From contig CAWFOU010000007.1 in assembly GCA_963817525.1 (NCBI GenBank), positions 896,001 to 960,000 of the forward strand: a stretch of DNA of 64,000 nt. The letters run 5' to 3'. The position numbers and the translations under genes are program-made. The DNA is from an uncultured archaeon. GTDB lineage: Archaea; Thermoproteota; Nitrososphaeria; Nitrososphaerales; Gagatemarchaeaceae. The notes beneath the pieces are model-generated. The model was not told the origin of the DNA and ran no database searches. It saw nothing but the letters and a program-made list of their open reading frames with translations. Positions 1-64,000 of the stretch are shown piece after piece. Each line of letters opens with the position of its first letter. Position 1 is the stretch's first letter.

Positions 1-1107
1 GTCAAGGCCGTCACCGAAGCTGGGATAGACCGCTTCGACATCCCGGACACCGTGGGGATCGCGACGCCCCAGAAGATGGCGGAGTACGTGCAGGCGGCGC
101 GCTCGGTCTCCGACGTGATGATCAGCGTCCACTGCCACAACGACTATGGGCTGGCGGTGGCGAACAGCCTGGCAGGCGTGGTCGCGGGAGCCGACCAGGC
201 CCACCTCACCATCAACGGCATCGGCGAGAGGTCGGGGAACACCTCGCTCGAGGAGTTCGTGATGGGGTGCTTCAACCTCTACGCGCTGAGGACGAACGTC
301 AACTACTCGCTGCTCTACGAGACCTCACGCCTCGTCTCGAGGCTGACGGGCGTCATCATACAGCCCAACAAGGCGATAATCGGGGACAACGCCTTCGGGC
401 ACGAGTCGGGGATCCACACCGCCGGGATCCTCAGCAACCCCTCGACCTACGAGCCGTTCGACCCCTCGATGGTGGGGAGGACGAGGTGGCTCCAGGCGGG
501 CAAGCACGCGGGTAGGCACGGCATCTCCTACCAGCTCCGCGGGATGGGGCTGAAGCCGAAGGAGGACAGCCTCAGGCTGATAGTCGAGAGGGTCAAGGAG
601 ATGGGCGACGAGGGCCGCACGATAACCGACAGCGACCTCTACCAGCTCGCCATCCAGATCATGGGCGGAGGCAAGGCGGAGTCCGCCGACATCGTCGAGC
701 TTGAGGGGCTTGAGGTGGTCACAGGGATAAAGCGCCTCCCGAGCGCGACGGTCAAGCTCCTGGTCAGGGGGCAGCTCCACGAGGCGACGGACGTCGGCTC
801 GGGGCCTGTGGACGCTGCGGTCAACGCCATCCAGAAGATCTTCAGCACCATCGACGTCATCAAGCTCAAGGAGTACAGGCTAGAGGCGCTCACGGGCGAC
901 TCCCAGGCCGTGGCCGACGTCTCGGTAAAGGTGGAGGACAGCGCGGGCCTCGCGGCCTCCGGAAGGGGGATGAAGAGGGACATCGTCGTCGCGAGCGTGG
1001 AGGCCATAGTGAGCGGGATCAACGCGCTCATGGCGAAGAAGCTCCAGTCCCAACCCTCGACCACCCTGGCTCCCCACGGAGAGCCTTCGGCGATGGAAGG
1101 GGTCTAG
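1..1107 (+). CDS. leuA: 2-isopropylmalate synthase (5'-truncated by window edge)
   Basis: Frame is open from base 1 ([19 protein letters not shown]). Has [15 protein letters not shown] and HESGIH motifs plus the C-terminal regulatory domain (GPVDA); first gene of the leu cluster. Confidence 0.9.
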
Positions 1108-1109
1108 GC

Positions 1110-2438
1110 ATGACCGGCGCGACGATAACGGAGAAGATAGTCTCCCGTGCGATGGGGAGGAAGGCGAAGGCGGGCGACGTGATAGAGGCCCTCCCGATAG
1201 ACAAGCTCTACTTCAACGAGGTCATCGGGCCCCCGGCCATCCTCAACTTCGAGAAGGACTTCGAGGACGTCTATACAGAGTCTGGGAAGAAGATGCAGGT
1301 CTTCAACCCCTCGCGCATAGCGTTCATGCCGGACCACACGGTCCCCTCGTGCTCCATCAAGGTCAGCCAGGGCATACGCCTGATGGCGGACTTTGCAAAG
1401 GACCAGGGAATCGCCATGTACAAGGAGGGGGACGGCATCGAACACACCATCGCCTCCGAGGAGGCCTTCGTCCTCCCGGGGGAGATAGCGGTGGCCACGG
1501 ACTCGCACACGTGCACCCAGGGGGCGCTCGGCGCGCTCGCGTTCGGCATAGGGACGACCGAGGGCGAGAACCTCCTCGCGACCGGCGAGCTCTACTCCTT
1601 CACGGTCCCGGAGACCATCAAGTTCAAGGTGAGCGGCAAGTTCCAGAGGGGGGTCTACGCCAAGGACCTCGTCCTCCACGTACTAGGGATGATGGGGGAG
1701 GGCGGGGCCTCCAAGCGGGTCGCGGAGTACACCGGCCCGACCATCGATTCCCTCGACATGGAGGGAAGGTTCACCATCTGCAACCTCTCGGTCGAGATGA
1801 GCTCGCGGACCGCGATAATCAACCCGGACGCCAAGACGCTCGCCTACGTCAACGAGGCGCTCTCCCGGAGGAAGATGACGATGACCGACGAGATGCAAGG
1901 GATGATAGCGAGGAGCGACCCCGACGCCACCTACTCGAGGACGGTCGAGGTCGACGCCTCCGTCATCGAGCCCACCGTCTCGCTCCCCCACTCTCCGGCG
2001 AACGCAAAGCCCGTGAGCCAGGTGAGCGACCCCATCAGCTCGGTCTTCCTCGGCTCGTGCGCCAACGCCCGCGAGGCCGACCTGATAATCGCGGCCAAGA
2101 TACTGAAGGGAAGGAAGGTTAGCCCGGACACCAACCTCCTGGTCATCCCGGCAAGCAGGCGGGTCTACAACTGGGCGATGGACAACGGCCTCCTCAAGAT
2201 ATTCGCCGACGCCGGCGCCAACATCGAGTCCTCCAACTGCGGCCCCTGCTTCGGGAAGCACATGGGGATACTCGGACCCGGCGACAGGTGCCTGAGCACG
2301 AGCAACCGCAACTACAAGGGCAGGATGGGCTCCCCGGAGGCGTTCATCTACCTCGGCTCCCCCGCCTTGGCCGCCGCCACGGCGATCGAGGGGAGGATAG
2401 CCGACCCCAGGAAGTACCTCCCCGCCGGAGAGAACTAG
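1110..2438 (+). CDS. leuC: 3-isopropylmalate dehydratase large subunit
   Basis: Aconitase-family motifs DSHTCT, GSCAN, CGPCFG and STSNRNYKGRMG; operon context. Confidence 0.92.
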   Translation: MTGATITEKIVSRAMGRKAKAGDVIEALPIDKLYFNEVIGPPAILNFEKDFEDVYTESGKKMQVFNPSRIAFMPDHTVPSCSIKVSQGIRLMADFAKDQGIAMYKEGDGIEHTIASEEAFVLPGEIAVATDSHTCTQGALGALAFGIGTTEGENLLATGELYSFTVPETIKFKVSGKFQRGVYAKDLVLHVLGMMGEGGASKRVAEYTGPTIDSLDMEGRFTICNLSVEMSSRTAIINPDAKTLAYVNEALSRRKMTMTDEMQGMIARSDPDATYSRTVEVDASVIEPTVSLPHSPANAKPVSQVSDPISSVFLGSCANAREADLIIAAKILKGRKVSPDTNLLVIPASRRVYNWAMDNGLLKIFADAGANIESSNCGPCFGKHMGILGPGDRCLSTSNRNYKGRMGSPEAFIYLGSPALAAATAIEGRIADPRKYLPAGEN

Positions 2439-2439
2439 C

Positions 2440-2976
2440 ATGCAGATCCGGGGAAAAGTCGCAAAGAAGTTCGGGGAAGACATCAACACCGACTACATCA
2501 TCCCCGCCTACCTCCTGCAGGAGAGCTGGGACAAGCAGTTCTTCGCTGACCACGCCTTCGAGGGCTACGACCCCACGTTCGGCCCGGCGTGCAGGGCGAA
2601 CAAGCACAGCATCGTGGTCGCCGCCAACAACTTCGGCTGCGGCAGCTCGAGGGAGCAGGCGGTCTACTCGATAAAGTACAACAACGTGGTCGCGGTGGTC
2701 GCCCAGAGCTTCCCCGACATATTCTTCCGCAACTGCCTGAACAACGGGCTGCTCCCCATCCAGGTGAGCGACACGAGCAAGATCTTCCTCGGGGACGAGC
2801 TCGAGGTGGACCTCCAGTCACGCAGGCTTACGGACATCACTACCGCGCTCCACTACCCGATACTAGCCACCGACGAGGCGATAGAGGCCATGAAGAGGGG
2901 CGGGTCACTCGGCTTCGTCAGGGATAGGCTCCGGCAGAAGCTAAAAGCACAGCCGATGAAGGCCTCGTCCCAGTAG
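2440..2976 (+). CDS. leuD: 3-isopropylmalate dehydratase small subunit
   Basis: DINTDYIIP, NFGCGSSREQA and IFFRNCLNNG motifs. Confidence 0.92.
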   Translation: MQIRGKVAKKFGEDINTDYIIPAYLLQESWDKQFFADHAFEGYDPTFGPACRANKHSIVVAANNFGCGSSREQAVYSIKYNNVVAVVAQSFPDIFFRNCLNNGLLPIQVSDTSKIFLGDELEVDLQSRRLTDITTALHYPILATDEAIEAMKRGGSLGFVRDRLRQKLKAQPMKASSQ

Positions 2977-2980
2977 ACGC

Positions 2981-4016
<1,036 letters not shown>

Positions 4017-4100
4017 CGTCTCAAAAGGCGTAATACTCTCATGGCGATCATTGGGCTGTCAGAGGTATTTAGGGTTCTGTTCCGTTGATTAGGTGGCCGC

Positions 4101-5284
4101 TCATGCTGTTCCACTCTGGGTGGTGAGCGCCTTGGTGAGCAGGGCGAGCCACTTCTGCTCTCCCTGAACCCCGATTCCCGCCGCGTCTGCGGGGGTCTGG
4201 CCTTCTAAGGCCTCATGGGGCTTTACGAAGTTGTAGTGAATCCTTTGGCCTTCCGCGAGGGTTGTCTTCATGGACTTCCATCCCCTCTGAACCTTGATTG
4301 CTCCCGAAGTGTGCCGTTCATCCTCTCCACTCGGTTGTTGTTGGCGTGAGGCTTGCCGACTCCCATCCTCGCCACTAACTCAGGCTTCGCGGTCTCCCCT
4401 TCCCAATAGCTCAAGGCCTGTGGGTAGGCGCTCAGGCCGTCTGCGAATATCTTCTCAGGCTCGCTCCCGTTGGCGTTCCTTCGGGCCTCGTTGAAGACGG
4501 CGACCGCGCCGTTCACGTTCCTGTGCTGGGAGAGGCGAGACGCGAGCAGGAACCGCGTCTTCCTGTCCATCACGTTCCAGAGGTAGGCCATGCCCTTCAT
4601 CGTCTTCCGCTCCATCCCGCCCTTGGCTGTCTCTCCGCCCCTCATCTTCACGAAGACCTCATCCGCCTGCCATGTCTCGGAAAGCTGTGGAGTGAGGCTG
4701 TTCACATACTCGGAAATCTTCGGCACGAAGGTTTCAATCCACCGATAGATTGAGGTCGCGCCCATCTCCGTCCCGAATTGGCTGTTCACCGTGCGGGCAA
4801 TCTTGCGAAGGCTCATGCCTGAAAAGTAGAGGTCGAGGGTGAGGCTCACCACTTCGGGTGTGTATCTCGACCCCCTGATTAGGGCCTGCTCTCTGAACCT
4901 GTGGCCGCAATCGTTGCACTTGAAGGCCTGCTTGCCGTGCGAGCTACCGAACCTTATCACTCGGATTGAGCCGCACTTGCCGCATTGGATTGCGTCGTCA
5001 GAGAAGACCTTCGGCTTTGGAGCCTGCTTGATTTCGACCCTCGCGGCAATCCAGAGTTTGACCGCGAGCGCATGCTTGCAGGCCTCTATCTGGTCTGCTC
5101 GGTTCTCAAAGTCTGGGCATGAGCAGACCCACGATGTTCCGAGTAGTCTGACTTCGTAGGTTCGCCCTTCATTGCTTTGGGATGGGACGCTGAAAGACCC
5201 GTCTGCGTTCTCCGCTATTCTGTTCTCCTCACAGATTGCGAGCGCCTTCATCTTCCGAGATTCCACCGCGTTTGTTGGGGACAT
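4101..5284 (-). CDS. IS6/IS240-type DDE transposase with N-terminal SWIM finger and Zn ribbon; one frameshift near 4300
   Basis: CSCPDF..CKH (SWIM), CGKC..CNDC, WQADE, FADG and NNRVERMNGTLR. Adding one base at gag-caa restores ..IKVQRGWK...HYNFVKPHEALEGQTPA.. ending at a stop at 4101. Confidence 0.85.
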
Positions 5285-5286
5285 GT

Positions 5287-5354
5287 TAGGCGCCTACCTA
5301 TTAGGCGCCTACTATTATAAACCTTTAGGCGCCTAATGCTTATATGGGCGCCTA
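5287..5354. promoter_or_regulatory. Divergent promoter region with four TAGGCGCCTA palindromes
   Basis: TAGGCGCCTA at 5287-5296, 5302-5311 and 5326-5335, and TGGGCGCCTA at 5345-5354. They flank TATA-like TTATAAA (5315-5321) and CTTATAT (5339-5345). Confidence 0.75.
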
Positions 5355-5368
5355 ACGAACCTGAGCGC

Positions 5369-5551
5369 ATGCGGTTGCAGAAGCACGGCTCAAGGACGGT
5401 GAAGGGGAAAGAATATTTCAAGTGGACTGTCGTCATTCCACCCGAAGAAGTCGAGGGATTGGGCTGGAAGGAAGGCGAGGAATTGGAACCGAAACGGGAA
5501 GGCAAGAGCCTCGTCATCCGAGAGAAGAGCGGCAAGTCAGTCAAGCCTTAG
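5369..5551 (+). CDS. AbrB/MazE/SpoVT-type small DNA-binding protein
   Basis: KWTVVIPPEEVEGLGWKEGEELE swapped-hairpin pattern; the ATG at 5369 lies about 25 bp after a TATA-like box. Confidence 0.75.
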   Translation: MRLQKHGSRTVKGKEYFKWTVVIPPEEVEGLGWKEGEELEPKREGKSLVIREKSGKSVKP

Positions 5552-6328
5552 ACTCTTCACAATGTCGAGAAGGTCGAACTGGTCCAACATGTATTTGGCC
5601 ATCGGAGAGGACATCTCGTTGATTGCATTCTGAACGAACTCGCTCAGATGGGAATGGTCGGGTGATTGAAAGACGGGATTCTGCGCCCAGATTCCCTCGA
5701 CGTTCTTAGCGGTGATTACTTGGATGTCTCTGCCGCGAGTCCAAGGGTCGATGACAGAGGCTTCATCGAGCAACAGCCAGATTAGTTGTCTAATCGTATG
5801 GCTGGAAAACCGAGCCCAGCTTTGGTCTATCCCTGCTCTGAACATGAACTTCTCTAATGCTTTGAGATAGACAGTCGCGACATCGCCGCCACTCCCTATG
5901 GCCGCCCTCATTGGCGCAAGTTCCATCTCGATGAGGTGGTCGGGCGGCTGGAATTGAAAGAGTTGGTGATGGGACATTCCTGCCACTTCGGCTCCGGTCG
6001 CGAGGATTCCCTGTGGTAGCATGTCCCCAGAAAGGTTCAGGCATTGGCTCTTGAGTTTCTTCTTTAGATAATCATTGTAGGAATCCAGAGCGTCGGATAG
6101 GTTCTCCTCGTAACCCTTTGTGGGATTGTCAAGTAATGCGCGTTTGATTCGCCGATACAGAGAGGCCTCGTAGAACGGCACGCCAGCGAACCCAAACATC
6201 TCAATCCGCCCCGTTGCTGAACTGAATAGCTTGAGCTTAGGGACGAACTCTCTTGCCGTGCCCGTCCTTTGCAAATCGGAACCGATAACCAGACCGTCGC
6301 TCGCCTGCATCGCGATGACTGTCGTCAT
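5537..6328 (-). CDS. Proteasome-beta-like Ntn-hydrolase (IS passenger)
   Basis: A start at 6328 gives M-TTVIAMQASDGLVIGSD (Thr1, Asp17), then FVPKL, FAG, AIGSGG and DPWTRG. Confidence 0.75.
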   Translation of the reverse strand: MTTVIAMQASDGLVIGSDLQRTGTAREFVPKLKLFSSATGRIEMFGFAGVPFYEASLYRRIKRALLDNPTKGYEENLSDALDSYNDYLKKKLKSQCLNLSGDMLPQGILATGAEVAGMSHHQLFQFQPPDHLIEMELAPMRAAIGSGGDVATVYLKALEKFMFRAGIDQSWARFSSHTIRQLIWLLLDEASVIDPWTRGRDIQVITAKNVEGIWAQNPVFQSPDHSHLSEFVQNAINEMSSPMAKYMLDQFDLLDIVKSLRLD

Positions 6329-6563
6329 CGCCCTTTCCGCCTCTCTTAGGCTCCTAAAAGGATTGGGATTGGGAAATGGGTTCGCGAGTCTCCATTCAGG
6401 GCCGAAGATTTCGGGCTTAACAAAGCCCCAGCCCGCCACCCCCCTTTGAACGGGGCTTTCCCTACGGAATCAACGGTAACAGAACGTATTTAGGCGCCGA
6501 TAAGTAAATAGCCAAGTAAAGGTAATACATTATTCTTCGGAGCGAGCGGGAGAGACAATAGCG

Positions 6564-7511
6564 TTGCAGCCCACCAAGAAGATCTGGTTCGACGGGGCAT
6601 TCGTCCCCTGGGAGGACGCCAAGGTGCACGTCCTCACTCACGCGTTACACTACGGCTACGCCATATTCGAAGGGATCAGGGCGAACTCGACCCCCAAGGG
6701 CCCGGCGATATTCCGCCTCCGGGAGCACATCAAGCGCCTGATGAACGGCACGAAGGTGTACAGGATGATGCTCCCGTTCACCGAGGAACAGCTCGTCCAG
6801 GGCTGCCTCGACCTCGTCAAAGTAAACGGCCTCAACGATTGCTACATCCGCCCGATCGTATACAGCTCCTACGGGGAGATGGGCGTCAACCCGATGAAGA
6901 ACAAGATCTCGGGCGCCATCGCCGCGTGGGAGTGGGGCTCATACCTCGGCGACGAGGGGATGGAGAAGGGCATCCGCGCCACCATCTCGAGCTGGTCGAG
7001 GATAGACCCTAGGACGCTCCCGCCGCACGCAAAGTGCTCCGCGAACTATGCGAACTCGATACTCGCCAAGATGGACGCGCTCTCCGCCGGCTTCGACGAG
7101 GCGATATTGCTGACCACCGGCGGGCTGGTGGGTGAGGGCACTGGGGAGAACATCTTCCGAATCAGGGACGGAGTCCTGACCACGCCCACAAAGTCCGCCG
7201 GCGTCCTAGAAGGCATCACGAGGGACTCGGTCATCCAGATAGCCAAGGACAACGGCATCCCGTTCAAGGAGGAGGACTTCCTCCGCGAGGACATATTCGC
7301 CGCTGACGAGCTATTCCTGTGCGGGACGGCCGCGAACGTCACCCCGATCAGGGAGGTGGATAACAGGGTGATAGGCAACGGCAAGTACCCTGTGACGAAG
7401 AAGATCCAGCAGACATACCTCGACGCGATACACGGGAAGATATCCAAGTACGAGCCCTGGCTCTCATACGCGAGCACCCCCACGATCTACAACACCGCCG
7501 AAAAGACCTAG
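6564..7511 (+). CDS. ilvE: Branched-chain amino acid aminotransferase
   Basis: HALHYG..FEGIR, CYIRP, AKCSANY, EGTGEN, LEGITR and GTAA motifs. Confidence 0.95.
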   Translation: MQPTKKIWFDGAFVPWEDAKVHVLTHALHYGYAIFEGIRANSTPKGPAIFRLREHIKRLMNGTKVYRMMLPFTEEQLVQGCLDLVKVNGLNDCYIRPIVYSSYGEMGVNPMKNKISGAIAAWEWGSYLGDEGMEKGIRATISSWSRIDPRTLPPHAKCSANYANSILAKMDALSAGFDEAILLTTGGLVGEGTGENIFRIRDGVLTTPTKSAGVLEGITRDSVIQIAKDNGIPFKEEDFLREDIFAADELFLCGTAANVTPIREVDNRVIGNGKYPVTKKIQQTYLDAIHGKISKYEPWLSYASTPTIYNTAEKT

Positions 7512-7576
7512 AAGCCGCGCCTATGGGCGGTCAAATAGGCCAACATAGTTTATAGCCGAGAGCTGATGGAAGGATC

Positions 7577-7888
7577 GTGGTAGGCGTGGTGAAGGACTTG
7601 GCATCCGAGCCCATCTCCAAGGGCGTCGAGAAAATTGCCTCAAGAAAGAACCTGACCTCCCAGGGCCTGACCGTACTTCTCTTCCACGAGCAGAGCAAGA
7701 GCATGTCGAAGATGGAAAAGGGAATAGAGAGATTGGAGAAGGGAATAGAGAAATTGGAGAAGGGCGTGGACGGAATAGTCGGCGAGCTGGGGGAGTTGAG
7801 GCGTGAAGTCGTTCCACTCTTGAGTCAGGCAAGAGACATCGCAGACATCCGGGCAAGAGTGGAACGGATAGAGGCCAAGGTTAGCTAG
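7577..7888 (+). CDS. Small coiled-coil hypothetical protein
   Basis: Heptad repeat (MEKGIERLEKGIEKLEKG) encoded by a 21-bp tandem repeat; start codon uncertain. Confidence 0.55.
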   Translation: MVGVVKDLASEPISKGVEKIASRKNLTSQGLTVLLFHEQSKSMSKMEKGIERLEKGIEKLEKGVDGIVGELGELRREVVPLLSQARDIADIRARVERIEAKVS

Positions 7889-8029
7889 AACCTAGCTTCC
7901 CCGTTCGTCGTCCCCTCCCGTCCTTCCTCCGTTACCTGTTATGATGCCAGATGAACGGGTCGGAAACGGTTGGCCTGATGTTCTCAGGCAAGGTTTAAGC
8001 GATTCAATTTCTGCGCCGCAAACGGTAAC

Positions 8030-9433
8030 TTGACGCGGGACGCCGATGTAGTAGTAATTGGCGGCGGGCCAGGAGGCTACGTGTGCGCAATCAGGAGCGC
8101 CCAATTGGGTTTGAAGACGATTCTCATCGAAAGGGAACAGTTAGGTGGCATTTGTATTTCGAGCGGTTGCATCCCCTCCAAGGCGCTCATCTCCATGACC
8201 AAACTATACGAGAAGGCGAAAGAGGGGGCAGCTTTCGGGATTATCGCGGACGGAATCAGAGTTGATTTGCCCGCTCTCCAGAAATGGAAAGCCGGGGTCG
8301 TCGCGACCCTTGAGGCCGGGGTCGCCACCCTATGTCGCGGGAACAAGGTGCAGGTCATCGAGGGGAGTGCAGAGGTCATTGACGCAAAGAAGGTCAAAGT
8401 GATGACGAGCTCGGGGACAGAAGAAATCACCACGAAGAACCTCGTCATAGCCACTGGCTCGAAGGCGATATCGCTTCAGGGGGCCGAGTTCGACGGGAGG
8501 TTAATCCTCAGTTCGACCGAGGCTTTGGCTCTTGAGAAGCTGCCCGAGAGCATGTTGGTGATTGGTGGCGGCTACATAGGGCTCGAACTAGCGACGGTCT
8601 ACCGGAAGCTCGGCAGCAAGGTCACGATAGTGGAGCTCACCGACCAGTTGCTCCCTGGCACGGAGCCAGACCTGGTCAGGCTCCCACAGAGGAACCTGGA
8701 GAAGCGGGGCGCGAAGATACTGCTAAAGTCGAAGGTCGTCTCGCTCGAAAAGAGGCCAGGAGGGGTCAAGGCCCAAGTCTCCACCCCCACCGGGGAGGTC
8801 GTCGTGGAGGCGAGCGTCGTCCTCGTGAGCGTTGGTAGGGCGCCGCTGACCGCCGAGATGAACCTCGTCGGCATCGGGGTGAATACCGACGCCAAGGGCT
8901 ACATCGTCACCGACGAGCGGATGAAGACCAGCGCGGAGGGTGTCTACGCCATCGGGGACGTCCGCGGGCAGCCGCTCCTCGCCCACAAGGCGATGAAGGA
9001 GGGGGCCGTGGCTGCGGAGGTGATGGCTGGCCTGCCCAGCGCCGCCGACTGGAAGACCGTCCCCTGGGCGATCTTCACCGACCCGGAGATCGCCGGAGTC
9101 GGGCTCACGGAGAAGGCCGCCGTGGAAGCCGGGCTCGAGGTGAAGAGGAGCAGGTTCTCCTTCGGCGCCCTGGGGCGGGCGCTCGCCTCCGCGGAGGCTG
9201 AGGGCTACGTCAGGATCGTCTCAGACGCGAAGACCGGCCTGGTGCTCGGGGTGCAGATAGTAGGGCCCGACGCCTCCAACCTCATCAGCGAGGCGGCCCT
9301 GGCCATAGAGATGGGCGCCACGGTCGACGACATCGCGCTCACCATCCACCCCCACCCCACCCTCCCCGAGGCCATCATGGAGGCAGCGGAGGTGGCGGCC
9401 GGAAGGCCAATCCACCAGATGAAGGGGCTGTAG
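8030..9433 (+). CDS. lpdA: Dihydrolipoyl dehydrogenase
   Basis: GGGPGGY, redox-active GGICISSGCIPSK, GGGYIGLE and HPHPTLPE. Confidence 0.95.
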   Translation: MTRDADVVVIGGGPGGYVCAIRSAQLGLKTILIEREQLGGICISSGCIPSKALISMTKLYEKAKEGAAFGIIADGIRVDLPALQKWKAGVVATLEAGVATLCRGNKVQVIEGSAEVIDAKKVKVMTSSGTEEITTKNLVIATGSKAISLQGAEFDGRLILSSTEALALEKLPESMLVIGGGYIGLELATVYRKLGSKVTIVELTDQLLPGTEPDLVRLPQRNLEKRGAKILLKSKVVSLEKRPGGVKAQVSTPTGEVVVEASVVLVSVGRAPLTAEMNLVGIGVNTDAKGYIVTDERMKTSAEGVYAIGDVRGQPLLAHKAMKEGAVAAEVMAGLPSAADWKTVPWAIFTDPEIAGVGLTEKAAVEAGLEVKRSRFSFGALGRALASAEAEGYVRIVSDAKTGLVLGVQIVGPDASNLISEAALAIEMGATVDDIALTIHPHPTLPEAIMEAAEVAAGRPIHQMKGL

Positions 9434-10093
9434 ATGCCCATGCTCCTCTCGCTCCTCGACCGCGGAAGGGAGCCTTACCAGGCCACCTGGGAGCTCCAGA
9501 AGGATCTGGTTAGGCGCAGGACCGAGGGCGAGACCGACGTGGACGCCCTGATCCTTGTCGAGCACGACCACGTCATCACGCTCGGGAGGAAGACCACCCC
9601 TGAGAACTTCAAGCCCCAGGACATCCCCGTCTTCCAGGTCGAGAGGGGCGGAGACGCCACCTACCACGGCCCGGGGCAGCTCGTGGGCTACCCCATAGTC
9701 AGGCTAGCCACGCCCAACGTCCAGCGATTCGTCCGCGACCTCGAGGAGGTCCTGATCCAGGCGACGCATGCGTTCGACGTCGAGTCCGTCAGGGTCGAGG
9801 GCCACCCGGGGGTCTGGGTGGCAGGCCGGAAGGTCGCCTCCATCGGCGTCGCGGTGACCAACTGGGTCACATTCCACGGCTTCGCCCTCAACGTCAACAC
9901 AGACCTCTCCTACTTCGGCCTTATCAAGCCCTGCGGCCTGGACCCCGAGAAGATAACGTCGATGCAGCGTGTGCTCGGAAGAGAGGTGCCCTTCGAGGAC
10001 GTCAAGAACGAGGTCGTCTCGAAGTTCGCGCAGGTGTTCGGCTACGAGGTCCAAAGCCCCGCGAGTCCAAAGCTGTCTCCACGTCAAGCCTGA
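9434..10093 (+). CDS. lipB: Lipoyl(octanoyl) transferase
   Basis: RGGDATYHGPGQLVGYP, KVASIG, HGFALNV and PCG. Confidence 0.93.
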   Translation: MPMLLSLLDRGREPYQATWELQKDLVRRRTEGETDVDALILVEHDHVITLGRKTTPENFKPQDIPVFQVERGGDATYHGPGQLVGYPIVRLATPNVQRFVRDLEEVLIQATHAFDVESVRVEGHPGVWVAGRKVASIGVAVTNWVTFHGFALNVNTDLSYFGLIKPCGLDPEKITSMQRVLGREVPFEDVKNEVVSKFAQVFGYEVQSPASPKLSPRQA

Positions 10094-10131
10094 GGAAAGA
10101 TTAAGAAGCCGAGCCAGAGGCGGAAATTTTC

Positions 10132-11706
10132 GTGCCCAAGACTCCGAAGATCACCTACGTGACGCTCTTCGCAGACGAGAGCATCCACCCGAAGTACGAG
10201 GCCGCCCTGAAGAAGTTCACCTCGACGCAGCTCGGGAAGCACCACAAGATGCACATCGGCGCCAAGGAGGTGGCTTCCGAGGCGGGCGAGTTCGAGCACA
10301 GGAGCCCGATCGACACCTCGATAGTCGTGAGCTACTTCCCGATCGGCCAGAGGGAGCACGCGAAGCAGGCCGTGGACGCCGCGAAGGCCGCGTTCCCGGG
10401 CTGGAGCGCCACCCCGTGGCGTGAGAGGGTGCGGGTCCTCAAGCGGGCCGCCGAGCTCATCGACGAGCGCAAGTTCGAGATAGCCGCAGCGATCACCTAC
10501 GAGGTCGGGAAGAACCGCCTCGAGTCGCTCGCGGAGGCCTGGGAGGCGGTGGACGCCATCAGGCTCTACGCGAAGGTGATGGAGGATAACAAGGGATACG
10601 CCAAGGAGACGGAGGGCGTGGCCGGGGAGCACGGCAAGATAATCGCAAAGCCCCTGGGCGTGTGGCCTGTCATCTCCCCGTTCAACTTCCCCTTCATGCT
10701 GGCCAACGGGATGGCCACGGGCGCGCTCCTGACGGGCAACACGGTCATCCTGAAGCCCACCAGCGAGGCGCCCCTCACCGGCCTCATGCTCTACAAGGCC
10801 TATCGGGACGCGGGCGTCCCCGCGGGCGCCGTGAACCTGGTCACAGGCCCCGGCGCGAACTTCTCGGCCGAGTTCACCGAGAACCGCGACGTCGCGGGCA
10901 TCACGTTCACAGGCTCGAGGTCCGTGGGGATGAGCCTCTACCACGAGTTCCTCACCAACCAGCCCTACGCCAAACCCGTCCTTATGGAGCTGGGGAGCAA
11001 GAACCCCGCCATAATCACGGCCAAGGCCGACCTCAAGAAGGCGGTCGAGGGGGTCGTCCGGGCCGCCTACGGCTACAGCGGGCAAAAGTGCAGCGCCAAC
11101 TCCAGGGTGTACGTCCAGAGCGGGGTGATGGGCGAGTTCCTGGAGATGCTGAAGATGAGGCTCGCCGCCGTCGAGGTCCAGGACCCGAGGGAGAAGAGCG
11201 CGTTCATGGGCCCGATCATCAATCCGGCGGCGGTGGAGACGTTCACAAGTGCGGTCAAGGAGGCGCGGGAGGACGGAGGGGAGGTAGCCTTCGGCGGCAA
11301 AGTCCTCACCAAGGGGGCCTTCCGGAAGGGATACTACGTCCAGCCCACTGTGGTGACCGGCCTCCCGATAGGCCACCCGCTCTTCAAGAAGGAGCTCTTC
11401 GTCCCCCTCCTTGTCGTCGCCGAGTTCAAGACCCTCGAGGAGGCCATAAGGGAGGCCAACGACACCGACTACGGCCTGACCGCCGGCATCTTCAGCGAGG
11501 ACAAGAAGGAGGTGGCGAAGTTCATGGACGAGATCCAGTTCGGGGTCGTCTACGCGAACAGGAGCGGCGGGGCGACCACAGGAGCCTGGCCGGGGCCCCA
11601 ATCGTTCGTTGGGTGGAAGGCGAGCGGCTCGACGGGCAAGGGAATCGGCGGGCCTAGCTACCTCCTGACCTTCCTGAGAGAGCAGTCCCAGACCATCGTC
11701 TCTTAG
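10132..11706 (+). CDS. Aldehyde dehydrogenase, 1-pyrroline-5-carboxylate dehydrogenase-like
   Basis: ISPFNFP, FTGS, ELGSKN, GQKCSA, ELFVP and YGLTAG; the TTGA..QSFVGWKASG tail is typical of the P5CDH subgroup. Confidence 0.85.
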   Translation: MPKTPKITYVTLFADESIHPKYEAALKKFTSTQLGKHHKMHIGAKEVASEAGEFEHRSPIDTSIVVSYFPIGQREHAKQAVDAAKAAFPGWSATPWRERVRVLKRAAELIDERKFEIAAAITYEVGKNRLESLAEAWEAVDAIRLYAKVMEDNKGYAKETEGVAGEHGKIIAKPLGVWPVISPFNFPFMLANGMATGALLTGNTVILKPTSEAPLTGLMLYKAYRDAGVPAGAVNLVTGPGANFSAEFTENRDVAGITFTGSRSVGMSLYHEFLTNQPYAKPVLMELGSKNPAIITAKADLKKAVEGVVRAAYGYSGQKCSANSRVYVQSGVMGEFLEMLKMRLAAVEVQDPREKSAFMGPIINPAAVETFTSAVKEAREDGGEVAFGGKVLTKGAFRKGYYVQPTVVTGLPIGHPLFKKELFVPLLVVAEFKTLEEAIREANDTDYGLTAGIFSEDKKEVAKFMDEIQFGVVYANRSGGATTGAWPGPQSFVGWKASGSTGKGIGGPSYLLTFLREQSQTIVS

Positions 11707-12119
11707 GACGAGGCGTCCTGGCGCCTGGAATACGCGGAGTAGACCAGCGCAGCCATGAGCAGGCCAATCAGGAGCGGAGAGACCGTCCCTACAAGGCTCG
11801 CAGCGCCCTCCCCGGGGATGACCGCCAGGAGCGAGTCCGGCCTCGAACTCCTCGAACCGTTGGCATTCGCGATGGTGATTGGCCCTAGCGCTGGGGAAGA
11901 CGAGCTAGACACGTTCGGCCCGCCGCGACCGATAGCGGGGGCACTCCCAACGCCGGCCTGTCCGTTGGCAAGTTGCACGGAAGTGGTCGTCTCCGTTGCT
12001 TCCACGTGGGAACTGGGGCCGATTGCGGGGTTTGCCTGGGGGAAGGCGGCGACCAGGCCGACCAGCAGCAGGGCTATCGCTAGCCCTCCCACCGCCCCGG
12101 CGAAGAAGCCCGCCTTCAT
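11703..12119 (-). CDS. Hypothetical membrane protein (N- and C-terminal TM segments)
   Basis: Two hydrophobic segments around a Ser/Gly-rich loop; follows the upstream wHTH gene on the same strand. Confidence 0.6.
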   Translation of the reverse strand: MKAGFFAGAVGGLAIALLLVGLVAAFPQANPAIGPSSHVEATETTTSVQLANGQAGVGSAPAIGRGGPNVSSSSSPALGPITIANANGSRSSRPDSLLAVIPGEGAASLVGTVSPLLIGLLMAALVYSAYSRRQDASS

Positions 12120-12170
12120 CTCGCTGCCATCTCCATGTCAAGCGCACCCGGGGTTACTTAATTCCAACAT

Positions 12171-12659
12171 CTAGAACGGCTTCCTCCTCCACAGCCTCGC
12201 GGCCTCGAACCAGAACGCCGCGGCCGCGCCCACCGTCCCGACCAGAGCATACAGGTCCAGGAAGCTATAGTCCTCCACCACGTAGGCGGCCGCTATCGTC
12301 GTGAAGAAGACGGCGTAGAACCCGAGCCTGGGGAGGCTGAACTTCCCCACGTTCACGAATGCCTGGAGTATCCCTGGGTCCACCTTCTTCGTGAGGATGT
12401 AGTTCCCCATCCCGTCCTGCTCGATTATCCCGAGCCGCGAGAGCTTCTCTATGTGGTGGTAGGCGACGCTGGGGCTCGAGAACCCGAGCTCCCGCTGGAC
12501 CTCCCTGACCCCTACTGGCTTGCCCTGCTTCAGGACGTAGAGGTAGACCTTGAGAGTCTTGCCGCGCAGCTCGTACTCGATCCTCGCCTTCTGGTCCTCT
12601 CCCGAGGGCGCTGGGGCTGCCATGGCCTTGGACCTGCGCGTCACCTGCAGATAAGACAT
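12171..12659 (-). CDS. Membrane-anchored winged-helix transcriptional regulator
   Basis: GVREVQRELGFSSPSVAYHHIEKL HTH plus two C-terminal TM helices. Confidence 0.8.
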   Translation of the reverse strand: MSYLQVTRRSKAMAAPAPSGEDQKARIEYELRGKTLKVYLYVLKQGKPVGVREVQRELGFSSPSVAYHHIEKLSRLGIIEQDGMGNYILTKKVDPGILQAFVNVGKFSLPRLGFYAVFFTTIAAAYVVEDYSFLDLYALVGTVGAAAAFWFEAARLWRRKPF

Positions 12660-12696
12660 ATACCTCTTATGGAGGGCTCAGGGAAGGCGCCGCCGG

Positions 12697-13542
12697 TTGA
12701 CCCTCGCGGGGAAGAGGATTTGCGTGGCGGTCCCTGACACGGTCCTCGAGGAGCACGACTCGACCCGGGAGAAGACCGCGAAGCTCGGGCAGATTGCGAG
12801 GTACTGCGCCATATTCGGGGTTGACAAGGTCAGGGTGTTCAACGATCCCCGCGGGAGGGGCGAGTCGGCCTTCATCCGGAAGGTCCTCGAGTACCTGGAG
12901 ACGCCCCAGTACCTCCGCAAGCGCCTCTTCCCCATCAGCGAGGACCTGAAGTACGCGGGCCTCCTCCCGCCCCTCCGCATCCCATCGCATAAGCCGAAGG
13001 TCCCCCTCGCGGGCCTCCGGCCGGGGGAGCTCAGGGAGGGGGTGGTGCTCGGCGACGGCCTCACCGTCGACGCCGGGCTAGACTTCCCCGTCACCCTCAG
13101 GAACAAGCAGGCGCCGCAGAGGCGGCTCACCGTGAAGATAACCTCCGTCTCCCCCTCCGGGGTGGCCGGGGTGCCCGCCGACCCGCGTGAGGTCAAGGCG
13201 TACTGGGGCTACTCCGTCGAGGTCTCCGGGGCCACCGCGATGCTCGCCGACCCCGCGTTCACGCTCAAGGTGGCCACGTCCCGCCTCGGCGACCCCGTCG
13301 GGCGCGTGGCGAGGGGCCTGCGCATCGACCTCCATGGCTCAGGGGGACTGATGCTCATCTTCGGCTCGCCTTCAAGGGGCCTCTTCGACACGATAGGCAA
13401 GGACCTGCGCAGCAGGGTGGGCTACGTGGTAAACCTGTTCCCGGAGCGGAACGTGGTCACCGCGCGCTCCGAGGAGGCCATACTCTCTGCCCTCTACCTT
13501 GTCGCGCTCCTCGCCGCCCCAGAACTCCCACCCTTCGTCTGA
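12697..13542 (+). CDS. SPOUT-class RNA methyltransferase (DUF171/MTH1 type)
   Basis: KLGQIARYCAIFGV, YLETPQYLRK, GLLPPLRIPSH, YWGY, FGSP and TARSEEA. Confidence 0.88.
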   Translation: MTLAGKRICVAVPDTVLEEHDSTREKTAKLGQIARYCAIFGVDKVRVFNDPRGRGESAFIRKVLEYLETPQYLRKRLFPISEDLKYAGLLPPLRIPSHKPKVPLAGLRPGELREGVVLGDGLTVDAGLDFPVTLRNKQAPQRRLTVKITSVSPSGVAGVPADPREVKAYWGYSVEVSGATAMLADPAFTLKVATSRLGDPVGRVARGLRIDLHGSGGLMLIFGSPSRGLFDTIGKDLRSRVGYVVNLFPERNVVTARSEEAILSALYLVALLAAPELPPFV

Positions 13543-13709
13543 AGTCGAAGAAGCTCGGAACCCTCCCGAAAATTGCGTAAAAGCAGCGTTTTTGACGCGG
13601 TTTGGGCAATGTTTTTATCATGTTGAAGCTACTCGTTCTGTTTTACAGGTATCCGGTGGTTTAGATTTCCAGTCTGACGCAAAGAAAGACGGTCGAACTC
13701 AAGAGCTAC

Positions 13710-16001
13710 ATGCCCCTGCCTACTTCGAGGTCCAGGGAGTTCTGGACCAAGTGGAAGATCCTCCACATCAGGCAGCTCGCGGAGACCGGGCGAGCCACCA
13801 GCGAGCTCTGGCTCCCGGAGGCCGAGAGGACTGGCAGGGCGCTCGACCAGATCTACCTCAAGCGCACGGACGCGCCGAGGCAGGGGGTCACGGCCGACAC
13901 CTCCATCCGCTTCGCGGCGGGCTCTCCCCTTAGGCTCTCCTCGCCGATGTACCTGGGCGACATGTCCTTCGGCGCGCTCTCGGGCGTCCCGAACGCCGCC
14001 ATCGCAAAGGCCGCAGACCTCACGGGGATAATGGCGGGCACGGGCGAAGGGGGCCTCCTGAAGGAGGTCGCCGAGTGCAGCAGGATAACCGTCCAGTGGG
14101 CGTCGGCCAGGTTCGGCGTCGACGCAAGCACGCTCACAAAAGGCCAGGCGGTCGTGATCAAGATAGGCCAGGGGGCCAAGCCGGGGATCGGCGGCCACCT
14201 CCCGGGCGTCAAGGTCACCACGCCCATCTCGGAGACGAGGCGCATCCCCTTGGGCACGGACGCCATCTCCCCAGCGCCCCACCACGACATCTACTCGATA
14301 GAGGACCTTGGGCAGCGGATCCTGGGCCTGAAGGAGGCCACCAAGAAGCCTGTCTTCGTGAAGGTCGGCGCCACGAACTACATCCCCTACATCGCGTCGG
14401 GGGTGGCGAGGATGGGCGCCGCTGGGATAATCATCGACGGAGCGGGCGCGGGGACGGGAGCGGCCCCCTCGGTGGTCAAGAACAACGTCGGGGTCCCCAT
14501 CGAGCTGGCCATAGCGTCCGTGGACTCTATCCTGAGGCGCGAGGGGCTCAGGGACAACTTCACAGTCATCGCCGCGGGGAGGGTGAGCACCCCGGAGGAC
14601 TCGGCGAAGCTCATCGCCCTCGGCGCGGACGTCACCAGCGTGGGCACGGGAGCCTTGCTCGCGATAGGGTGCCTCATGGTGCACAAGTGCCACCTGGGCT
14701 TCTGCCCCGCCATACTCACCAACAAGATCTCCGACAGCCCGGTCAGGACGCTGTCCTTCGACCAGTCGGTGACCTGGCTCGCCAACATGGTGAGGGGCTG
14801 GACCGAGGAGCTGAAGCTGATAATGGAGGCGATGGGCGTGTCGAACCTCGAGGAGCTGAGGTCTCGGCGCGACCTCCTCTTCCACAACGGAACCCTCAAC
14901 TCCGAGACCCTCAAGATACTGGGCGTCGAGACCAACCTGCACACCTCCGCGCCTTCGCCCGCTCCTTCCAGGGCGCCTCCGAGGGGCGCGGACCTCTGGG
15001 ACCCCACCAGGTCCACCGCGCTATGGGAGCTCTCCGGGACGACGGGCAAGTCCCCCGGCGAGGCCCAGATATCGAGCATGGGCTCCATCGGGCCGCCCTT
15101 CGTCGATGCACCCTCCAGGCTGGCGGACTGGGTGGTGACCGACGGGGCGCAGGTCACGCGGCCTAGCATCGACCCCTACCGCGAGGAGATCGAGATCGTC
15201 AACTACCTCGCCCAGGGGAGGATAAGGCTCGCCGCGCCGTTCTTCTTCACACACCTCCCCGAGAGGGTGCCGGACAGCATCCGGACCATCTTCGCGAGGA
15301 CGGCCTCCGCGATGGGGCTCCTCTACGACGACTCCACGGGCAGGCTCAACGGGGGCAGATACCCAGGGCGGGTGATAGCCCCGGCCAACGGGCACGACTC
15401 GGGCTCGATGATCACCTTCGTCGACCTGAAGGAGCAAGCCTCCGGGGTCTCCGTCCCGAGGGAAGGCAACGGGAAGCAGGGTTCCGTCTACCTGAGGATC
15501 CCGTCCTCGACGGCTGCGCTCGAGTGGGTGCGCTCGAACCTCCAGGGCCTCGAGGCCTACCGGGGCTTCCTCGTCGACGAGGACGACGAGGAGAGCGACC
15601 TCCAGCTTGAGCTCTCCGTCTCCAAGCTCGACCGCGACCTCATCGAGAAGGACGTGAGGTGGAAGTTCGACATCCTCGCCGAGGGCAACATGGTGAGGGG
15701 CTCGGAGGACATCGTGAAGCTAGTGGCCATGGGGGCGGACTGCGTGGGGTTCGGCAAGGCCGCGCTCGTCGCGGTCGGGTTCGAGGACGACCAGGAGGTC
15801 GTCATCGACATGCAGAAGCTCACCGACCACCTTGAGAACCTCGTCGTCGCGTTCGTCAAAGACATCAAGCTGCTCGCGGGCGCCGCCGGCATGAGCAGCG
15901 TGGCCTCCTCGCTCGTGGGCAACAGGGAGATACTCAGGACGGTGGGGCTCGACCCGGCCATACGAAAGGAGCTGGGCATCAAGCCCGCGGGAGCGGCGTG
16001 A
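13710..16001 (+). CDS. FMN-binding glutamate synthase family protein (intact domain plus a degenerate second copy)
   Basis: MSFGALS, GTGEGG, QWASARFGV, KIGQGAKPGIGGHLPG, SPAPHHDIYSIEDL and the 3Fe-4S motif CLMVHKCHLGFCP. A second repeat starts at QVTRPSIDPYRE. Confidence 0.9.
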   Translation: MPLPTSRSREFWTKWKILHIRQLAETGRATSELWLPEAERTGRALDQIYLKRTDAPRQGVTADTSIRFAAGSPLRLSSPMYLGDMSFGALSGVPNAAIAKAADLTGIMAGTGEGGLLKEVAECSRITVQWASARFGVDASTLTKGQAVVIKIGQGAKPGIGGHLPGVKVTTPISETRRIPLGTDAISPAPHHDIYSIEDLGQRILGLKEATKKPVFVKVGATNYIPYIASGVARMGAAGIIIDGAGAGTGAAPSVVKNNVGVPIELAIASVDSILRREGLRDNFTVIAAGRVSTPEDSAKLIALGADVTSVGTGALLAIGCLMVHKCHLGFCPAILTNKISDSPVRTLSFDQSVTWLANMVRGWTEELKLIMEAMGVSNLEELRSRRDLLFHNGTLNSETLKILGVETNLHTSAPSPAPSRAPPRGADLWDPTRSTALWELSGTTGKSPGEAQISSMGSIGPPFVDAPSRLADWVVTDGAQVTRPSIDPYREEIEIVNYLAQGRIRLAAPFFFTHLPERVPDSIRTIFARTASAMGLLYDDSTGRLNGGRYPGRVIAPANGHDSGSMITFVDLKEQASGVSVPREGNGKQGSVYLRIPSSTAALEWVRSNLQGLEAYRGFLVDEDDEESDLQLELSVSKLDRDLIEKDVRWKFDILAEGNMVRGSEDIVKLVAMGADCVGFGKAALVAVGFEDDQEVVIDMQKLTDHLENLVVAFVKDIKLLAGAAGMSSVASSLVGNREILRTVGLDPAIRKELGIKPAGAA

Positions 16002-18208
16002 GAAGCGACATGGCCGAGTACCCTACCTACGACACCACCTACGGCCAGCCCATCTACAAGGACGGCTGCGGTATCTTCGGCGTGATCAGGAAGGACCGCG
16101 CCCCCAAGGTCTCCAACCTCGACGCCCTCACGGGCATCGCGTGCATAAAGTACAGGGGGAGCGACCTCGGGGCGGGCTTCGCGCTCTTCGACCCCTCTCT
16201 CAGCAGCGGAGGGCAGACCCACAAGATAAAGGCCTTCGTCAGGAACCAGACCATCGCCGACAACCTCCAGGACCAGCTCGCGGCTTCGGTCAACTCCCCG
16301 AGGGACGTGAGCCTCCTGATTCCTGACGGGGTCACCGGGAGGGAGCGCTTCGGGATCTGGGAGGGGAGCCTCAGCACGTCCGACAACCCGACGCTGGAGA
16401 GGACCATCGACAGCATAAACGGGGAGCTCCTCTCCGACGGCAAGATAGACGGGCGCATCTTCTCCTACGGCAGGTACCTCGATGTCTTCAAGGAGGTTGG
16501 GTTCCCGCTGGAGGTCGCGAAGGAATACCACCTGGACGCTGACACGAAGAAGGCCGACGTCTGGATAGCCCACACGAGGCAGCCGACCAACTCTCCGGGT
16601 CGCTACCCGATATGGTCGCACCCCTTCGCCTCGATGGACACGGCCATCGCGCACAATGGGGACATCAGCTCCTACGGGGCCAACCTCGAGCAGCTCAACT
16701 CTTGGGGCCTGCGCAGCCACGTGGGGACGGACAGCGAGGTCATCGCGCGCCTCCTCGACCACCTCGTGCGCGTGGAGGGGCTCTCGCTCTTCGAGGCCGC
16801 CACGCTGCTCACCAACCCCTTTGAGAGGCAGTTCTCTCCGGAGGTCCGCAAGCTGCTAATAAGATACAGGGGTGCGCGCCTCGACGGGCCCTTCGCAGTG
16901 GTCGCCGGCTTCTGCGACGGGAACGACACCTACCTCTTGGCGCTCACCGACAGGTCCAAGTTCCGCCCCCTCCTCGTCGGGGAGGACGGAGGGAGGTTCT
17001 ACGTCGCGAGCGAGGAGAACCAGATCAGGAACCTCTCCAAGGACGCGGTCGTCTGGGCCCCCGAGCCTGGCTCCTTCTTCCTCGCCTCGGTCAAGAAGGG
17101 GATAATCGAACCGGGCACCAAGAGGAAGATCTACTCGTTCCAGACGGGAGGGAGCGTCAGCGGAGTGGCCTCGGCCTTCGGCAGCTACTCGCGCCCGCAG
17201 CGAGAGTCCGTCGCCTCCCGCTCCGCCGACTCGGTCGCGGTCCTCGACTCCTCCGGCGTGGGCTTTAGCGAGATCAACGAGTTCCTCCGCAAGGCCTACC
17301 GCGCAGGGAGCGAAAGCGTGAGGATAGACAACGTGAGCGGGCAGAGGTATCTCGGCATCGGGTTCTCCACGAAGCAGGAGGACGGGACCAGACGGAAGTT
17401 CAAGGTAGAGCTCAACGGCTACCCCGGGAACTGCCTCGCCAACCTCAACGACGGCGTCACCTACGAGGTCCACGGGAACGTCTCCGACGACCTCGCTGAC
17501 ACCATGCACGGGGGCTCGGTGATAATCCACGGGAGCGCCAGGGACGTCGCGGGCCAGACCCTCCAGGGCGGGCGCATCTTCGTCAGGGGGTCGGTCGGGA
17601 ACAGGGCCGCGATCCAGATGCGCGAGTACAAGCAGGCGAGGCCGTTCTTCGTCGTGGGCGAGACCGCGGACGACTACCTCGGCGAGTACATGGCGGGCGG
17701 GGTGCTCGCTGTCCTCAACCTCTTGGGTTCCGACAGGCCCGTGGGCAAGTTCGCCGCGACCGGCCTCGTCGGCGGGACGCTCTACATCAGGGGAGAGGTC
17801 GACCCCACCCAGCTCGGGCTCCCCCCGAGCTCCGAGGACGTCCTAGCGTACCTCCGGACGTGCGTGTTGGACGGCACCCTCTCGAAGGACGCCTTCGAGG
17901 CGGTCTCGAAGCTCCGATACCCGAGCGACCATGACATGGCCCCGCTGCTCCCCGCGCCGCTCCTCGCGAGGGTCCGCTTCCTCTTCTTCACCAGCAAGTA
18001 CACGAAGCCTCTCGTAAGGGAGTACAGGAACCTGAACCCGGCCGACCTCGAGGTGCTCGCGGGCGTGCTAGAGTCGTTCTTCCAGACCTTCGGCCTCCCA
18101 CGCTCCATGCTCGACTCCGTCCTGGCCTCGAAGTTCACCATCCTGAAGGCGGGAGACCAGAAGGTCGCGACCCCCATCCCTCCGCAGGAAATCCCCGTGG
18201 AAGAGTAG
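15998..18208 (+). CDS. Glutamate synthase glutamine amidotransferase domain fused to GXGXG domain
   Basis: CGIFG, HTRQPTN, HPF, HNGDI and TDSEV (class II GATase); GXGXG repeats and GEYMAGG. Confidence 0.88.
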   Translation: MRSDMAEYPTYDTTYGQPIYKDGCGIFGVIRKDRAPKVSNLDALTGIACIKYRGSDLGAGFALFDPSLSSGGQTHKIKAFVRNQTIADNLQDQLAASVNSPRDVSLLIPDGVTGRERFGIWEGSLSTSDNPTLERTIDSINGELLSDGKIDGRIFSYGRYLDVFKEVGFPLEVAKEYHLDADTKKADVWIAHTRQPTNSPGRYPIWSHPFASMDTAIAHNGDISSYGANLEQLNSWGLRSHVGTDSEVIARLLDHLVRVEGLSLFEAATLLTNPFERQFSPEVRKLLIRYRGARLDGPFAVVAGFCDGNDTYLLALTDRSKFRPLLVGEDGGRFYVASEENQIRNLSKDAVVWAPEPGSFFLASVKKGIIEPGTKRKIYSFQTGGSVSGVASAFGSYSRPQRESVASRSADSVAVLDSSGVGFSEINEFLRKAYRAGSESVRIDNVSGQRYLGIGFSTKQEDGTRRKFKVELNGYPGNCLANLNDGVTYEVHGNVSDDLADTMHGGSVIIHGSARDVAGQTLQGGRIFVRGSVGNRAAIQMREYKQARPFFVVGETADDYLGEYMAGGVLAVLNLLGSDRPVGKFAATGLVGGTLYIRGEVDPTQLGLPPSSEDVLAYLRTCVLDGTLSKDAFEAVSKLRYPSDHDMAPLLPAPLLARVRFLFFTSKYTKPLVREYRNLNPADLEVLAGVLESFFQTFGLPRSMLDSVLASKFTILKAGDQKVATPIPPQEIPVEE

Positions 18209-18230
18209 GACACTGTCCTCGAAAGAGTAG

Positions 18231-19226
18231 TTGGAGGTAATCGACATGCCGAGCAAGACCGAAGACCTCTGGTGGCTGTTCACCCGCCAGACAATCAGGG
18301 TCACCCCGCGGCAGAGCGTCCTCTCCGCCTCGACGATCATGCACAGGAGGAACTTCAGGCACCTCCCTGTGGTCGACGAGAAGGGCAGGATCATGGGCAT
18401 GATCTCCGCCCAGGACATCATAGACTCGCTGAACTTCGCCTTCTCCAGGGAAGAGGTGACGACGAGGGAGGTGATCGACTCGCTAGAGATCCCGGTGGAG
18501 CGCATCATGGTCTACAACAGCATCTGCGTGGAGCCGGGGGACGGCCTCTCGGAGATCACCAAGAAGATGACCTTCCACAACCTCGGCGGCATGCCCGTGG
18601 TCGACGAGCAGGGCGTCGTGAGGGGGATCATAACGCTCAGGGACCTGGTCGGGCTGATGGGGACCAGCTCCGACGAGATAGGCGTCCCCGTCTCGGAGAT
18701 AATGAACACGAACATCGTGACCATCTCCCCGGACGCCTACCTCTCCACCGCCGTCCGCCTGATGTCCGAGAACAGGGTCAGGCGCCTCCCGGTCCTCCCT
18801 GCCCAAGGGGAGGGGGACGGCGTCCCGAAGGGCATCCTCTCCAACAAGGACGCCCTGAGCCACGTCTCCAAGTTCGCCCCCAGGGGGCCGCCCGACGCGG
18901 GAGGAGGCCAGACCTGGAGCGTCCCCACGAAGTTCGACGTCCCGATCTCCGAATTCATGACCAGGGACGTCATCACCGTGGGCAAGGACGACGACATCAG
19001 GGTCGCGGCCTCCAAGATGATGATCTTCGGGATAGGCGGGCTGGTCGTGGACGACTTCGCCCCCGGACGGGTCGCCCTGGTGACGGAGAGGGACCTCATC
19101 AGGACTCTCTCGAGGAAGAAGGGCAACTCCGTCCTGATGACGGCGCTCCAGTTCGAGCTGGAGGTCGAGAAGGCCAAGGCGCGCTCCTCGGCGGGGCACG
19201 GCGCTGGCCAACGCTCCCACGCCTGA
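18231..19226 (+). CDS. CBS domain protein (four CBS repeats)
   Basis: FRHLPVVD, GGMPVVD, VRRLPV and IGGLVV repeats, each followed by ISxxD/ITxRD-type motifs. Confidence 0.85.
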   Translation: MEVIDMPSKTEDLWWLFTRQTIRVTPRQSVLSASTIMHRRNFRHLPVVDEKGRIMGMISAQDIIDSLNFAFSREEVTTREVIDSLEIPVERIMVYNSICVEPGDGLSEITKKMTFHNLGGMPVVDEQGVVRGIITLRDLVGLMGTSSDEIGVPVSEIMNTNIVTISPDAYLSTAVRLMSENRVRRLPVLPAQGEGDGVPKGILSNKDALSHVSKFAPRGPPDAGGGQTWSVPTKFDVPISEFMTRDVITVGKDDDIRVAASKMMIFGIGGLVVDDFAPGRVALVTERDLIRTLSRKKGNSVLMTALQFELEVEKAKARSSAGHGAGQRSHA

Positions 19227-19293
19227 CGTCCCGCAGCGACGCGAAAGTTTAAAGACTTAAGAAAAATCCGGGTTCCTTCCCAAGTGAGCTTGG

Positions 19294-20299
19294 ATGGGTC
19301 ATAGGAAACATAGTGCACCACGCAGAGGAAGCCTCGCATACATCCCCAGGGGGAGGGTCGGCGACTTCTTCCCGACCGTGCACAACTGGCCGAAGATCAA
19401 GAGCGCGTCGCCCATCCTTCTCGGTCTTCCGGCTGTCAAGGTAAGCACGATTCACACGATCACACTGGACGACAGGGAGAAGACGCCCAACTTCGGCAAG
19501 CCGCGCTTCAACCCGACCAGCGTCCTCGCAGTGCCGGACACCGCGGTGGTGGGCTTCCGGCTCTACAAGAGGGAGAACGGCGCGGAGAGCGCCGTCGGAG
19601 AGGTCTACGCGAAGAGCCTCCCGAAGGGCGTCGAGAAGAAGTCGAGCGTCGACCCGGAGAAGTTCATCGAGGCTTGGAAACCCAAGCTCTCGGGCCTGAC
19701 TCGCATCTCCGCTATCCTGGCGATGACCCCCAGGGACGCGGGAATTTCGCAGAAGGTGCCGATAGTATTCGAGGTGGGCATCGGAGGCGGGCGACCTCGC
19801 GGCGCAGTTCGACTACGCCGGGAAGGTCCTGGGCAAGGCGGTCAAGTTCTCGGAGGTCTTCAAGGCTGGCGGCTACGTCGACGTGATAGGCGTGACAAAG
19901 GGCCACGGCTACGAGGGCCCCGTGACCAGGATGGGGATCAAGAGGAAGCAGCACAAGTCGAGGAAGAGCGTGAGGGCGGTGGGAGTCATAGGCCCCTGGC
20001 ACCCGGCGGCGGTCATGTACACCGTCGCGAGGGCGGGGCAGCACGGCTTCCACCAGAGGACGGAGACGGGCAAGAGGATACTCAGCATCTCCAACGCCAA
20101 GGACGCGCCCATCACCCCGAAGGGCGGCTTCGAGCACTTTGGCGAGCTCAACACCGACTACGCGCTGGTCCGTGGGAGCGTCCCAGGGACCAACAGGCGC
20201 GTCGTGGTGGTGAGGCACCCGACCAGGCCGCACCCCAAGGCCAAGACGGCGCCCGTCCAGGTCTTAGAGATAAGCACCAAGCTAGGAGCGAGGAAGTAG
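19294..20299 (+). CDS. rpl3: 50S ribosomal protein L3, one apparent frameshift near 19790
   Basis: MGHRKHSAPRRGSL N-terminus; the C-half VTKGHGYEGPVTR..GPWHP..TVARAGQHGFHQRT is in the next frame. Extra G in GGC-GGG-CGAC. Confidence 0.92.
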
Positions 20300-20303
20300 C
20301 GCC

Positions 20304-21120
20304 TTGGCGAGCTCGGCGAAGGTCCTTGACATGAGCGGCAAGCCCGGGGCAAGAGGTAGACCTCCCCGCCGCGTTCTCCACGCCGCTCAGGCCGGACCTG
20401 GTCCAGAGGGCCTGGTGGATACTCCACTCGCACGGCCTGCAGCCATACGGCCGCGACCCGATGGCGGGCGAGAGGACCACCGCCGAGACGGGCAACCCCC
20501 CCACAGGAAGGGGCATCTCAAGGATCCCCAGGGTCAAGGGCGCAGGCAGCCAGAGGTCGGGCCAGGCAGGAGGGGTGGCCAGCACCGTGAAGGGAAGGCT
20601 CCCACACCCGCCGAGGTCCGAGAAGGTGATCTACAGGAAGATCAACGTCAAGGAGAGGAAGCTCGCGCTGAACACGGCAATCGCTTTCACGGGGGACGCC
20701 GCCGCCGTCGCGTGGAGGGGCCACAAGACGGGCAAGCTAAAGTTCCCAGTGGTCGTCTCAGACGACCTCGAGGCGCTCGAGAAGACCGCCGCGCTCGAGG
20801 GCTTCCTAGAGGACATCGGGCTCGCGGAGGAGATGAAGCGGATCTACGGCGGGGTGAAGAGGCGCTCGGGAACGGCGAGGATGCGCGGGAGGACGACAAG
20901 GAAGAAGGTCGGGCCTCTCATAGTGGTCAGCAACGACAGGGGGGTGGGCAAGGCCGTCGCGTCGATCCCCGGGGTGGAGGTCGTCTCCGTGGACAGCCTC
21001 AGCGTGCTCCCGCTTGCGCCCGGAGGGGTCGCTGGGAGGCTCACCCTGTGGACGTCGTCAGCGATCGAGGTATTGGGGACAAGGTCGGCCAAAAAGGAGG
21101 GAATGAAGGTTGAGGCTTGA
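20304..21120 (+). CDS. rpl4: 50S ribosomal protein L4, one apparent frameshift near 20347
   Basis: Removing one G from the GGGG at 20346-20349 gives KPGQEVDLPAAFSTPLRPDL..QPYGRDPMAGERTTAE..GRGISRIPR..LAPGGVAGRLTLWT. Confidence 0.92.
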
Positions 21121-21376
21121 AGACGCGCAGAAGATAATCTTCCGGCCGTACATCACCGAGAGGACCTTCGACCAGATAGCCCGCGAGAACAAGCTCTGCT
21201 TCATGGTGGACAACAAGGCGTCGAAGACCCAGATCGCCAACGCGGTCGAGGCGCTCTACGAGGTCAAGGTGAGGGCGGTCAACACGATGAGGGCGATAAA
21301 CGGCAAGAAGGCCTACGTCAGGCTAGTCCCTGAGGATTCCGCGACCGACCTCGCGACCAAGCTGGGCCTGGTGTAA
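21110..21376 (+). CDS. rpl23: 50S ribosomal protein L23
   Basis: PYITE, ENKLCFMVD and VNT..KKAYVRL. Confidence 0.95.
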   Translation: MRLEDAQKIIFRPYITERTFDQIARENKLCFMVDNKASKTQIANAVEALYEVKVRAVNTMRAINGKKAYVRLVPEDSATDLATKLGLV

Positions 21377-21381
21377 TAGCG

Positions 21382-22143
21382 ATGGGCAAGAGAATCCTCC
21401 AGAGAAGGCGGGGCAAGGGCGGGATCCAATGGAGGGTCTCCCCCAGGGGCAAGATAGCTCCGGTCCGCTACCCTCTGATGAGCCCGGACGCCGCCGGACA
21501 CGAGGGGAAGCTCACCGTAAAGGCCCTCCTCGACGAGAAGGGAAGGAGCGCGCCCCTGGCACAGCTCCAATACGGCGAGCACGGGGCGATATCCTACGTC
21601 CCAGCCATCAACGGCATAGCGGTCGGGGACGAGGTCCAGCACGGCCCAGACGCCGCGGTGTCGAACGGGAACATCCTCCCTCTGAAGAACATCCCTGAGG
21701 GGACGCGTGTCTCCAACATCGAGCTCCGCGCGGGGGACGGCGGCAAGCTAGTCAGGGCGGCGGGCGGCTCGGCGGTCCTCTTCTCAAAGGGGGAGGGAAA
21801 GGTCATCGTCAGGCTCCCGAGCGGGAAGAGCATACTGGTGAACGAGCACTGCAGGGCGACCGTCGGCGAGATAGCCGGGGCCGGCATGCAAGAGAAGCCC
21901 TTCATGCGCGCAGGGCCTAGATATCACAAGATGATGGCCGACGGGCGCCCCTACCCCAGGATGAGAGGCATCGCTATGGCGGTGGTCTACCACCCGTTCG
22001 GAGGAGGCAGGCACCAGCACCCCGGCAAGTCGACCAGCACCTCTAGGAACGCGCCTCCAGGGAGGAAGGTGGGCCTGATAGCGCCAAGGAAGACCGGCAG
22101 GAAGAGGCTGGCCAGGACGAGCGTCGAGGTTAAGGAGAGGTAG
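21382..22143 (+). CDS. rpl2: 50S ribosomal protein L2
   Basis: MGKRILQRRRGKG, GDGGKLVRAAG, HPFGGGRHQH and PPGRKVGLIA. Confidence 0.96.
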   Translation: MGKRILQRRRGKGGIQWRVSPRGKIAPVRYPLMSPDAAGHEGKLTVKALLDEKGRSAPLAQLQYGEHGAISYVPAINGIAVGDEVQHGPDAAVSNGNILPLKNIPEGTRVSNIELRAGDGGKLVRAAGGSAVLFSKGEGKVIVRLPSGKSILVNEHCRATVGEIAGAGMQEKPFMRAGPRYHKMMADGRPYPRMRGIAMAVVYHPFGGGRHQHPGKSTSTSRNAPPGRKVGLIAPRKTGRKRLARTSVEVKER

Positions 22144-22158
22144 GAAGGAGACAGGGCC

Positions 22159-22554
22159 ATGCCGAAAGAGTTCCGCTACAGGGGTTACACCGTCGAGCAG
22201 CTCAACGGGATGAGCACCGAGGCCATCCTCCAACTCCTCCCCTCGAGGGCGAGGCGCTCTCTCAACAGGGGCATCTCCGACGACAAGAGGAAGCTACTCG
22301 AGGACGTCCGCTCGCAGAAAGACGGAAGCCTCGACGGCCAGATCAAGACCCACGCGAGGGACATGATAGTCCTCCCGGTGATGGTCGGGGCCACCATCGG
22401 GGTCTATACGGGGAAGGAGTTCCTTTCCATCCAGGTCAAGCCTGAGATGATAGGGCACTACCTCGGCGAGTACGCGATTACCAACAAGAAGGTGGTCCAC
22501 GGCACCCCCGGAATCGGCGCGAGCCGCTCGAGCCTCTACGTCCCTCTCAAGTAG
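22159..22554 (+). CDS. rps19: 30S ribosomal protein S19
   Basis: IKTHARDMIVLP, PEMIGHYLGEY and PGIGASRSS. Confidence 0.96.
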   Translation: MPKEFRYRGYTVEQLNGMSTEAILQLLPSRARRSLNRGISDDKRKLLEDVRSQKDGSLDGQIKTHARDMIVLPVMVGATIGVYTGKEFLSIQVKPEMIGHYLGEYAITNKKVVHGTPGIGASRSSLYVPLK

Positions 22555-22574
22555 CGCGCGGGGAAGACCCGACA

Positions 22575-23339
22575 TTGTCTCTGGCAAAGGGGGATCGTTC
22601 TCTCCAGGAGGAGCTGGACTGGGCCATCGCCAGGCTGGCGAAGGCGGGATTTCCCATCCACTCGAATGTCCGTCTCCTGGTCGACCCGAAGCTCGACATC
22701 ATGGGATACGCGAGCGAGGAGGAGGGGATCCAGCACATCGTCGTCGCGGACTGGGCGCTCCAGTCAGAGATGCTCGGCGGCCTGCTCTTCCACGAGCTCG
22801 CCCACATCTACCACAGCGAGAGGCGGTCCCCATCGCACAAGTTCAAGCTCACCAACGCCATAATCACGGAGCTGAGCCAGAGGGAGGGCCTCAACGAGCG
22901 CGAGACCGGGTACCTAGTGGAGGGGTTCAACCACCTCCAGAACATCATGGTGGACGACATCGTCTTCGCGGCGATGGAGGAGTCGGAGAGGAGGCAGGCA
23001 CAGAGGTTCTTCTCGGGTTGGCTGACAGAGACTCCGTCCGGGTATGCCCTCGTCGACTCGGCGGCGCTCGCCCGCAACGCCTTCGCGATCGCTTCGCTCA
23101 AGAGGCACCACCTCCTCGAAGAGGAGGAGCCGGACGCCAAGGAGATGGCGGAGAGGGCGAGGATGCTCGTGAGGCAGCTCGGGAAGAGCGCGCAGGCCAA
23201 GTACGACGCCATCGAGGAGTTCCTCGTGAAGGCCTCGCCTTCGTGGGACGAGGAGACCTTCCACAACAAGCTCGTCGAATTCCTCGACATGCTCGTAGCC
23301 CTCCTCAGAGAGAAGGACCAGATGGAAGACCTGCGGTAG
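22575..23339 (+). CDS. HExxH putative metallopeptidase (DUF5781-like)
   Basis: LFHELAHIY, PSH and NHLQNIMVDD. Confidence 0.65.
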   Translation: MSLAKGDRSLQEELDWAIARLAKAGFPIHSNVRLLVDPKLDIMGYASEEEGIQHIVVADWALQSEMLGGLLFHELAHIYHSERRSPSHKFKLTNAIITELSQREGLNERETGYLVEGFNHLQNIMVDDIVFAAMEESERRQAQRFFSGWLTETPSGYALVDSAALARNAFAIASLKRHHLLEEEEPDAKEMAERARMLVRQLGKSAQAKYDAIEEFLVKASPSWDEETFHNKLVEFLDMLVALLREKDQMEDLR

Positions 23340-23462
23340 CCGCGCACCCGACTAATTGTCGAGGTCGGGGCAGGAGGCTGAACGACCGCACAGGCTACCG
23401 ACCATCGTTCTAAGGGCCTTTGCTAAGCCTCTGAGAGCGGGGGTCACGCTCGCGGTGGAGGA

Positions 23463-24674
23463 TTATTTCCTTAAGATGTTTGGGACGCCTTCCTGCAAGA
23501 CCTCGTAGTCCCTGCTTCTTTCTTCCCTATCGAGCAGGATGTACTCCGCGTGCGCCCAACCCAGCGGACAGGCCCAGCAGACGTAGCCTGGCGCCCTTAT
23601 CTTGTGGGCGTTCTTCTCTATCTTCCGCACCCCGTTCATCGTCCGGTCCCCAAACTTGAGCTCGTTCGCCTTCCATTCCTTGTACCCGCCGGAAGGGGCT
23701 ACCTTTTCCGGTATGAAGAGGTCCTCGGTCAGGATCGAGTCCAGAAAGTCCAAGCACGCGGCCTCACCCTCGCGAATTCCGAGACCTCTGTAAGAACGCG
23801 CCGCCCACAACGTGAAGAACGGCCACGCTGCCGAAGTTCCTCCCGAGTACCAGTGCCAATCGTCGACTATCTCAAAGTCCCTGAACCTCGAGAACCCGCC
23901 TATGCCCTTGTTCCAGAGAGCACCCCGAAGGCGTTCGAGCGTCGTCGCGAGCGCCGCATCATCACGGTAGATCCCGAAATAATAGGGAGCGAGTTGCGCC
24001 ATGTCGGGTGCCTTCACCTTCTCGCCAGACCTCCGCATGGCCTTGATGAATGTCCCTTGCTCCCTGTCGTAGAGCTTCTCGACCACCCTCGCCAGCAATC
24101 GTCTTGAAGAGCTCGCCCAGGCATCTTCCAAGTCGACATGGCCGAGAGCCCCCGCTATCCTCGACGCGTCGAGCAGCCCCTTCACCGCAGCAGAGTTGGC
24201 CCAAATCTCGAAGCCTTCCTCGAGCTTCCTGTTCTCGTGGATGGAATTGACGGTGAAGACCAGATCCGCTTCGGCGTCTATCGAGCGCCTGGTGAAGGAG
24301 GCGCACTCCTGGACCAATCCCCACATCCCTTCAAGGAACGAGCGGTCGCCCGATTTTCTGTAGGTGTCGTAGATTCCGCTCAGCACTAGGGGAGTGACGT
24401 CCAACTCATGCTCGTTGGAAACGTACGGCATCCCCCCGTTGTAGCGCTGATAGAACTCCCCGCGCGGCCTTCTGACCCTGTTTAGGAACCTGTAGAATTT
24501 CTTGGAGGGCTCGTACTCGCCGAGGGCGTTCATGGCGGTCGTCATCATCACGGCGTCCCTTGGATAGACGTAGGGATAGACGTCGTCCCTGGGCGTTGCT
24601 AAAATGCCTCCGTCTTCCTCCTGGAGGGCCTTTATCACGGCGAGGCTCCTCTCGAGCAGCGCTCGGTTGTGCAA
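23463..24674 (-). CDS. Glycoside hydrolase family 15-like (alpha/alpha)6 enzyme
   Basis: YPYVYPRD, ELD, IHE, WPFFTLW and PLGWAHAEY motifs. Confidence 0.75.
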   Translation of the reverse strand: MHNRALLERSLAVIKALQEEDGGILATPRDDVYPYVYPRDAVMMTTAMNALGEYEPSKKFYRFLNRVRRPRGEFYQRYNGGMPYVSNEHELDVTPLVLSGIYDTYRKSGDRSFLEGMWGLVQECASFTRRSIDAEADLVFTVNSIHENRKLEEGFEIWANSAAVKGLLDASRIAGALGHVDLEDAWASSSRRLLARVVEKLYDREQGTFIKAMRRSGEKVKAPDMAQLAPYYFGIYRDDAALATTLERLRGALWNKGIGGFSRFRDFEIVDDWHWYSGGTSAAWPFFTLWAARSYRGLGIREGEAACLDFLDSILTEDLFIPEKVAPSGGYKEWKANELKFGDRTMNGVRKIEKNAHKIRAPGYVCWACPLGWAHAEYILLDREERSRDYEVLQEGVPNILRK

Positions 24675-24800
24675 TGCTCAAAGTACGCCCAACCTCGCTT
24701 ATAATTGGTGTGAAGGAATGGTTCACATTGGTCGGGGCGGACGAGGGCGGCTATAGAGGTCGAGAGGATGACCGGGCGTTGAGGCTAGTTCCCACCGTAA

Positions 24801-25919
24801 CTACGATGGGGTTGGTAGTGTTCGAGTCGTTTCCCCAGAATGCGGAAGCGGCGTCGCGCTTGTCGTCGAGGTGATTGTCGACGCGTAATACACGGCGTGG
24901 GTGTCACCTTCGCTCGTGTCGCCGGCCACGCAGTAGATTGTGGTCCCCGGGTTGACGCACGACGTCTCAGCGACGCTGACCGGATAGCTCGTACCGCTCG
25001 TCCATGCCCCGATGCCGCTCGACGATAGGGTGGAGTAGTAGACGCCGTCCGTGGCGCTGCCGCCCCCGACGCAGTAGACCTCCTCCCCAGCGGTCAAGCA
25101 CGATTGGCCGAAGGTCGCCGTAGGGTAGTCTGCCCCTGAAGCCCAGGGGCCGACTCCCGACGATGAGATTGGCGCGAAGTATGTGGAGTTGATGGGTCGC
25201 GGTCCTAACGCCGTAAAGCCCGCGATGCAGTAGAGGAAGCCACCAGAGGCCACGCACGACTCCGCGTCGACCGTCTGGGGATAGGCCGTCGTCCTCGACC
25301 AGGCGCCCACGCCTGTTGCCGAGACGGGCGCGTAATAGACTGCGTCAGTCTGCAAGGTCCCGACCGTCTCTTCACCGCCGACGCAATAGATGTAGCCACC
25401 AGAAGCCGCGCAGGAGAGGGCTATGGAGCTTATCGGATAACTGGTGGTGGGGTTCCAAGCGCCCGCCACGCCGCCCGACGCCGAGAGTGAAGCGTAGTAA
25501 ACAGCAGGCGTTGGCCTGGGCCCCAGAGTGCCGTTGATCCCGGACACGCAGTAGAGGTAGCCACCAAAGGCGGCGCATGATTGGCCGCTGATGTCGGTCG
25601 GATAGCTCGCGGTTGCCGACCAAGCGCCGACGCCAGAGGATGTCAGGGGAGCATAATAGACCGCGTCGGTGCCGTCGCCTAGGCAGTAGACGTAGCCACT
25701 CGACGTTACGCACGAGAGGCCCTCGGTGCCTGTCGGATAGCTCGTGGTGGATGTCCACGAGTCGTTCGCCGCGCTCACGTTCGCGGCTGCGAGGCCTGCC
25801 CACAGGGCGAGCGAGACCAAAAGCGCCAGCATGATGACCACAGACCCGTGCCGAGTCCTCGGATTGCTCCGACCATGGTCGTCCCCATCCATTAATCGAA
25901 TGGTAAGCGGAGCCTCCAT
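24801..25919 (-). CDS. Secreted Kelch-like beta-propeller protein
   Basis: Signal-like hydrophobic stretch and about six repeats of W..T.YP....SC...GY.YC.GG....VYYA; start codon uncertain. Confidence 0.8.
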   Translation of the reverse strand: MEAPLTIRLMDGDDHGRSNPRTRHGSVVIMLALLVSLALWAGLAAANVSAANDSWTSTTSYPTGTEGLSCVTSSGYVYCLGDGTDAVYYAPLTSSGVGAWSATASYPTDISGQSCAAFGGYLYCVSGINGTLGPRPTPAVYYASLSASGGVAGAWNPTTSYPISSIALSCAASGGYIYCVGGEETVGTLQTDAVYYAPVSATGVGAWSRTTAYPQTVDAESCVASGGFLYCIAGFTALGPRPINSTYFAPISSSGVGPWASGADYPTATFGQSCLTAGEEVYCVGGGSATDGVYYSTLSSSGIGAWTSGTSYPVSVAETSCVNPGTTIYCVAGDTSEGDTHAVYYASTITSTTSATPLPHSGETTRTLPTPS

Positions 25920-26229
25920 AGAGGTGAGGAATGTATTCTCTAGAAGAAACCTGCTGGTCTAATCTGCCTCGACCGCGCACGTGTCCCCTCCCCACGGGGA
26001 GAGGTCGCCCGAAGAGATGACCGTGCCCCCACTGCGCGACGGTCGCGACACTCATGTTGGCCATCCACAGGTTGAGCTTCACGGTCGTATACACGCTCCT
26101 GAGGACAGGATACTGCGGAAAAATCCGCTGAATCGCTGATTTTCGCGAAATCAGGTTTCTGGATTCAGACCCATATTTCGAAGCTGAATTTCCGACCTGC
26201 TTAATACACGTGTATGAACATTTCTCTCA

Positions 26230-28311
26230 TTGAATCTTCCAGAAGATTCTCCGAGAAGAAAGCTCTACGTCTACGTCATCTCGCTTTCTCTTCTGGCCTT
26301 TTCTTTTGCCTCCTTGTCGATCGTGCGCCCAACGTACGCCGCCACAATAGACTCGGGGGTGGTAATCCCGCTCTACAACTCCCCTGATTCTACCTGGACC
26401 ACGGTGGCCTCGACGGCCACGGCCAATCCGGGCGTCCCCATCATCGTCATCATGAACCCGAACAGCGGGCCTGGCTCCTCGGAAAGTTCGAGCTTCCTGT
26501 CGGGCGTACAGAGCCTGCAAGCGGCCCACGTTACCGTCCTGGGTTACGTCGCGACGGACTACGGTGACGACTCACTGAGTAGCGTCGAGTCTCAGATCAG
26601 CCAGTACAAAACGTGGTACAACGTCAACGGAATATTCTTCGATGAGATGTCAAACGTCGCTAGCGACGAGTCCTATTACTCCTCGCTCAACAGCTACGTA
26701 AAGTCGGACGGCATGACCTTCACTATGGGCAACCCCGGGACCTCCGTCCCGTCCGGATACAACGGCATCTTCAACAGCCTCAACATCTATGAGGACTCGG
26801 GGTATCCAACGCTCGCCGAGATCACGAACACAGGTTACCCGGCGTCGGACTTCTCCTTGATGGCGTACGGCGTCTCATACAGCGCTTCATTCGTGACAAG
26901 CGCCGCGAGCCTCGTAGGCTACATGTACATCGACAATCTCAGTGGAAGCAACCCGTACTCGACGTTGAGCTCCCTCTTCGCGGAGACCGTAGCAACCCTC
27001 GCAGGATTGGACGGGTCGACTTCAAGCACTACCAGCTCTTCGACGACCACGTCTTCGACCACCACCTCGACCGCAACCTCCGTCGGGAGCAGCATCGCGA
27101 TGACCGGCACGCAGTCCGCGTCGGGGACGGTCTCGTCGTCGCCCTACCAGATCACGCTTTCTAACTTCAACGTGGGAACAGGGAGCGACCGCTTGCTCGT
27201 AGTTGGTGTGAGCGCCAACGACGAAAGCGCGGCGTCGGTCACCTTTGGGGGAACGGCCTTGACGAGGGCCGGGGGGTCGTTCTCCAACAACGACGCCGAG
27301 TTCTGGTACCTCGTAGACCCGACGGGTACCGGAAGCATCGTTGTGACGATGGCTGGTTCCACGTCCGTCGTGGTCGGCGCATACGCCCTCTCGGGGGTGA
27401 CCCAAACGGACTCGATTCCCACAGTCGTCACAAACCACAACACGGCAGCCAGCAGCCCCACCGTATCGATAACGACGCTGTACCCGGGCAGCTGGGTTCT
27501 GGGCCTTTCGTCCATCTGGGGCGGTTCGACGCTGAGTTCCCCCTCGTGCACGTCGCAGTGGGATGTCGACGTCTCCGATGCAATCACAGGCGCGTCGAGC
27601 TCGCATGCCACGTCGTCGCCCGGCGCAGTGACCTGCAGCTGGACCGCGAGCCCCACGGACCTGTGGGACGCCGTAGCGATTGAGATACAGGCAGCGACCA
27701 CCACCACCACGACCACCACGACCACGACCACCTCGACCTCCTCTGACCCGCCTTCGACCTCCACGACGAACACGACCGACCACCACGACCAGCAGCTCCT
27801 CAACTTTGAGTTCAACGAGCACCTCGACCTCCAAGACCTCATCCTCGCACCTCGACCTCCAAGACCTCATCCTCGACCTCATCCTCGACCTCGGCCTCCG
27901 TGGATCCGCCTCCGCCTTCGCCTCCGATAACGACCGACCACCACGACCAGCAGCTCCTCAACTTCGAGTTCAACGAGTACCTCAACAACCAAGACCACGA
28001 CCTCCACCTCCTCCACCTCCTCGAGCACAACCGGAACCTCGGCGCTGAAGGTCACTAGCGAGACCACCGCGGGCGCCATCATTACCGGGTTCTACACGGT
28101 CCTCTACAGCCAGTCCGGAGCCGTCTTGGCCACTGGTTACACGCCCGTCACTCAGACCCTGACCGACAGCCAGACCTACACGGTGCTAGCTGACAGCTAC
28201 GGCTCCTGTCAGTTTTCCTATTGGCTAAACAACGGGAGCACAGACCCCCTGAGCATAGATGTAACGAGCAACACGAACCTGGTCGCAGTCTACAACTGTG
28301 CGATCACGTAA
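26230..28311 (+). CDS. Large secreted spherulation-specific family 4 (GH135) protein with Ser/Thr linkers; indels in linker about 27770-27930
   Basis: Signal peptide, then VIPLY, NPNSGPG, LGYVAT.YG, GIFFDE, NPGT and IYED. Frame is disrupted only inside the Thr/Ser repeat; the C-terminal beta domain resumes in the original frame and ends at TAA 28309-28311. Confidence 0.8.
27695..28030 (+). repeat. Low-complexity ACC/TCG (Thr/Ser) tract with internal duplications
   Basis: A block of about 54 bp (acgaccgaccaccacgaccagcagctcctcaac...) at ~27772 and ~27930; a 28-bp unit cacctcgacctccaagacctcatcctcg twice at 27820-27875. Confidence 0.8.
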
Positions 28312-28409
28312 CCGCCACAACGCTTCCGTCGGGGAGTGCGCCCCATTCGAGCTTCCGCGCGAACCGGGGCCTTCCTGATCTCCTCGACTCAAAAGTGGTT
28401 CGGGATTAG

Positions 28410-28484
28410 TTGACCAGCAGGGGTCAAATCCTTGTCACGACCGAGGTGAAGGACAGAGAGGCCGTCGTCACGGTCCAGGACACT
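28410..28484 (+). pseudogene. Possible short histidine-kinase HATPase remnant
   Basis: Translates as LTSRGQILVTTEVKDREAVVTVQDT, resembling the segment before the G1 box (V.DTG) of HATPase_c. Confidence 0.3.
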
Positions 28485-28577
28485 CGCCCGAACCCGTCGC
28501 CCGCTTCAATTCCACCATGGTTTTGATTTTGAATAGTTTTTATTCGCGGAGAGGGCTGATGCCCTGCGAAGCTTCCC

Positions 28578-28904
28578 ATGATCTATGAATGGAGAGTCTA
28601 TGAAATAATCCCGGGAAAGAGGAAGCTCCTCAACGAGCGTTTCGCAAAATACACGGTGCAGCTCTTCGAGAAGCACGGCATGTCAGTCGTGGGGTTCTGG
28701 GAGAGCGTGATAGGCGGGCGGACGAACACGCTCTATTACATGCTGGCATTCGAGAACCTTGGACATCGGGAAGAGGCCTGGAAGAGCTTCAGCTCTGACC
28801 CTGAATGGCAACGAACCGTGACGGATTCAGAGAAGGACGGACCTATCGTGGCGAGCATCACAAACATGATCCTGAAGCCTACGGAATACTCGCCTATGCA
28901 GTAA
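28578..28904 (+). CDS. NIPSNAP family protein
   Basis: IYEWRVY..PGK, FEKHGM.VVGFW, DPEW and ILKPTEYSP. Confidence 0.9.
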   Translation: MIYEWRVYEIIPGKRKLLNERFAKYTVQLFEKHGMSVVGFWESVIGGRTNTLYYMLAFENLGHREEAWKSFSSDPEWQRTVTDSEKDGPIVASITNMILKPTEYSPMQ

Positions 28905-28995
28905 TCTGGCTCGAGGCTTCAAGTTCCCTAGGTTCGGGTCGGTGCGCGCGCCCCGACTTCAACCGCTTTATCCAAGCCCGGGTGACCTAACGGCC

Positions 28996-30093
28996 ATGCC
29001 CCAGCACGGCAGGCTCAGGCGCATCTTCGAGAACGCGGGCGACGAGCCCGACGTCGTCGCCATTGTCAACGGGGTCCACCCCGACCCGAACTTCTTCTAC
29101 GTCTCGGGCTACAGGAGCGGGCTCTTCGAGGAGAACATGCTATTCCTCTTCCGGGACGCGCGCGTCGAGGTCCTGACCAACCGCCTGGAGGAGTCGGCCG
29201 CGAGGCAGAGGAAGGACTACGTCATCCACGTGGAGAAGGGAGGCGGGCGCGCCGAGCGCAAGGGGATCGTCTCCTCGATCCTGAAGGGTTGCGAGCGCGT
29301 CGGCGTGAACTTCGAGGGCGTCTCCCACAAGGACTACCAGGGGCTCGAGGCCGTCTTCGGCAGAAGGAAGCTCCTAGACGTCTCCGACGCGCTGAAAAAG
29401 TCGAGGATGATAAAGGACCCCGACGAGCTCGAGGCCATGTCCGTGGCCGCCCGTCTCATCTCGGAGGTCGTCGACGGCGTCCCCGCCCAGCTGAAGGAGG
29501 GCATGACCGAGAGGGCGCTAAAGGCCCAGATAGACTTCGGGATGGTCGAGATGGGCGCGGACTCCCCCTCCTTCGAGAGCTTAGTCGCGTTCGGGGAGAA
29601 CTCCGCCCTGCCGCACTACTCGGCCGGGGAGAGGCGCCTCCGCAGGGGGGACAACGTTCTCGTCGACGTGGGCGCGAGATACCACCTCTACTGCTCTGAC
29701 ATCACGAGGACGTTCTTCTTCGGGCGCGCCGCGCCGAGGCAGAGGGAGGCATACACGAAGGTGCTCGAGGCCCAGTCCGAGGCCACCGCGGCCATCCGCG
29801 CGGGCGTCGCGGGCCGGGCAGTCCATCAGGTCGCCGCGAAGGTCATAGACCGGAGCGAGTTCAAAGGCAGGTTCACGCACGGCCTCGGCCACTCGCTTGG
29901 CCTCGAGGTCCACGACGGCGCGGGCCTAAGCCTCCGCAGCGAATTGCAGCTCAGGCCCAACATGGCGATGACCGTCGAGCCCGGGATATACCTGCCCGGC
30001 GAGGGCGGGGTGCGCGTAGAGGACGACGTCGTGGTAACCAAGACTTCGTGCGAGCCCCTGACCACGGCCTCGAGGGAGCTCCTGGAGGTATAA
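28996..30093 (+). CDS. Xaa-Pro peptidase (M24B)
   Basis: NSALPHY, DVGA.Y..YCSDITRT, HGLGHSLGLEVHD, TVEPGIY and GVRVEDD. Confidence 0.92.
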   Translation: MPQHGRLRRIFENAGDEPDVVAIVNGVHPDPNFFYVSGYRSGLFEENMLFLFRDARVEVLTNRLEESAARQRKDYVIHVEKGGGRAERKGIVSSILKGCERVGVNFEGVSHKDYQGLEAVFGRRKLLDVSDALKKSRMIKDPDELEAMSVAARLISEVVDGVPAQLKEGMTERALKAQIDFGMVEMGADSPSFESLVAFGENSALPHYSAGERRLRRGDNVLVDVGARYHLYCSDITRTFFFGRAAPRQREAYTKVLEAQSEATAAIRAGVAGRAVHQVAAKVIDRSEFKGRFTHGLGHSLGLEVHDGAGLSLRSELQLRPNMAMTVEPGIYLPGEGGVRVEDDVVVTKTSCEPLTTASRELLEV

Positions 30094-30179
30094 AAAATCA
30101 CGAAAACTCGCACAGGTTTCCGGCTTATTGTACTTGATTTTCATAGAGCTTAAATGGGCAACAAAATAATCGCGCTGTC

Positions 30180-30950
30180 TTGAAGCATCCCAGGTCGCTC
30201 GGGATCTCCTCGCCCGACGGACGAGAGATCTACGAGCTCTACATCTCGGTCCAGTCCAAACCCTCGGTCCTCGCGCGCATAGCCTCGATCTTGGGAGAGA
30301 ATAACGTCGACATCCTCGGCGGGAACATCCAGAGCTCCGACGACAAGCGGACCGGGTACGACGTCTTCTACCTCGAGATGGCCGACGCCACCATCACCCC
30401 GCAGGAGCTCGTCGAGAGCCTGAAGAGGCTGGACTTTGTCCAGGACGCGCAGATCGAGCCCAGGTCGAAGGTGAGGTTCGAGACCATGATGTTCCCGCTC
30501 ACGCGCTCCGGCCACACCCGGGTCTTCGTCCTCTCGAGCAACGGCTGGTTCGCCCTGGTCAACTCGATACTCACCACCTTCGGGACCGCGGGCGGCGTGA
30601 TCCTCCACAACCAGGGCGTCTCCGTGGGCGCAGAGATAGTCGAGAGCATCAAGGCGCTCTTCCGCACCCCAGCGGGGAGCGACCTCGAGATGGAGAACTT
30701 GAAGGCGTACTTCGCCGCCGTTGGCCTCGGGACCCTCCAGATTGCCGGCGACAGGAAGGGGATCAAGGCGAAGATCGAGCAGCCGGTGACCTCCGGCCAG
30801 AAGATCCCCGTGGTCGACCAGTTCCTCGTGGGGGTCGTCCGGGGGGCCGTGAACAAGATCTACTCGGAGGACTACGTGGTGAAGAACCTCACCTTCAGGG
30901 ACGAGACGATAGCCTTCGACCTGGTAAAGGATCTCGGCGCGAAGGGCTGA
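30180..30950 (+). CDS. ACT domain protein with C-terminal V4R-like ligand-binding fold
   Basis: KPSVLARIASILGENNVDI (ACT); GGVILHNQG..GLGTL..FLVGVVRGAV resembles V4R without the Cys ligands. Confidence 0.7.
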   Translation: MKHPRSLGISSPDGREIYELYISVQSKPSVLARIASILGENNVDILGGNIQSSDDKRTGYDVFYLEMADATITPQELVESLKRLDFVQDAQIEPRSKVRFETMMFPLTRSGHTRVFVLSSNGWFALVNSILTTFGTAGGVILHNQGVSVGAEIVESIKALFRTPAGSDLEMENLKAYFAAVGLGTLQIAGDRKGIKAKIEQPVTSGQKIPVVDQFLVGVVRGAVNKIYSEDYVVKNLTFRDETIAFDLVKDLGAKG

Positions 30951-31006
30951 GCGCCCGCTGCTCAGGGGCTAATCTTATCCGTCGGGCGGCTCTCGCGCCC
31001 CCGCCG

Positions 31007-31231
31007 ATGACGACCTGCCGGCTCTGCAAGAGGGACTGCGTTCCCTCCTCGACCCTCTGCAAGTATCATCTCGCGGCCAAACGGAACGTCGAGTCGGAGT
31101 ACAAAAGTTGGAGCCAGGCTTATGGCGCCATAACGTGGCGGGACTATCTGCAAAGGCTGCAGCAGAGTGCCGAAACGGGGCAATGGGCCAAGGAAGTGGC
31201 GGAGATGCTGTCGAGCGACTCGGCACGCTAA
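31007..31231 (+). CDS. Small Zn-binding hypothetical protein
   Basis: CRLC...LCKYH. Confidence 0.65.
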   Translation: MTTCRLCKRDCVPSSTLCKYHLAAKRNVESEYKSWSQAYGAITWRDYLQRLQQSAETGQWAKEVAEMLSSDSAR

Positions 31232-31274
31232 TGCGTCCAGCAGCCTTGCTCTCTATTTACGCCATTCAGGCCTG

Positions 31275-31640
31275 TCATCCCTCCATGAGGTACTTGAACA
31301 AGAAGCCGGCACCTGCGAGCATCGCTATTAGCACTCCGATGAAAATCGGGACGAACAGCGAGATGCGCAGCGCAGCAGCAATCCCGGAAATCACGAGGAA
31401 AACGGCGAAGACCCCGAATATCGGGAGCCGGGCGCTCTTGAACTCGCCGTCGGCGTGGAGGTAGGCGAGAGACACCCTTCCTTTCGGCCGAGTCATCTCT
31501 TCGTCGTGTCCGGCGTGAAGGTGCGAACCTGCCTCCGGCTCTACCTCTTCGTGCATGTGCAGGTGGTTTGAGAGCGCCTGGGCGTCGTCAAAGACGGCCC
31601 CGCACCTGGAGCACCTATATCCGCTGACTTGCTCGCTCAT
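31275..31640 (-). CDS. C2H2 zinc-finger protein with two TM helices
   Basis: YRCSRCGAVF....LSNHLHMH; hydrophobic C-terminus. Confidence 0.75.
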   Translation of the reverse strand: MSEQVSGYRCSRCGAVFDDAQALSNHLHMHEEVEPEAGSHLHAGHDEEMTRPKGRVSLAYLHADGEFKSARLPIFGVFAVFLVISGIAAALRISLFVPIFIGVLIAMLAGAGFLFKYLMEG

Positions 31641-31843
31641 GGGCCTTCAGGACTCTGTTTCCCGTCGACTCTTATTGGGTGGCCGCACATGGTTATGTAG
31701 TTCGGCCATCTCCTGGGACAATCAGGCAGACTAGGAAGGCGTCCTAGCCTCGCAAAACGTCGGGGCAACGTCCTCCACGTCCATGGCTTCTCGCCCTCTC
31801 TCTCTCGACGTGGGACTTGAGGGCTGCCCCGGACCTTCCTTCG

Positions 31844-32356
31844 TCAGGCGTCCCAGAGGTCTGTGAAGCGGTCGGTCGCAATGTCGAGCAGGTTCCTCTC
31901 GAAGGCGGCGAGGAGCTCGAGGGTCTGCTCCCTCCCCTGGATCCCGTAGGCGGCGTGCCCGTCCACGGCGACGTGGCGCCTCACCAGCCCGGCCTTGCTC
32001 AGCAGCGCCGTGCACTCGCTCACGGTGCTCCTCGGCAGCCTGACCAGCTCGCAGAGGTCCCCGTTCCTCAGCTCCCCCTCGCCGCGCGCCAGCGCCCTGA
32101 GGACCTTGCGCGCCGTCTCGCTCTGCAGGACAGCGTAGGCCGCCTTGGAGCCGTCCGCCGTGCCCGCGGGGTAGAGCCTCTGGTATCGGCCCTCCTTCGA
32201 GCAGACTATCTCGCCGTCCTTGGCGAGCCCCTTGACGTGGTATCGAGCGGTGCTGAAGGAGGTCCCCAACAGCTTCTGGAGCCTCCGCAGGTGGATGCCG
32301 GGGGAGAGCGAGACTATCATCTTGGCCCTCGCTCTGTTGGAGTTCTGGAGGCTCAA
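31844..32356 (-). CDS. Double winged-helix (ArsR-like) transcriptional regulator
   Basis: PGIHLRRLQKLLGTSFSTARYHV and a second HTH LPRSTVSEC; the TTG start overlaps the stop of the upstream gene. Confidence 0.75.
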   Translation of the reverse strand: MSLQNSNRARAKMIVSLSPGIHLRRLQKLLGTSFSTARYHVKGLAKDGEIVCSKEGRYQRLYPAGTADGSKAAYAVLQSETARKVLRALARGEGELRNGDLCELVRLPRSTVSECTALLSKAGLVRRHVAVDGHAAYGIQGREQTLELLAAFERNLLDIATDRFTDLWDA

Positions 32357-33120
32357 GGCGTCTGGGCCCCTCCCGAGCCCGGCCCGCTCGCCGCCACGTT
32401 CACCTCGCCGCCCTGCAGGTAGACGTGGATGGGAGAGAGCACTGAGCAGTAGATGGTGAACGTGCCCACCACGTCGGCCACGAAGCTCACAGTGATGGCC
32501 TGTCCGGGGCTGATCGACTCGATTTTGCTGTCGAAGTAGTGCGCGACCTGGAAGCCCAGGGGCTCCCCGTAGGTGTTGCAGACCGTGATTGCCACGTCCG
32601 ACCCGTTGGTGACGTCGAGGATCGGCCAAGGCTTGACGGGGGCGCCGTGGACGACGCTATCGTTGTACCCCATGGAGCTCCCAACTATCAGGAACCCGCC
32701 CGCGGGCCTCACGCACCCCGAAGGGAGCGCCGGGCCGCCGCCCGAGCTTGAGACGTACGCGGTCGAGGCGAGCAGCGCGATTGCCACGAAGGCCGCCAGC
32801 GAGCCCAGGCCCACGCGCCTCCTCGCCCCCGATGACCAAAGCATGGCGACCAGGAAGCTGACGCCCATCAGCAGCTCGAGCGAGGGGATTAGGTACATGT
32901 CCATCAGCTGGACGGCGGCCGCTCCCGCACCCGCGAAGAGCTCGAGGGCCGTCGTGCTGGCCGAGCCGACGCAGAGGAAGATGAACGCTAGCATGAGCAG
33001 CAGGTATCGCCCGTCTCGCCTCCTCTTGTAGGCGCTCACCGAGACCACCATAAGGGCGGCAGATATCCCGGTCAGGGCTAACTGCACAGCGTCGTCGTAG
33101 TATGAAGCGACCGGGAACAA
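32353..33120 (-). CDS. Membrane protein with C-terminal cupredoxin-like domain
   Basis: About four TM segments, then V.ITVCN..GFQV...ISPGQ..VSF.AD..GTFTIYCSVLSPIH..LQG. Confidence 0.7.
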   Translation of the reverse strand: MFPVASYYDDAVQLALTGISAALMVVSVSAYKRRRDGRYLLLMLAFIFLCVGSASTTALELFAGAGAAAVQLMDMYLIPSLELLMGVSFLVAMLWSSGARRRVGLGSLAAFVAIALLASTAYVSSSGGGPALPSGCVRPAGGFLIVGSSMGYNDSVVHGAPVKPWPILDVTNGSDVAITVCNTYGEPLGFQVAHYFDSKIESISPGQAITVSFVADVVGTFTIYCSVLSPIHVYLQGGEVNVAASGPGSGGAQTP

Positions 33121-33174
33121 CGACAGGAAACCCGGAGGGCTCGATTTAAGGCGTGCGCGATTTCGGCGTTTGAG

Positions 33175-33714
33175 CTACGGGATGAGGACTGCCGCCGCGA
33201 CTACCGACGTCCACAGGCCTTTCTTGTCGCCCTCCGCGGACTGCGCCACGTTGGACGTCCTGATGATGAGCCCGCTCCCCTTGAAGAGCTGCTCCCTCTC
33301 CTCCCAGGCCGTCGCTGGGTCGAAAGTGATCCCCATCGTGGTCGCGAGCATAGTCGCCGCCAGGTCCTCTGCGTAGTCCCCCGCGGCCTCCTCGGTCTGA
33401 CCGTATGCGTGGTGCTCGGAGATGTAGCCGTAGGTCCTCGTGGATGGGATAGCCAAGCCCACCGACGCTGCGATGAGCCTGTTGGGCTCCCTTGTGGAGT
33501 TCCTCGCCATCATGACGAAAGTCACCTCGCCGGGCGTCAGCATCTTCCTCCCCTTCTCCTTCGGGATGACTTTGCAGCCGGCCGGGACGATGCTCGAGAC
33601 CTGGACGAGGTTGCAGTGCTGTATACCTGCGTCCCTGAGAGCGAGCTCGAAAGACTGGAGCTTTTCTTTGTGTTTGCCTACACCGTTGGTCAGGAAGAGG
33701 CGCCTCGGAATCAA
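33175..33714 (-). CDS. pdaD: Pyruvoyl-dependent arginine decarboxylase
   Basis: [22 protein letters not shown] (SS cleavage site), GYISEHH and [13 protein letters not shown]. Confidence 0.92.
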
Positions 33715-33871
33715 TGCGCGGGGTGCGCGCCCGTTGATTGACTATTGAATCTTTTCGGTGGTGTCACTAGCGGCCGACTCGCCTATCGCAGAGCCTGCCC
33801 GGGGTTCGAAGCGTCAAGTTCCTCTAGTGCAATCCACTTCGGGGCATATTAACCGCGGTCGACACTAGATC

Positions 33872-34303
33872 TTGATATCAATGGAAAACGCACCCGACGA
33901 CCTACAGCGAATACTTGGACCCAACGAGCGAGTCGAGCTCTACATATGGCGGAAGATCTACCACCCGAAGATAAACGTCGACTCTGTGATAATAACGAAC
34001 GAGCGCATCATCCTGCGGCATCCCCACGCGCTCGGCTTGAAGAAGGATTACACCGACTTCAACTACAAGGACATCGCGAACGCGGTCCTCGAGACGGGGG
34101 TCCTTCGTTCCACCATCAAGTGCACGCTCAGGCTCGGAGGGGAACCTCTCACTCTCGGCGACCTCCCCAACTCGGAGGCGGAGAAAGCATACGGGATAAT
34201 CAGGCAGAACTCGGCCGCCGGCCAGGCTCCTCAGCCTGCCGTAGTTACCGTGGCCGCCCCCGCCGCGGTCACCCCTCCGATGAGCGACTTGACCGCCAAG
34301 TAG
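33872..34303 (+). CDS. Bacterial-type PH domain protein
   Basis: LGPNERV, DSVIITNERIIL and YTDFNYKDI. Confidence 0.75.
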   Translation: MISMENAPDDLQRILGPNERVELYIWRKIYHPKINVDSVIITNERIILRHPHALGLKKDYTDFNYKDIANAVLETGVLRSTIKCTLRLGGEPLTLGDLPNSEAEKAYGIIRQNSAAGQAPQPAVVTVAAPAAVTPPMSDLTAK

Positions 34304-34548
34304 CCTTTGGTTCTGGCGTGCACAAGATGGACGTCGAATCCGCGCGCTGGCAGAGTGACCACTCGGTTGGGCCCGCGGATGCGGTTGGAGAGACACGGCA
34401 GGACGCAGAGGCAGGCTCGGGGAGTGACGCCCGCCGGCGCTCCCCAAACTGCGACCTTCAGCGAAATAGTTGCAATTCCTTCACTGCATATCGAACCACT
34501 GGTGCAATGAATCTACAACCACGTAAGCAGACATCTCATTAGAGGAGC

Positions 34549-34674
34549 ATGTCAATAAGTAAGTTTCTGAGGACGAAAAGGAGCGGTGACGGCGGGGACA
34601 TGATCGTTTTCGCGGTCATCGTTGTCGGGGTCCTCGCGTTCTTCGGGTTCATAACGCTGAACTTCCACATCTAG
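34549..34674 (+). CDS. 41-aa single-TM peptide (not in ORF track)
   Basis: AGGAG before the ATG; MSISKFLRTKRSGDGGDMIVFAVIVVGVLAFFGFITLNFHI. Confidence 0.5.
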   Translation: MSISKFLRTKRSGDGGDMIVFAVIVVGVLAFFGFITLNFHI

Positions 34675-34686
34675 AGCAGAAAAACA

Positions 34687-34866
34687 ATGGATCTATTCTG
34701 GACGGTAGCCGCAGTCCTGGTGGTCCTGTGGTTCTTCGGGCTAATAGGCGGCATCGGGGGAGAGCTAATCAACCTCCTGGTGGTCGTCGCCATAGTCGTG
34801 GTGGCCTACAGGCTGTATCAGGGCAGAAACCCCGTCACTGGAAAGTCCGAGACGCACCCGGTCTAA
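34687..34866 (+). CDS. lmo0937/DUF5670-like small membrane protein (not in ORF track)
   Basis: MDLFWTVAAVLVVLWFFGLIGGIGGELINLLVVVAIVVVAYRLYQGR. Confidence 0.8.
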   Translation: MDLFWTVAAVLVVLWFFGLIGGIGGELINLLVVVAIVVVAYRLYQGRNPVTGKSETHPV

Positions 34867-35090
34867 AGGCCGGCACACGGCGCGAAGCGTGGGTGCCCTA
34901 CGCTTTTCCTTCGGCCTTGGGTCTTCCCCCTCCAGTGGTGTCGTTTCTCCTGAGCAGATTTCTGACCATCTCCCTTCTCCGCCAATCTGTAGACCTCGAA
35001 CGAAGCGCGGAGCGGGTGATTCCAAACATGAACCTCCCGCCTCGGTGGCAATGAAGTGCGGCGGAGGAGCCGCTCTAGACGTTTGTCCGG

Positions 35091-36683
35091 TCATTTAGTC
35101 CGGCGCGCTTGCCAGACATACCTGATCGAGATGTAGTACACGGGCGGATAGGTGACCAGCGCTCCTGCAATCGTGCCCAAGAGCGGCGAGACCGCGAGAG
35201 TCGCCAGGAGGACGAGCTGAACCACTACTATGCCTATGTTCCCAATCCCGCTCACGGCCTGAAATTTCAGAAATCTCTTGAACCTGCTCGCACCTTCCCC
35301 CTTCGCAGCCTTCGGCATGCGCACCGTGATCCGTTCGTTGACCAGGAAGGACGCCGAGACACCGATGATGAGCGCAAGGGCGTCCAGCCCCAGGAGCTCC
35401 GGCGATGCAAAGCTAGCGTGCGGAAGACTCAGCTTCCCGAAGAAGACCAGGAGGCCGAGGGTCAGGGCGACCTCTGTGACCCCAAAGCCCACCCCGCCCG
35501 CAATCGCGAACCTCAGCCTCTTTACGACGCCATACTTCGTCTCAAGCCTCCCGACCCCCCTCTGAACATCAGCCACAGTATGGCTGGGTTTCTTGGTCGC
35601 AGGCACGACCGAACCCGTCTTCGAAGACGTCGTGCTAGAGCCCCCGGTGGCCTTGCGGACGAAGAAGATGAAGACTACGCCGGTTATCGCCAGAAGGACC
35701 TGATAAGTGGCGATTCGCCACAGCACGACTGGCGCCCAAGCGGAGAACTTGTAGACGGTGGTGAGGTAGGACTTCATCGTCAGCTCGGTAATCCCGGCGC
35801 CGCCGATCGACACCGGGATCTGGGCTATGGCCACAACGCCGTAGGCCGCCAGGGTCGAGGAGACCAGGTCGATCTTCAGGCCTGAGGCGTTCAAGATGAT
35901 CCAGAGAGCCGCACCGACCAAGAAGTCCTCGACGATCGTCAGGCCGACCGCCTGGACCACGACGGGTAGGTTCTTCCTCCTCGCAATCTCGCGGGCTGAG
36001 AGCGAAAAATTCAGGGAGCTGACGACGGCTTGGACATAGAGGTCGTCTGCTCTCGGCCCCCCCACAAGATAGCGTGAAAATGTGAAGACAAAGTGGGGAA
36101 CGTGGATGCCTTTCACGGCTGGGATTATGAAAATGACGGTGTACCCTACTATCAAGACCGTCGCGACCAGGAATATGGTCGACCCGAGGGCCACCGCTCC
36201 TCTCGAGATAGCGTAGACCGCGGCGATGAGAGCGAAGCCGGCTCCGACGTAAATCTCGATCAGCACCTGGAAATAGCAGATTGCGAGAGCTTTCGCCCCG
36301 TCTATCCCCTTCCCCTTCAGCCAAGCCGTGAGTATGAAGAGGCCCATGCTCGTCGCAGGTGTCGAGAGAGAGACGAACTCGCTGGCAACCCTGGTGAGCG
36401 CCAGCCCCCTGATATCGGGTTTGGGGTCCCCCGCGAGGCCGAGAGTGACAATACGAAACCTCAGAACCTGCACAAGCAGCTTGGACCCGCACACACCGGC
36501 GGCGAGGGCGAACGTCAGATAGCCCAGTCTGGTAAGGTCCGAGAACTTCACCCCCGAGAGTATCGAGATGGCGATGACGACCGCCGAGGTGAGGAGCAGC
36601 CCCAGCGCGACCCATTTCATCACCGACTTTGGGAGCTGATACTCGCTGGTCGGTTTCTCGTCTCCCAAGGAAACCAAGACCAT
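35091..36683 (-). CDS. Flippase-like (UPF0104/LPG synthase TM) domain fused to GtrA-like domain
   Basis: STPA..G, PVSIGGAGITE and LWRIATY; the C-terminal RFAIAGGVG..SFLVNERIT..RFLKFQ..YYISIRYVW is GtrA-like. Confidence 0.8.
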   Translation of the reverse strand: MVLVSLGDEKPTSEYQLPKSVMKWVALGLLLTSAVVIAISILSGVKFSDLTRLGYLTFALAAGVCGSKLLVQVLRFRIVTLGLAGDPKPDIRGLALTRVASEFVSLSTPATSMGLFILTAWLKGKGIDGAKALAICYFQVLIEIYVGAGFALIAAVYAISRGAVALGSTIFLVATVLIVGYTVIFIIPAVKGIHVPHFVFTFSRYLVGGPRADDLYVQAVVSSLNFSLSAREIARRKNLPVVVQAVGLTIVEDFLVGAALWIILNASGLKIDLVSSTLAAYGVVAIAQIPVSIGGAGITELTMKSYLTTVYKFSAWAPVVLWRIATYQVLLAITGVVFIFFVRKATGGSSTTSSKTGSVVPATKKPSHTVADVQRGVGRLETKYGVVKRLRFAIAGGVGFGVTEVALTLGLLVFFGKLSLPHASFASPELLGLDALALIIGVSASFLVNERITVRMPKAAKGEGASRFKRFLKFQAVSGIGNIGIVVVQLVLLATLAVSPLLGTIAGALVTYPPVYYISIRYVWQARRTK

Positions 36684-36713
36684 TCACGGATAGCGAAGGA
36701 TGCGGAACCCGGA

Positions 36714-38147
36714 TCACACCAGTTGAGTCAGTGAGGGCGACGTAGGGTCCTCGAGGTGCTGAAGCGCGTAGATCCCGGTGTGAGGCTTCACGCCGAACAT
36801 AAGGACCGTGCCGTCCTTCACGAACATCTTGGCGTAGCTGGAGCTTATCGAGAGGATGCGCGACCTGATGGGCGAGTCCTTTGCCAAGAAGAGGATGTGC
36901 GCGTCGTGCGACTGCTGGAGGGTGATTATCTCCTGCGAAGTCACCTCGAGGAGGGAATCCAGGTCGGAGGCGAACAGGTTCTCGAGAGCGCTGACGGACT
37001 TCACCAGGAGCACTTTCTTGTCGACCGACTTCTTGCGCAGTCGCGTCGTCTCATTGGTGACCTCTTCGTGGATCTCCCCCGGCGTTGCAATCTTCGGGAG
37101 GTTCGTGGTCTTGAGGTCGCTGGTCCTCAGTATGTTCAGGGTGCTCAGCCGCTCCCTCACGGCCCGTTCGCCGGCGCCCTTCGCCAGGATTGAGCTGGTC
37201 TCCTCGTCGTTCGCACCTGGTAGCGGGAGAAGGATAGCGCTCCTTCCCATCGACAGGAAGTTGATGATCGGAGGCAGCCCTATCGCCCTCAGCGCGGTGT
37301 AGGGGACGTTCTCATCGTACTCGATGGCCAGAGTGCTCCCCGGGACTATGCCTCCAAACAGCCTATCCAGTGCCCTGCTCCCAAGAGAATAGGCCCCATC
37401 GATGTCCGGCCTCTGGGCGAACTTGCTCATCTTCGAGTAGTCGGGAGGAGTATAGGGTCCGAAGAAGGTGAATTTTCCCTCCAGGAGCGAGAAGATGTAC
37501 TTGTGCTGGGGTATTATCGTCCCGCGCAGTTTGTGTATGACGAACTCTCGCACGGTGCGGTCTTGTACGTCGACGCTCACCACCTCGACGATCCCGTCGA
37601 CAAGGTAGTCTATCGTCGTCGCACCGGGCTCCTCGCTCACGAAGATGAATTGGGCGCCGGAATTGTTCGCGAGCGCCATCAGGGTCTTCTCCGCGCGCAG
37701 CCTCTCTTTCTGCTCGAGCTCCTTCGCGAGGCCATCCCAGCTGTCGAAGACGATGGTCTTGACCCTATTGGGCTCGGTCAGTTGCATGACGAAGTCCAGC
37801 ACCGATGTCGCGTCCTCGAGCCTGATGTCCAGGAACTCCTGACCCTCTATGGTCTCCTTCATGGCGGGTATGTGCGTCTCAAGGAGCCCTTTCGGAACTC
37901 TTGAGGAGATGTACGCACCTTTTCCCTGACCCGCGGCCTTGAGGATCTCGAGCGCAACGGTCGTCTTGCCCGTGCCCGCGAGCCCTTTGATGAGCAGGGT
38001 GTTGATGGGGCCCTGCATGAACTGTTTCAGGCCGAGCACCGTAGAGATTCTCGTCTCTGCCAGGTCCGACAGCGCGAAGCCACCCGTCTCGGTTTGGCTG
38101 TCCGCGAGGACGAGAGGCCGCGTCCGTCGCCCTTTTCTGGCCGTCAA
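36714..38147 (-). CDS. GvpD/KaiC-like ATPase (active N-domain, degenerate C-domain)
   Basis: GLAGTGKT, VFDSWD, DYLVDGIV and KLRGT; the second domain lacks Walker A. Confidence 0.85.
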   Translation of the reverse strand: MTARKGRRTRPLVLADSQTETGGFALSDLAETRISTVLGLKQFMQGPINTLLIKGLAGTGKTTVALEILKAAGQGKGAYISSRVPKGLLETHIPAMKETIEGQEFLDIRLEDATSVLDFVMQLTEPNRVKTIVFDSWDGLAKELEQKERLRAEKTLMALANNSGAQFIFVSEEPGATTIDYLVDGIVEVVSVDVQDRTVREFVIHKLRGTIIPQHKYIFSLLEGKFTFFGPYTPPDYSKMSKFAQRPDIDGAYSLGSRALDRLFGGIVPGSTLAIEYDENVPYTALRAIGLPPIINFLSMGRSAILLPLPGANDEETSSILAKGAGERAVRERLSTLNILRTSDLKTTNLPKIATPGEIHEEVTNETTRLRKKSVDKKVLLVKSVSALENLFASDLDSLLEVTSQEIITLQQSHDAHILFLAKDSPIRSRILSISSSYAKMFVKDGTVLMFGVKPHTGIYALQHLEDPTSPSLTQLV

Positions 38148-38449
38148 GCCTTCGCGCCCTTCTCAACCGCGCGCATGACCGTGTCGAAATCGAAGACCCC
38201 TTCAATGCTCAGTAGGTCTAGCGACCACTGGAGCCTTGTCGCGAGATCCCTCACTATGGCCCGTTCGAGCGATGTCGTTCCTTGCGGGCCGAAGAGCGCG
38301 AGCAGCCTCTTGTGGAACTCGCCCGGCTGGGGAAGACCACGCGCCATCTTCATGTGAACCAGGACCGCGGCCGTCCCGCTCTGGCCCAGAACCTTGTCCA
38401 AGCCACCGTGCACCGCGTTGTTGAACGAAGTGGCGAAGTCATCACTCAT
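38144..38449 (-). CDS. Small helical KaiC-associated protein (DUF3227-like)
   Basis: LDKVLGQSG..V..H...PGEFHKRLLALFG..G...LERAIV; its stop overlaps the ATPase start. Confidence 0.65.
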   Translation of the reverse strand: MSDDFATSFNNAVHGGLDKVLGQSGTAAVLVHMKMARGLPQPGEFHKRLLALFGPQGTTSLERAIVRDLATRLQWSLDLLSIEGVFDFDTVMRAVEKGAKA

Positions 38450-38509
38450 TTACGCCCCAGTTTGTCCGGGAACTTTAAAAATGAATCCGATATCTGAACT
38501 AATGTTTCG

Positions 38510-39643
38510 TCAAGATTGCGGAGTCTCAACGTCGAGACCACCCGGAGCAGAGAGACGTCCTTCGGAAGTTTCGCGAGGAGGCTCTTTGGGCTCTACGGAG
38601 CTCGCCTTCGTGGCCCCCGTCGCCTTTCGCGTGAATTGCAAAAACGCGACTCCAGACACCGCCAAAACGACCTGGAAAGAAGCGATCCTCCAGAGAACGA
38701 TTGCCGTCCAGGAGGAGAATCCGTAGACAGACAGCAGGTAAGCCGCCATCGTAAGCTCCGTGATTCCAGAGCCCCCGATTGAGACCGGGAGGGCAGCGAT
38801 CGTCAGGACTCCGAACGCCGCGATGGTGGATGAGAATATGTCAATGTGCAAGCCCGCTGCGTTCAGGACCAGCCAGAGGGCGGTCCCCTCCAAGAAGTCC
38901 TCGAGGATGGTCAGCCCCACTGCCTTGACCACCACCGGGAGGGTCCGTCTGTTCATTATCGCCCTCGCCGCAAGTGAAAAGTTCAGGGAGCCTACGACGG
39001 CGCGGACATACAGAGCTCTCGCTCTCGGCGCACCCAACAGGAGGGACGCTAGGCTGAAGACGCGGTGCGGGACCTTGAGAGACTTGAGAGCCGGGACTAC
39101 GAAGACGAGGGTGTACCCGATGACCAGGACCGTCGCGATTACAGCGATTGTCGACCCGATGACCACCGCCCCCCTCGACAACGCATACGCCGCTGCGATG
39201 AGCCCAAAGCCGGCCCCGACGTATACCTCGATGAGCACTTCGAAGTAGCCGATCCAGAGCGACTTGCCGCCTTCCACCCCCTTTCCAGAGAGCCACGCCG
39301 CACGCAGGACTGGGCCGCCGACCTCCGACGGGGTCGACATCGCTATGAACTCGCTGCTCATCCTAGCGATCGCCACCCCTCTAAGGTCTGGTTTCGGGTC
39401 GTCAGCCAACCCTGAAGCTATCACCCTGAACCTCAAGGTCTGGACCAGCAGCCTCGCCACGGACGCCGCGGCGGCCAGGCCGAAGGGAAGGTAGCCGAGC
39501 CGCTCAAGGTCAGACCAGCTCACACCCGAGAATATGGTGATGGCGATGACGACGGCGGAGCTCAGCGCCACGCCGACGGCGACCCACCTCAGGACCGACT
39601 TGGACGGCCTGTAGTCCGCAGCCGGCGCCTCGGTCTCCTTCAT
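38510..39643 (-). CDS. Flippase-like (UPF0104) membrane protein, paralogue of 35091-36683
   Basis: STPSEVGG, PVSIGGSGITE and LWRIASF. Confidence 0.82.
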   Translation of the reverse strand: MKETEAPAADYRPSKSVLRWVAVGVALSSAVVIAITIFSGVSWSDLERLGYLPFGLAAAASVARLLVQTLRFRVIASGLADDPKPDLRGVAIARMSSEFIAMSTPSEVGGPVLRAAWLSGKGVEGGKSLWIGYFEVLIEVYVGAGFGLIAAAYALSRGAVVIGSTIAVIATVLVIGYTLVFVVPALKSLKVPHRVFSLASLLLGAPRARALYVRAVVGSLNFSLAARAIMNRRTLPVVVKAVGLTILEDFLEGTALWLVLNAAGLHIDIFSSTIAAFGVLTIAALPVSIGGSGITELTMAAYLLSVYGFSSWTAIVLWRIASFQVVLAVSGVAFLQFTRKATGATKASSVEPKEPPRETSEGRLSAPGGLDVETPQS

Positions 39644-40082
39644 TATTCCAGCCCAGGCCCTTACTCTGGACTATTCCGAGGCATAACTTACCCGAGCGAC
39701 TTCCTGGTCTGCTCTTTCCACTCCGTCAATTTCCAATTCCCGCGATGGTCGGAGACCATCTCTGCCTTCCTTGAGATCGGCTACCAGCCAGCGCAGGTCC
39801 TCGGCGTCCGAAGACTTCCTCGAGCACCCCAGTGTTCCGTCTCGTGCATGGACAAGTTGACCTCGAAGAGGAGGAGAGGACGGCGCCAAACCACTCTGCG
39901 CTTGTCCTTGTTCATGTCCGCACCTATTCTTCGGCCGCCTTCTATAACCTCGAGCAAGCTAGAGCTAGTGAAATGTTATCATTCATGGCGACGACAGCTA
40001 TGCGCGCGAAGCGAGCCAGGTTCTCACGTCGAGGGTACTCCGCCTGTGTTATGGCGATAGCCGCGCGTGAGACGCATCTAGG

Positions 40083-40577
40083 TCACATCCTGTCTATGAT
40101 GCCGGAGGGGATCGATTTTTTCGAGCCGACGACCTCTACGATCTCGCTCCATATCACATCCTTCACATTAGGCATGGCCTTCACCAGTTCGAGTAGCCCG
40201 AGCAGCTCCGAGTTGTCTTTGATTATAACCTCCGCCCTCAGGTCGATGGTATGCTCCCCGATCGACCTGCCTACCGAAACCACCTCGTCGCGCTTCAGCA
40301 GCTCGCGCGCTATCGGGAGGGTCGCGCCGCCTCCGGTGTAGATCAGGAGGTCGACTCGCCTGAACCCGAGGCTGTCGAGATTGAGAGAGTATGTGAGAGT
40401 GAGGTAGTTCTTCTCCAAGTAGTCGCGCCTTCGCTGGATGGTGCTGCGCGGGACCCCGAGCTCCTGCTCCAAGACACGGCTGGAGACCTTCCCTATGGGC
40501 TCGAGTAGAAGTTTCAGTATCTTCTTGTCTACTTCAGAAAAGGAGTGCGGCGTTGCCATGTCTTCATTCCTGGCCAA
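40083..40577 (-). CDS. Lrp/AsnC family regulator
   Basis: VDKKILKLLL..LGVPRSTIQRRR HTH plus RAM-type C-domain. Confidence 0.85.
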   Translation of the reverse strand: MARNEDMATPHSFSEVDKKILKLLLEPIGKVSSRVLEQELGVPRSTIQRRRDYLEKNYLTLTYSLNLDSLGFRRVDLLIYTGGGATLPIARELLKRDEVVSVGRSIGEHTIDLRAEVIIKDNSELLGLLELVKAMPNVKDVIWSEIVEVVGSKKSIPSGIIDRM

Positions 40578-40766
40578 CAGGTCGAGGGAGAGCCCGCCTT
40601 CGCGCTAACGACAACCAGCCGAGTCTCTCCATCCCCGCTTATCTCAAACGTGTAATTGGAGCGTCGGTTTAGTTAAGCCCTCGGGTTGAGATGTGGGGGA
40701 AGGTTTACCTCGTAAACCATCAGCTTATATCGATTGACGAGACCTCGGCGTCGGAAGCCAGAACTG

Positions 40767-42317
40767 ATGCAAAAGGAAAGCGCGGCAAGAGAGCGCAGCC
40801 GTCTTTCCACGGGGGTCGAGGGCCTGGATGGGTTGCTCTCGGGCGGTCTCCCGGAGGGAAGCATGATCGTGGTGAGCGGGCGACCGGGGACGGGTAAGAC
40901 GTTGCTTGCCTCGCAGTTCCTCTACGAAGGAGCGACCCATCGTGAGATGAGCCTCTACGTCTCCTTTGCGGAGACGACGGACCAGTTCCTTGCCAACATG
41001 GAGCAGTTCGGGCTGCGGTTCGGCAGGCTGATGAAGGAGCAGACATTCGCCTTCATGGACCTTACCGCCCTTGCTCCAGAAGGGGTCTCCGACGCACTCG
41101 ACTTGATAGTGGAACAGGTCGCGATCACAAAGGCGAAGCGGCTCGTCATCGACTCTTTCTCCTCGCTCGCGCAAGCCTTCGACAAGCTGATAGACGCGAG
41201 AATAGCGCTTCACGTAGTGTTCGGGAAGCTCGTGCACGACCTCGGATGCACGACGATGGTGTTGACGGAGATGCCCTTCGGCGAGGACAGGATCGGGCTG
41301 GGAATCGAGGAGTTTGTCGCAGACGGGATCATCGTGATGGACGTGGAGTCACGGAAAGGGAACCCGAGGCGCGCCATCAGCATAAGAAAGATGAGGGGCA
41401 CCGACATAACCCTCCGCCCCAGCTCCTACGAGATCAACAAGGGCGGGATAACCGTCTTCCCCGCGATTGCGCCCATGCGTAAGCTGAGCGTCCGGAGCAC
41501 TAGGGTCCCCACGGGGATTCCTGGATTCGATGCGCTCGTGGAGGGCGGGCTGTTGGAGAGGAGCGTCACCGGATTGGTGGGGGCCGCCGGGACCGGAAAG
41601 ACCACCTTCGGGATACAGTTCGTCTACTCCGGAGCCAAGGACTTTCGAGAAAAGGGGTTGTTCCTGTCATTCAGCGAATCGAGCGACCAGATAGGGCTCG
41701 TCGCCCGCAAGCTGGGGATGAGCCGCCTTGACGACCTGCAGAGGCGCGGAATGTTGAGGATGGAGACCATCATACCGGAGCTCTACACCCTTGAGGGGCT
41801 GGTGGCCCTTCTGCAGAGGCTTCTGGAGGAGGCCAACCCAAGGCGCGTCGTGCTCGACGACGTGACTGCGCTTGAAGCCATAACCGACGAAGACGAGTTC
41901 TATCGTCTGCTGAACACGATGGCGAAGCTGACCCAGCAGAAGGGCGCGACGCTGGTTATCTCGATCACCACCAACGAGCTGGCCGGAACCTCGATCACAG
42001 GAAAGTCGGTCTCCACCGTGATGGACGGCATCGTAATGCTCCGCTATGTTGAGCTGGAGGGTGCGATGGCCAGGACGATGGTCGTCCTCAAGTTGCGCGC
42101 GACGAAGCACGACAATTCGATTAGGAAGTTCGTCATAGCCAAGGGGGGGATCGAGGTTGAATCGGCTTTCCGGGGCTATTCGGGTTTGATGTCGGGCGAG
42201 GCCAGGCGGATGCTCGCGGATTTTGAGGAGGGAGAGGAAAAGATTGCTGCGAGGGAGACGGTCAGGAAGTTGGAGAGAAGGAAGGCGTTCGACAAGAGAA
42301 TTGAGGCAAAGGGGTGA
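40767..42317 (+). CDS. Double-domain KaiC-family ATPase
   Basis: Two RecA domains: GRPGTGKT/VIDS/KMRG and GAAGTGKT/VLDD/KLRA; SVSTVMDGIVML in the second domain. Confidence 0.92.
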   Translation: MQKESAARERSRLSTGVEGLDGLLSGGLPEGSMIVVSGRPGTGKTLLASQFLYEGATHREMSLYVSFAETTDQFLANMEQFGLRFGRLMKEQTFAFMDLTALAPEGVSDALDLIVEQVAITKAKRLVIDSFSSLAQAFDKLIDARIALHVVFGKLVHDLGCTTMVLTEMPFGEDRIGLGIEEFVADGIIVMDVESRKGNPRRAISIRKMRGTDITLRPSSYEINKGGITVFPAIAPMRKLSVRSTRVPTGIPGFDALVEGGLLERSVTGLVGAAGTGKTTFGIQFVYSGAKDFREKGLFLSFSESSDQIGLVARKLGMSRLDDLQRRGMLRMETIIPELYTLEGLVALLQRLLEEANPRRVVLDDVTALEAITDEDEFYRLLNTMAKLTQQKGATLVISITTNELAGTSITGKSVSTVMDGIVMLRYVELEGAMARTMVVLKLRATKHDNSIRKFVIAKGGIEVESAFRGYSGLMSGEARRMLADFEEGEEKIAARETVRKLERRKAFDKRIEAKG

Positions 42318-42324
42318 GGCGTTT

Positions 42325-42681
42325 GTGAGCGAAGCCAATGGGGAGGGTTCCGATTACAGGACCATCTACCAGAATGCGACCACTTTTGCGTTTCAAGCCC
42401 TAGGAAGCCAGATCTCAAGGGTAGTCGCAAACTACGTTTCGAGAAAGTACGGGATGACTATAGCTGACACCTTCTCAAAGCCGGAGTCGCTGGCCGAGGC
42501 GCTCGAAGGCACTCTGGGTGCGGGCGGACTGCTGATCGAGCGGCGAATCGTAAAGTCAATCTACCTTCAGCTCTCATCGCCCCTGAGCGAATCCGACATT
42601 CGGCTGAGAACGAGCCAGGATTTCGAGAGATATGTCGTCGAATCTCAGGCACTTCTCCAAAAGAATCACAGACACGAGTGA
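42325..42681 (+). CDS. Small helical KaiC-associated protein (DUF3227-like)
   Basis: ALGSQ..V..Y...PESLAEALEGTLGAGGLLIERRIV, the same pattern as 38144-38449. Confidence 0.7.
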   Translation: MSEANGEGSDYRTIYQNATTFAFQALGSQISRVVANYVSRKYGMTIADTFSKPESLAEALEGTLGAGGLLIERRIVKSIYLQLSSPLSESDIRLRTSQDFERYVVESQALLQKNHRHE

Positions 42682-42725
42682 ACGTAAAATCGGTCCTCTT
42701 CGGCCTTGAACCTAGCAGGGAGCAC

Positions 42726-43301
42726 CTAACTACTCTTTTCTTCTTCGTGATTGGCAAGCACGGTGCAGCCGAATGTCGATATCTCGGCGCTCGTCTTCAA
42801 GCCCAGAAACGAGGAGAGCAGGCTTGAGATGAACTCCGAGATGAATATCGACCACTTTATGCCCATGTCCTGCTTTACCAGGACTTCCACACCGCCGTCC
42901 TCCCTCCTGAGGGTCTTCACGTCGCCCCAGTGCATGTAGTGATCCAACATGTCGAGGAACTTGAACAGCGTCTCAGGGTCGAGGTTTCCAAAACGGAACT
43001 TGAGGAAGTCCCGCGTTGACACCACGGCAATGCTCCTAGCGATGTCGCCGGTCTTCTCCTCGTCAAGGTCCTCGATCATGGCTATCAGGACCAGCCTGTC
43101 TAGGGTGACGAACCCGCTCCCTTTGGCGGCGTAGTTCGACCAGTCGAAGTACTCCCTCAATAGGCGGTTTATGAAACTGCTCGGAGTGATCCCCTGCTTG
43201 TCTGCCTGCGAGACCACGGCCTCGTCCAATGCCTCGGTTATCTTGAACGCCCTTGTGACCTTCTTCCCCGCCGACCGCGCGGACGCTCGGTGGCCGTCCA
43301 T
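42726..43301 (-). CDS. Ribbon-helix-helix protein with archaeal output-type C-domain
   Basis: VTRAFKI...L...A.KQGITPSSFINRLLREY; QDMGIKWSIF. Confidence 0.7.
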   Translation of the reverse strand: MDGHRASARSAGKKVTRAFKITEALDEAVVSQADKQGITPSSFINRLLREYFDWSNYAAKGSGFVTLDRLVLIAMIEDLDEEKTGDIARSIAVVSTRDFLKFRFGNLDPETLFKFLDMLDHYMHWGDVKTLRREDGGVEVLVKQDMGIKWSIFISEFISSLLSSFLGLKTSAEISTFGCTVLANHEEEKSS

Positions 43302-43395
43302 CTCGACCGCCGACGGCGAACAGGCCCATTAAACATTGCTTCAGGTTACCGACGACTCGTCCAAGGCGAGGGCTAGCCTCCTGCGCGCCGGTCAG

Positions 43396-44913
43396 CTAAG
43401 GTGACATTTCCAACGCGTAGACCGTCTCGTCCGCGGCAAACAGCAGGAGGCCGTCCCCCACCGAGGGCGTGGAGAAGTGCGCCAGAGAGTCGGGGACCAT
43501 GTCGCTGCTCAGGTTGACCTGGGCCATCAGAGTGCCGTGCTCCGGATTGAGAGCAAACAGGGTCCCGTTGTAGATGTCGACCGTCCAAACGGCCCCGCCC
43601 GCGACGATGGGAGGTCCTGCGTAGAAATCAGTGTAGTTCCAGAGCGACGTCAGGCTCGGGTGGGCCCCTCCGGTCACCGCGACGGCGTGGATGCCGTCTA
43701 TGCACGGGATGTAGACTATCCCCGAGGCGTACGCGGTGCTCCCCCAGGCGCCGCCTTCGCAGACGGTAAGGCTGGCCAGCTGGCCTCCGATTCCTCCCAA
43801 GTCAGAGGAGTTCAACAGGTAGCCGATTCCCTCCTTGCCTATGGAGAATATCAGGTTCCCGGGGAGCAGCGTGGCTCCTGTCGTGCTGAGGTCCAAGTCG
43901 TCTTGGTCGAGCGTGAGGAAGTTGGTGGGCGAGAAGTATCCGACGACCGAGAGGTCGGGGGTCAGCTTGATCACGCTGACCCCGTAGTCGAAGGGCCCGG
44001 TCGTGTCGCTGTTCCCAGTCACCGCGTAGAGGAACCCAGAGCTGTCGACGGACAGCCCCTCAGCCTCCCAGATGTCGGCTTCCCCGCTCGACGGGACCTC
44101 GTAGGAGTAGGTGGTCCCATTCCCGTTGTCCGCGTATGCGACCACCCAGCCATGAGGTATCCCCGTGCAGACGTAGGAGAACCCGCCGAAGGCAACGTAG
44201 ACCATCCCGTTCGCCAGGGTGAGCGCCGCCCGCTGGTCCTGGTTGGTGTAGTTGAGGCCGGTCTCGCTCACCATCGTGCTCCACCTCACCTGGCCGTCAC
44301 CCGTGCTCAGGGCGAACAACCGATAGCCGGTGTCATTGAGCAGGGCAACGACGTAGATGGTGCCCGTCGCGGGGTCGATCACAGGCGTTCCGGTGATTCC
44401 GGCCAACGGGTTGATGCTCGGAATAGCGCCATTGTCGCATTCGTAGGGAGGCGCTGTGGTGTTGGCGGGAGTCCCGAGATGCTCCGACCACTCCACCGCG
44501 CCGTCGGTCGCCGAGAGGGCGTAGACCGTGTCGTTCTCGGTAGCGACGTAGACTGAGCCGTTGAAGGACAGCGGCTCGGCATAGACCGGCCCGTCGACCA
44601 CGCGGTTCCACTTGACCGACGGAGAGGTGACGTTCGCGAGAGACGTATCGTACCCGTCTCGCGCGTTATCGGCGTGATAAGTGAGCCAATCCCCCGCCAG
44701 CGAGACCGAGCTCGTCGTGTTGCTCGTGGACGCGGCCGCCGAGGAGCTGGTTTGCGATGAGGAGGTGGCTTGCGATGAGGAGCTGGCTTGCGATGAGGAG
44801 CCGGCTTGCGATGAGGAGGACGTGGACGAGGACGTGGACGAGGACGTGCTCTCCTTTAGGGACGAAGGCGTCGCGAGGACACCGGATACCAAGATAAGCG
44901 CCACGACAGCCAC
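43396..44913 (-). CDS. Membrane-anchored PQQ-like beta-propeller protein
   Basis: DWLTYH.DNARDG, repeated VYAL..DG..W and TPVID. The frame stays open to about 44970 (RRKKTG plus TM), so the true start may be upstream. Confidence 0.85.
   Translation of the reverse strand: MAVVALILVSGVLATPSSLKESTSSSTSSSTSSSSQAGSSSQASSSSQATSSSQTSSSAAASTSNTTSSVSLAGDWLTYHADNARDGYDTSLANVTSPSVKWNRVVDGPVYAEPLSFNGSVYVATENDTVYALSATDGAVEWSEHLGTPANTTAPPYECDNGAIPSINPLAGITGTPVIDPATGTIYVVALLNDTGYRLFALSTGDGQVRWSTMVSETGLNYTNQDQRAALTLANGMVYVAFGGFSYVCTGIPHGWVVAYADNGNGTTYSYEVPSSGEADIWEAEGLSVDSSGFLYAVTGNSDTTGPFDYGVSVIKLTPDLSVVGYFSPTNFLTLDQDDLDLSTTGATLLPGNLIFSIGKEGIGYLLNSSDLGGIGGQLASLTVCEGGAWGSTAYASGIVYIPCIDGIHAVAVTGGAHPSLTSLWNYTDFYAGPPIVAGGAVWTVDIYNGTLFALNPEHGTLMAQVNLSSDMVPDSLAHFSTPSVGDGLLLFAADETVYALEMSP
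44741..44848. repeat. Coding tandem repeats (18-bp x4, 12-bp x2-3) encoding a Ser-rich linker
   Basis: gaggagctggcttgcgat-like units followed by gaggacgtggac units. Confidence 0.85.
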
Positions 44914-45097
44914 AACAATGACCGTCCCCGCGACATAACCTGTCTTCTTACGCCTGTTTGAGGTTGTCAGCGGAAATCAATCTCTCGAAGCCTTTATGTT
45001 CGTTGATAAGGATTGTTCCAGACAAAAGAGAAATCACCCGCTCATACCCCCAAAGAGGGGGCGTGTTGGCGTGGATAGGACCGGGCGCGCGGCGACC

Positions 45098-45280
45098 CTA
45101 CGCTTGTGGGGTCGTTGTCGGCGCCGGCGATATCCAGGACGCGTCCTGGACCGGGTTGTTCACTTTTGCGGCGTCCGTGTTGCTCGCGTCATGGACTAGG
45201 TTGTGCTTGGCGAAAGTGTCCTCGTCTACGAAGACCGCTCCGCATGTAGTGCATTTGTATTCAGGTGACTGGGTTGCCAT
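45098..45280 (-). CDS. Small C2H2 zinc-finger protein
   Basis: YKCTTCGAVF....FAKHNLVH. Confidence 0.75.
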   Translation of the reverse strand: MATQSPEYKCTTCGAVFVDEDTFAKHNLVHDASNTDAAKVNNPVQDASWISPAPTTTPQA

Positions 45281-45359
45281 AGCTTGCGACGGGCCCCAGC
45301 CTCATGCGCATTAGCCTACCCTGGTCCGGACCGCTTCTATGTAGCGGAGAACCCTTTCT

Positions 45360-45722
45360 CTATTTTCCGCCGTTGTGGCGGGAGGTGTGCCTCACAACGC
45401 GCCGGCTGCCCCTGGTGATCGCGAAGAGCAGGATTGCCCCTACCCCGGCCATCCCGAGGCCGACGACGCCCCAAGCGGAAGCGGGGCCGACGATCGGGCT
45501 CAGGTACCTGACGAGGCCGACCAGCGAGAATATGAGGCCGGCCGAGACCATCACCGCCCCCAGAAGGCCGATGGCCATCCCCTTGACGGCCCGCCGTACG
45601 AGACCGTCCGCGTAGGCCTCGATCTCTTGCCTCGCAGCGACGGCGTAGTCCTCGAGGTCCCTCTTCACGCGCTCCAGCACGTCGTCCACAAGGTCTTCGA
45701 CCACCTTGTAGACGAACGACAT
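45360..45722 (-). CDS. YqjE/holin-superfamily-like two-TM protein
   Basis: Acidic helix, two TM segments and a basic tail; 1 bp downstream of the DUF883-like gene. Confidence 0.65.
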   Translation of the reverse strand: MSFVYKVVEDLVDDVLERVKRDLEDYAVAARQEIEAYADGLVRRAVKGMAIGLLGAVMVSAGLIFSLVGLVRYLSPIVGPASAWGVVGLGMAGVGAILLFAITRGSRRVVRHTSRHNGGK

Positions 45723-45723
45723 T

Positions 45724-46047
45724 CTAGTCCTTGCTCTTTCGACCCAGAAACACGCCCAGGAGGACGCCCGCTATCACGCCAGCTCCGAGGGCGGCTCCCA
45801 CCGATGAGAACGGCTTCTGCCTGATTGCCTCTCTTCCTGGCTCGACGGTCTCGTCGATCTGCCTTCGCAGGCTTGAGAGCCCTTGCTCGAGCTCCTTCTT
45901 CAGAAAGTCAATGGACTCGTCTACGGCGCCGCTCACACCCTCACCTGCTTCCTCCCGGATGTCTTCGATTCGTCGCTCAAAGTCCCTCTTGAGCTCCTTT
46001 ATGCTGTCGTCCGTCGACTGGTGCTTACCGTTGGTCCTCGTTGACAA
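45724..46047 (-). CDS. ElaB/YqjD (DUF883)-like tail-anchored protein
   Basis: Coiled-coil body, then IRQKPFSSVGAALGAGVIAGVLLG..RK. Confidence 0.8.
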   Translation of the reverse strand: MSTRTNGKHQSTDDSIKELKRDFERRIEDIREEAGEGVSGAVDESIDFLKKELEQGLSSLRRQIDETVEPGREAIRQKPFSSVGAALGAGVIAGVLLGVFLGRKSKD

Positions 46048-46162
46048 AGTTCATCAGTAGAAAAAGGCGTCTGCATATTTAGCGGGATAGAAGCTTTCTA
46101 CTGGTGGAATCCTTCATCGGCAGAGCTGACCTTGACCGGGCGAGTCAGTCACGGAGGGTCGA

Positions 46163-46492
46163 CTACGGCTCGAGTCCCTTCTCGTCGATGCTGAAAATCT
46201 CGGCTAGCTCGTTGTAGGACCGCATGAACTTCTTTCCCTTGTCCGTGGTCTTATAGAACGTCCTCTTTGGGTCCAGCGGGTCCTGCATAACCTCGATGAG
46301 ACCGCGGCTCACCACGAAGTCAAGATACTGCTGCACCTGTTTGGAGTTCAGGTTGCACTTGTACATTACGTGCGTCTTCAAAGTCTCCTGGTCGCATACC
46401 GTGAGAACGAGGTCGATTATCTCCAGCCAACCCCTGTTTCCCCAGCCAAGGACGCTCCTGCTCCCCATCTCTCTGGGGTTCTGTTCCATCAT
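46163..46492 (-). CDS. Archaeal winged-helix protein (HTH_45-like)
   Basis: RGWLEII..L, KTHVMYKCNLN and YKTTDKGKKF. Confidence 0.85.
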   Translation of the reverse strand: MMEQNPREMGSRSVLGWGNRGWLEIIDLVLTVCDQETLKTHVMYKCNLNSKQVQQYLDFVVSRGLIEVMQDPLDPKRTFYKTTDKGKKFMRSYNELAEIFSIDEKGLEP

Positions 46493-46494
46493 TC

Positions 46495-47202
46495 CTACCT
46501 TTTATTCCACACATGTTCGACCATTCCCTCCGGCTCCGGAACCCGAGCCGCAGAACGTGCCGCCTCTGAGACCTTCATCAACCTGAATTGCTTGTCCAGG
46601 CACAGCTTCACGACCTCGAAACTCTCGACGTAGTTGATGTGGGAGTTCAGCCTGCTCTGGAGCGCCCGGTACTCGGCGAGCCCCTTGATCGCGTTCGCCT
46701 TGAGGTATAGCTTCGCGTTCTGCGACCAGAATATCTCTATCAGCTCTACCTTCTCGTTGATCACGTCGGTGATGTCGTAGAACACCTGGGGCTCGAATTG
46801 CACGGTGAGCGGTATCTCGTAGGTTAGGATGTTGGAGGAGTTCCTTGCCGCCTCGAGAGTGGCCGTCCCGATGGCCCGGTGGTCATGGTGGACGTCCTTC
46901 TTCGAATGGGTGAAGATGACGTCGGGGTCCGCGAAGTTGACGTATGCCTCGATGCTGTTGATCAGCTCGGGACCCGGAGTGAGCTTCGTGTCCTCGTAGT
47001 CGTCGATCTTGAGGTCCTTGGCCCCGATGAACTTGGCAGATCTTTTGAGCTCCTCCGTCCTCTCGGTTGGTTTGCCGGACATGCCGCCCCTCGTCAGCGT
47101 GTACATGAACACGTTGTGGCCCTCTCTGGCGGCTTTGATGAGGGTCCCGCCGCATCCCAGCTCGATGTCGTCAGGATGGGCCCCTATCGCAAGGATGTTC
47201 AT
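46495..47202 (-). CDS. PIG-L family N-deacetylase
   Basis: AHPDDIELGCGG and DVHHDHR. Confidence 0.92.
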   Translation of the reverse strand: MNILAIGAHPDDIELGCGGTLIKAAREGHNVFMYTLTRGGMSGKPTERTEELKRSAKFIGAKDLKIDDYEDTKLTPGPELINSIEAYVNFADPDVIFTHSKKDVHHDHRAIGTATLEAARNSSNILTYEIPLTVQFEPQVFYDITDVINEKVELIEIFWSQNAKLYLKANAIKGLAEYRALQSRLNSHINYVESFEVVKLCLDKQFRLMKVSEAARSAARVPEPEGMVEHVWNKR

Positions 47203-47287
47203 CGAAAGTGGACTCCACGTTGTCTTATATTGCTGGTGGAATATTGTTAGCTAGGATTGGTGTAATCCGGCCGCCGCGTCCTGGCTC

Positions 47288-47992
47288 TCAAGCCCTCACG
47301 AGAGGCGTCCGGGTCCCCGCGTCGGGCGTCTTCATGCAGTCGGGTCCCAAGTTCGAGAGCATGTCGATTATCGACAGGTCAGGGACGAAGTCCGCAGTAA
47401 AGCGCTGCCTATAGGGAAGCGGCCGATAGTTCTGGTATACGACACTCAGGCCGTTCTTCGAGAAGGAGGCCTCATCCAGGTAGTTCTTCCCACCGCTGCC
47501 AGAGATGTACGTGTCGGCGCCCACGGCCTTGCAGGCGCTGATCAGCCTGTGCGTCGCCTTCCCGGTCACCTTCAGTTCTGACTCTCTCAGCATGGGGATC
47601 TTGATGCCCAACCAGTTCGCCGTCGCCTTTACGAGCTCGAAATCAAGGTCGAAGAGGAATTCCCAGTCCCTGCTGTAGACGGACCGGAGATAATCATCGT
47701 AGAGGTGGAAGAACGGGGCGTTGCAGTAGGAGGTCCGAATCTTCTTGAGGTGCTCAGGGCGCCAGTCGATCGAGTTGTTGATTCGCACGAGCTTGTTCGG
47801 CTGAAACTTGTCGTCCTTGACGATGGGCACGGAGATCCAGATGGGCCCCTGGGGGACGAGTATCCGATTCCTGTTGGTGAAGCGCTTGTCGTATTGGACG
47901 TCATCCATTATGACGAAGACGTCGGCCATGCTCAGCTTGTGAAAGAAACCCGGGTAGGGCAGGTACGCCGGCTGGTGGATTGCGACCCTCAT
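47288..47992 (-). CDS. WbqC family protein
   Basis: IHQPAYLPYPGFF.K..ADVF..DDVQY..NRNRI, YISGSGG and LSIID. Confidence 0.92.
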   Translation of the reverse strand: MRVAIHQPAYLPYPGFFHKLSMADVFVIMDDVQYDKRFTNRNRILVPQGPIWISVPIVKDDKFQPNKLVRINNSIDWRPEHLKKIRTSYCNAPFFHLYDDYLRSVYSRDWEFLFDLDFELVKATANWLGIKIPMLRESELKVTGKATHRLISACKAVGADTYISGSGGKNYLDEASFSKNGLSVVYQNYRPLPYRQRFTADFVPDLSIIDMLSNLGPDCMKTPDAGTRTPLVRA

Positions 47993-48019
47993 CTTTCTTC
48001 ACAAAGCCCAGTTTTCGCC

Positions 48020-48964
48020 CTAGACGGTCGCCGGCGGTGGGACAATCTCGAGGCCGAGATCCGTCCCGAGCAGCCCAGTGATCTCAGAAGCTCTCTTTCT
48101 GAGCGTTATCGTGGTGATCCCTGCAGCGAACGCTATCCTGATCTGCGTCGTGTACTGGGATGTCTGGCTCGCCGCCAGGTAGAGCGCCGCGGCTGCGATG
48201 GAGATCGGCCTCTTCCCCGCTAGGAGCGAGTCGTACTTTACCTGCTCCAAGATCTGGATGGCCCGCCTTTCTGTTATCCCACCAAGGCCGGCGCGGCTTG
48301 CTATCCTGGACACCTCGGATGCCGGGTCGAGGGAAGGCATGCGGAGACCCGCGCCCTTCATGAGGACCTTCGAATAGTGCCTGATGCTCTTCCTCTCGTG
48401 GAGGTCAGCTGTGTGCTCGATCTCCTCTGCCGACCGCGGGACGCCGCCCTCCTTGCACGCGAGATATACGGCAGCCTCGGCCAAGCCCACGATTGATCTT
48501 CGTCTGCCGCTTCCTTCCTCGATTCCCTTGCGGTAGATCTCGTAGGCCCTTTCGACGACACCCTTCCCGGCGGCTAACGAACCGCCGATGCGCTGGATCT
48601 CGCTGGCCGCCTTGGTCAGGTTCCTTCGGTTGGAGTCGCTCGCTATGGTCATGTTGTTCAACCGCCTGAGCCGGTTCATGTCTCCAACATCGACGATGTG
48701 CTTCCCTCTCGCGTCGAAGTCGCGGCTGTCTATCCTCGCCGGCAGCGAGACGTAGTACATCATGCTCGAATCCTCGTCCCCGCTCATGGAGCCCGACCTC
48801 TCTGAGCGCGAGCCGTAGGCCGCCGAAAAGGCAAGATCGTCGCTCCTGCTCACGGCCCCGCATGCTCCACAAACCTGCTCCCCCGTTTCGAAGTCTAAAA
48901 CCAAAACGGCCCTGCACTCTCCGCACTGCCCACTCTGCTTCCCTACCGTAGCGCTTACTTGCAC
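48020..48964 (-). CDS. tfb: Transcription initiation factor IIB (TFB) paralogue
   Basis: Zn ribbon CGEC..ETGEQVCGACG and two cyclin repeats (AAVYLACK..PRS; GKRP..AAAALYLA..TQ..IA..AGIT..TLRKR). GTG start about 25 bp after TTTTAT. Confidence 0.88.
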   Translation of the reverse strand: MQVSATVGKQSGQCGECRAVLVLDFETGEQVCGACGAVSRSDDLAFSAAYGSRSERSGSMSGDEDSSMMYYVSLPARIDSRDFDARGKHIVDVGDMNRLRRLNNMTIASDSNRRNLTKAASEIQRIGGSLAAGKGVVERAYEIYRKGIEEGSGRRRSIVGLAEAAVYLACKEGGVPRSAEEIEHTADLHERKSIRHYSKVLMKGAGLRMPSLDPASEVSRIASRAGLGGITERRAIQILEQVKYDSLLAGKRPISIAAAALYLAASQTSQYTTQIRIAFAAGITTITLRKRASEITGLLGTDLGLEIVPPPATV

Positions 48965-49181
48965 AGAATATCCTGCCGCGCCCCTTCCATAAAAGGAGCC
49001 GGGCACACATCTCGATAGGATTTCAGAGTTACAATGCACCTGAACAGGGCTCTGGAGGCCCCTGTGCCGAGAAGAGAAGGCGCCGCACTTTCGACCCCGC
49101 AAAAGCCGACGGGCACAAACAGTTCACTAGAACATAGTCGCATTCCGCTAATATAGAGAAGTGACGGTAAAGTCTTCTAGA

Positions 49182-49487
49182 ATGAAATACAGGAGCAGGA
49201 CCGACATAATCGCGGTGATTTTGCAAGCCTCGGCGAACGGGGCGACAAAGACTAGGTTGATGTATGGCGCGTATCTGTCATACGCCCAAATCAAGGAATA
49301 CTTAGAGTACCTGACAGAGAGGCAAATGATCGCATTCGAGGCTGGGACGCGCGCCTACACGCTCACCGACCTAGGCCTCCGCTTCTTGAAGGCATACCAC
49401 GAAATAAGTGAGATAAGCGGGACGGTCTCTCTCAAGAGCGCCGAGAGTCCAGGTCTGGCCTTGCCTGCGGCCCCCGGCCAACCCTAG
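49182..49487 (+). CDS. Archaeal winged-helix protein (HTH_45-like)
   Basis: MKYRSRTDII..IL..GATKTRLMYGAYLS..YTLTDLG; divergent from tfb. Confidence 0.88.
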   Translation: MKYRSRTDIIAVILQASANGATKTRLMYGAYLSYAQIKEYLEYLTERQMIAFEAGTRAYTLTDLGLRFLKAYHEISEISGTVSLKSAESPGLALPAAPGQP

Positions 49488-49535
49488 CGCGAGGGGGTCG
49501 TCCGTCCGGCGGTCACCGCATCGACGTTCAAAGGC

Positions 49536-50288
49536 CTAGGGCTCGTGGTTGGGGACGGAGACCAAGGGGTTGGGGTATGCGAGGGCCGCAAGAGCGCTCG
49601 CGACAGCGGCCAGATAGGGTGGAAGAGAACCGTAGGGGTTTGGCAGCCCTGCGTCGGTGATGTAGATGTAGCCGACGTGCGGGGACACCAGGGACGGATA
49701 CGACTGGTCGACGCTCTGCACGCCGTAGGCTATTACGGCAAAGTTGGCCTTTGCGTATCGAGAATGCCAGTCTTCTAGACGGGTCATGCTCGGGAGGCCT
49801 TGGTTCTCGTAGATCACAATGGTGTCGACCGTCCCGATGTAGCTGGGCAGGGTGCTAGACCCGGGGTTGCCCACCGTGAAGTCGAGCCCGAGCGACCTTG
49901 AATATGCGCTCAGCTTCGAATAATAGCGCTCTTTGCCCGGGACGTTGGACATCTCGTCGAAGAAGATCCCGGTGATCGGGTACCAGCTCTTGTATTGGTT
50001 TACCATCGACTCGATTGTCGAGATGGGCTTCGACGCGTAACCCGTCGGGACGTAGCCGATGACCGTCACGCCTGCCGCTTGAAGGCCCAGGATGCCCGAG
50101 ACGTAGTTCGGGTCCAACCTCGACCCTGGTCCGCTATCCGGGTTGATTATGGCTACAATGGGGACGCCAGGATTCGCCTCCTTCACGGAGGTCACGCTGG
50201 CCCAGGTGGTTCCCGGATACGTGTAGAGGGGTATCATGATTCCTGTCGTGGAGGCCGAGGCCGAGGAGGGGGCTGATGCTGGGCGCAA
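49536..50288 (-). CDS. Spherulation-specific family 4 (GH135) protein, single domain
   Basis: MIPLY.YP, INPDSGPG, IGYVPTGY, GIFFDE, NPG and IYEN. Confidence 0.88.
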   Translation of the reverse strand: MRPASAPSSASASTTGIMIPLYTYPGTTWASVTSVKEANPGVPIVAIINPDSGPGSRLDPNYVSGILGLQAAGVTVIGYVPTGYASKPISTIESMVNQYKSWYPITGIFFDEMSNVPGKERYYSKLSAYSRSLGLDFTVGNPGSSTLPSYIGTVDTIVIYENQGLPSMTRLEDWHSRYAKANFAVIAYGVQSVDQSYPSLVSPHVGYIYITDAGLPNPYGSLPPYLAAVASALAALAYPNPLVSVPNHEP

Positions 50289-50383
50289 CGGAATGTGAAG
50301 CCTAGCATGAAGATTAAGGGGTTAGCAAGGATGTTACGATATATTCTTCCGAAGGCTTGTGCAGAAATTTGAATACAGAGTCA

Positions 50384-50437
50384 TCTTCTAGTGGACGGTC
50401 GCTCGGAGAGGCGCTCCGCCCACGTAAGGCAGATAAG
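50384..50437 (+). promoter_or_regulatory. Candidate operator TCTTCTAGTGGAC plus CAGATAAG box
   Basis: The same two elements recur at 51541-51553 and 51565-51572. CAGATAAG lies at -31..-24 from the ATG in both. Confidence 0.55.
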
Positions 50438-50460
50438 CCGAGCATAGGGAGCGCAACCCT

Positions 50461-51522
50461 ATGGGAGAGAAGGCGACCGTCCTCGTCACCGCTGCGGGCG
50501 GTATAATCGGAGAGGGGATCATCAAGTCCCTGCGCCTCGCCAACTCGAAGCGCGGGCCCGTCTCCTACAAGATCCTCGCGGCTGACGCCGACCCTCGGGC
50601 GGCCGGTCTTTACAGGGCTGACGAGGGCTTCCTGGTACCGGGGGCCTCCTCCCCGGACTATATCGATCGCCTCGTCAAGCTGGCGAAAGCCAACGGGGTG
50701 GACGCGATTTTCGTTGGGGCGGACGAGGAGCTGGCGCCCGTGGCGTCGGTGTCGGGCCGCATCGCGAAGGAGAGCGGGGCGGTGCCCATCTCGAATCAGG
50801 CGGAGACAATCGCCATCGGCTCGGACAAGTGGAGGACATACGAGTTCATGAAGCGGAACGGACTGCCGTGCGCGGAGTCAGCCAAGCCTGAAGACAAAGA
50901 GCGTTTCGTCAAAGAGTTCCACTATCCCGTCGTCGTGAAGCCCAGGGAAGGGCACGGGTCGGAGCACTTCTACTTGGCCGGAGGGAGGGACGAGCTGGAC
51001 CAGGCCGTCGTAGCGATTCGTGCAAAGGGGTGGCACCCGATGCTGCAAGAGCACTTGGCCGATGGAGACAATGAGTTCACCACGGGAGTGACCGTGAGCA
51101 GGGGCACCCAGGTCATGTCTTCGATCGCCATGAAGAGGACCCTGAAGGGCGGCCAGACATACAAGGCGTTCATCGACGACTTCCCCGACGTCCGTAGCGC
51201 TGCGGAGGAGGTCGCCCTCCGGCTGGGTGGGTCGGGGCCAATCAACGTCCAGGCTAGGATGGACAAAGACGAACCAAAGGCCTTCGAGATAAACCCCCGC
51301 CTCTCCGCCTCCTGCCCCCTTCGCGCCGTCGCAGGGGTGAACGAGCCCGACATCCTCTATCGCAACTTTGTCCTCGGCGAGGCGATTCGGAGGGAGGGCT
51401 ACGAAAAGCTGGTCTGCCTGAGGTACTGGAACGAGGTCTACGTGCCATACGTCGACTACGAGCGGGCGCGAAAGACCGGGAAGGTTCGGACCTCGGGCTC
51501 GTGGATACCCGGCTATTTCTAG
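50461..51522 (+). CDS. ATP-grasp domain protein (CPS-like ligase)
   Basis: DKW.TY, VVKPREGHGS, LQEHL, NVQ and FEINPRLS. Confidence 0.88.
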   Translation: MGEKATVLVTAAGGIIGEGIIKSLRLANSKRGPVSYKILAADADPRAAGLYRADEGFLVPGASSPDYIDRLVKLAKANGVDAIFVGADEELAPVASVSGRIAKESGAVPISNQAETIAIGSDKWRTYEFMKRNGLPCAESAKPEDKERFVKEFHYPVVVKPREGHGSEHFYLAGGRDELDQAVVAIRAKGWHPMLQEHLADGDNEFTTGVTVSRGTQVMSSIAMKRTLKGGQTYKAFIDDFPDVRSAAEEVALRLGGSGPINVQARMDKDEPKAFEINPRLSASCPLRAVAGVNEPDILYRNFVLGEAIRREGYEKLVCLRYWNEVYVPYVDYERARKTGKVRTSGSWIPGYF

Positions 51523-51540
51523 TACTTTCCGAGTGATGAT

Positions 51541-51572
51541 TCTTCTAGTAGACAGACGTGAATTCAGATAAG
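51541..51572 (+). promoter_or_regulatory. Candidate operator TCTTCTAGTAGAC plus CAGATAAG box
   Basis: 12/13 identical to 50384-50396; box at identical spacing to the ATG at 51596. Confidence 0.55.
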
Positions 51573-51595
51573 GGGTGACGTATACATAACGATGA

Positions 51596-53155
51596 ATGAA
51601 GAAGTCCCTTGTACTTCTCGCTGCGGCGGTGGCGATTGGTCTGTTGCTCGTGGTCGCATTCTTCGCGACGCCCTACTTCGGGAATACCGCCGCGCCTCGC
51701 TCGACGGTCCTGAGCCTGAAACAGTCAGGGGTCGAAAGCTACGACCCTGAGAACAACACGAACCTGCAATCGAGCAGCTTTTCCGGGGACGCAGGAAACG
51801 GGAGCTACACAGTCTTCGACGTCGCCTCCTATCTTCACATAGGCGTCAAGGCCCCCTCCAACGGTTCTTGGGCTGGCTACTACCAAGTGACGCCCAGCAC
51901 GTATGCCTCCCTGGTGCAAGCCACTCTGGTTGCCCCCGCTGGGAACCTGACGGGCTATTTCACGAACGGCATCTATGTCCAGGCTTCTAATCAGGTGCTG
52001 AATTATGTGACCTGCGTGTCCGTGACCAACTCCACTGGTACGTTCTGGATGGTCGTGCACGCGAGCAAGAACGGAGACTCGGCTTCTAATCCCACCACCT
52101 ACGACACCCTCTGGCACGACCCGTCCGAACACCAGTCGCCTATCCGCGACTGTGAGATCATCACGAACGGCCAGAACGCGCTGGAGGTCTACCTTGACCA
52201 CAACATTGTGTACCAAAGCAACTCGCTCTCGCTTGGGATACAACAGCCCTTCAATTTCTTCGTCGGGGTCGAGTCTGAGTACGCGCAACAGCTGACATAT
52301 GGGTCGTCGAGCGACTTTTACGTGACCAACGGCGACGCCGTGAATGTGACCGGCCTCCCCAGCAGCGCGGCCTTCGCGGAGATCGTGGACAGCCACGGGT
52401 ACGTCCTCGCTAGCGCCCCGGTGGCGTCCGGTAAGGCATCGATCAACCTCGGCGGGAGTTCGTTCCCGCTCGTGGGCTACATCGAGGTCTTCGACAAGGC
52501 CCCAACGGCAATCAACGACAGCTCAGGCGAGTTGGCGTCGACTGCGAGCGAGGTGAGCATCTTCGGCGGAGACGTATATGCGCTAGGGCCGAACCCCTCG
52601 ACGACCTCGCAGCTCACGGTCAATCCTGAGGACACGAACGGCAACGAGCTCAATGGCTACTACACCGTACTCATGAAGAACGGTGTGCAGGTGGCCGCGG
52701 GCTACAGCCCGACGAGCTTCACCCTCGAGACCGGTCAGACCTATACGGTGGAGATCTCAGACTATGGCAGCTACGTCTTCGACCACTGGAGCACCGGCTC
52801 GGCTTCGAGGATCATGCAAATATCGATCTCCGGCGACACGTCGATTAACGCGATATTCAGGGAAGCGAAGAGCCCTCCGCCGAGCGGGCAATCTTTGATC
52901 TACGTGAGCGCGGTCAACTCAACTGGCGGCGCCATAACCGGGATCTACAGCACCCTGTGGCAGAACGGGTTCATGGTAGCCCAGGCTTACTCTCCCACCT
53001 CGTTCGTGGTGAACAACGACGCCACGTATCAGGTCACGATGTCGAACTTCGGGTCAAACACGTTCGTCAATTGGCAGGGCGGGTCCAATGACACGTTCGA
53101 CTCGGTCACCACGGGGACTGGCACGTCGACCTACCTGGTAGCTGTCTACAAGTAA
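51596..53155 (+). CDS. Secreted or anchored beta-rich surface protein with two C-terminal repeat domains
   Basis: N-terminal signal/TM and many N-x-S/T sites; two GYYT.L..G..VA.GYSPTSF.....TY.V...YG...F..W repeats. Confidence 0.8.
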   Translation: MKKSLVLLAAAVAIGLLLVVAFFATPYFGNTAAPRSTVLSLKQSGVESYDPENNTNLQSSSFSGDAGNGSYTVFDVASYLHIGVKAPSNGSWAGYYQVTPSTYASLVQATLVAPAGNLTGYFTNGIYVQASNQVLNYVTCVSVTNSTGTFWMVVHASKNGDSASNPTTYDTLWHDPSEHQSPIRDCEIITNGQNALEVYLDHNIVYQSNSLSLGIQQPFNFFVGVESEYAQQLTYGSSSDFYVTNGDAVNVTGLPSSAAFAEIVDSHGYVLASAPVASGKASINLGGSSFPLVGYIEVFDKAPTAINDSSGELASTASEVSIFGGDVYALGPNPSTTSQLTVNPEDTNGNELNGYYTVLMKNGVQVAAGYSPTSFTLETGQTYTVEISDYGSYVFDHWSTGSASRIMQISISGDTSINAIFREAKSPPPSGQSLIYVSAVNSTGGAITGIYSTLWQNGFMVAQAYSPTSFVVNNDATYQVTMSNFGSNTFVNWQGGSNDTFDSVTTGTGTSTYLVAVYK

Positions 53156-53668
53156 GAGCCACTGGCCTTGGCAAGGGGCCAGGTGGATAATAGGGTAAAT
53201 GAAGCGCTGGAGAGCGCCTAGGCCCTACTCCACTCCATGACGGAGAGCGCCAACGACGAGCGGGCGAAGCGGGCTCCCGGGCTCGCGAAATCGCTTGACG
53301 GGCAATTCGGGGACGCGGTAAGGATGTTCGCATAGACGCTGATGACCAGAGACCGGGGGACCAGGGGCGACCGGCTAGCCCTCCTCCGATCCTACAAGAC
53401 GCCCGTCGAGGCCCCGGGGGCCTATATCGTGGGCAAAGCAAAGTACCTAGCAGCCAAGCAGCCGTGGACCCTCTGGCAGGAAGCGGTCGCACGCGCTCGG
53501 TTCGTGGAGATGAGCGCAATCTTTCATGCGTCCAGCGTGCCCGTTTCCGTCGGAGACCATGGCGGCTACAAGCAATCGTGGTTGCGAGCGCCTCGACTCG
53601 GCAGTGCGTCCGAAAGAGATCCCTCCTCGGTTAAGCCAAGTCCTTCGCCGCCTCGTGGGGCGGCGCAA

Positions 53669-55327
53669 TCACATGAACCGCGCGAAGAATATGCTTGCGG
53701 CCCGACCGATGTTCGCCCCCACGTAGATGGTCGAGAGCGCGGCGACCGTTGCCGTTGCCAGCAGGTAGGCCATCTCTATGTTCTGGAAACCCGTGTGGGC
53801 GAGCACGAGCCCTCCAACGAGCACGACGAGCGCCCCCACCATCGCGATTATCGCCAGTCCCATCATCCTGTTCATGAACAACATGAAGACGCCGTTGGCG
53901 AAGAACACCACGAGCAATACGTTCGCGAAGGAGGCGATGTGAAGGATCTGGAGGCTCGTGGGGTTCAGCGCCGTCGCGGGCAGGAGCCTCGGCGCCAGCA
54001 AGTCCAAGGCCGCGGCCACCGCGACGGCCGAGGCCACAGAGGCGACCATCACCATCCTGTATCGCGAGAGCAGAAAGGGCTGAATCTTGTCAGCCTCAGA
54101 GACGGAGTACTCCAAGGTGGCGTTGCTCACCTGGGCAAAGACGGGGCTCATCATCGCGTACTGGATGATCAACGCGGGGAAGATCACCAGGAGCGCCGGA
54201 TCTGCCCCCAGGTGATAGACGGTGTTAAAGACGAAGGGCAGAGCTACACCGTCAGCCGTCTTTATGGGGTTGAAGAACCAAGAGAGGACCCTGTCACCGA
54301 ATATCAGGACGAAGAAGAAAGCCCCGTAGAGGTAGTTGGGCAGCGTCTCCCACAGCTGGACTGAGAACCTTGATCTTATGGTGCTCTTGTTGGTCGTGCT
54401 ATGCCTGAAGAACGAGGGTGCGCCGCTCTCGAGCCGGAACGAGTCTCCCTTCAAGAGCTTGAGCTGGTCGTAGAAGGCGAACGACGAGAGGATAGCAAGG
54501 GCTGCGAAGAGCGCATAGAAGTAGCGGGTGACGTCGTTCGGTATCAGGGCGCCCATCTCGAAGTAAACGAGAATCAGGGCTGAGAAGGCGAGCGAATACG
54601 AGACCACGAGTTGCACCATCTTCCTGAGCGTGTAGATGATGGCGTAGATCACCCTCTGCAGGGAGACCCCGATGAGGCTTATCATCCCGATCTCGAACAG
54701 GCCGATGGGGAAGCTCGTCAGCACCGCGAGGGCGTATAGCCCCCCCACGGTCACCGCGAGGACGGCCCCCACCACGAGATAGGCCCTCTTCAAGACTCGC
54801 CTCGCCTCCGCCAGGTTGCCTTGGTTGTGATAGAAGGCGAAGAACCTGTTGAAGCCTTGCAGAGGCCCTTCCGTGATGAAAATACCCGCAAACAGGCCTG
54901 CCATGAAGACTGTCGTGACCTTCAACGGGAGGAGGAGAGACAGCCACAGCGACACTCCGGCGATGAAGAGCAACAGGAGCGCCCCGACCCATCCGAACGA
55001 TAGCGCCAAGCCCTCCCCGATCCGCCTGGCGGTCGTGGGAAGCTTCACGTAGGACTCGTGGGAGCTGGGGTGGGCCTCCTCGCCGCCGTCGAGGATGTCG
55101 ACGAACTCGTAGATCTCTCGAGAGACTTCGTTGAGGTCGTCGAACCCGTTCCGTTGCGCGTCCTGCTTCGTGTATCCGAGGACCTCGAGGAAGACCATCA
55201 CGTCGGCGACGTTGTTCACCCTGGGTTGCAGTTCGGCGATCGACCTCGCCGCCTTCATGACGAACGCCCTGGACTCTACCGACCCCGAGCTCGCCTCCGG
55301 AGATGACTCCTCCAGCCCCATGGGCAA
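53669..55327 (-). CDS. PelG-like multi-pass polysaccharide synthase/export membrane protein
   Basis: About 12 TM segments with a central DRVLSWF..YHLG.D motif; last gene of the GT4-epimerase operon. Assignment rests on topology and context. Confidence 0.65.
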   Translation of the reverse strand: MPMGLEESSPEASSGSVESRAFVMKAARSIAELQPRVNNVADVMVFLEVLGYTKQDAQRNGFDDLNEVSREIYEFVDILDGGEEAHPSSHESYVKLPTTARRIGEGLALSFGWVGALLLLFIAGVSLWLSLLLPLKVTTVFMAGLFAGIFITEGPLQGFNRFFAFYHNQGNLAEARRVLKRAYLVVGAVLAVTVGGLYALAVLTSFPIGLFEIGMISLIGVSLQRVIYAIIYTLRKMVQLVVSYSLAFSALILVYFEMGALIPNDVTRYFYALFAALAILSSFAFYDQLKLLKGDSFRLESGAPSFFRHSTTNKSTIRSRFSVQLWETLPNYLYGAFFFVLIFGDRVLSWFFNPIKTADGVALPFVFNTVYHLGADPALLVIFPALIIQYAMMSPVFAQVSNATLEYSVSEADKIQPFLLSRYRMVMVASVASAVAVAAALDLLAPRLLPATALNPTSLQILHIASFANVLLVVFFANGVFMLFMNRMMGLAIIAMVGALVVLVGGLVLAHTGFQNIEMAYLLATATVAALSTIYVGANIGRAASIFFARFM

Positions 55328-55328
55328 A

Positions 55329-56306
55329 CTACCGTCTCTGCCCTTGCTGGATTTGGAGCTCGAGCCTGGACGCCATGTAGCGCATCAGCTCGTCCAGCCC
55401 TTGCTCCATGGAGACGCTCCTCCTGTAGCGCAGGACGGACTCGATCTTCTCTATCGAGGACATCCCGAACCGCACATCTCCCGGCCTGGATGGAGCGAAC
55501 GTATGTGGTAGCTCCCGGGCGTGGGCTATCGTCTTTAGGATCTCCAGCAACTCCAGTATGCTCGTGGACCGCCCCGAGGCCACGTTGAAGACCTGGCCCA
55601 CCGCCGCGTCGTCCTCCATGGCCAGCATGTTCGCTTGCACGATGTCTCTCACGTTCACGAAGTCGCGCACCTGTCTCCCGTCGCCGTACACCGTGACGGG
55701 CTCTCGACGGAGTATGGCGTTGACGAAGAGCGTTATCACGCCGCTGTAGTCGCTCATGGCCTGCCTAGGCCCGTAGACGTTGAAGTATCTCAGCATCACG
55801 CCCTCGAGACCATACGTCTGGCGGTATGCGTGAACGTAGTTCTCGACGCACATCTTCGACGCCCCGTAGGGAGAGGACGGGTAGCAGAGGAGGTCTTCCT
55901 TCGCTTTCACGTCTCCCACCGCCCCGTAGACTGCGGCCGACGAGGCGAAGACGAACCTCCTGATCTTCTTCGCGAGGCAGAAGTTCATCATCTGGAGGCT
56001 CATGTTCACGTTCGCATCGTGGACGACCATCGGCTCTTTGACCGACCGCAGGACGTTCGCGATCGCCGCTTCATGGAAGAGGACGTCAATGTGGTGAACC
56101 CCGGCCAGTAGCTGGTCAATCTTTCTCCCGTCCCCGACGACGACGTGCAGGAGGTCGCTTCCCTCGTGCTGGCTCAGGTTCTCGAGCTTCCCCGTGCTGA
56201 GGTCGTCGACCACGTATGTCTCCACCCTTCTCCGGATCAGCTCGTCGACGATGTGGCTCCCTATGAACCCGGCCCCTCCCGTAACCACAGCTCTGGAGGC
56301 CTTCAT
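55329..56306 (-). CDS. NAD-dependent UDP-sugar 4-epimerase (extended SDR)
   Basis: VTGGAGFIGSH, SSAAVYG, YGASK, RYFNVYGPRQ and GDGRQVRDF; ATGA overlap with the GT4 stop. Confidence 0.92.
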   Translation of the reverse strand: MKASRAVVTGGAGFIGSHIVDELIRRRVETYVVDDLSTGKLENLSQHEGSDLLHVVVGDGRKIDQLLAGVHHIDVLFHEAAIANVLRSVKEPMVVHDANVNMSLQMMNFCLAKKIRRFVFASSAAVYGAVGDVKAKEDLLCYPSSPYGASKMCVENYVHAYRQTYGLEGVMLRYFNVYGPRQAMSDYSGVITLFVNAILRREPVTVYGDGRQVRDFVNVRDIVQANMLAMEDDAAVGQVFNVASGRSTSILELLEILKTIAHARELPHTFAPSRPGDVRFGMSSIEKIESVLRYRRSVSMEQGLDELMRYMASRLELQIQQGQRR

Positions 56307-57793
56307 CGAGTGACCACCAGTTCGCTGTCGGGCCGAGCGGTGAGGACTGCGCCGGGCGCGAGCAGCTCTTCGTACAACCTCCGGTAGAGGTCGGTCGAAG
56401 TGGAGAGCTCGAAATTGTCCCTCGCCTTCTTCATAGCGGCCTCCCCCAGGCGCTTCCTTAGGGGCACGTCCTTGAGGAGCGTCACGATAGCCCTGCCCAA
56501 CTCCGTGGAGTTCCTGCTCCGCACCAGGATGCCGCATCCCTCGACGGCCTCCCTCGTCCCCCCCACGTCCGTGGCGACGACGGGCTTGCCGCATGCCATC
56601 GCCTCGATGGCCGCGAACGGGAACGCCTCGGTGATGCTGCTCATGGCGACAACGTCGCCGGTGTTGTACGCCTTCTCGGGCTCGTTCGTCCTGCCCATGA
56701 ACTGGACGTTGCCCTCGAGCTTCAGGTCCTTGACGGTCTTCACGCACTTCTTTGAATACTCAAGGTCGAAAGACTCGCCGTAGATCAAGCACATGACGTC
56801 CGGGATCTCCTTCCTGACGCCGTCCATCGCCGTGATCAGATTGACCAGGTCCTTGAAGATCTCGATCCTCCCCACGTAGACGACCACCGGGCGCGTGGTC
56901 TTCCTTGGCACCGCGATCGGCCTGAAGCGCTTCGTGTCAATCCCGTTGTAGATCACCCTGATCTTCTTCGCCGGGACTCCGAGGCGTAGCTCCCACTCGG
57001 TGTTGGCGTTACAGACAGGCGCCACGATGTCGGCCACCGAGTAAACCGTCTTCACGATGTTCATCGCGACCACCTTCATCATCACCTTCGATGCCTCGTC
57101 GTATGTGTACCCGTTGTAGTAGAGCAGCAACTCCCTGAACGCCACTCCGTGCTCCGTCACTATCACAGGGCATCCGCTCTCGGCCTTTGCGACGATCGCG
57201 ACCAGAGAGGGCGTCCACGCTAGGGCGCAGTGGACGAGGTCTACCTTGGGCAGGTCAACGGAGAGGGTCTGCATCACCCGCTGCAGCATCTGGTAGGCGA
57301 GGAGGGCCTCGTTGAGGCTCATCTCCCTATAGACCTGGTCCTCCCGGAGGATCCTCAGGAATCCCTCCCAGGCAGCCGGGCTCTCCACGCACTTCTTGTA
57401 GTCGAAGGTCCTGAAGAGCCTGTGAAGCTCAAGAATCGACTCTGAGACCTCCGAGGGCTGACATTCAGAAGAGATTATCCTTGAGACGAAGCGGAGGAAG
57501 CGCGGGATGAACTGCTCTTCGACCGCCGCCTGCGACGTAACGAGCACCCGCCCCAGAAAAGGCCTGTCGGAGAACTCCTCGTACCTGCTGGCCCCGAAGA
57601 GAGGCAGCGAGATCACTTTCGTGACGTTCTTCGGGACTCTGAAGGCTCCGTTGGAGTTCGAGTTGGAGAGCTGGTTGTATACCACGAACTCCCAGTCGGT
57701 TAGCTTTTCGATGAGGGCCTTCTCCCATGTGAAGACGCCGCCCGTGGCGATGTTGGGATATCCGTCCCAGCTAACTAACAATACTTTTTTCAA
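56303..57793 (-). CDS. PelF-like GT4 glycosyltransferase (DUF3492 N-domain)
   Basis: GYP...GGV.TW..LI, TEHG...RE, VIYNGID, GRI..FKD and the EX7E motif EAFPFAAIE. Confidence 0.85.
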   Translation of the reverse strand: MKKVLLVSWDGYPNIATGGVFTWEKALIEKLTDWEFVVYNQLSNSNSNGAFRVPKNVTKVISLPLFGASRYEEFSDRPFLGRVLVTSQAAVEEQFIPRFLRFVSRIISSECQPSEVSESILELHRLFRTFDYKKCVESPAAWEGFLRILREDQVYREMSLNEALLAYQMLQRVMQTLSVDLPKVDLVHCALAWTPSLVAIVAKAESGCPVIVTEHGVAFRELLLYYNGYTYDEASKVMMKVVAMNIVKTVYSVADIVAPVCNANTEWELRLGVPAKKIRVIYNGIDTKRFRPIAVPRKTTRPVVVYVGRIEIFKDLVNLITAMDGVRKEIPDVMCLIYGESFDLEYSKKCVKTVKDLKLEGNVQFMGRTNEPEKAYNTGDVVAMSSITEAFPFAAIEAMACGKPVVATDVGGTREAVEGCGILVRSRNSTELGRAIVTLLKDVPLRKRLGEAAMKKARDNFELSTSTDLYRRLYEELLAPGAVLTARPDSELVVTR

Positions 57794-58439
57794 CTGAAGG
57801 CCTCTTTCGCGTCCCGGCAGCCGATGTCGAGGAGACCGGCGCCTCCGGCTTGGACCCCCGCGCGTCCCTTAGACGGAGGAACCCCTCTATCGCGCCGTTT
57901 ACATCGGAAGTCTGAGGCAGCGCGAGACGGAAGGAGACAGCCCTTACCGCCGTGCTGCGCCTGATCCTGAGCACTCTGTCCAAAGTCTCGCTGGTGGCGA
58001 ACGGGCTCGACTTCCTCGCTAGAGAGGCGCACTTGTCGTAGATCTGAGTGGCCCTCTGGGCGTCGCCACCTACTATGAAGTAGTCGTGGGCCTCCTGCAT
58101 CAACCACAGCGCCTCCCGTATGGATTTCCCGAAGACCGCCTCGGCCTGCTCTTCGTACATCCTGGCCGTCTCGAAGTAGAGGTTGCGTGCCGCGTTATAG
58201 TTCCCCGTCTTCTCCAAACAGCTTGCAGCACAGGAGCAGCTCAGGGCGGCCCTGACATGGAGCCCCTTGCTCAGGCAGCCGGCGGCGTCGCGAAGATAGA
58301 GGACCGTCGCCTCCGCGAACCGCCCGTCCTCCTCCATCCCAGTCGCGGTGAGCCACAGGTTTGACGCGTCTGTGAGCTTGTCCTTCCATGTAGTAGCTTG
58401 CACGGCTTCCTGGAGCGCCGGGGAAGCCTTAAGGGCCAA
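57771..58439 (-). CDS. TPR/SNAP-like alpha-helical protein
   Basis: Repeating A..Y..AA..Y helices; overlaps the GT4 start. Confidence 0.65.
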   Translation of the reverse strand: MALKASPALQEAVQATTWKDKLTDASNLWLTATGMEEDGRFAEATVLYLRDAAGCLSKGLHVRAALSCSCAASCLEKTGNYNAARNLYFETARMYEEQAEAVFGKSIREALWLMQEAHDYFIVGGDAQRATQIYDKCASLARKSSPFATSETLDRVLRIRRSTAVRAVSFRLALPQTSDVNGAIEGFLRLRDARGSKPEAPVSSTSAAGTRKRPSVEKSIVS

Positions 58440-58543
58440 TCAAGTTTCTACAAGAGAAATCGTCTGGTGGATTCCTACTATCAGATTCCTACATGTCAAG
58501 GTTGCCTCAGCGACTAATGCACCGGGGAGTAACTATCCTCAGT

Positions 58544-60301
58544 TTGTGTTCTATTATCGGCTATATCGGGTCGATGGACGGCGCCCCGCTGCTGGTCAAG
58601 GCTCTGGAAAGGATGGAATACCGTGGATATGACAGCGCTGGCGTCGCGATGCTATCCGACGGCAGCATCCTCATGAAGAAGGGGGTCGGAAGGGTCGAGC
58701 AAGTCAACTCCTCCCAGATGCTCGAGCTTCTCCCGGGCAAGGTCGGGATAGGGCATACCAGGTGGGCCACGCACGGTGGCGTGACCGAGGTCAACGCGCA
58801 TCCTCACCTCTCCTGGTCCGGGAAGATAGCCATAGTGCACAACGGGATCATAGAGAACTACGAGGAGCTCAAGGCCGAGGTGGGACAGCGCGGCTACCTC
58901 TTCAGATCCGAGACCGACAGCGAAGTCATCGCGAACCTCTTGCAGTGCAACCGCGACCTCGGGATGACCGTCGACGAGGCGGTCATCGAGACTCTTAGAG
59001 AGCTGAAGGGTAAGTACGCCTTTGTCGCGCTCATGGACGATGGGACGCTCGTCGGAGCGAGGAGCCAAGCCCCCTTGATCCTCGGCATCGGGAAGAACGG
59101 CGCGTTCGTGTCAAGCGACATAATCGGGTTCGTCCAGGAGGCGGACGACGTAATCTATTTGGACAATGGCCAGTTCGTGTCGATCGACCACGAGAGGATC
59201 CGGATATCCGACTTCAGCGGCGCTCCGGTCGCGCAACGCGTGGTCAAGGTCTCGAAGGAGTTGGCGGACGCGGAGAAGGGGATCTACGTCCACTATACGT
59301 TGAAGGAGATAAACGACCAGCCCGATGTCCTCGCCAACGCCGGAGGACACTCCAGGGCGGAGCTCGATGTCCTCGCGGGGATGATCAAGCAAGCCGAGGT
59401 CGTCTACATAACCGGAAGCGGCAGCAGCTACAATGCGGCGCTATTTGGGAAGTATCTGTTTTCGCAGCACGCTGGCATAAGGGTCGAACCAATCATCTCG
59501 AGCGAGGCGCAGTTCTCCCCCATGTACCTCGACAATCGCTCTCTCTTGCTCGCCATCTCCCAGAGCGGCGAGAGCGCGGACGTGCTCGAGGCCGCCGCGA
59601 TAGCAAAGGAGCACGGCGCGATGGTCGCCTCGATAGTGAACGTGCCGACGTCCTCTCTGGCGCGCCTCTCCTCGATCTCCGTGAGCCTCAACTGCGGCCC
59701 AGAGGTCGGGGTCGCCGCGACGAAGAGCTTCACGTCCCAGCTCGCGGTGCTCTATGCGCTGAACGATATGCTGTGCGGTGGAAGCGATTATGACCTGCAA
59801 AGTGCTCCCTCCGCGATGTCAGAAATCCTCTCCGACACCCAGTCTATTCGCGAACTTGCGAAAGAACTCCAGGACATCACCGACCTGTATGTCCTCGGCG
59901 ACGGCGCCCACTACCTCATAGCTTGCGAGGCGGCCCTCAAGCTCAAGGAGCTCGCGTACGTCCATGCCGAGGCGATGCCCAGCGGCGAGCTGAAGCACGG
60001 CCCTCTTGCCCTCCTCGACTCCACATCGTACGTGCTGGTCTTCAACCCCTACGACTCTACATACTCGAACACGCTCGCATCCGCCCACGAGGCCAAGGCG
60101 CGCGGGGTCAAGGTGATAGGCGTCTCCGACAGGCCGAACGAGATCTACGACCACTGGATCAGGATCCCATACGTCGAGGAGCAGCTCTTCCCGATCGTGG
60201 AGATAGTCCCCATCCAGCTTCTGGCATACCACATGGCCGTGCAGCGGAAGGCCAACCCTGACTATCCAAGGAACCTCGCTAAATCTGTGACCGTAAAGTA
60301 G
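58544..60301 (+). CDS. glmS: Glutamine--fructose-6-phosphate transaminase (isomerizing)
   Basis: TTG start gives M-CSIIG (Cys1); EYRGYDSAG, GHTRWATHG, SQSGES, AATKSF and PRNLAKSVT. Confidence 0.96.
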   Translation: MCSIIGYIGSMDGAPLLVKALERMEYRGYDSAGVAMLSDGSILMKKGVGRVEQVNSSQMLELLPGKVGIGHTRWATHGGVTEVNAHPHLSWSGKIAIVHNGIIENYEELKAEVGQRGYLFRSETDSEVIANLLQCNRDLGMTVDEAVIETLRELKGKYAFVALMDDGTLVGARSQAPLILGIGKNGAFVSSDIIGFVQEADDVIYLDNGQFVSIDHERIRISDFSGAPVAQRVVKVSKELADAEKGIYVHYTLKEINDQPDVLANAGGHSRAELDVLAGMIKQAEVVYITGSGSSYNAALFGKYLFSQHAGIRVEPIISSEAQFSPMYLDNRSLLLAISQSGESADVLEAAAIAKEHGAMVASIVNVPTSSLARLSSISVSLNCGPEVGVAATKSFTSQLAVLYALNDMLCGGSDYDLQSAPSAMSEILSDTQSIRELAKELQDITDLYVLGDGAHYLIACEAALKLKELAYVHAEAMPSGELKHGPLALLDSTSYVLVFNPYDSTYSNTLASAHEAKARGVKVIGVSDRPNEIYDHWIRIPYVEEQLFPIVEIVPIQLLAYHMAVQRKANPDYPRNLAKSVTVK

Positions 60302-60388
60302 GCCGCCACCTGGACCCCGATACCGAAGATTGCTCTAGTGGCTTCAACGTCAAGGGAGATAACGGCGGCGGGGTGTCAATAATCCAGA

Positions 60389-60598
60389 ATGACGCCTCCA
60401 TTAGGCACGAATTTCCAACGCTCGGTCGTCGAGTCAGATCAAGTTCGGGAGATCAACTTCATGTCGCGGACATGCTGGGACTGCGGGGAAGCTATCTCGC
60501 TAGGGGCAGGAGACGTCCTCTTCGGGGACCGGTGGTATCACGGCCATTGCTGGGACAAGCTTAGGGGCGCGATATCTGAGACGTCGAAGACTAGCTGA
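60389..60598 (+). CDS. Small LIM-like Zn-finger protein
   Basis: CWDC...WYHGHC; start may be 60461. Confidence 0.6.
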   Translation: MTPPLGTNFQRSVVESDQVREINFMSRTCWDCGEAISLGAGDVLFGDRWYHGHCWDKLRGAISETSKTS

Positions 60599-60862
60599 GC
60601 AAGAACGGGGCGCCAATCCTTCAGGCGCAACTCCTGTGGACCGAATTCTTTGTCATGACCGTTGTGCCCGACCATAGTAACACAACGTTGAACCTTATCC
60701 CGATAGTATGAAGCGGACGGCCAAGGCGCCGGCATTCGAGACCCCGGCCCAAATTGTCATCTCGAGGCGAGGCGGGTACCCCGGAAGCCAAAAACTTTGG
60801 CGGTTCCTGCGGAGGTCAGCCAGGATGGGAGGGCAAAAAAGTGGTCCCAGGCTCTAGGGCTT

Positions 60863-61285
60863 CTAGAGCGAGGGGACTGGGGCGACGACCGGCGCGGATT
60901 GGACGAGCTCGTCGATTCTCTTGAAGACTCCGTTCTCGACGTGCACAGTCCAGGACATCTCAGCCACGTCGACGGGGAGGAAGAGCGGGGATAGCAGCGT
61001 CGTCTCCACTATGGTGACGCCTGCGTTCTGGATCCACTTGCCTATCCCGATCCTGAGGTTGAAGTCGTTGGGCTGGCCCTGTATCGTGACGTTGAGGGCA
61101 CGCTCGGCCGATATGATGTCGCTGAGGAAGCCTCCCTTCTGGGCCTGGATGAGCCATCCTCCGCCCGACATCTTTGGTGCTTGCACCTTGAAGCCGTCTG
61201 ACTTTAGATACGAGACTATGCTGTCACTAAGTGCGTTCAGGTCGGTGTTCTTGCCTTGGTAATTTACGGTCTTGTCGCCTAACAT
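60863..61285 (-). CDS. Hypothetical protein
   Basis: Clean 140-aa ORF with protein-like composition (WLIQAQKGG..IGIGKWI). Confidence 0.7.
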   Translation of the reverse strand: MLGDKTVNYQGKNTDLNALSDSIVSYLKSDGFKVQAPKMSGGGWLIQAQKGGFLSDIISAERALNVTIQGQPNDFNLRIGIGKWIQNAGVTIVETTLLSPLFLPVDVAEMSWTVHVENGVFKRIDELVQSAPVVAPVPSL

Positions 61286-61522
61286 GTTGATTCACCCAAC
61301 ACATGAGACCCAATCTTCAAGTCTTTGAAGGATGATGACCCTCTAACAACGATACACGCGCGATCCCGACTAGGCGCACAGGGGAGTAGTCTTATCCAGC
61401 GTATCCCACAACGGTGGACGGAGCTTCAGGTGCCCAATATCGGGGAGAAAAATGAGCATACCAATCATTAAAATCCCCCTTTCTCCCCTGTTGAATCGGC
61501 GTCGCAGAAGAATTCGGCGGAC

Positions 61523-61738
61523 ATGCTTTCATATGGGATTCTCTCCTCATCGTTGAATCCCGAGATGTGGCACGAGATACCAAGTACACGGTCGCAAGAC
61601 CCGGCGAAAGACAATCGCGCTTCGTGCTCCACCTGCGAAATAATCGGAAAGCTGACCGGGGGGTTTTGGGACCTCACGCCCCAGGTGGAGGCGATTTACA
61701 TCGAGCACCTGGTTCGCGAGCACGGAATCCAACCTTAA
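61523..61738 (+). CDS. Small C2H2-like protein
   Basis: CSTC....HLVREH; start uncertain. Confidence 0.5.
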   Translation: MLSYGILSSSLNPEMWHEIPSTRSQDPAKDNRASCSTCEIIGKLTGGFWDLTPQVEAIYIEHLVREHGIQP

Positions 61739-61765
61739 TATATCATCGCGAAGCCCGATGTCATC

Positions 61766-62266
61766 ATGTCGGAGAAGGGAGGAAAGGTCAACGCTCATTC
61801 AGGGAAGCTTTCCACCGCTGACAAGCAGATTCTGAAGCTCCTCCTCGAGCCTAACTCAGAAGTTTCGTCCCGCACCCTGGAACAGAAGCTTGGAATCCCT
61901 CGCAGCACTATCCAGCGCAGGCGAAAACACCTCGAAAAGGAGTACCTAGAGCACTCCTACTCCCTCAATCTGGAGAACCTAGGCTTCAGGCGCGTAGACC
62001 TCCTGATCTATACAGGCGGCGGGGCAACACAGGCCATCGCAAGGGAGCTGCTGAAGCTCGACGAAGTCGTCTACGTGGGCAGGTCGATCGGGGAGCACAC
62101 CATCGACCTGAGGGCGGAGGTGATCATCAAAGACAACTCAGAGCTACTCGGGATGCTCGAACTGGTAAAGGCAATGCCCAGCGTGAAAGACGTGATATGG
62201 AGCGAGATCGTCGACGTGATAGGTCGGAAAAGGTCGGTCCCCTCCTCAATCATCGACAGGCTCTGA
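61766..62266 (+). CDS. Lrp/AsnC family regulator, close paralogue of 40083-40577
   Basis: Near-identical RRVDLLIYTGGGAT..GRSIGEHTIDLRAEVIIKDNSELLG. Confidence 0.87.
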   Translation: MSEKGGKVNAHSGKLSTADKQILKLLLEPNSEVSSRTLEQKLGIPRSTIQRRRKHLEKEYLEHSYSLNLENLGFRRVDLLIYTGGGATQAIARELLKLDEVVYVGRSIGEHTIDLRAEVIIKDNSELLGMLELVKAMPSVKDVIWSEIVDVIGRKRSVPSSIIDRL

Positions 62267-62458
62267 GGCCCTATCCGCACTGCTCCTAGCTCGAGCCCAG
62301 GACTGCCCCCCAGGCCACCCACGGGATACAGTTCGCATCAGCTCATCGAGGGAATCGGGTCATTTGTCCACTTTCAACGTCACATCTGCTCACATTCCAC
62401 CCTTTCTCTTACATTTTGAGAGCATGCCTTTAGTAGTGGCGAGAGCCATAAAACTACT

Positions 62459-62647
62459 ATGAAGAACACAGGCGAAGGGATGCGCCATAACAACGGAGAC
62501 AACCAGATTGCCGAATTCATTCGGGAGAACGCGCTAGCGCGGGAGATAGACAACCATCCGGTCATCACCAGCAAGGGGGAACGTTTTCTGCAGGAGCTCG
62601 GCGAGACCGCCGCACGGCCGACCTCGGGCATACGGAGCGCGACCTAA
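62459..62647 (+). CDS. Short protein resembling the C-terminal wing of an HTH_45 protein
   Basis: FIRENAL...ITSKGERFLQ; ends 1 bp before the full-length wHTH gene. Confidence 0.45.
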   Translation: MKNTGEGMRHNNGDNQIAEFIRENALAREIDNHPVITSKGERFLQELGETAARPTSGIRSAT

Positions 62648-62648
62648 G

Positions 62649-62927
62649 ATGAAATATCGGAGCAGATTGGCGATCGCCTCGACGATACTCCAGGTCGCTA
62701 GAGCGGGGAACGCTACGAAGACAAGGCTGATGTACGGCTCTTTCCTGTCCTTCGCCCAGATCAACGAGTACCTGAACTTCCTGCTGGCCAACACGCTGAT
62801 CACCAGGTCCGAAGAGACACACATCTACGGGCTCACGGAGAAAGGCATGCGTTTCTTGCGCATTTACGACGAAATGGCTGAGCTCATACCGGTCGAAGAG
62901 AAGGTTCCGATGGTCGTCGCAAAGTGA
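62649..62927 (+). CDS. Archaeal winged-helix protein (HTH_45-like)
   Basis: MKYRSR..IL..ATKTRLMYGSFLS..YGLTEKG. Confidence 0.88.
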   Translation: MKYRSRLAIASTILQVARAGNATKTRLMYGSFLSFAQINEYLNFLLANTLITRSEETHIYGLTEKGMRFLRIYDEMAELIPVEEKVPMVVAK

Positions 62928-62972
62928 GCTGATTCCCCAGCCGCAGCGTCCTTCGCCTTAGCGAGACGAAGG

Positions 62973-63176
62973 TCAGGCGGTCAGGTGGAGGGTCGGCTCT
63001 CTGGAATGCGCGCTTTTCAACTGTTCCAGTTCGATGACCTTGGCCAGGACGACGGCCAGGTTGTCAGCGCAGTCCCTGTGGAGCCGAAACCCCATTAGGT
63101 CAGCCCCATCGCTTTTTTGAACGCTCTTGTTGCAAAAGGAGCAGGAAACTCCCTCTTCTCCCCAAGTACGTTGCAT
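62973..63176 (-). CDS. Small Zn-finger protein
   Basis: CSFC...LHRDC; ATG at 63176 about 30 bp after TTTAAG. Confidence 0.55.
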   Translation of the reverse strand: MQRTWGEEGVSCSFCNKSVQKSDGADLMGFRLHRDCADNLAVVLAKVIELEQLKSAHSREPTLHLTA

Positions 63177-63591
63177 ATCAGTCCAATCGTCTCCACCTTC
63201 TTTGCTTAAAGGGCTTATGAATCTTGGATTCTTACGCAACACGGCCCTGGAACATTGCTTACTAGAAATGCGCAGTCCCTGCTAAAGGCAAGAGAGCGAA
63301 TCCCTGAGACAACATGTGGCCAAGAAGAATGCATGACAAACGGGCGGTCGCGGAAGCGCGCAACGTGCAAGGCTTGGGGTCGCAAACCCGCGGGATTGTC
63401 AGGAAATCGCCTGGATCAGGGCTTGCGACCTACATCTCGCTTGAGCTCGGAGCCGGGAAAACCTCGTTCCAACAGAGATTGCAGCTGGCCGAGAGTCAAG
63501 GAATGACGCTTCGGGAATTCGAGAACCTCCTTTCGTGAGGCCGGACGAACCATCCTTAGGGCTGGCGGCCTATTGCTACCCGCTGTCCTGG

Positions 63592-63846
63592 TCAAAGCGG
63601 GTGAGCCCAATCGACCCGTTTCCTCCTTCTTAGGACTCGATAGGGCAGCTTTCCTCTGTCAAGCTGATCCGCGTGGCGGAGACAGACCGTGATGAGTTTC
63701 TCTTCCCCTGTCAGGGTCGACGCCACGACGTATTCTTCGTTGGCGTGGACGTACGGCCTCCCTTCCACCTCGCACATGGTGCATAGGGCGTCCACACCGC
63801 CCTTTGTGGAGACTCTTTTTCGGCGCTCGTCTTCCACCAATGCCAC
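63592..63846 (-). CDS. Small Zn-binding protein
   Basis: CTMC...VCLRH; TTATAAA about 30 bp upstream. Confidence 0.6.
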   Translation of the reverse strand: MALVEDERRKRVSTKGGVDALCTMCEVEGRPYVHANEEYVVASTLTGEEKLITVCLRHADQLDRGKLPYRVLRRRKRVDWAHPL

Positions 63847-64000
63847 TGAAGCCGCCGACCTGCAAATGGGGGTCTTTCATTTATAAGCTAATCTCAGGGA
63901 GCGATTCTCCTGGAGCCCGCCCTCCCGGTTGCGGGGGCCGGAATTGCAGGCCACAGGGCGGTCTTGCGCAACCATCCAGCGTAACAATCCTGCATCTAAG

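Follow-up and report, generated by a model that had tools for sequence, protein, structure and literature searches.

The closest described relatives of the element reported here are the insertion sequences of the IS6 family (IS26, IS257 and the zinc-finger clades). Their short terminal repeats have a GG tip and a cTGTt motif, and the longer clades carry an N-terminal zinc-finger extension on the transposase (PMC7986276, in the part available to us). The same part of that review has a single member with a passenger gene, ISDsp3, as a listed transporter IS, and the string 'Thaumarchaeo' is nowhere in it (PMC7986276). For the proteasome fold, the available part of a 2021 survey presents 22 new homologue families with 'no genomic contexts ... 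suggestive of a specific function', and the string 'transpos' has 0 occurrences there (PMC8665760). The orphan homologues (WPH, ACC, PHI, PMI and others; Fuchs, Alva and Lupas 2021), which we compared by description, are divergent and propeptide-less, some being archaeal and some having C-terminal helices, and the phage-borne PPH and AAH show that the proteasome fold travels on mobile elements (PMC8665760, same part). In our literature search, a proteasome homologue borne on an IS was nowhere described.

In a 64-kb stretch of DNA from a member of the Nitrososphaerota (the window), an element of 2,412 bp with IS6-type ends (GGTTCTGTT...) occupies positions 4074-6485 in the spacer between the amino-acid biosynthesis genes leuB and ilvE. 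It has three genes, encoding a DDE transposase, a divergently oriented 60-aa AbrB/MazE-like protein and a 263-aa protein that starts with Met-Thr-Thr (Table 1). The GC content is 52-58% inside the element versus 62-65% in the flanks, with a step at both ends. Compared with IS6 as described, the 2.4-kb element is distinguished by two extra genes and a putative repressor-operator regulon. The explanation that we consider best for the locus as a whole, with a probability of roughly 0.6, is that of a Nitrososphaerota IS6 transporter with a repressor-gated, proteasome-like threonine protease.

Table 1. Coordinates of the element and its features in the window.
Feature	Position	Strand	Remarks
Left TSD copy GTATTTAGG	4065..4073		alternative reading: 8-bp GTATTTAG plus first G of the GG tip
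Left terminal inverted repeat GTTCTGTTCCGTTGATT (GGTTCTGTT... counting 4073)	4074..4090	+	transposase end
IS6-type DDE transposase, interrupted	4101..5284	-	338-aa frame 4268-5284 plus ~56 aa in another frame, 4101-4271
Divergent promoter region, four TTAGGCGCCTAA	5286..5355		copies 5286-5297, 5301-5312, 5325-5336, 5344-5355
AbrB/MazE(SpoVT)-like DNA-binding protein, 60 aa	5369..5551	+	divergent from transposase; presumed repressor of the palindromes
Proteasome-beta/Anbu-like Ntn protein, 263 aa, MTTV start	5537..6328	-	convergent with abrB, 15-nt overlap
Fifth operator TTAGGAGCCTAA	6346..6357		ends 17 nt upstream of the protease ATG; overlaps TTTTAGG TATA-like box
Right terminal inverted repeat, reverse complement GTTCTGTTACCGTTGATT	6468..6485	-	one inserted A, single tip G
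Right TSD copy GTATTTAGG	6486..6494		perfect match to left copy

The two terminal inverted repeats are identical except for the inserted A on the right, and the left one equals both ends of the related element L001 (GGTTCTGTTCCGTTGATT, 18/18). With a length of ~18 bp, a GG tip and cTGTt (GGTTCTGTT at 4073-4081) they resemble IS6 ends; the 'caaa' motif of IS6 ends was not found in them. By chance, a given 9-mer would recur at a fixed place with a probability of 4^-9 (~4e-6). For the target site duplication (TSD) two lengths are equally tenable: 9 bp, or 8 bp (GTATTTAG) if the left end alone has a GG tip. A TSD length of 8 bp is that of the IS6 family, and 8-bp TSDs flank three relatives that have defined ends and their cargo as one unit: L001 (2,774 bp, GTTTGTAA), L007 (2,869 bp, GTGCATTT) and L008 (2,189 bp, GACATGAG). 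The automated search for inverted repeats over the 71 related loci was noisy, and only pairs with at least 15/18 matches were accepted. In the window element, and likewise in L001, abrB and the protease gene lie inside one pair of ends with a single transposase gene. The matching inverted repeats, the perfect 9-bp TSD and the single-transposase transporter IS of IS6 type claimed in a first-pass annotation of this DNA were thus all borne out. An operator-like half-site is present at the insertion target (6490-6501); the other TSDs are without such a motif, and this is probably a coincidence.

The transposase matched the Pfam family DDE_Tnp_IS240 (PF13610) with an E value of 3.6e-11. Its 338-aa frame holds a SWIM-like CxC..CxH signature, a CxxC..CxxC ribbon, a helix-turn-helix and the D, D, E residues. 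Both cysteine signatures are invariant in 13 relatives, as are D208, D282, E320 and R327, the R lying seven residues past the E, which gives the D, D, E plus R pattern of the IS240/IS6 transposases; a zinc-finger extension at the N-terminus is shared with the longer IS6 clades. The best NCBIfam match was IS6 (NF033587) at 87.9 bits, under the cutoff of 125, and 'IS6 family transposase' is the source annotation of the relatives. As for the earlier label of a SWIM-DDE transposase, the DDE part and the CxC..CxH signature stand, the SWIM Pfam score is below its cutoff (E 0.016; 15.2 bits against 19.6), and the annotation had overlooked that the gene is split. An AlphaFold model of the transposase (pLDDT 45.2) was too poor for use.

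The split results from a 1-nt deletion at ~4299/4300, as seen against the intact relatives of 375-400 aa. Because the transposase is frameshifted and the right repeat has an indel and is missing one tip G, the present copy is probably immobile. The proposal that the element is now mobilising a protease therefore did not hold, and the 'recent insertion' read from the intact TSD is weakened by the same two defects to a faint indication. Both abrB and the protease gene are intact in spite of the broken transposase. Assembly errors are a conceivable source of the frameshifts in the transposase gene and in the adjacent leuB; neither frameshift falls within a homopolymer, and among the 17 window ORFs scanned, 13 other ORFs had Pfam matches with no split domains and 4 had no match.

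By its structure model, the 263-aa protein has a proteasome-like Ntn fold with the full catalytic signature. The AlphaFold (AF2) model reached a pLDDT of 85.5, and Foldseek placed Anbu (5nyw, E 5.6e-10) at the top, then 20S beta2, with a probability of 1.00 to Anbu and 20S beta; the first-pass annotation had named a non-Ntn fold as the outcome that would speak against it. In mature numbering, Thr1 is joined by Asp 17, Lys 30, GSG 144-146 and Asp 193, as that annotation had reported in outline, and the equivalents of Asp17, Lys33, Gly47, Ser129 and Asp166 are all in place. At the sequence level the window protein alone had no Pfam, NCBIfam, PADLOC or PDB match, and none to PF00227 even at E 10. 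Its family profile matched proteasome beta and HslV in the PDB (E 7e-8) with the Thr aligned to mature residue 1. PF00227 was matched at E<=1 by 27 of 39 family members, and by 7/7 of the cargo homologues from the related loci, 6/7 of them above the 22.4-bit cutoff. Among 46 sequences, conservation was 37/37 non-gap positions for the Thr, 43/44 for the Asp and 46/46 each for the Lys, Gly47 and GxG.

The first-pass annotation was also right that there is no propeptide, since the start codon directly precedes the Thr. The preceding residue is M (18) or L (17) in 35/37 sequences, and the codon for the L is TTG in 3/3 loci. We had considered a propeptide encoded by a 300-aa ORF (GTG at 6439) with a seemingly conserved 'PxPFRxL', and rejected it: at the DNA level this motif is the palindromic operator TTAGGnnCCTAA, stops break the upstream frame in L004 and L014, and the preceding L codons are TTG starts (3/3). 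Not all copies need be active, because the subtype-2 homologues (L001, L031) have H or D at the Ser129 equivalent and L031 starts with Met-Ala-Thr.

Anbu (5nyw, 5nyj, 5lox) is the best structural match (TM 0.52/0.63-0.66), and shares the missing propeptide, a helical extension past the core and the Thr1/Asp/Lys signature; the sequence identity is 15-18%. Anbu is bacterial (PMC8665760, available part), whereas the window protein is on an archaeal IS, and its extension is modelled as three short helices instead of one long H5. With 20S proteasome beta subunits and HslV it has the Ntn fold and the catalytic residues in common. It differs from them in having no propeptide and ~60 extra C-terminal residues and in being, taken alone, below Pfam detection; moreover, the element encodes no alpha subunit or AAA+ partner.

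The divergent AbrB-like gene was likewise confirmed, its product scoring just under the cutoff of PF04014 (E 8.8e-5; 22.8 bits against 24.7). The L012 homologue scored above it (29.9 bits), and many relatives are pre-annotated with PF04014, their sources naming them MazE or PrlF antitoxin-like. These proteins extend 4-12 residues past the fold, and the tails are their variable part. Of the palindrome TTAGG-NN-CCTAA there are four copies in the promoter region shared by the transposase gene and abrB, and a fifth ahead of the protease start. Its 10-bp core had 6 matches in the window versus 1.17 expected, a number reached by 0/100 shuffles. The first operator is abutted by the transposase start codon, and positions 5313-5321 form an AT-rich TATA-like box. 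The protease-side operator keeps the same position in L001, L004, L012 and L014 and stands at 20 nt in L061. We infer that the boxes act as TATA elements and that transcription is leaderless, and the AbrB-like protein most likely binds TTAGG-NN-CCTAA. Since four operators are at the transposase/abrB promoters and one precedes the protease gene, a single repressor regulon over all three genes is suggested.

The PF04014 match, just below the cutoff, relates the protein to AbrB/MazE/SpoVT regulators and to type II antitoxins. We nevertheless rejected a classical type II toxin-antitoxin pair: in contrast to such antitoxins, the element's AbrB is only 60 aa long and without a toxin-binding extension, and its gene is convergent with the protease gene (15-nt 3' overlap) instead of forming a co-transcribed operon. 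The conservation of its presumed palindromic operators suggests a plain repressor.

The same trio with the same operator layout was present at 7 of 71 related transposase loci, all in Nitrososphaerota MAGs, and the strict palindrome occurred at least twice in exactly these 7/71 loci that also have AbrB and Ntn genes. The possibility raised in the first-pass annotation, that relatives would have the Ntn gene without the transposase, was thus answered by loci that have both. The protease keeps its position across elements with transposases 55-69% identical, and operator, position and orientation are alike in 8 elements with transposases 55-90% identical. Judged by this layout, the protease is no casual passenger and is wired into the regulon of the transposase by a conserved operator. 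Window and L001 share 85% nucleotide identity over abrB and the transposase gene, while their protease regions cannot be aligned; for the proteins, the values are 90% (transposase), 84% (AbrB) and not significant (Ntn). In the transposase tree the window element and L001 were joined at 100/100, and the Ntn data rejected this clade (p-AU 0.003), in a test for which the grouping was picked after the pairwise identities had been seen and in which the Ntn branches are long. In addition, the sister element L007 pairs an AbrB-like gene with a ClpP-like SDH protease (PF01972, E 1.1e-19). As read from these comparisons, elements with nearly identical backbones differ by exchange of the protease gene. 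The archaeal elements accordingly form a whole clade with regulated, exchangeable cargo of two unrelated protease kinds. The trio in relatives from other soil archaea gives a first genomic context for an orphan protease family: a proteasome homologue family in a defined, conserved setting, namely an IS-borne regulon with a putative repressor and a short, directly testable operator.

According to the explanation that we prefer, the element would be a member of a Nitrososphaerota clade of IS6-family transporter insertion sequences that inserted as one unit into the leuB-ilvE spacer, duplicating its target. The repressor would sit on the four palindromes at the divergent transposase and abrB promoters, and on the fifth, which overlaps the TATA-like box of a protease gene that seems to be leaderless. 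Because the operators cover the promoters of all three genes, these would fall silent jointly once repressor has accumulated, and be switched on jointly in its absence, as might happen when the element enters a new cell. The catalytic Thr1 would become N-terminal as soon as the initiator Met is cleaved off, so that autoprocessing would be unneeded. As to what the enzyme does, its activity and target can only be proposed from sequence. We tentatively see it, at slightly less than even odds, as a repressor-gated conflict effector that acts on a protein of the host or of a rival element, in defence, anti-defence or establishment. A housekeeping enzyme is not the reading that we favour, because the protease is fast-evolving and exchangeable while the transposase and repressor are conserved. 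The defence or addiction role put forward in the first-pass annotation is a conjecture: none of 8 cargo proteins matched PADLOC at E<=0.01, which leaves the cargo without a link to any established defence system. A more far-reaching version, which we consider rather doubtful, makes the proteasome-family protease integral to the transposon life cycle: it would be produced in a burst with the transposase when AbrB is absent and act on a host protein, a rival-element protein or the repressor, its slot being an exchangeable cassette for either of two Ntn subtypes or a ClpP-like enzyme. If this were true, no earlier transposon family would be known to bring a proteasome-like enzyme of its own, and an orphan proteasome homologue would for the first time have a functional context. 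Should the protease act in transposition control or host conflict, this would be a new accessory function in the simplest class of mobile elements.

Other roles for the enzyme have to be weighed against that of a conflict effector. It might cleave the element's own AbrB (or its transposase) and thereby constitute a bistable transposition switch, for which the repressor/protease pair ImmR/ImmA of ICEBs1 is an analogue. Each Ntn element pairs a protease with a small repressor, and L007 pairs a non-homologous ClpP-like enzyme with an AbrB-like gene; the protease is under the repressor's own operator, and the variable tails of AbrB are in agreement with such a switch. However, L001 has nearly the same AbrB and transposase as the window element and an unalignable type of protease in place of the window's, which would be unexpected if the protease recognised them specifically, and the genes are convergent and separately promoted, unlike immR-immA. 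We therefore consider this role unlikely. Less likely still is that the gene was picked up a single time by chance and does nothing for the element, whether as a neutral hitch-hiker or as a housekeeping protease of benefit to the host. Insertion sequences with role-less passengers do exist, ISDsp3 being the one IS6 case cited (PMC7986276, available part), and the window copy has retained its cargo despite a broken transposase. A single chance capture is at odds with the uniform position, orientation and operator in 8 elements, with the retained catalytic residues and with the swapping of cargo between backbones. Moreover, the host encodes a canonical beta subunit of the proteasome, propeptide included, as seen adjoining an IS at L022; the 'Ntn' match at that locus was discarded as cargo, being this host gene outside the IS end.

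Still further from the evidence is the suggestion that the enzyme is a protein ligase or transpeptidase like connectase, itself a proteasome homologue and a monomeric ligase (PMC8665760, available part). The element encodes no partner ATPase, as this would have it. Yet connectase is described as being without H1 and H2 and having a two-helix insertion between S3 and S4 (PMC8665760, same part), whereas our model contains both helices (88-104 and 110-132, numbered on the 300-aa ORF) and has no helices inserted between strands 3 and 4, and Anbu and 20S beta are the structures that it matches best. Of the earlier 'threonine protease or protein ligase', the proteasome-like Ntn fold can thus be retained, and the presence of H1 and H2 in the model makes a connectase-like ligase very improbable. 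A last alternative denies that there is a transposable unit at all, the repeats and TSD having arisen by chance or an IS having landed beside a resident abrB-Ntn pair. This would fit with the absence of a second copy within the 64-kb window, and is already contradicted by the data at hand: a perfect 9-bp TSD around matching IS6-type ends, the GC step at both of them, and L001 with its 18/18 ends and 8-bp TSD around the same three-gene unit. We give it hardly any weight.

Finally, we looked for the protease family beyond the related loci. A weak tblastn match at window positions 18302-18499 was rejected, as it is antisense to CBS and glutamate-synthase genes and without Pfam support. Tblastn against plasmid and phage collections gave no match, and a profile search of the genome contigs with a 7-sequence Ntn alignment found no relative. 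A search with a viral fold library returned generic phage proteasome-like proteins only (best E 8e-8). The count of 7/71 concerns transposase-anchored loci. The Ntn family comprises ~43 clusters and AbrB 127; ~40 other Ntn clusters lie outside that count, and the family may also occur outside IS elements.

The element at 4074-6485 is a mobile unit of the IS6 type, and its three genes, which encode a transposase, an AbrB-like protein and a proteasome-like protease (the passenger), are conserved together in relatives. Its GC content was 52-58% compared with 62-65% in the flanks; it begins 49 nt beyond the leuB stop (4016) and ends 70 nt short of the ilvE start (6564), and no second copy of the repeats, transposase, abrB or protease was found in the 64-kb window. 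When GTDB species genomes were scanned with the transposase alignment, 71 related loci were obtained (L-numbers below), mostly from Nitrososphaerota MAGs. The trio was present in seven of these (L001, L004, L012, L014, L015, L031 and L061), always in the order protease, convergent abrB, divergent transposase. All seven protease homologues matched the Pfam Proteasome family PF00227 (E 5.5e-17 to 2.8e-4), and the strict palindrome TTAG[AG]NN[CT]CTAA occurred at least twice in exactly these seven of the 71 loci.

Coordinates of the window element and of features in sister elements
Feature	Coordinates	Strand	Description
Flanking 9-mer	4065-4073 and 6486-6494		GTATTTAGG, both sides of element
Left inverted repeat	4074-4090		GTTCTGTTCCGTTGATT
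Transposase, last 56 residues	4101-4271		separate frame
Transposase, main frame	4268-5284	-	338 aa; DDE_Tnp_IS240, E 3.6e-11
Four palindrome copies	5286-5355		between transposase start and abrB start
AbrB-like gene	5369-5551	+	60 aa; PF04014 (AbrB/MazE), 22.8 bits vs cutoff 24.7
Passenger protease	5537-6328	-	263 aa; N-terminus MTTVIAMQASDGLVIGSD
One palindrome copy	6346-6357		upstream of protease
Right inverted repeat	6468-6485		reverse complement GTTCTGTTACCGTTGATT; left repeat plus one inserted A
One palindrome half-site	6490-6501		insertion target
Second-subtype proteases	L001:3923-4768; L031:3952-4752; L015:3781-4725		
L005 element	L005:3955-6200		cargo: AbrB-like gene, 151-aa coiled-coil protein
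L007 element	L007:102-2970		ends GGTTCTGCT...; 8-bp duplication GTGCATTT
L008 element	L008:4004-6192		cargo: ribbon-helix-helix gene, protein of no known family
L011 element	L011:~2957-5045		cargo: as L008

The top NCBIfam model for the transposase was IS6 (NF033587; 87.9 bits, model cutoff 125), and its 338-aa ORF also hit zinc-ribbon and SWIM domains weakly (SWIM E 0.016, under the cutoff). Relatives filled 644 database clusters at E≤1e-5, and the best 120 of these were mostly 370-400 aa long; those that carry a name in their source are IS6 or IS1/IS6 family transposases from Nitrososphaerales/Nitrososphaerota archaea. Invariant in an alignment of 13 relatives were a SWIM-type CxC...CxH, a CxxC...CxxC ribbon, the D, D and E residues, and an R seven residues past the E. 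The window gene is broken: it departs from the relatives' frame past '...NGTLRE', and DNA alignment with the L001 element placed the loss of one base in an Arg codon at ~4299/4300. Since this site is not a homopolymer and the ORF is uninterrupted in relatives, we read the frameshift as a mutation and not a programmed shift, although it may instead be an assembly error. Because its transposase is broken and its right end damaged, the window copy is probably stranded, its abrB and protease genes being intact.

Taken alone, the passenger matched nothing in Pfam, NCBIfam, PADLOC or PDB sequences. Its family is small (five clusters at 64-100% identity; 43 representatives at E≤1e-3 in a 1.84-billion-protein library), and 27 of the 39 aligned members matched PF00227 at E≤1 (best 3.3e-12). 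The family profile retrieved 20S beta subunits and HslV from the PDB with E as low as 7e-8, aligning the family Thr with residue 1 of the mature chains. For the alignment-based AlphaFold model (mean pLDDT 85.5) the top PDB match was Anbu (5nyw; E 5.6e-10, TM 0.52/0.63), followed by 20S beta2 subunits, and its ESM Atlas look-alikes were proteasome-domain clusters, the second of which is commonest in Nitrososphaerota. The model contains the canonical strands, helices H1-H4 and three short C-terminal helices; the predicted strands and H1-H4 therefore rule out a connectase-like protein at the level of the model. Among 46 sequences (39 family members and 7 from the loci), Thr1 was found in all 37 where that position is present, the Lys33 and Gly47 equivalents and GxG in 46/46, the Asp17 equivalent in 43/44, S or T at the Ser129 equivalent in 43/46, and the Asp166 equivalent in 42/46. 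The passenger is an Ntn-fold protein with the full catalytic signature.

A propeptide was at first suspected, because the ORF runs upstream without a stop to a GTG at 6439 and the longer versions of family members share a recurring 'PFRxL' motif. At the DNA level this motif is the palindrome TTAGGnnCCTAA in the window, L001, L004, L012, L014 and L061, and it ends 17 nt (20 nt in L061) before the protease start codon. The codon preceding Thr is ATG or TTG in the same six elements, and L004 and L014 have stop codons in the upstream frame. Of 37 family sequences, 18 carry M and 17 carry L immediately before Thr. The protein therefore begins Met-Thr, and the first-pass annotation was right to describe it as lacking a propeptide. 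According to a survey of proteasome homologues, propeptides are present in proteasome beta and HslV and absent from other homologues (PMC8665760).

Relatives of the AbrB-like protein scored above the PF04014 cutoff. It shares 43-100% identity with 127 clusters, and the contigs that carry them are in many cases 0.5-3 kb in size, which is what repeated elements would be expected to give. The 10-bp palindrome core TAGGCGCCTA occurred six times in the window (≤1 mismatch) against 1.17 expected, a number reached in 0/100 shuffles. When the divergent promoter was aligned from eight elements, all had one layout: an operator follows the abrB start, then come an AT-rich box, a second operator, a TTTATATA-like box and a further pair of operators, the last of which is immediately followed by the transposase ATG. 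TATA-like boxes lie ~25-30 nt from each start codon, a spacing that, for archaeal promoters, would suggest leaderless transcripts. The palindrome is conserved at all three promoters, and the simplest reading is that one putative repressor silences all three genes. The reading frames of abrB and the protease are convergent and share 15 nt at the 3' ends (5537-5551), and their transcripts could therefore interfere with each other.

The protease has been exchanged between elements. Between the window element and that of L001, DNA identity is 85% from abrB through the promoter region to the transposase, whereas the ~1-kb protease region did not align at all; at the protein level, transposases were 90% and AbrB proteins 84% identical, with no significant protease match. 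Compared with L012, the transposase was 61% and the protease 31% identical (E 1e-27). The transposase tree joined the window and L001 (support 100/100), and the protease tree set L001, L031 and L015 apart from the window, L004, L012, L014 and L061 (97/94). AU tests rejected a window+L001 clade on protease data (p 0.003) and a window+L004+L012 clade on transposase data (p 4e-7), the groups having been picked after the identities were seen and the protease branches being long. Residues next to the active site distinguish the two protease types: the first has TT...GSG/GTG, and L001 and L031 have TC...GHG/GDG, with a Thr-Cys N-terminus and His or Asp at the Ser129 equivalent. L015 has TA...GSG, though it groups with these two in the tree. 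The L031 gene starts GTG-Ala-Thr (Met-Ala-Thr) and that of L015 has no start codon immediately before Thr; some second-subtype proteases may be inactive or processed differently. Several divergent members of the transposase clade with different cargo were found within one MAG (L005, L006, L012 and L042) and within another (L003, L018 and L031), a situation that would make possible the swapping of cargo to which the trees point.

All elements with well-defined ends exceeded 2 kb and carried something beyond the transposase (L001, 2,774 bp; L005, 2,246; L007, 2,869; L008, 2,189; L009, about 2,040; L012, 2,366). In the sister IS6 element L007, an AbrB-like gene is accompanied by a serine protease of the ClpP-like SDH type (PF01972, E 1.1e-19) that replaces the proteasome-like one. 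In L005, L008 and L011, a small AbrB-like or ribbon-helix-helix gene stands beside a gene for a 120-151-aa protein that fits no known family, a layout reminiscent of a toxin-antitoxin pair. At L022, a partial transposase-family copy (5946-6668) ends (…CAGAACC) just 5' of a proteasome beta gene; this was rejected as cargo, being the host's canonical gene with a propeptide and GTTTVG, and the juxtaposition is probably coincidental.

As to function, the AbrB-like protein would bind the palindrome and repress all three genes, so that transposase and protease would be co-expressed when repressor is low and otherwise silent. Because the protease diverges and is swapped, unlike the conserved transposase and AbrB, its target would more likely lie outside these two, in a host or rival-element protein, and a role in conflict or establishment would follow; we give this reading a probability of roughly 40%, and consider its main rival, an anti-repressor switch, unlikely. 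PADLOC gave no evidence of a known defence system for the cargo, and the abrB/protease pair is built differently from a type II toxin-antitoxin operon.

In the available text of an IS6 review, one member with a passenger gene is listed and the ends are described as having GG tips and the motif cTGTt (PMC7986276). The available part of a thaumarchaeal mobilome survey describes IS with 1-2 genes, does not mention AbrB, and uses 'proteas' for viral capsid maturation proteases (PMC6563490); that of the proteasome-homologue survey mentions no transposases and reports no informative genomic context (PMC8665760). No account of a proteasome homologue carried by an IS came up in full-text literature searches.

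The insertion target continues as TTAGGCGCCGAT and resembles half an operator of the element's own palindrome, which is probably chance because nothing similar was seen in the duplications of other elements (GTTTGTAA, GACATGAG, GTGCATTT). Directly upstream, leuB occupies two frames (2981-4016, break near 3650), with Pfam Iso_dh positions 2-230 in ORF 2981-3976 and 232-348 in ORF 3642-4016. The break contains no homopolymer, and the 13 other window ORFs with Pfam matches (17 scanned) were unsplit; leuB may have become a pseudogene, or the split may stem from an assembly error.

Follow-up and report, generated by a model that had tools for sequence, protein, structure and literature searches.

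Pel-type exopolysaccharide is known in bacteria from the pelABCDEFG genes of Pseudomonas aeruginosa, and from P. protegens with pelX. PelE is membrane-anchored in this machine. The Gram-positive Pel loci, such as pelDEA(DA)FG of Bacillus cereus, retain PelD, PelE, and a PelA-like deacetylase, and their machine works without the outer-membrane PelB and PelC. In the fungus Aspergillus fumigatus, the galactosaminogalactan (GAG) cluster comprises uge3, sph3, gtb3, agd3, and ega3; the GH135 enzyme Sph3 belongs to this biosynthetic cluster and is reportedly required for GAG production. Our literature search found no paper on any archaeal Pel-like locus, and automated pipelines already name archaeal proteins of this kind PelF. 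The DNA analysed here, called the window, is a stretch of 64 kb from a soil-type archaeon belonging to the phylum of the ammonia oxidisers. It holds a four-gene operon that is related to the bacterial Pel machine and conserved across the host's relatives. All of the genes listed in an earlier note on this DNA were recovered between 46163 and 60301 by ORF calling and by Pfam and NCBIfam.

The operon runs from a TPR/SNAP-like gene through a DUF3492-GT4 glycosyltransferase gene and an SDR epimerase gene to the gene of a 12-helix membrane protein. The tight coupling claimed for these genes is true at base level, where they overlap or abut: the TPR-like gene ends 23 nt into the GT4 gene, the GT4 gene ends and the epimerase gene begins within one ATGA, and the membrane-protein gene starts 1 nt (TTG) or 7 nt (ATG) after the epimerase stop. 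Linkage was counted on the basis of 22 species-level Nitrososphaerota genomes; the arrangement recurs in these genomes and is beyond chance. The TPR-like gene adjoins the PelF-like gene in all 22 loci and overlaps the GT4 gene by 4, 23, or 32 nt in 21 of them. The epimerase gene is present in 19 of the 22, and so is the PelG-like gene, which is found in 19/19 loci with contig room; the three loci without it lie on contigs ending less than 1.5 kb away. The order TPR-like, PelF, PelG is also kept in one Bathyarchaeota locus, and the PelF and PelG trees have 13 of 17 splits in common, a number reached by none of 500 label shuffles. Family assignments, operon layout, conserved linkage, and missing parts are matters of observation. 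Around the operon, glmS, ATP-grasp, GH135, PIG-L, WbqC, TFB, and wHTH genes recur, each in 4-10 of the 22 loci, and linkage of the accessory genes in only this many counts against a Pel-type reading; in L026, a Thermoplasmata locus, PIG-L and ATP-grasp likewise stand beside a GT4 that is unrelated.

The PelF-like glycosyltransferase (56303-57793, minus strand; 496 aa, TTG start) consists of an N-terminal DUF3492 domain (Pfam, 102.7 bits, residues 3-274) and a GT4 domain (Pfam Glycos_transf_1, E 5.5e-35). As had been proposed, it is of the PelF type: the NCBIfam PelF model NF038011, whose cut-off is 100 bits, gives 128.9 bits and aligns over model positions 9-489 of 489, stands above all glycosylation models, and is the only NCBIfam model that is both past its cut-off and full-length. 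In the control, all six DUF3492-GT4 proteins reached 105.8-180.7 bits in alignments that span the model wholly or for the most part, and seven generic GT4 proteins aligned with its C-terminal part only, at 49.8-91 bits. E389 and E397, eight residues apart, as well as R309 and K314, are invariant among 20 homologues, and the protein groups in the DUF3492-GT4 clade with a support of 100/99. An Agl-type N-glycosylation enzyme was rejected as its identity, since the Agl16 model, with a cut-off of 575 bits, aligns with the C-terminal half only and reaches 72.6 bits.

The PelG-like membrane protein (53669-55327, minus strand; 552 aa) begins with a cytoplasmic, helical domain of ~100 aa and continues with 12 membrane helices. 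Taken alone, it has no NCBIfam match and meets Pfam PelG at E 0.076 and 12.3 bits, under the cut-off of 29, which weighs against the assignment. At the family level, 27 of 39 members match Pfam PelG (best E 7e-9) and no other Pfam MOP family is matched, so that the proposed PelG identity is upheld; PF16933 is precomputed on 12 of 93 homologues. Against a PelG-like protein of Bizionia, hhalign gave E 1e-15 over 461 columns, including the N-terminal domain. The AF2 model (pLDDT 81) retrieved MOP-superfamily transporters in Foldseek, with 27 matches at E<=1e-3 and the best to 4mlb (9.9e-6).

Besides MATE transporters, the same model matches MurJ and the Wzx flippase WzxE (9g95, E 2.6e-4), as a lipid-linked glycan pathway would have it, one whose product is an N-glycan, an S-layer glycan, or a glycolipid of the cell envelope. 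In such a pathway, the GT4 would add one or more sugars to a dolichol-linked intermediate, with the membrane protein as a Wzx/MurJ-type flippase and the neighboring surface protein as the acceptor. That protein (51596-53155, plus strand; 519 aa) is predicted to be secreted or anchored; it shows a hydrophobic segment from residue 1, nine NxS/T sequons, and two C-terminal β-rich repeats, matches nothing in Pfam or NCBIfam, and has weak leads in the Atlas (0.86, InlB B-repeat clusters). Its sequons, its paralogues in five of the 22 loci, and weak matches of the GT4 C-terminal half to PglJ/PglH/Agl16-type enzymes speak for such a pathway. However, the surface protein is missing from the other 17 loci, no oligosaccharyltransferase or dolichol-phosphate glycosyltransferase was found in the window, and the Agl16 score and the Pfam matches given above favor PelF and PelG. 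We therefore consider this pathway, and likewise the roles it assigns, unlikely. The earlier note had named three outcomes that would tell against a Pel-like locus, and what was found is a GT4 outside the N-glycosylation enzymes, a membrane protein that is no unrelated transporter, and genes that are linked.

The third core protein is an SDR nucleotide-sugar 4-epimerase (55329-56306, minus strand; 325 aa), whose ATG overlaps the stop of the PelF-like gene. It matches Pfam Epimerase at E 1.1e-61, and the GalE model gives 194 bits, under its cut-off of 262. Crystallised PelX (PDB 6WJB, 6WJA, and 6WJ9), reported to be a UDP-GlcNAc C4-epimerase, is as close as any PDB entry (6wjb, 8.8e-60 over 2-308 of 310; 6dnt, 7.3e-60), and the Ser and YxxxK catalytic columns align, in agreement with the PelX-like identity suggested earlier.

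The first operon gene encodes a TPR/SNAP-like soluble helical-repeat protein (57771-58439, minus strand; 222 aa), which probably starts at a GTG at 58403. It passes the Pfam SNAP cut-off of 25 bits (29.8 bits, E 5.4e-7), no hydrophobic or membrane segment was found in it, and its family is small, with 181 representative clusters. Its AF2 model (pLDDT 82) is a stack of helices, with γ-SNAP and TPR proteins as the best PDB folds at E no better than 7e-3. Generic helical repeats are its only structural matches, which, like the missing membrane segment, argues against a Pel-type reading; likening the protein to PelE, which only position and fold class suggest, is an overstatement. Its conserved C-terminal EKSIVS comes from the stretch that also encodes, in a different frame, the PelF N-terminus, and its conservation is therefore uninformative on any binding motif. 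Divergent from the operon is glmS, for glutamine--fructose-6-phosphate transaminase (58493-60301, plus strand), with a probable TTG start at 58544 (MCSIIG); TIGR01135 gives 622.9 bits against a cut-off of 418 in an alignment beginning at residue 19, and glmS is the operon's neighbor in 10 of the 22 related loci.

A GH135 (Sph3-like)/Spherulin4 enzyme had been placed at the locus. The family stands (49536-50288, minus strand): Spherulin4 scores 143.8 bits against a cut-off of 30.2, and at E 1.9e-13 the protein matches 5d6t and 5c5g, both Sph3 structures, in an alignment that takes in GIFFDE and its FFDE motif with the catalytic Asp. However, the protein is a catalytic domain only, without a leader or a C-terminal extension. 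It has no signal or anchor segment, as the reading frame is cut off upstream by an in-frame stop at 50321; the database copy begins at M18 (MIPLY...). An N-terminal hydrophobic segment is present in 9 of 10 GH135 orthologues at related loci, which, together with the linkage of GH135 in nine of the 22 loci, speaks for a Pel-type reading; the locus copy has lost its leader, which speaks against it. Its 86% relative is likewise 233 aa long, and its 75% relatives, at 374-376 aa, have in addition a linker and a β domain. A second paralogue at 26230-27930 (plus strand), outside the region first described and overlooked there, has an N-terminal hydrophobic leader (segment at residue 11), a Spherulin4 domain at residues 44-256 (E 1.9e-40), and an extension rich in Ser/Thr at its C-terminus; the two GH135 copies share 44% identity over 230 aa.

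The GH135 linkage, and that of PIG-L, may be incidental or catabolic, serving to scavenge foreign galactosaminogalactan or chitin-like material. Sheridan et al. 2023 (PMC10640624) attribute the breakdown of fungal cell walls to secreted GH135 of archaea, and such scavenging has been proposed for the Gagatemarchaeaceae. The second, unlinked GH135 and the likeness of PIG-L to diacetylchitobiose deacetylase fit this explanation, as does the absence of GH135 from 13 of the 22 loci, some of which are cut by contig ends. On the other hand, the relative position of PelG-like, ATP-grasp, and GH135 genes is kept in L001, L002, L003, L006, L013, and L016, which belong to different families, the neighbors are anabolic (glmS, epimerase, and glycosyltransferase), and the fungal Sph3 is an enzyme of a biosynthetic cluster. 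We hold a catabolic or incidental linkage to be improbable.

The ATP-grasp ligase (50461-51522, plus strand), a 'carbamoyl phosphate synthase-like protein' (NF009402, 311.5 bits, cut-off 218; best PDB match 2pn1, 1e-18), is convergent to the PelG-like gene in eight of 22 loci. The WbqC-family protein (47288-47992, minus strand; PF08889, E 1.6e-67) belongs to an uncharacterised family in which no solved relative was found, and it is present in five loci. The PIG-L/LmbE-family sugar N-deacetylase (46495-47202, minus strand; PIG-L E 9.5e-26) has no hydrophobic segment and opens directly with the catalytic domain at residue 4; it is therefore cytoplasmic, a point that was overlooked or misjudged at first. 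Its best PDB matches are BshB1 (6p2t, 2.4e-13), TT1542, LmbE (2ixd), and diacetylchitobiose deacetylase, and the substrates of its nearest solved relatives, BshB1 and diacetylchitobiose deacetylase, are small cytoplasmic GlcNAc conjugates. A bacillithiol- or mycothiol-like small amino-sugar conjugate (such as a low-molecular-weight thiol or solute) is another possible product, for which the GT4 would make a GlcNAc glycoside, PIG-L would deacetylate it, and the ATP-grasp would acylate the free amine. Matches of the GT4 C-terminal half to BshA (103 bits) and MshA (87 bits) and of PIG-L to BshB1 (100 bits), BshB1 as the best solved relative of PIG-L, and the linkage of ATP-grasp in eight loci speak for it. 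It is very improbable, since these scores are far under their cut-offs (273.7, 462.5, and 182.5), PIG-L and ATP-grasp are missing from 15 and 14 of 22 loci while the PelG-like and TPR-like proteins are constant, and no role is left for the 12-helix MOP protein or GH135.

An HTH_45 winged-helix regulator (46163-46492, minus strand; E 4.9e-16) lies 2 nt downstream of PIG-L and adjoins it also in L013, L015, L019, and L022. The locus further contains a TFB (TFIIB) paralogue (48020-49102, minus strand; TFIIB repeats E 4.2e-25, Zn ribbon 1.3e-4) and, divergent from it, a second HTH_45 regulator (49161-49487, plus strand; E 2.4e-19), both of which had escaped the earlier note. TFB is nearby in four of 22 loci, with a small wHTH alongside every time.

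Absences were scored on the 62 ORFs of the window that were scanned. The scan found no PelD, PelA, CE4, or GGDEF/GAF domain, which counts against a Pel-type reading, and PelB and PelC were likewise not found in the window, confirming the earlier statement. The 'complete route from precursor to polymer' is not sustained: glmS is present, but no GlmM/GlmU-type gene was found among the 62 ORFs. The 'cationic' polymer fares no better, as no secreted deacetylase was found in the window, and the sole deacetylase is the leaderless PIG-L, linked in only seven of 22 loci. The sugar, linkage, and charge of the polymer are predictions.

Taken together, the core is probably a module for a synthase-dependent exopolysaccharide of the Pel type, passed down by inheritance within the class Nitrososphaeria; in this Pel-type reading, we infer the substrate, the polymer, every protein contact, and the regulation. 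GlmS would feed the hexosamine pool, the PelX-like epimerase would interconvert UDP-GlcNAc and UDP-GalNAc, and the cytoplasmic PelF-like retaining GT4 would polymerise the N-acetylhexosamine at the membrane, from where the PelG-like MOP-fold protein would move the chain, or a carrier-bound form, across. The TPR/SNAP-like protein, presumably made in fixed proportion to PelF via the overlapping reading frames, would serve as a scaffold, as PelE and perhaps PelD do in bacteria, and may cooperate with the extra N-terminal domain of the PelG-like protein. Given that no c-di-GMP receptor was found, control would more likely lie at transcription, exerted by the TFB paralogue and the HTH_45 regulators linked to the operon. 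Outside the cell, leader-bearing GH135 (the locus copies of relatives and the second copy of the window) would trim or release the polymer, a role modelled on Sph3 in fungal galactosaminogalactan. Sph3 is reported to bind Pel without hydrolysing it, and a GH135 partner therefore favors a GAG-like GalNAc polymer over Pel itself. PIG-L, WbqC, and ATP-grasp would form a looser cytoplasmic accessory set that probably remodels the amino-sugar precursor by deacetylation and then re-acylation.

Compared with bacterial Pel, the archaeal locus has the same pair of DUF3492-GT4 PelF and PelG-family 12-helix protein, a helical-repeat gene directly upstream of the glycosyltransferase, and a PelX-like UDP-GlcNAc 4-epimerase in the cluster. 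However, the helical-repeat protein is soluble rather than membrane-anchored, the N-terminal domain of the PelG-like protein extends beyond the Pfam PelG model, the epimerase gene lies within the operon, flanked by those of the glycosyltransferase and the membrane protein, and PelD (the c-di-GMP receptor), PelA (deacetylase/hydrolase), and PelB/PelC have no counterpart found in the window. Gram-positive Pel does without PelB and PelC, as the archaeon would need to, but its PelD, PelE, and PelA-like deacetylase were not found in the window either. The fungal cluster shares a UDP-hexose 4-epimerase and GH135 with the archaeal locus, in which, however, polymerase and exporter are of the bacterial PelF/PelG type, the GH135 lacks the membrane anchor of Sph3, and neither an Agd3-type secreted deacetylase nor GH114 was found within the window. 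A Bacteroidota PelF-PelG-GH114-DUF2194 locus (Bizionia sp., L024) has no upstream TPR-like gene and no epimerase in the operon, and carries GH114 and a 1348-aa DUF2194 protein where the archaeon has GH135, ATP-grasp, and PIG-L. Nevertheless, it resembles the archaeal locus in missing PelD, in its DUF3492-GT4 (163.3 bits on the PelF model), in the linkage of a GAG/Pel-type hydrolase family, GH114 in place of GH135, and in a PelG-like protein with the same N-terminal extension (hhalign probability 98.6%).

The locus at 46163-60301 is built around an operon on the minus strand, which reads from a TPR/SNAP-like protein (57771-58439) through a DUF3492-GT4 glycosyltransferase (56303-57793) and an SDR epimerase (55329-56306) to a 12-helix membrane protein (53669-55327), with glmS (58493-60301, plus strand) divergent from it. 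Beyond the membrane protein, the ORF listing and domain scans place a 519-aa surface protein (51596-53155) and an ATP-grasp ligase (50461-51522) on the plus strand, a GH135/Spherulin4 protein (49536-50288, minus), a second HTH_45 wHTH gene (49161-49487, plus), and, all on the minus strand, a TFB paralogue (48020-49102), WbqC (47288-47992), a PIG-L deacetylase (46495-47202), and the first HTH_45 wHTH gene (46163-46492). All the genes listed in the earlier note were right; the TFB paralogue and the second wHTH gene had been left out. The window has a G+C content of ~60%, and the closest relatives of its proteins are from Nitrososphaerales/Thaumarchaeota genomes.

The operon genes are tightly packed. 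The stop codon of the TPR-like gene (TAG, 57773-57771) lies 23 nt within the GT4 gene, which starts with TTG at 57793 and gives MKKVLLVSWDGYPN, the family consensus. The ATGA at 56306-56303 holds both the stop codon of the GT4 gene and the ATG of the epimerase gene; the membrane-protein gene then starts 1 nt past the epimerase stop if TTG is used, or 7 nt past it if ATG is used. Judging from orthologues, the true start of the TPR-like gene is probably the GTG at 58403, later than the ORF call, and that of glmS is probably the TTG at 58544 (MCSIIG); these later starts would leave ~140 bp of intergenic DNA between the two divergent genes. At the other end of the operon, a 513-bp gap (53156-53668) separates the convergent 3' ends of the surface-protein and membrane-protein genes. 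Rfam and tRNA scans returned no match in this gap, nor anywhere in the window, and a 137-aa ORF overlapping the region (53106-53519, minus) has no Pfam match. The majority of related loci have the ATP-grasp gene, not a gap, next to the gene of the membrane protein.

The glycosyltransferase contains a DUF3492 domain (102.7 bits, residues 3-274) followed by a Glycos_transf_1 domain (120.9 bits, residues 296-455). The NCBIfam PelF equivalog NF038011 matches it with 128.9 bits against a cut-off of 100, along model positions 9-489 of 489. The models for Agl16, BshA, MshA, and Pgl match only the C-terminal half and far below their cut-offs, and the PelF-type assignment proposed in the earlier note is thus borne out. 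As a control, the PelF model was run on 13 GT4 proteins of the retrieved loci: each of the six that have the DUF3492 architecture reached 105.8-180.7 bits along most or the whole of the model, and each of the seven generic ones stayed below the cut-off, at 49.8-91 bits and in the C-terminal part only. E389 and E397, two Glu residues 8 apart, as well as R309 and K314, are invariant across 20 homologues; we take the Glu pair and the Arg/Lys of a GRxxxxKG-type loop to be the GT4 catalytic and UDP-binding residues. In GT4 trees, the window protein forms a clade with 22 Nitrososphaerota proteins, one from Bathyarchaeota, and one from Bacteroidota, on a long branch from other GT4 proteins, with an SH-aLRT of 100 in the 78-row tree (L049, L068, and L071 left out for length) and support of 100/99 in a careful 33-row tree. 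The Bathyarchaeota and Bacteroidota (Bizionia) proteins join at just 89/67, both on long branches, so the tree is silent on a bacterial origin of the archaeal clade. Many of the archaeal proteins already bear the names "GT4 family glycosyltransferase PelF" or "polysaccharide biosynthesis protein PelF" in pipeline annotation.

The membrane protein is PelG-type at the family level. The earlier note's comparison with PelG holds in the family-level homology and in the 12-helix MOP fold, whereas the window protein itself, at 12.3 bits (E 0.076), stays under the gathering score of 29 of Pfam PelG (PF16933) and has no NCBIfam match. The Pfam PelG model is matched by 27 of the 39 aligned family members (best E 7e-9), which match no other MOP/transporter family, and precomputed PF16933 annotations exist for 12 of 93 homologues. 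An hhalign comparison of the family profile with the PelG-like protein of Bizionia gave a probability of 98.6% (E 1e-15) over 461 columns, and the alignment takes in a ~100-aa cytoplasmic N-terminal domain that the Pfam model does not reach. In the AF2 model (pLDDT 81.2), four helices at the N-terminus are followed by twelve long ones. PDB sequence searches with the protein and with its profile gave no meaningful match, and a Foldseek search with the model returned MOP-superfamily structures (MATE, WzxE, and MurJ), 27 of them at E<=1e-3. Such a fold is compatible with a flippase too, as the main rival reading would have it, in which the locus encodes a lipid-linked glycan pathway and the MOP protein is its flippase; the matches to the PelF and PelG models speak against that pathway, and we regard it as unlikely.

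Residues 2-308 of the epimerase align with residues 3-308 of the 310 in 6wjb, with the Ser and YxxxK columns in register. The two best PDB matches are tied, 6dnt at 7.3e-60 (206.1 bits) and 6wjb at 8.8e-60 (205.8 bits); with the GalE model, the protein does not reach that model's cut-off. According to the PelX preprint, 6WJB, 6WJA, and 6WJ9 are structures of PelX, a group 3 UDP-GlcNAc C4-epimerase.

The TPR-like protein matches Pfam SNAP with 29.8 bits and contains no hydrophobic segment. Its AF2 model is a helix stack (pLDDT 82), for which Foldseek found no PDB structure at E<=1e-3; the best match, at E 7e-3, led a set of generic SNAP/TPR and designed repeat proteins. The family is small, with 181 representative clusters at E<=1e-3 in a profile search among 1.84 billion proteins, and the Atlas returned its own unnamed clusters. 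PelE is a membrane-anchored TPR protein with a hydrophobic N-terminal part ahead of its domain. The same layout is seen by eye in two distant relatives of the TPR-like protein, P0353 and P0367, with several hydrophobic N-terminal stretches before the repeat domain. A complex prediction for the PelF-like and TPR-like proteins scored 0.00 in two runs against a mark of 0.32, was made without controls, and speaks neither for nor against binding. A C-terminal EKSIxS(QLG) motif, conserved in the 22 related Nitrososphaerota loci, was considered as a docking peptide and dropped. It is encoded at 57771-57793 in the window, where the overlapping frame reads the PelF N-terminus MKKVLLV; since the motif is the alternative frame of a conserved PelF N-terminus, it should not be read as a binding motif.

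The PelF-like alignment was used in a pattern scan of 185,579 species genomes, which confirmed 554 loci; the best 80 of them were kept, so that counts of carriers are lower bounds. Among these 80, L001-L022 are from Nitrososphaerota (Nitrosotalea, Nitrososphaera, Nitrosomirales, Nitrosopumilaceae, Gagatemarchaeum, and other lineages), L023 is from a Bathyarchaeota genome, L024 is from Bizionia, and L025-L080 match only in the generic GT4 C-terminal domain. According to tblastn with the window proteins, the linkage of these genes claimed in the earlier note is conserved in the 22 Nitrososphaerota loci of the best 80 of 554: the TPR-like gene lies beside the PelF-like gene in 22/22. The PelG-like gene is present in 19/22, and in the three misses the contig ends within 1.4 kb. 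The epimerase is present in 19/22; L018 has just a weak one in a divergent position, and L020 and L021 are cut. The other neighbours are found less widely: glmS in 10 of the 22, GH135 in 9, ATP-grasp in 8, PIG-L in 7, WbqC, wHTH, and surface-protein paralogues in 5 each, and TFB in 4.

The TPR-like and PelF genes overlap in 21 of the 22 loci, by 4, 23, or 32 nt, with lengths that follow the clades; the exception is L012, with the epimerase between them. In that thaumarchaeal locus (L012:8333-21013), the order is TPR-like, epimerase, PelF, and PelG, and one further copy each of the TPR-like gene and the epimerase lies on the other strand; the 519-aa surface protein is represented in the locus by three paralogues. 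The PelF and PelG trees (20 shared rows) have 13 of 17 splits in common, and the TPR-like tree shares 8/17 with each of them on these rows; none of 500 label shuffles exceeded 3 common splits. This agreement demonstrates co-inheritance and says nothing on contact. In the Bathyarchaeota locus the order is again TPR-like, PelF, and PelG, its TPR-like ORF being matched by hhalign at 97% (E 1.2e-10).

PelD is a membrane GAF/degenerate-GGDEF c-di-GMP receptor, PelA is a secreted CE4 deacetylase/hydrolase, and the Pel product is a partly de-N-acetylated alpha-1,4-GalNAc/GalN polymer. As the earlier note had it, neither PelD nor PelA is visible: a scan of 62 distinct ORFs of the window found no GGDEF, GAF, or PelD domain, no CE4/polysaccharide-deacetylase domain, and no GH114. 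The sole deacetylase of the window is PIG-L, which starts directly with its catalytic domain and has no leader or hydrophobic segment. Among solved structures, it is closest to those of BshB1, TT1542, an LmbE protein, and diacetylchitobiose deacetylase, which are all cytoplasmic enzymes that act on small substrates. PIG-L and ATP-grasp also occur in a Thermoplasmata locus (L026), beside a GT4 that is unrelated, and the two may thus constitute a separate sugar-remodelling module. A PDB sequence search gave no match for WbqC, and the Atlas gave only weak leads (0.86) for the 519-aa surface protein.

The GH135 protein of the locus matches Spherulin4 with 143.8 bits (cut-off 30.2), and its GIFFDE aligns with the GIFFDE of Sph3. 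The D166A variant of Sph3 is catalytically dead, and by chain numbering D166 would fall in this motif. The locus copy contains no leader or signal anchor, and a stop at 50321 closes the frame upstream. An N-terminal hydrophobic segment exists in 9 of 10 GH135 orthologues of related loci, several of which are 459-876 aa long. In the protein database, an identical copy and an 86% identical relative are both 233 aa, the latter shortened in the same way; an 80% relative has the leader, and 75% relatives of 374-376 aa carry a Ser/Thr linker and end in a beta domain that resembles the surface-protein repeats. Within 49536-50321 (minus), the pre-domain residues RPASAPSSASAST still resemble the post-leader region MRPASAVVSPSTT of the relatives, the hydrophobic part being gone. 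The locus copy thus looks like a recently shortened gene.

A second GH135/Spherulin4 gene lies outside the locus at 26230-27930 (plus). Its product has 566 aa, shares 44% identity with the locus copy, and carries a hydrophobic leader at the N-terminus and a long C-terminal extension with a Ser/Thr-rich linker and a poly-Thr tract. Just upstream are genes for an MGH1-like glycoside hydrolase (23463-24674) and a Kelch-repeat protein (24801-25919). In Sheridan et al. 2023 (PMC10640624), secreted GH135 proteins of Gagatemarchaeaceae are read as degraders of fungal cell walls.

Elsewhere in the window, two LPG_synthase_TM-family membrane proteins, one with a fused GtrA-like domain, are encoded within 35091-39643 (minus), on either side of a GvpD/KaiC-like P-loop ATPase (36714-38147); a complete KaiC lies at 40734-42317. 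A DDE transposase with an IS240-type domain (4268-5284, minus) is situated in a stretch of ~56% G+C (4001-8000), with leucine-biosynthesis-type genes on one side and an aminotransferase on the other.

The constant part of the locus consists of a putative scaffold, a PelF-type glycosyltransferase, an epimerase, and a PelG-type protein. We consider it probable that this part is a Pel-type synthase module, by which an N-acetylhexosamine polymer is made and moved across the membrane under transcriptional control, not that of c-di-GMP, and that its extracellular processing falls to leader-bearing GH135 proteins. The variable part, with the glmS, ATP-grasp, PIG-L, WbqC, TFB, and wHTH genes, is a conserved neighbourhood with shuffled positions, which suggests a functional tie to the core, not membership in the machine.

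A full-text search of literature outside subscription journals returned no paper describing a Pel-like locus in archaea. The accessible text of a 2024 mBio paper on Nitrosocosmicus proposes an amino-sugar-rich outer layer, names no machine for it, and does not mention Pel; PelF, PelG, DUF3492, Spherulin, and GH135 are absent from its two supplementary files as available. Tentatively, the wider proposal would be that Nitrososphaeria, including ammonia oxidisers (Nitrosotalea, Nitrososphaera, Nitrosomirales, and Nitrosopumilaceae MAGs), possess a vertically inherited, c-di-GMP-independent Pel-type machine. A soluble SNAP/TPR-like subunit and the PelG N-terminal domain might stand in place of PelD/PelE, with control by a dedicated TFB paralogue and wHTH proteins; the machine might build the suspected amino-sugar matrix or glycocalyx, and archaeal GH135 proteins might process the archaeon's own polymer instead of fungal walls. 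If a matrix polymer is made, the locus would provide a genetic handle on archaeal aggregation and biofilms in soils and treatment plants, show a Pel-type synthase working and regulated without c-di-GMP, and move the reading of archaeal GH135 from fungal-wall degradation to self-polymer processing. The locus also represents a minimal set (scaffold, glycosyltransferase, epimerase, and MOP-fold protein) for separating the roles of PelF and PelG.

PelX, whose gene accompanies the pel genes, is an SDR UDP-GlcNAc C4-epimerase with an Sx24Yx3K motif. The window epimerase matches 6wjb and 6dnt equally well; a PelX-like substrate preference would be one candidate, and the sequence alone does not fix it. 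PelE is anchored in the membrane, whereas the TPR-like protein of the window adopts a predicted helical-repeat fold without a membrane segment. The Bizionia locus (L024:9965-19875), which has no TPR-like gene and no PelD or PelE, encodes a PelF-like protein, a PelG-like protein, GH114, a 642-aa protein without a family match, and a 1348-aa DUF2194 protein, and constitutes another non-canonical Pel/GAG-like gene set.
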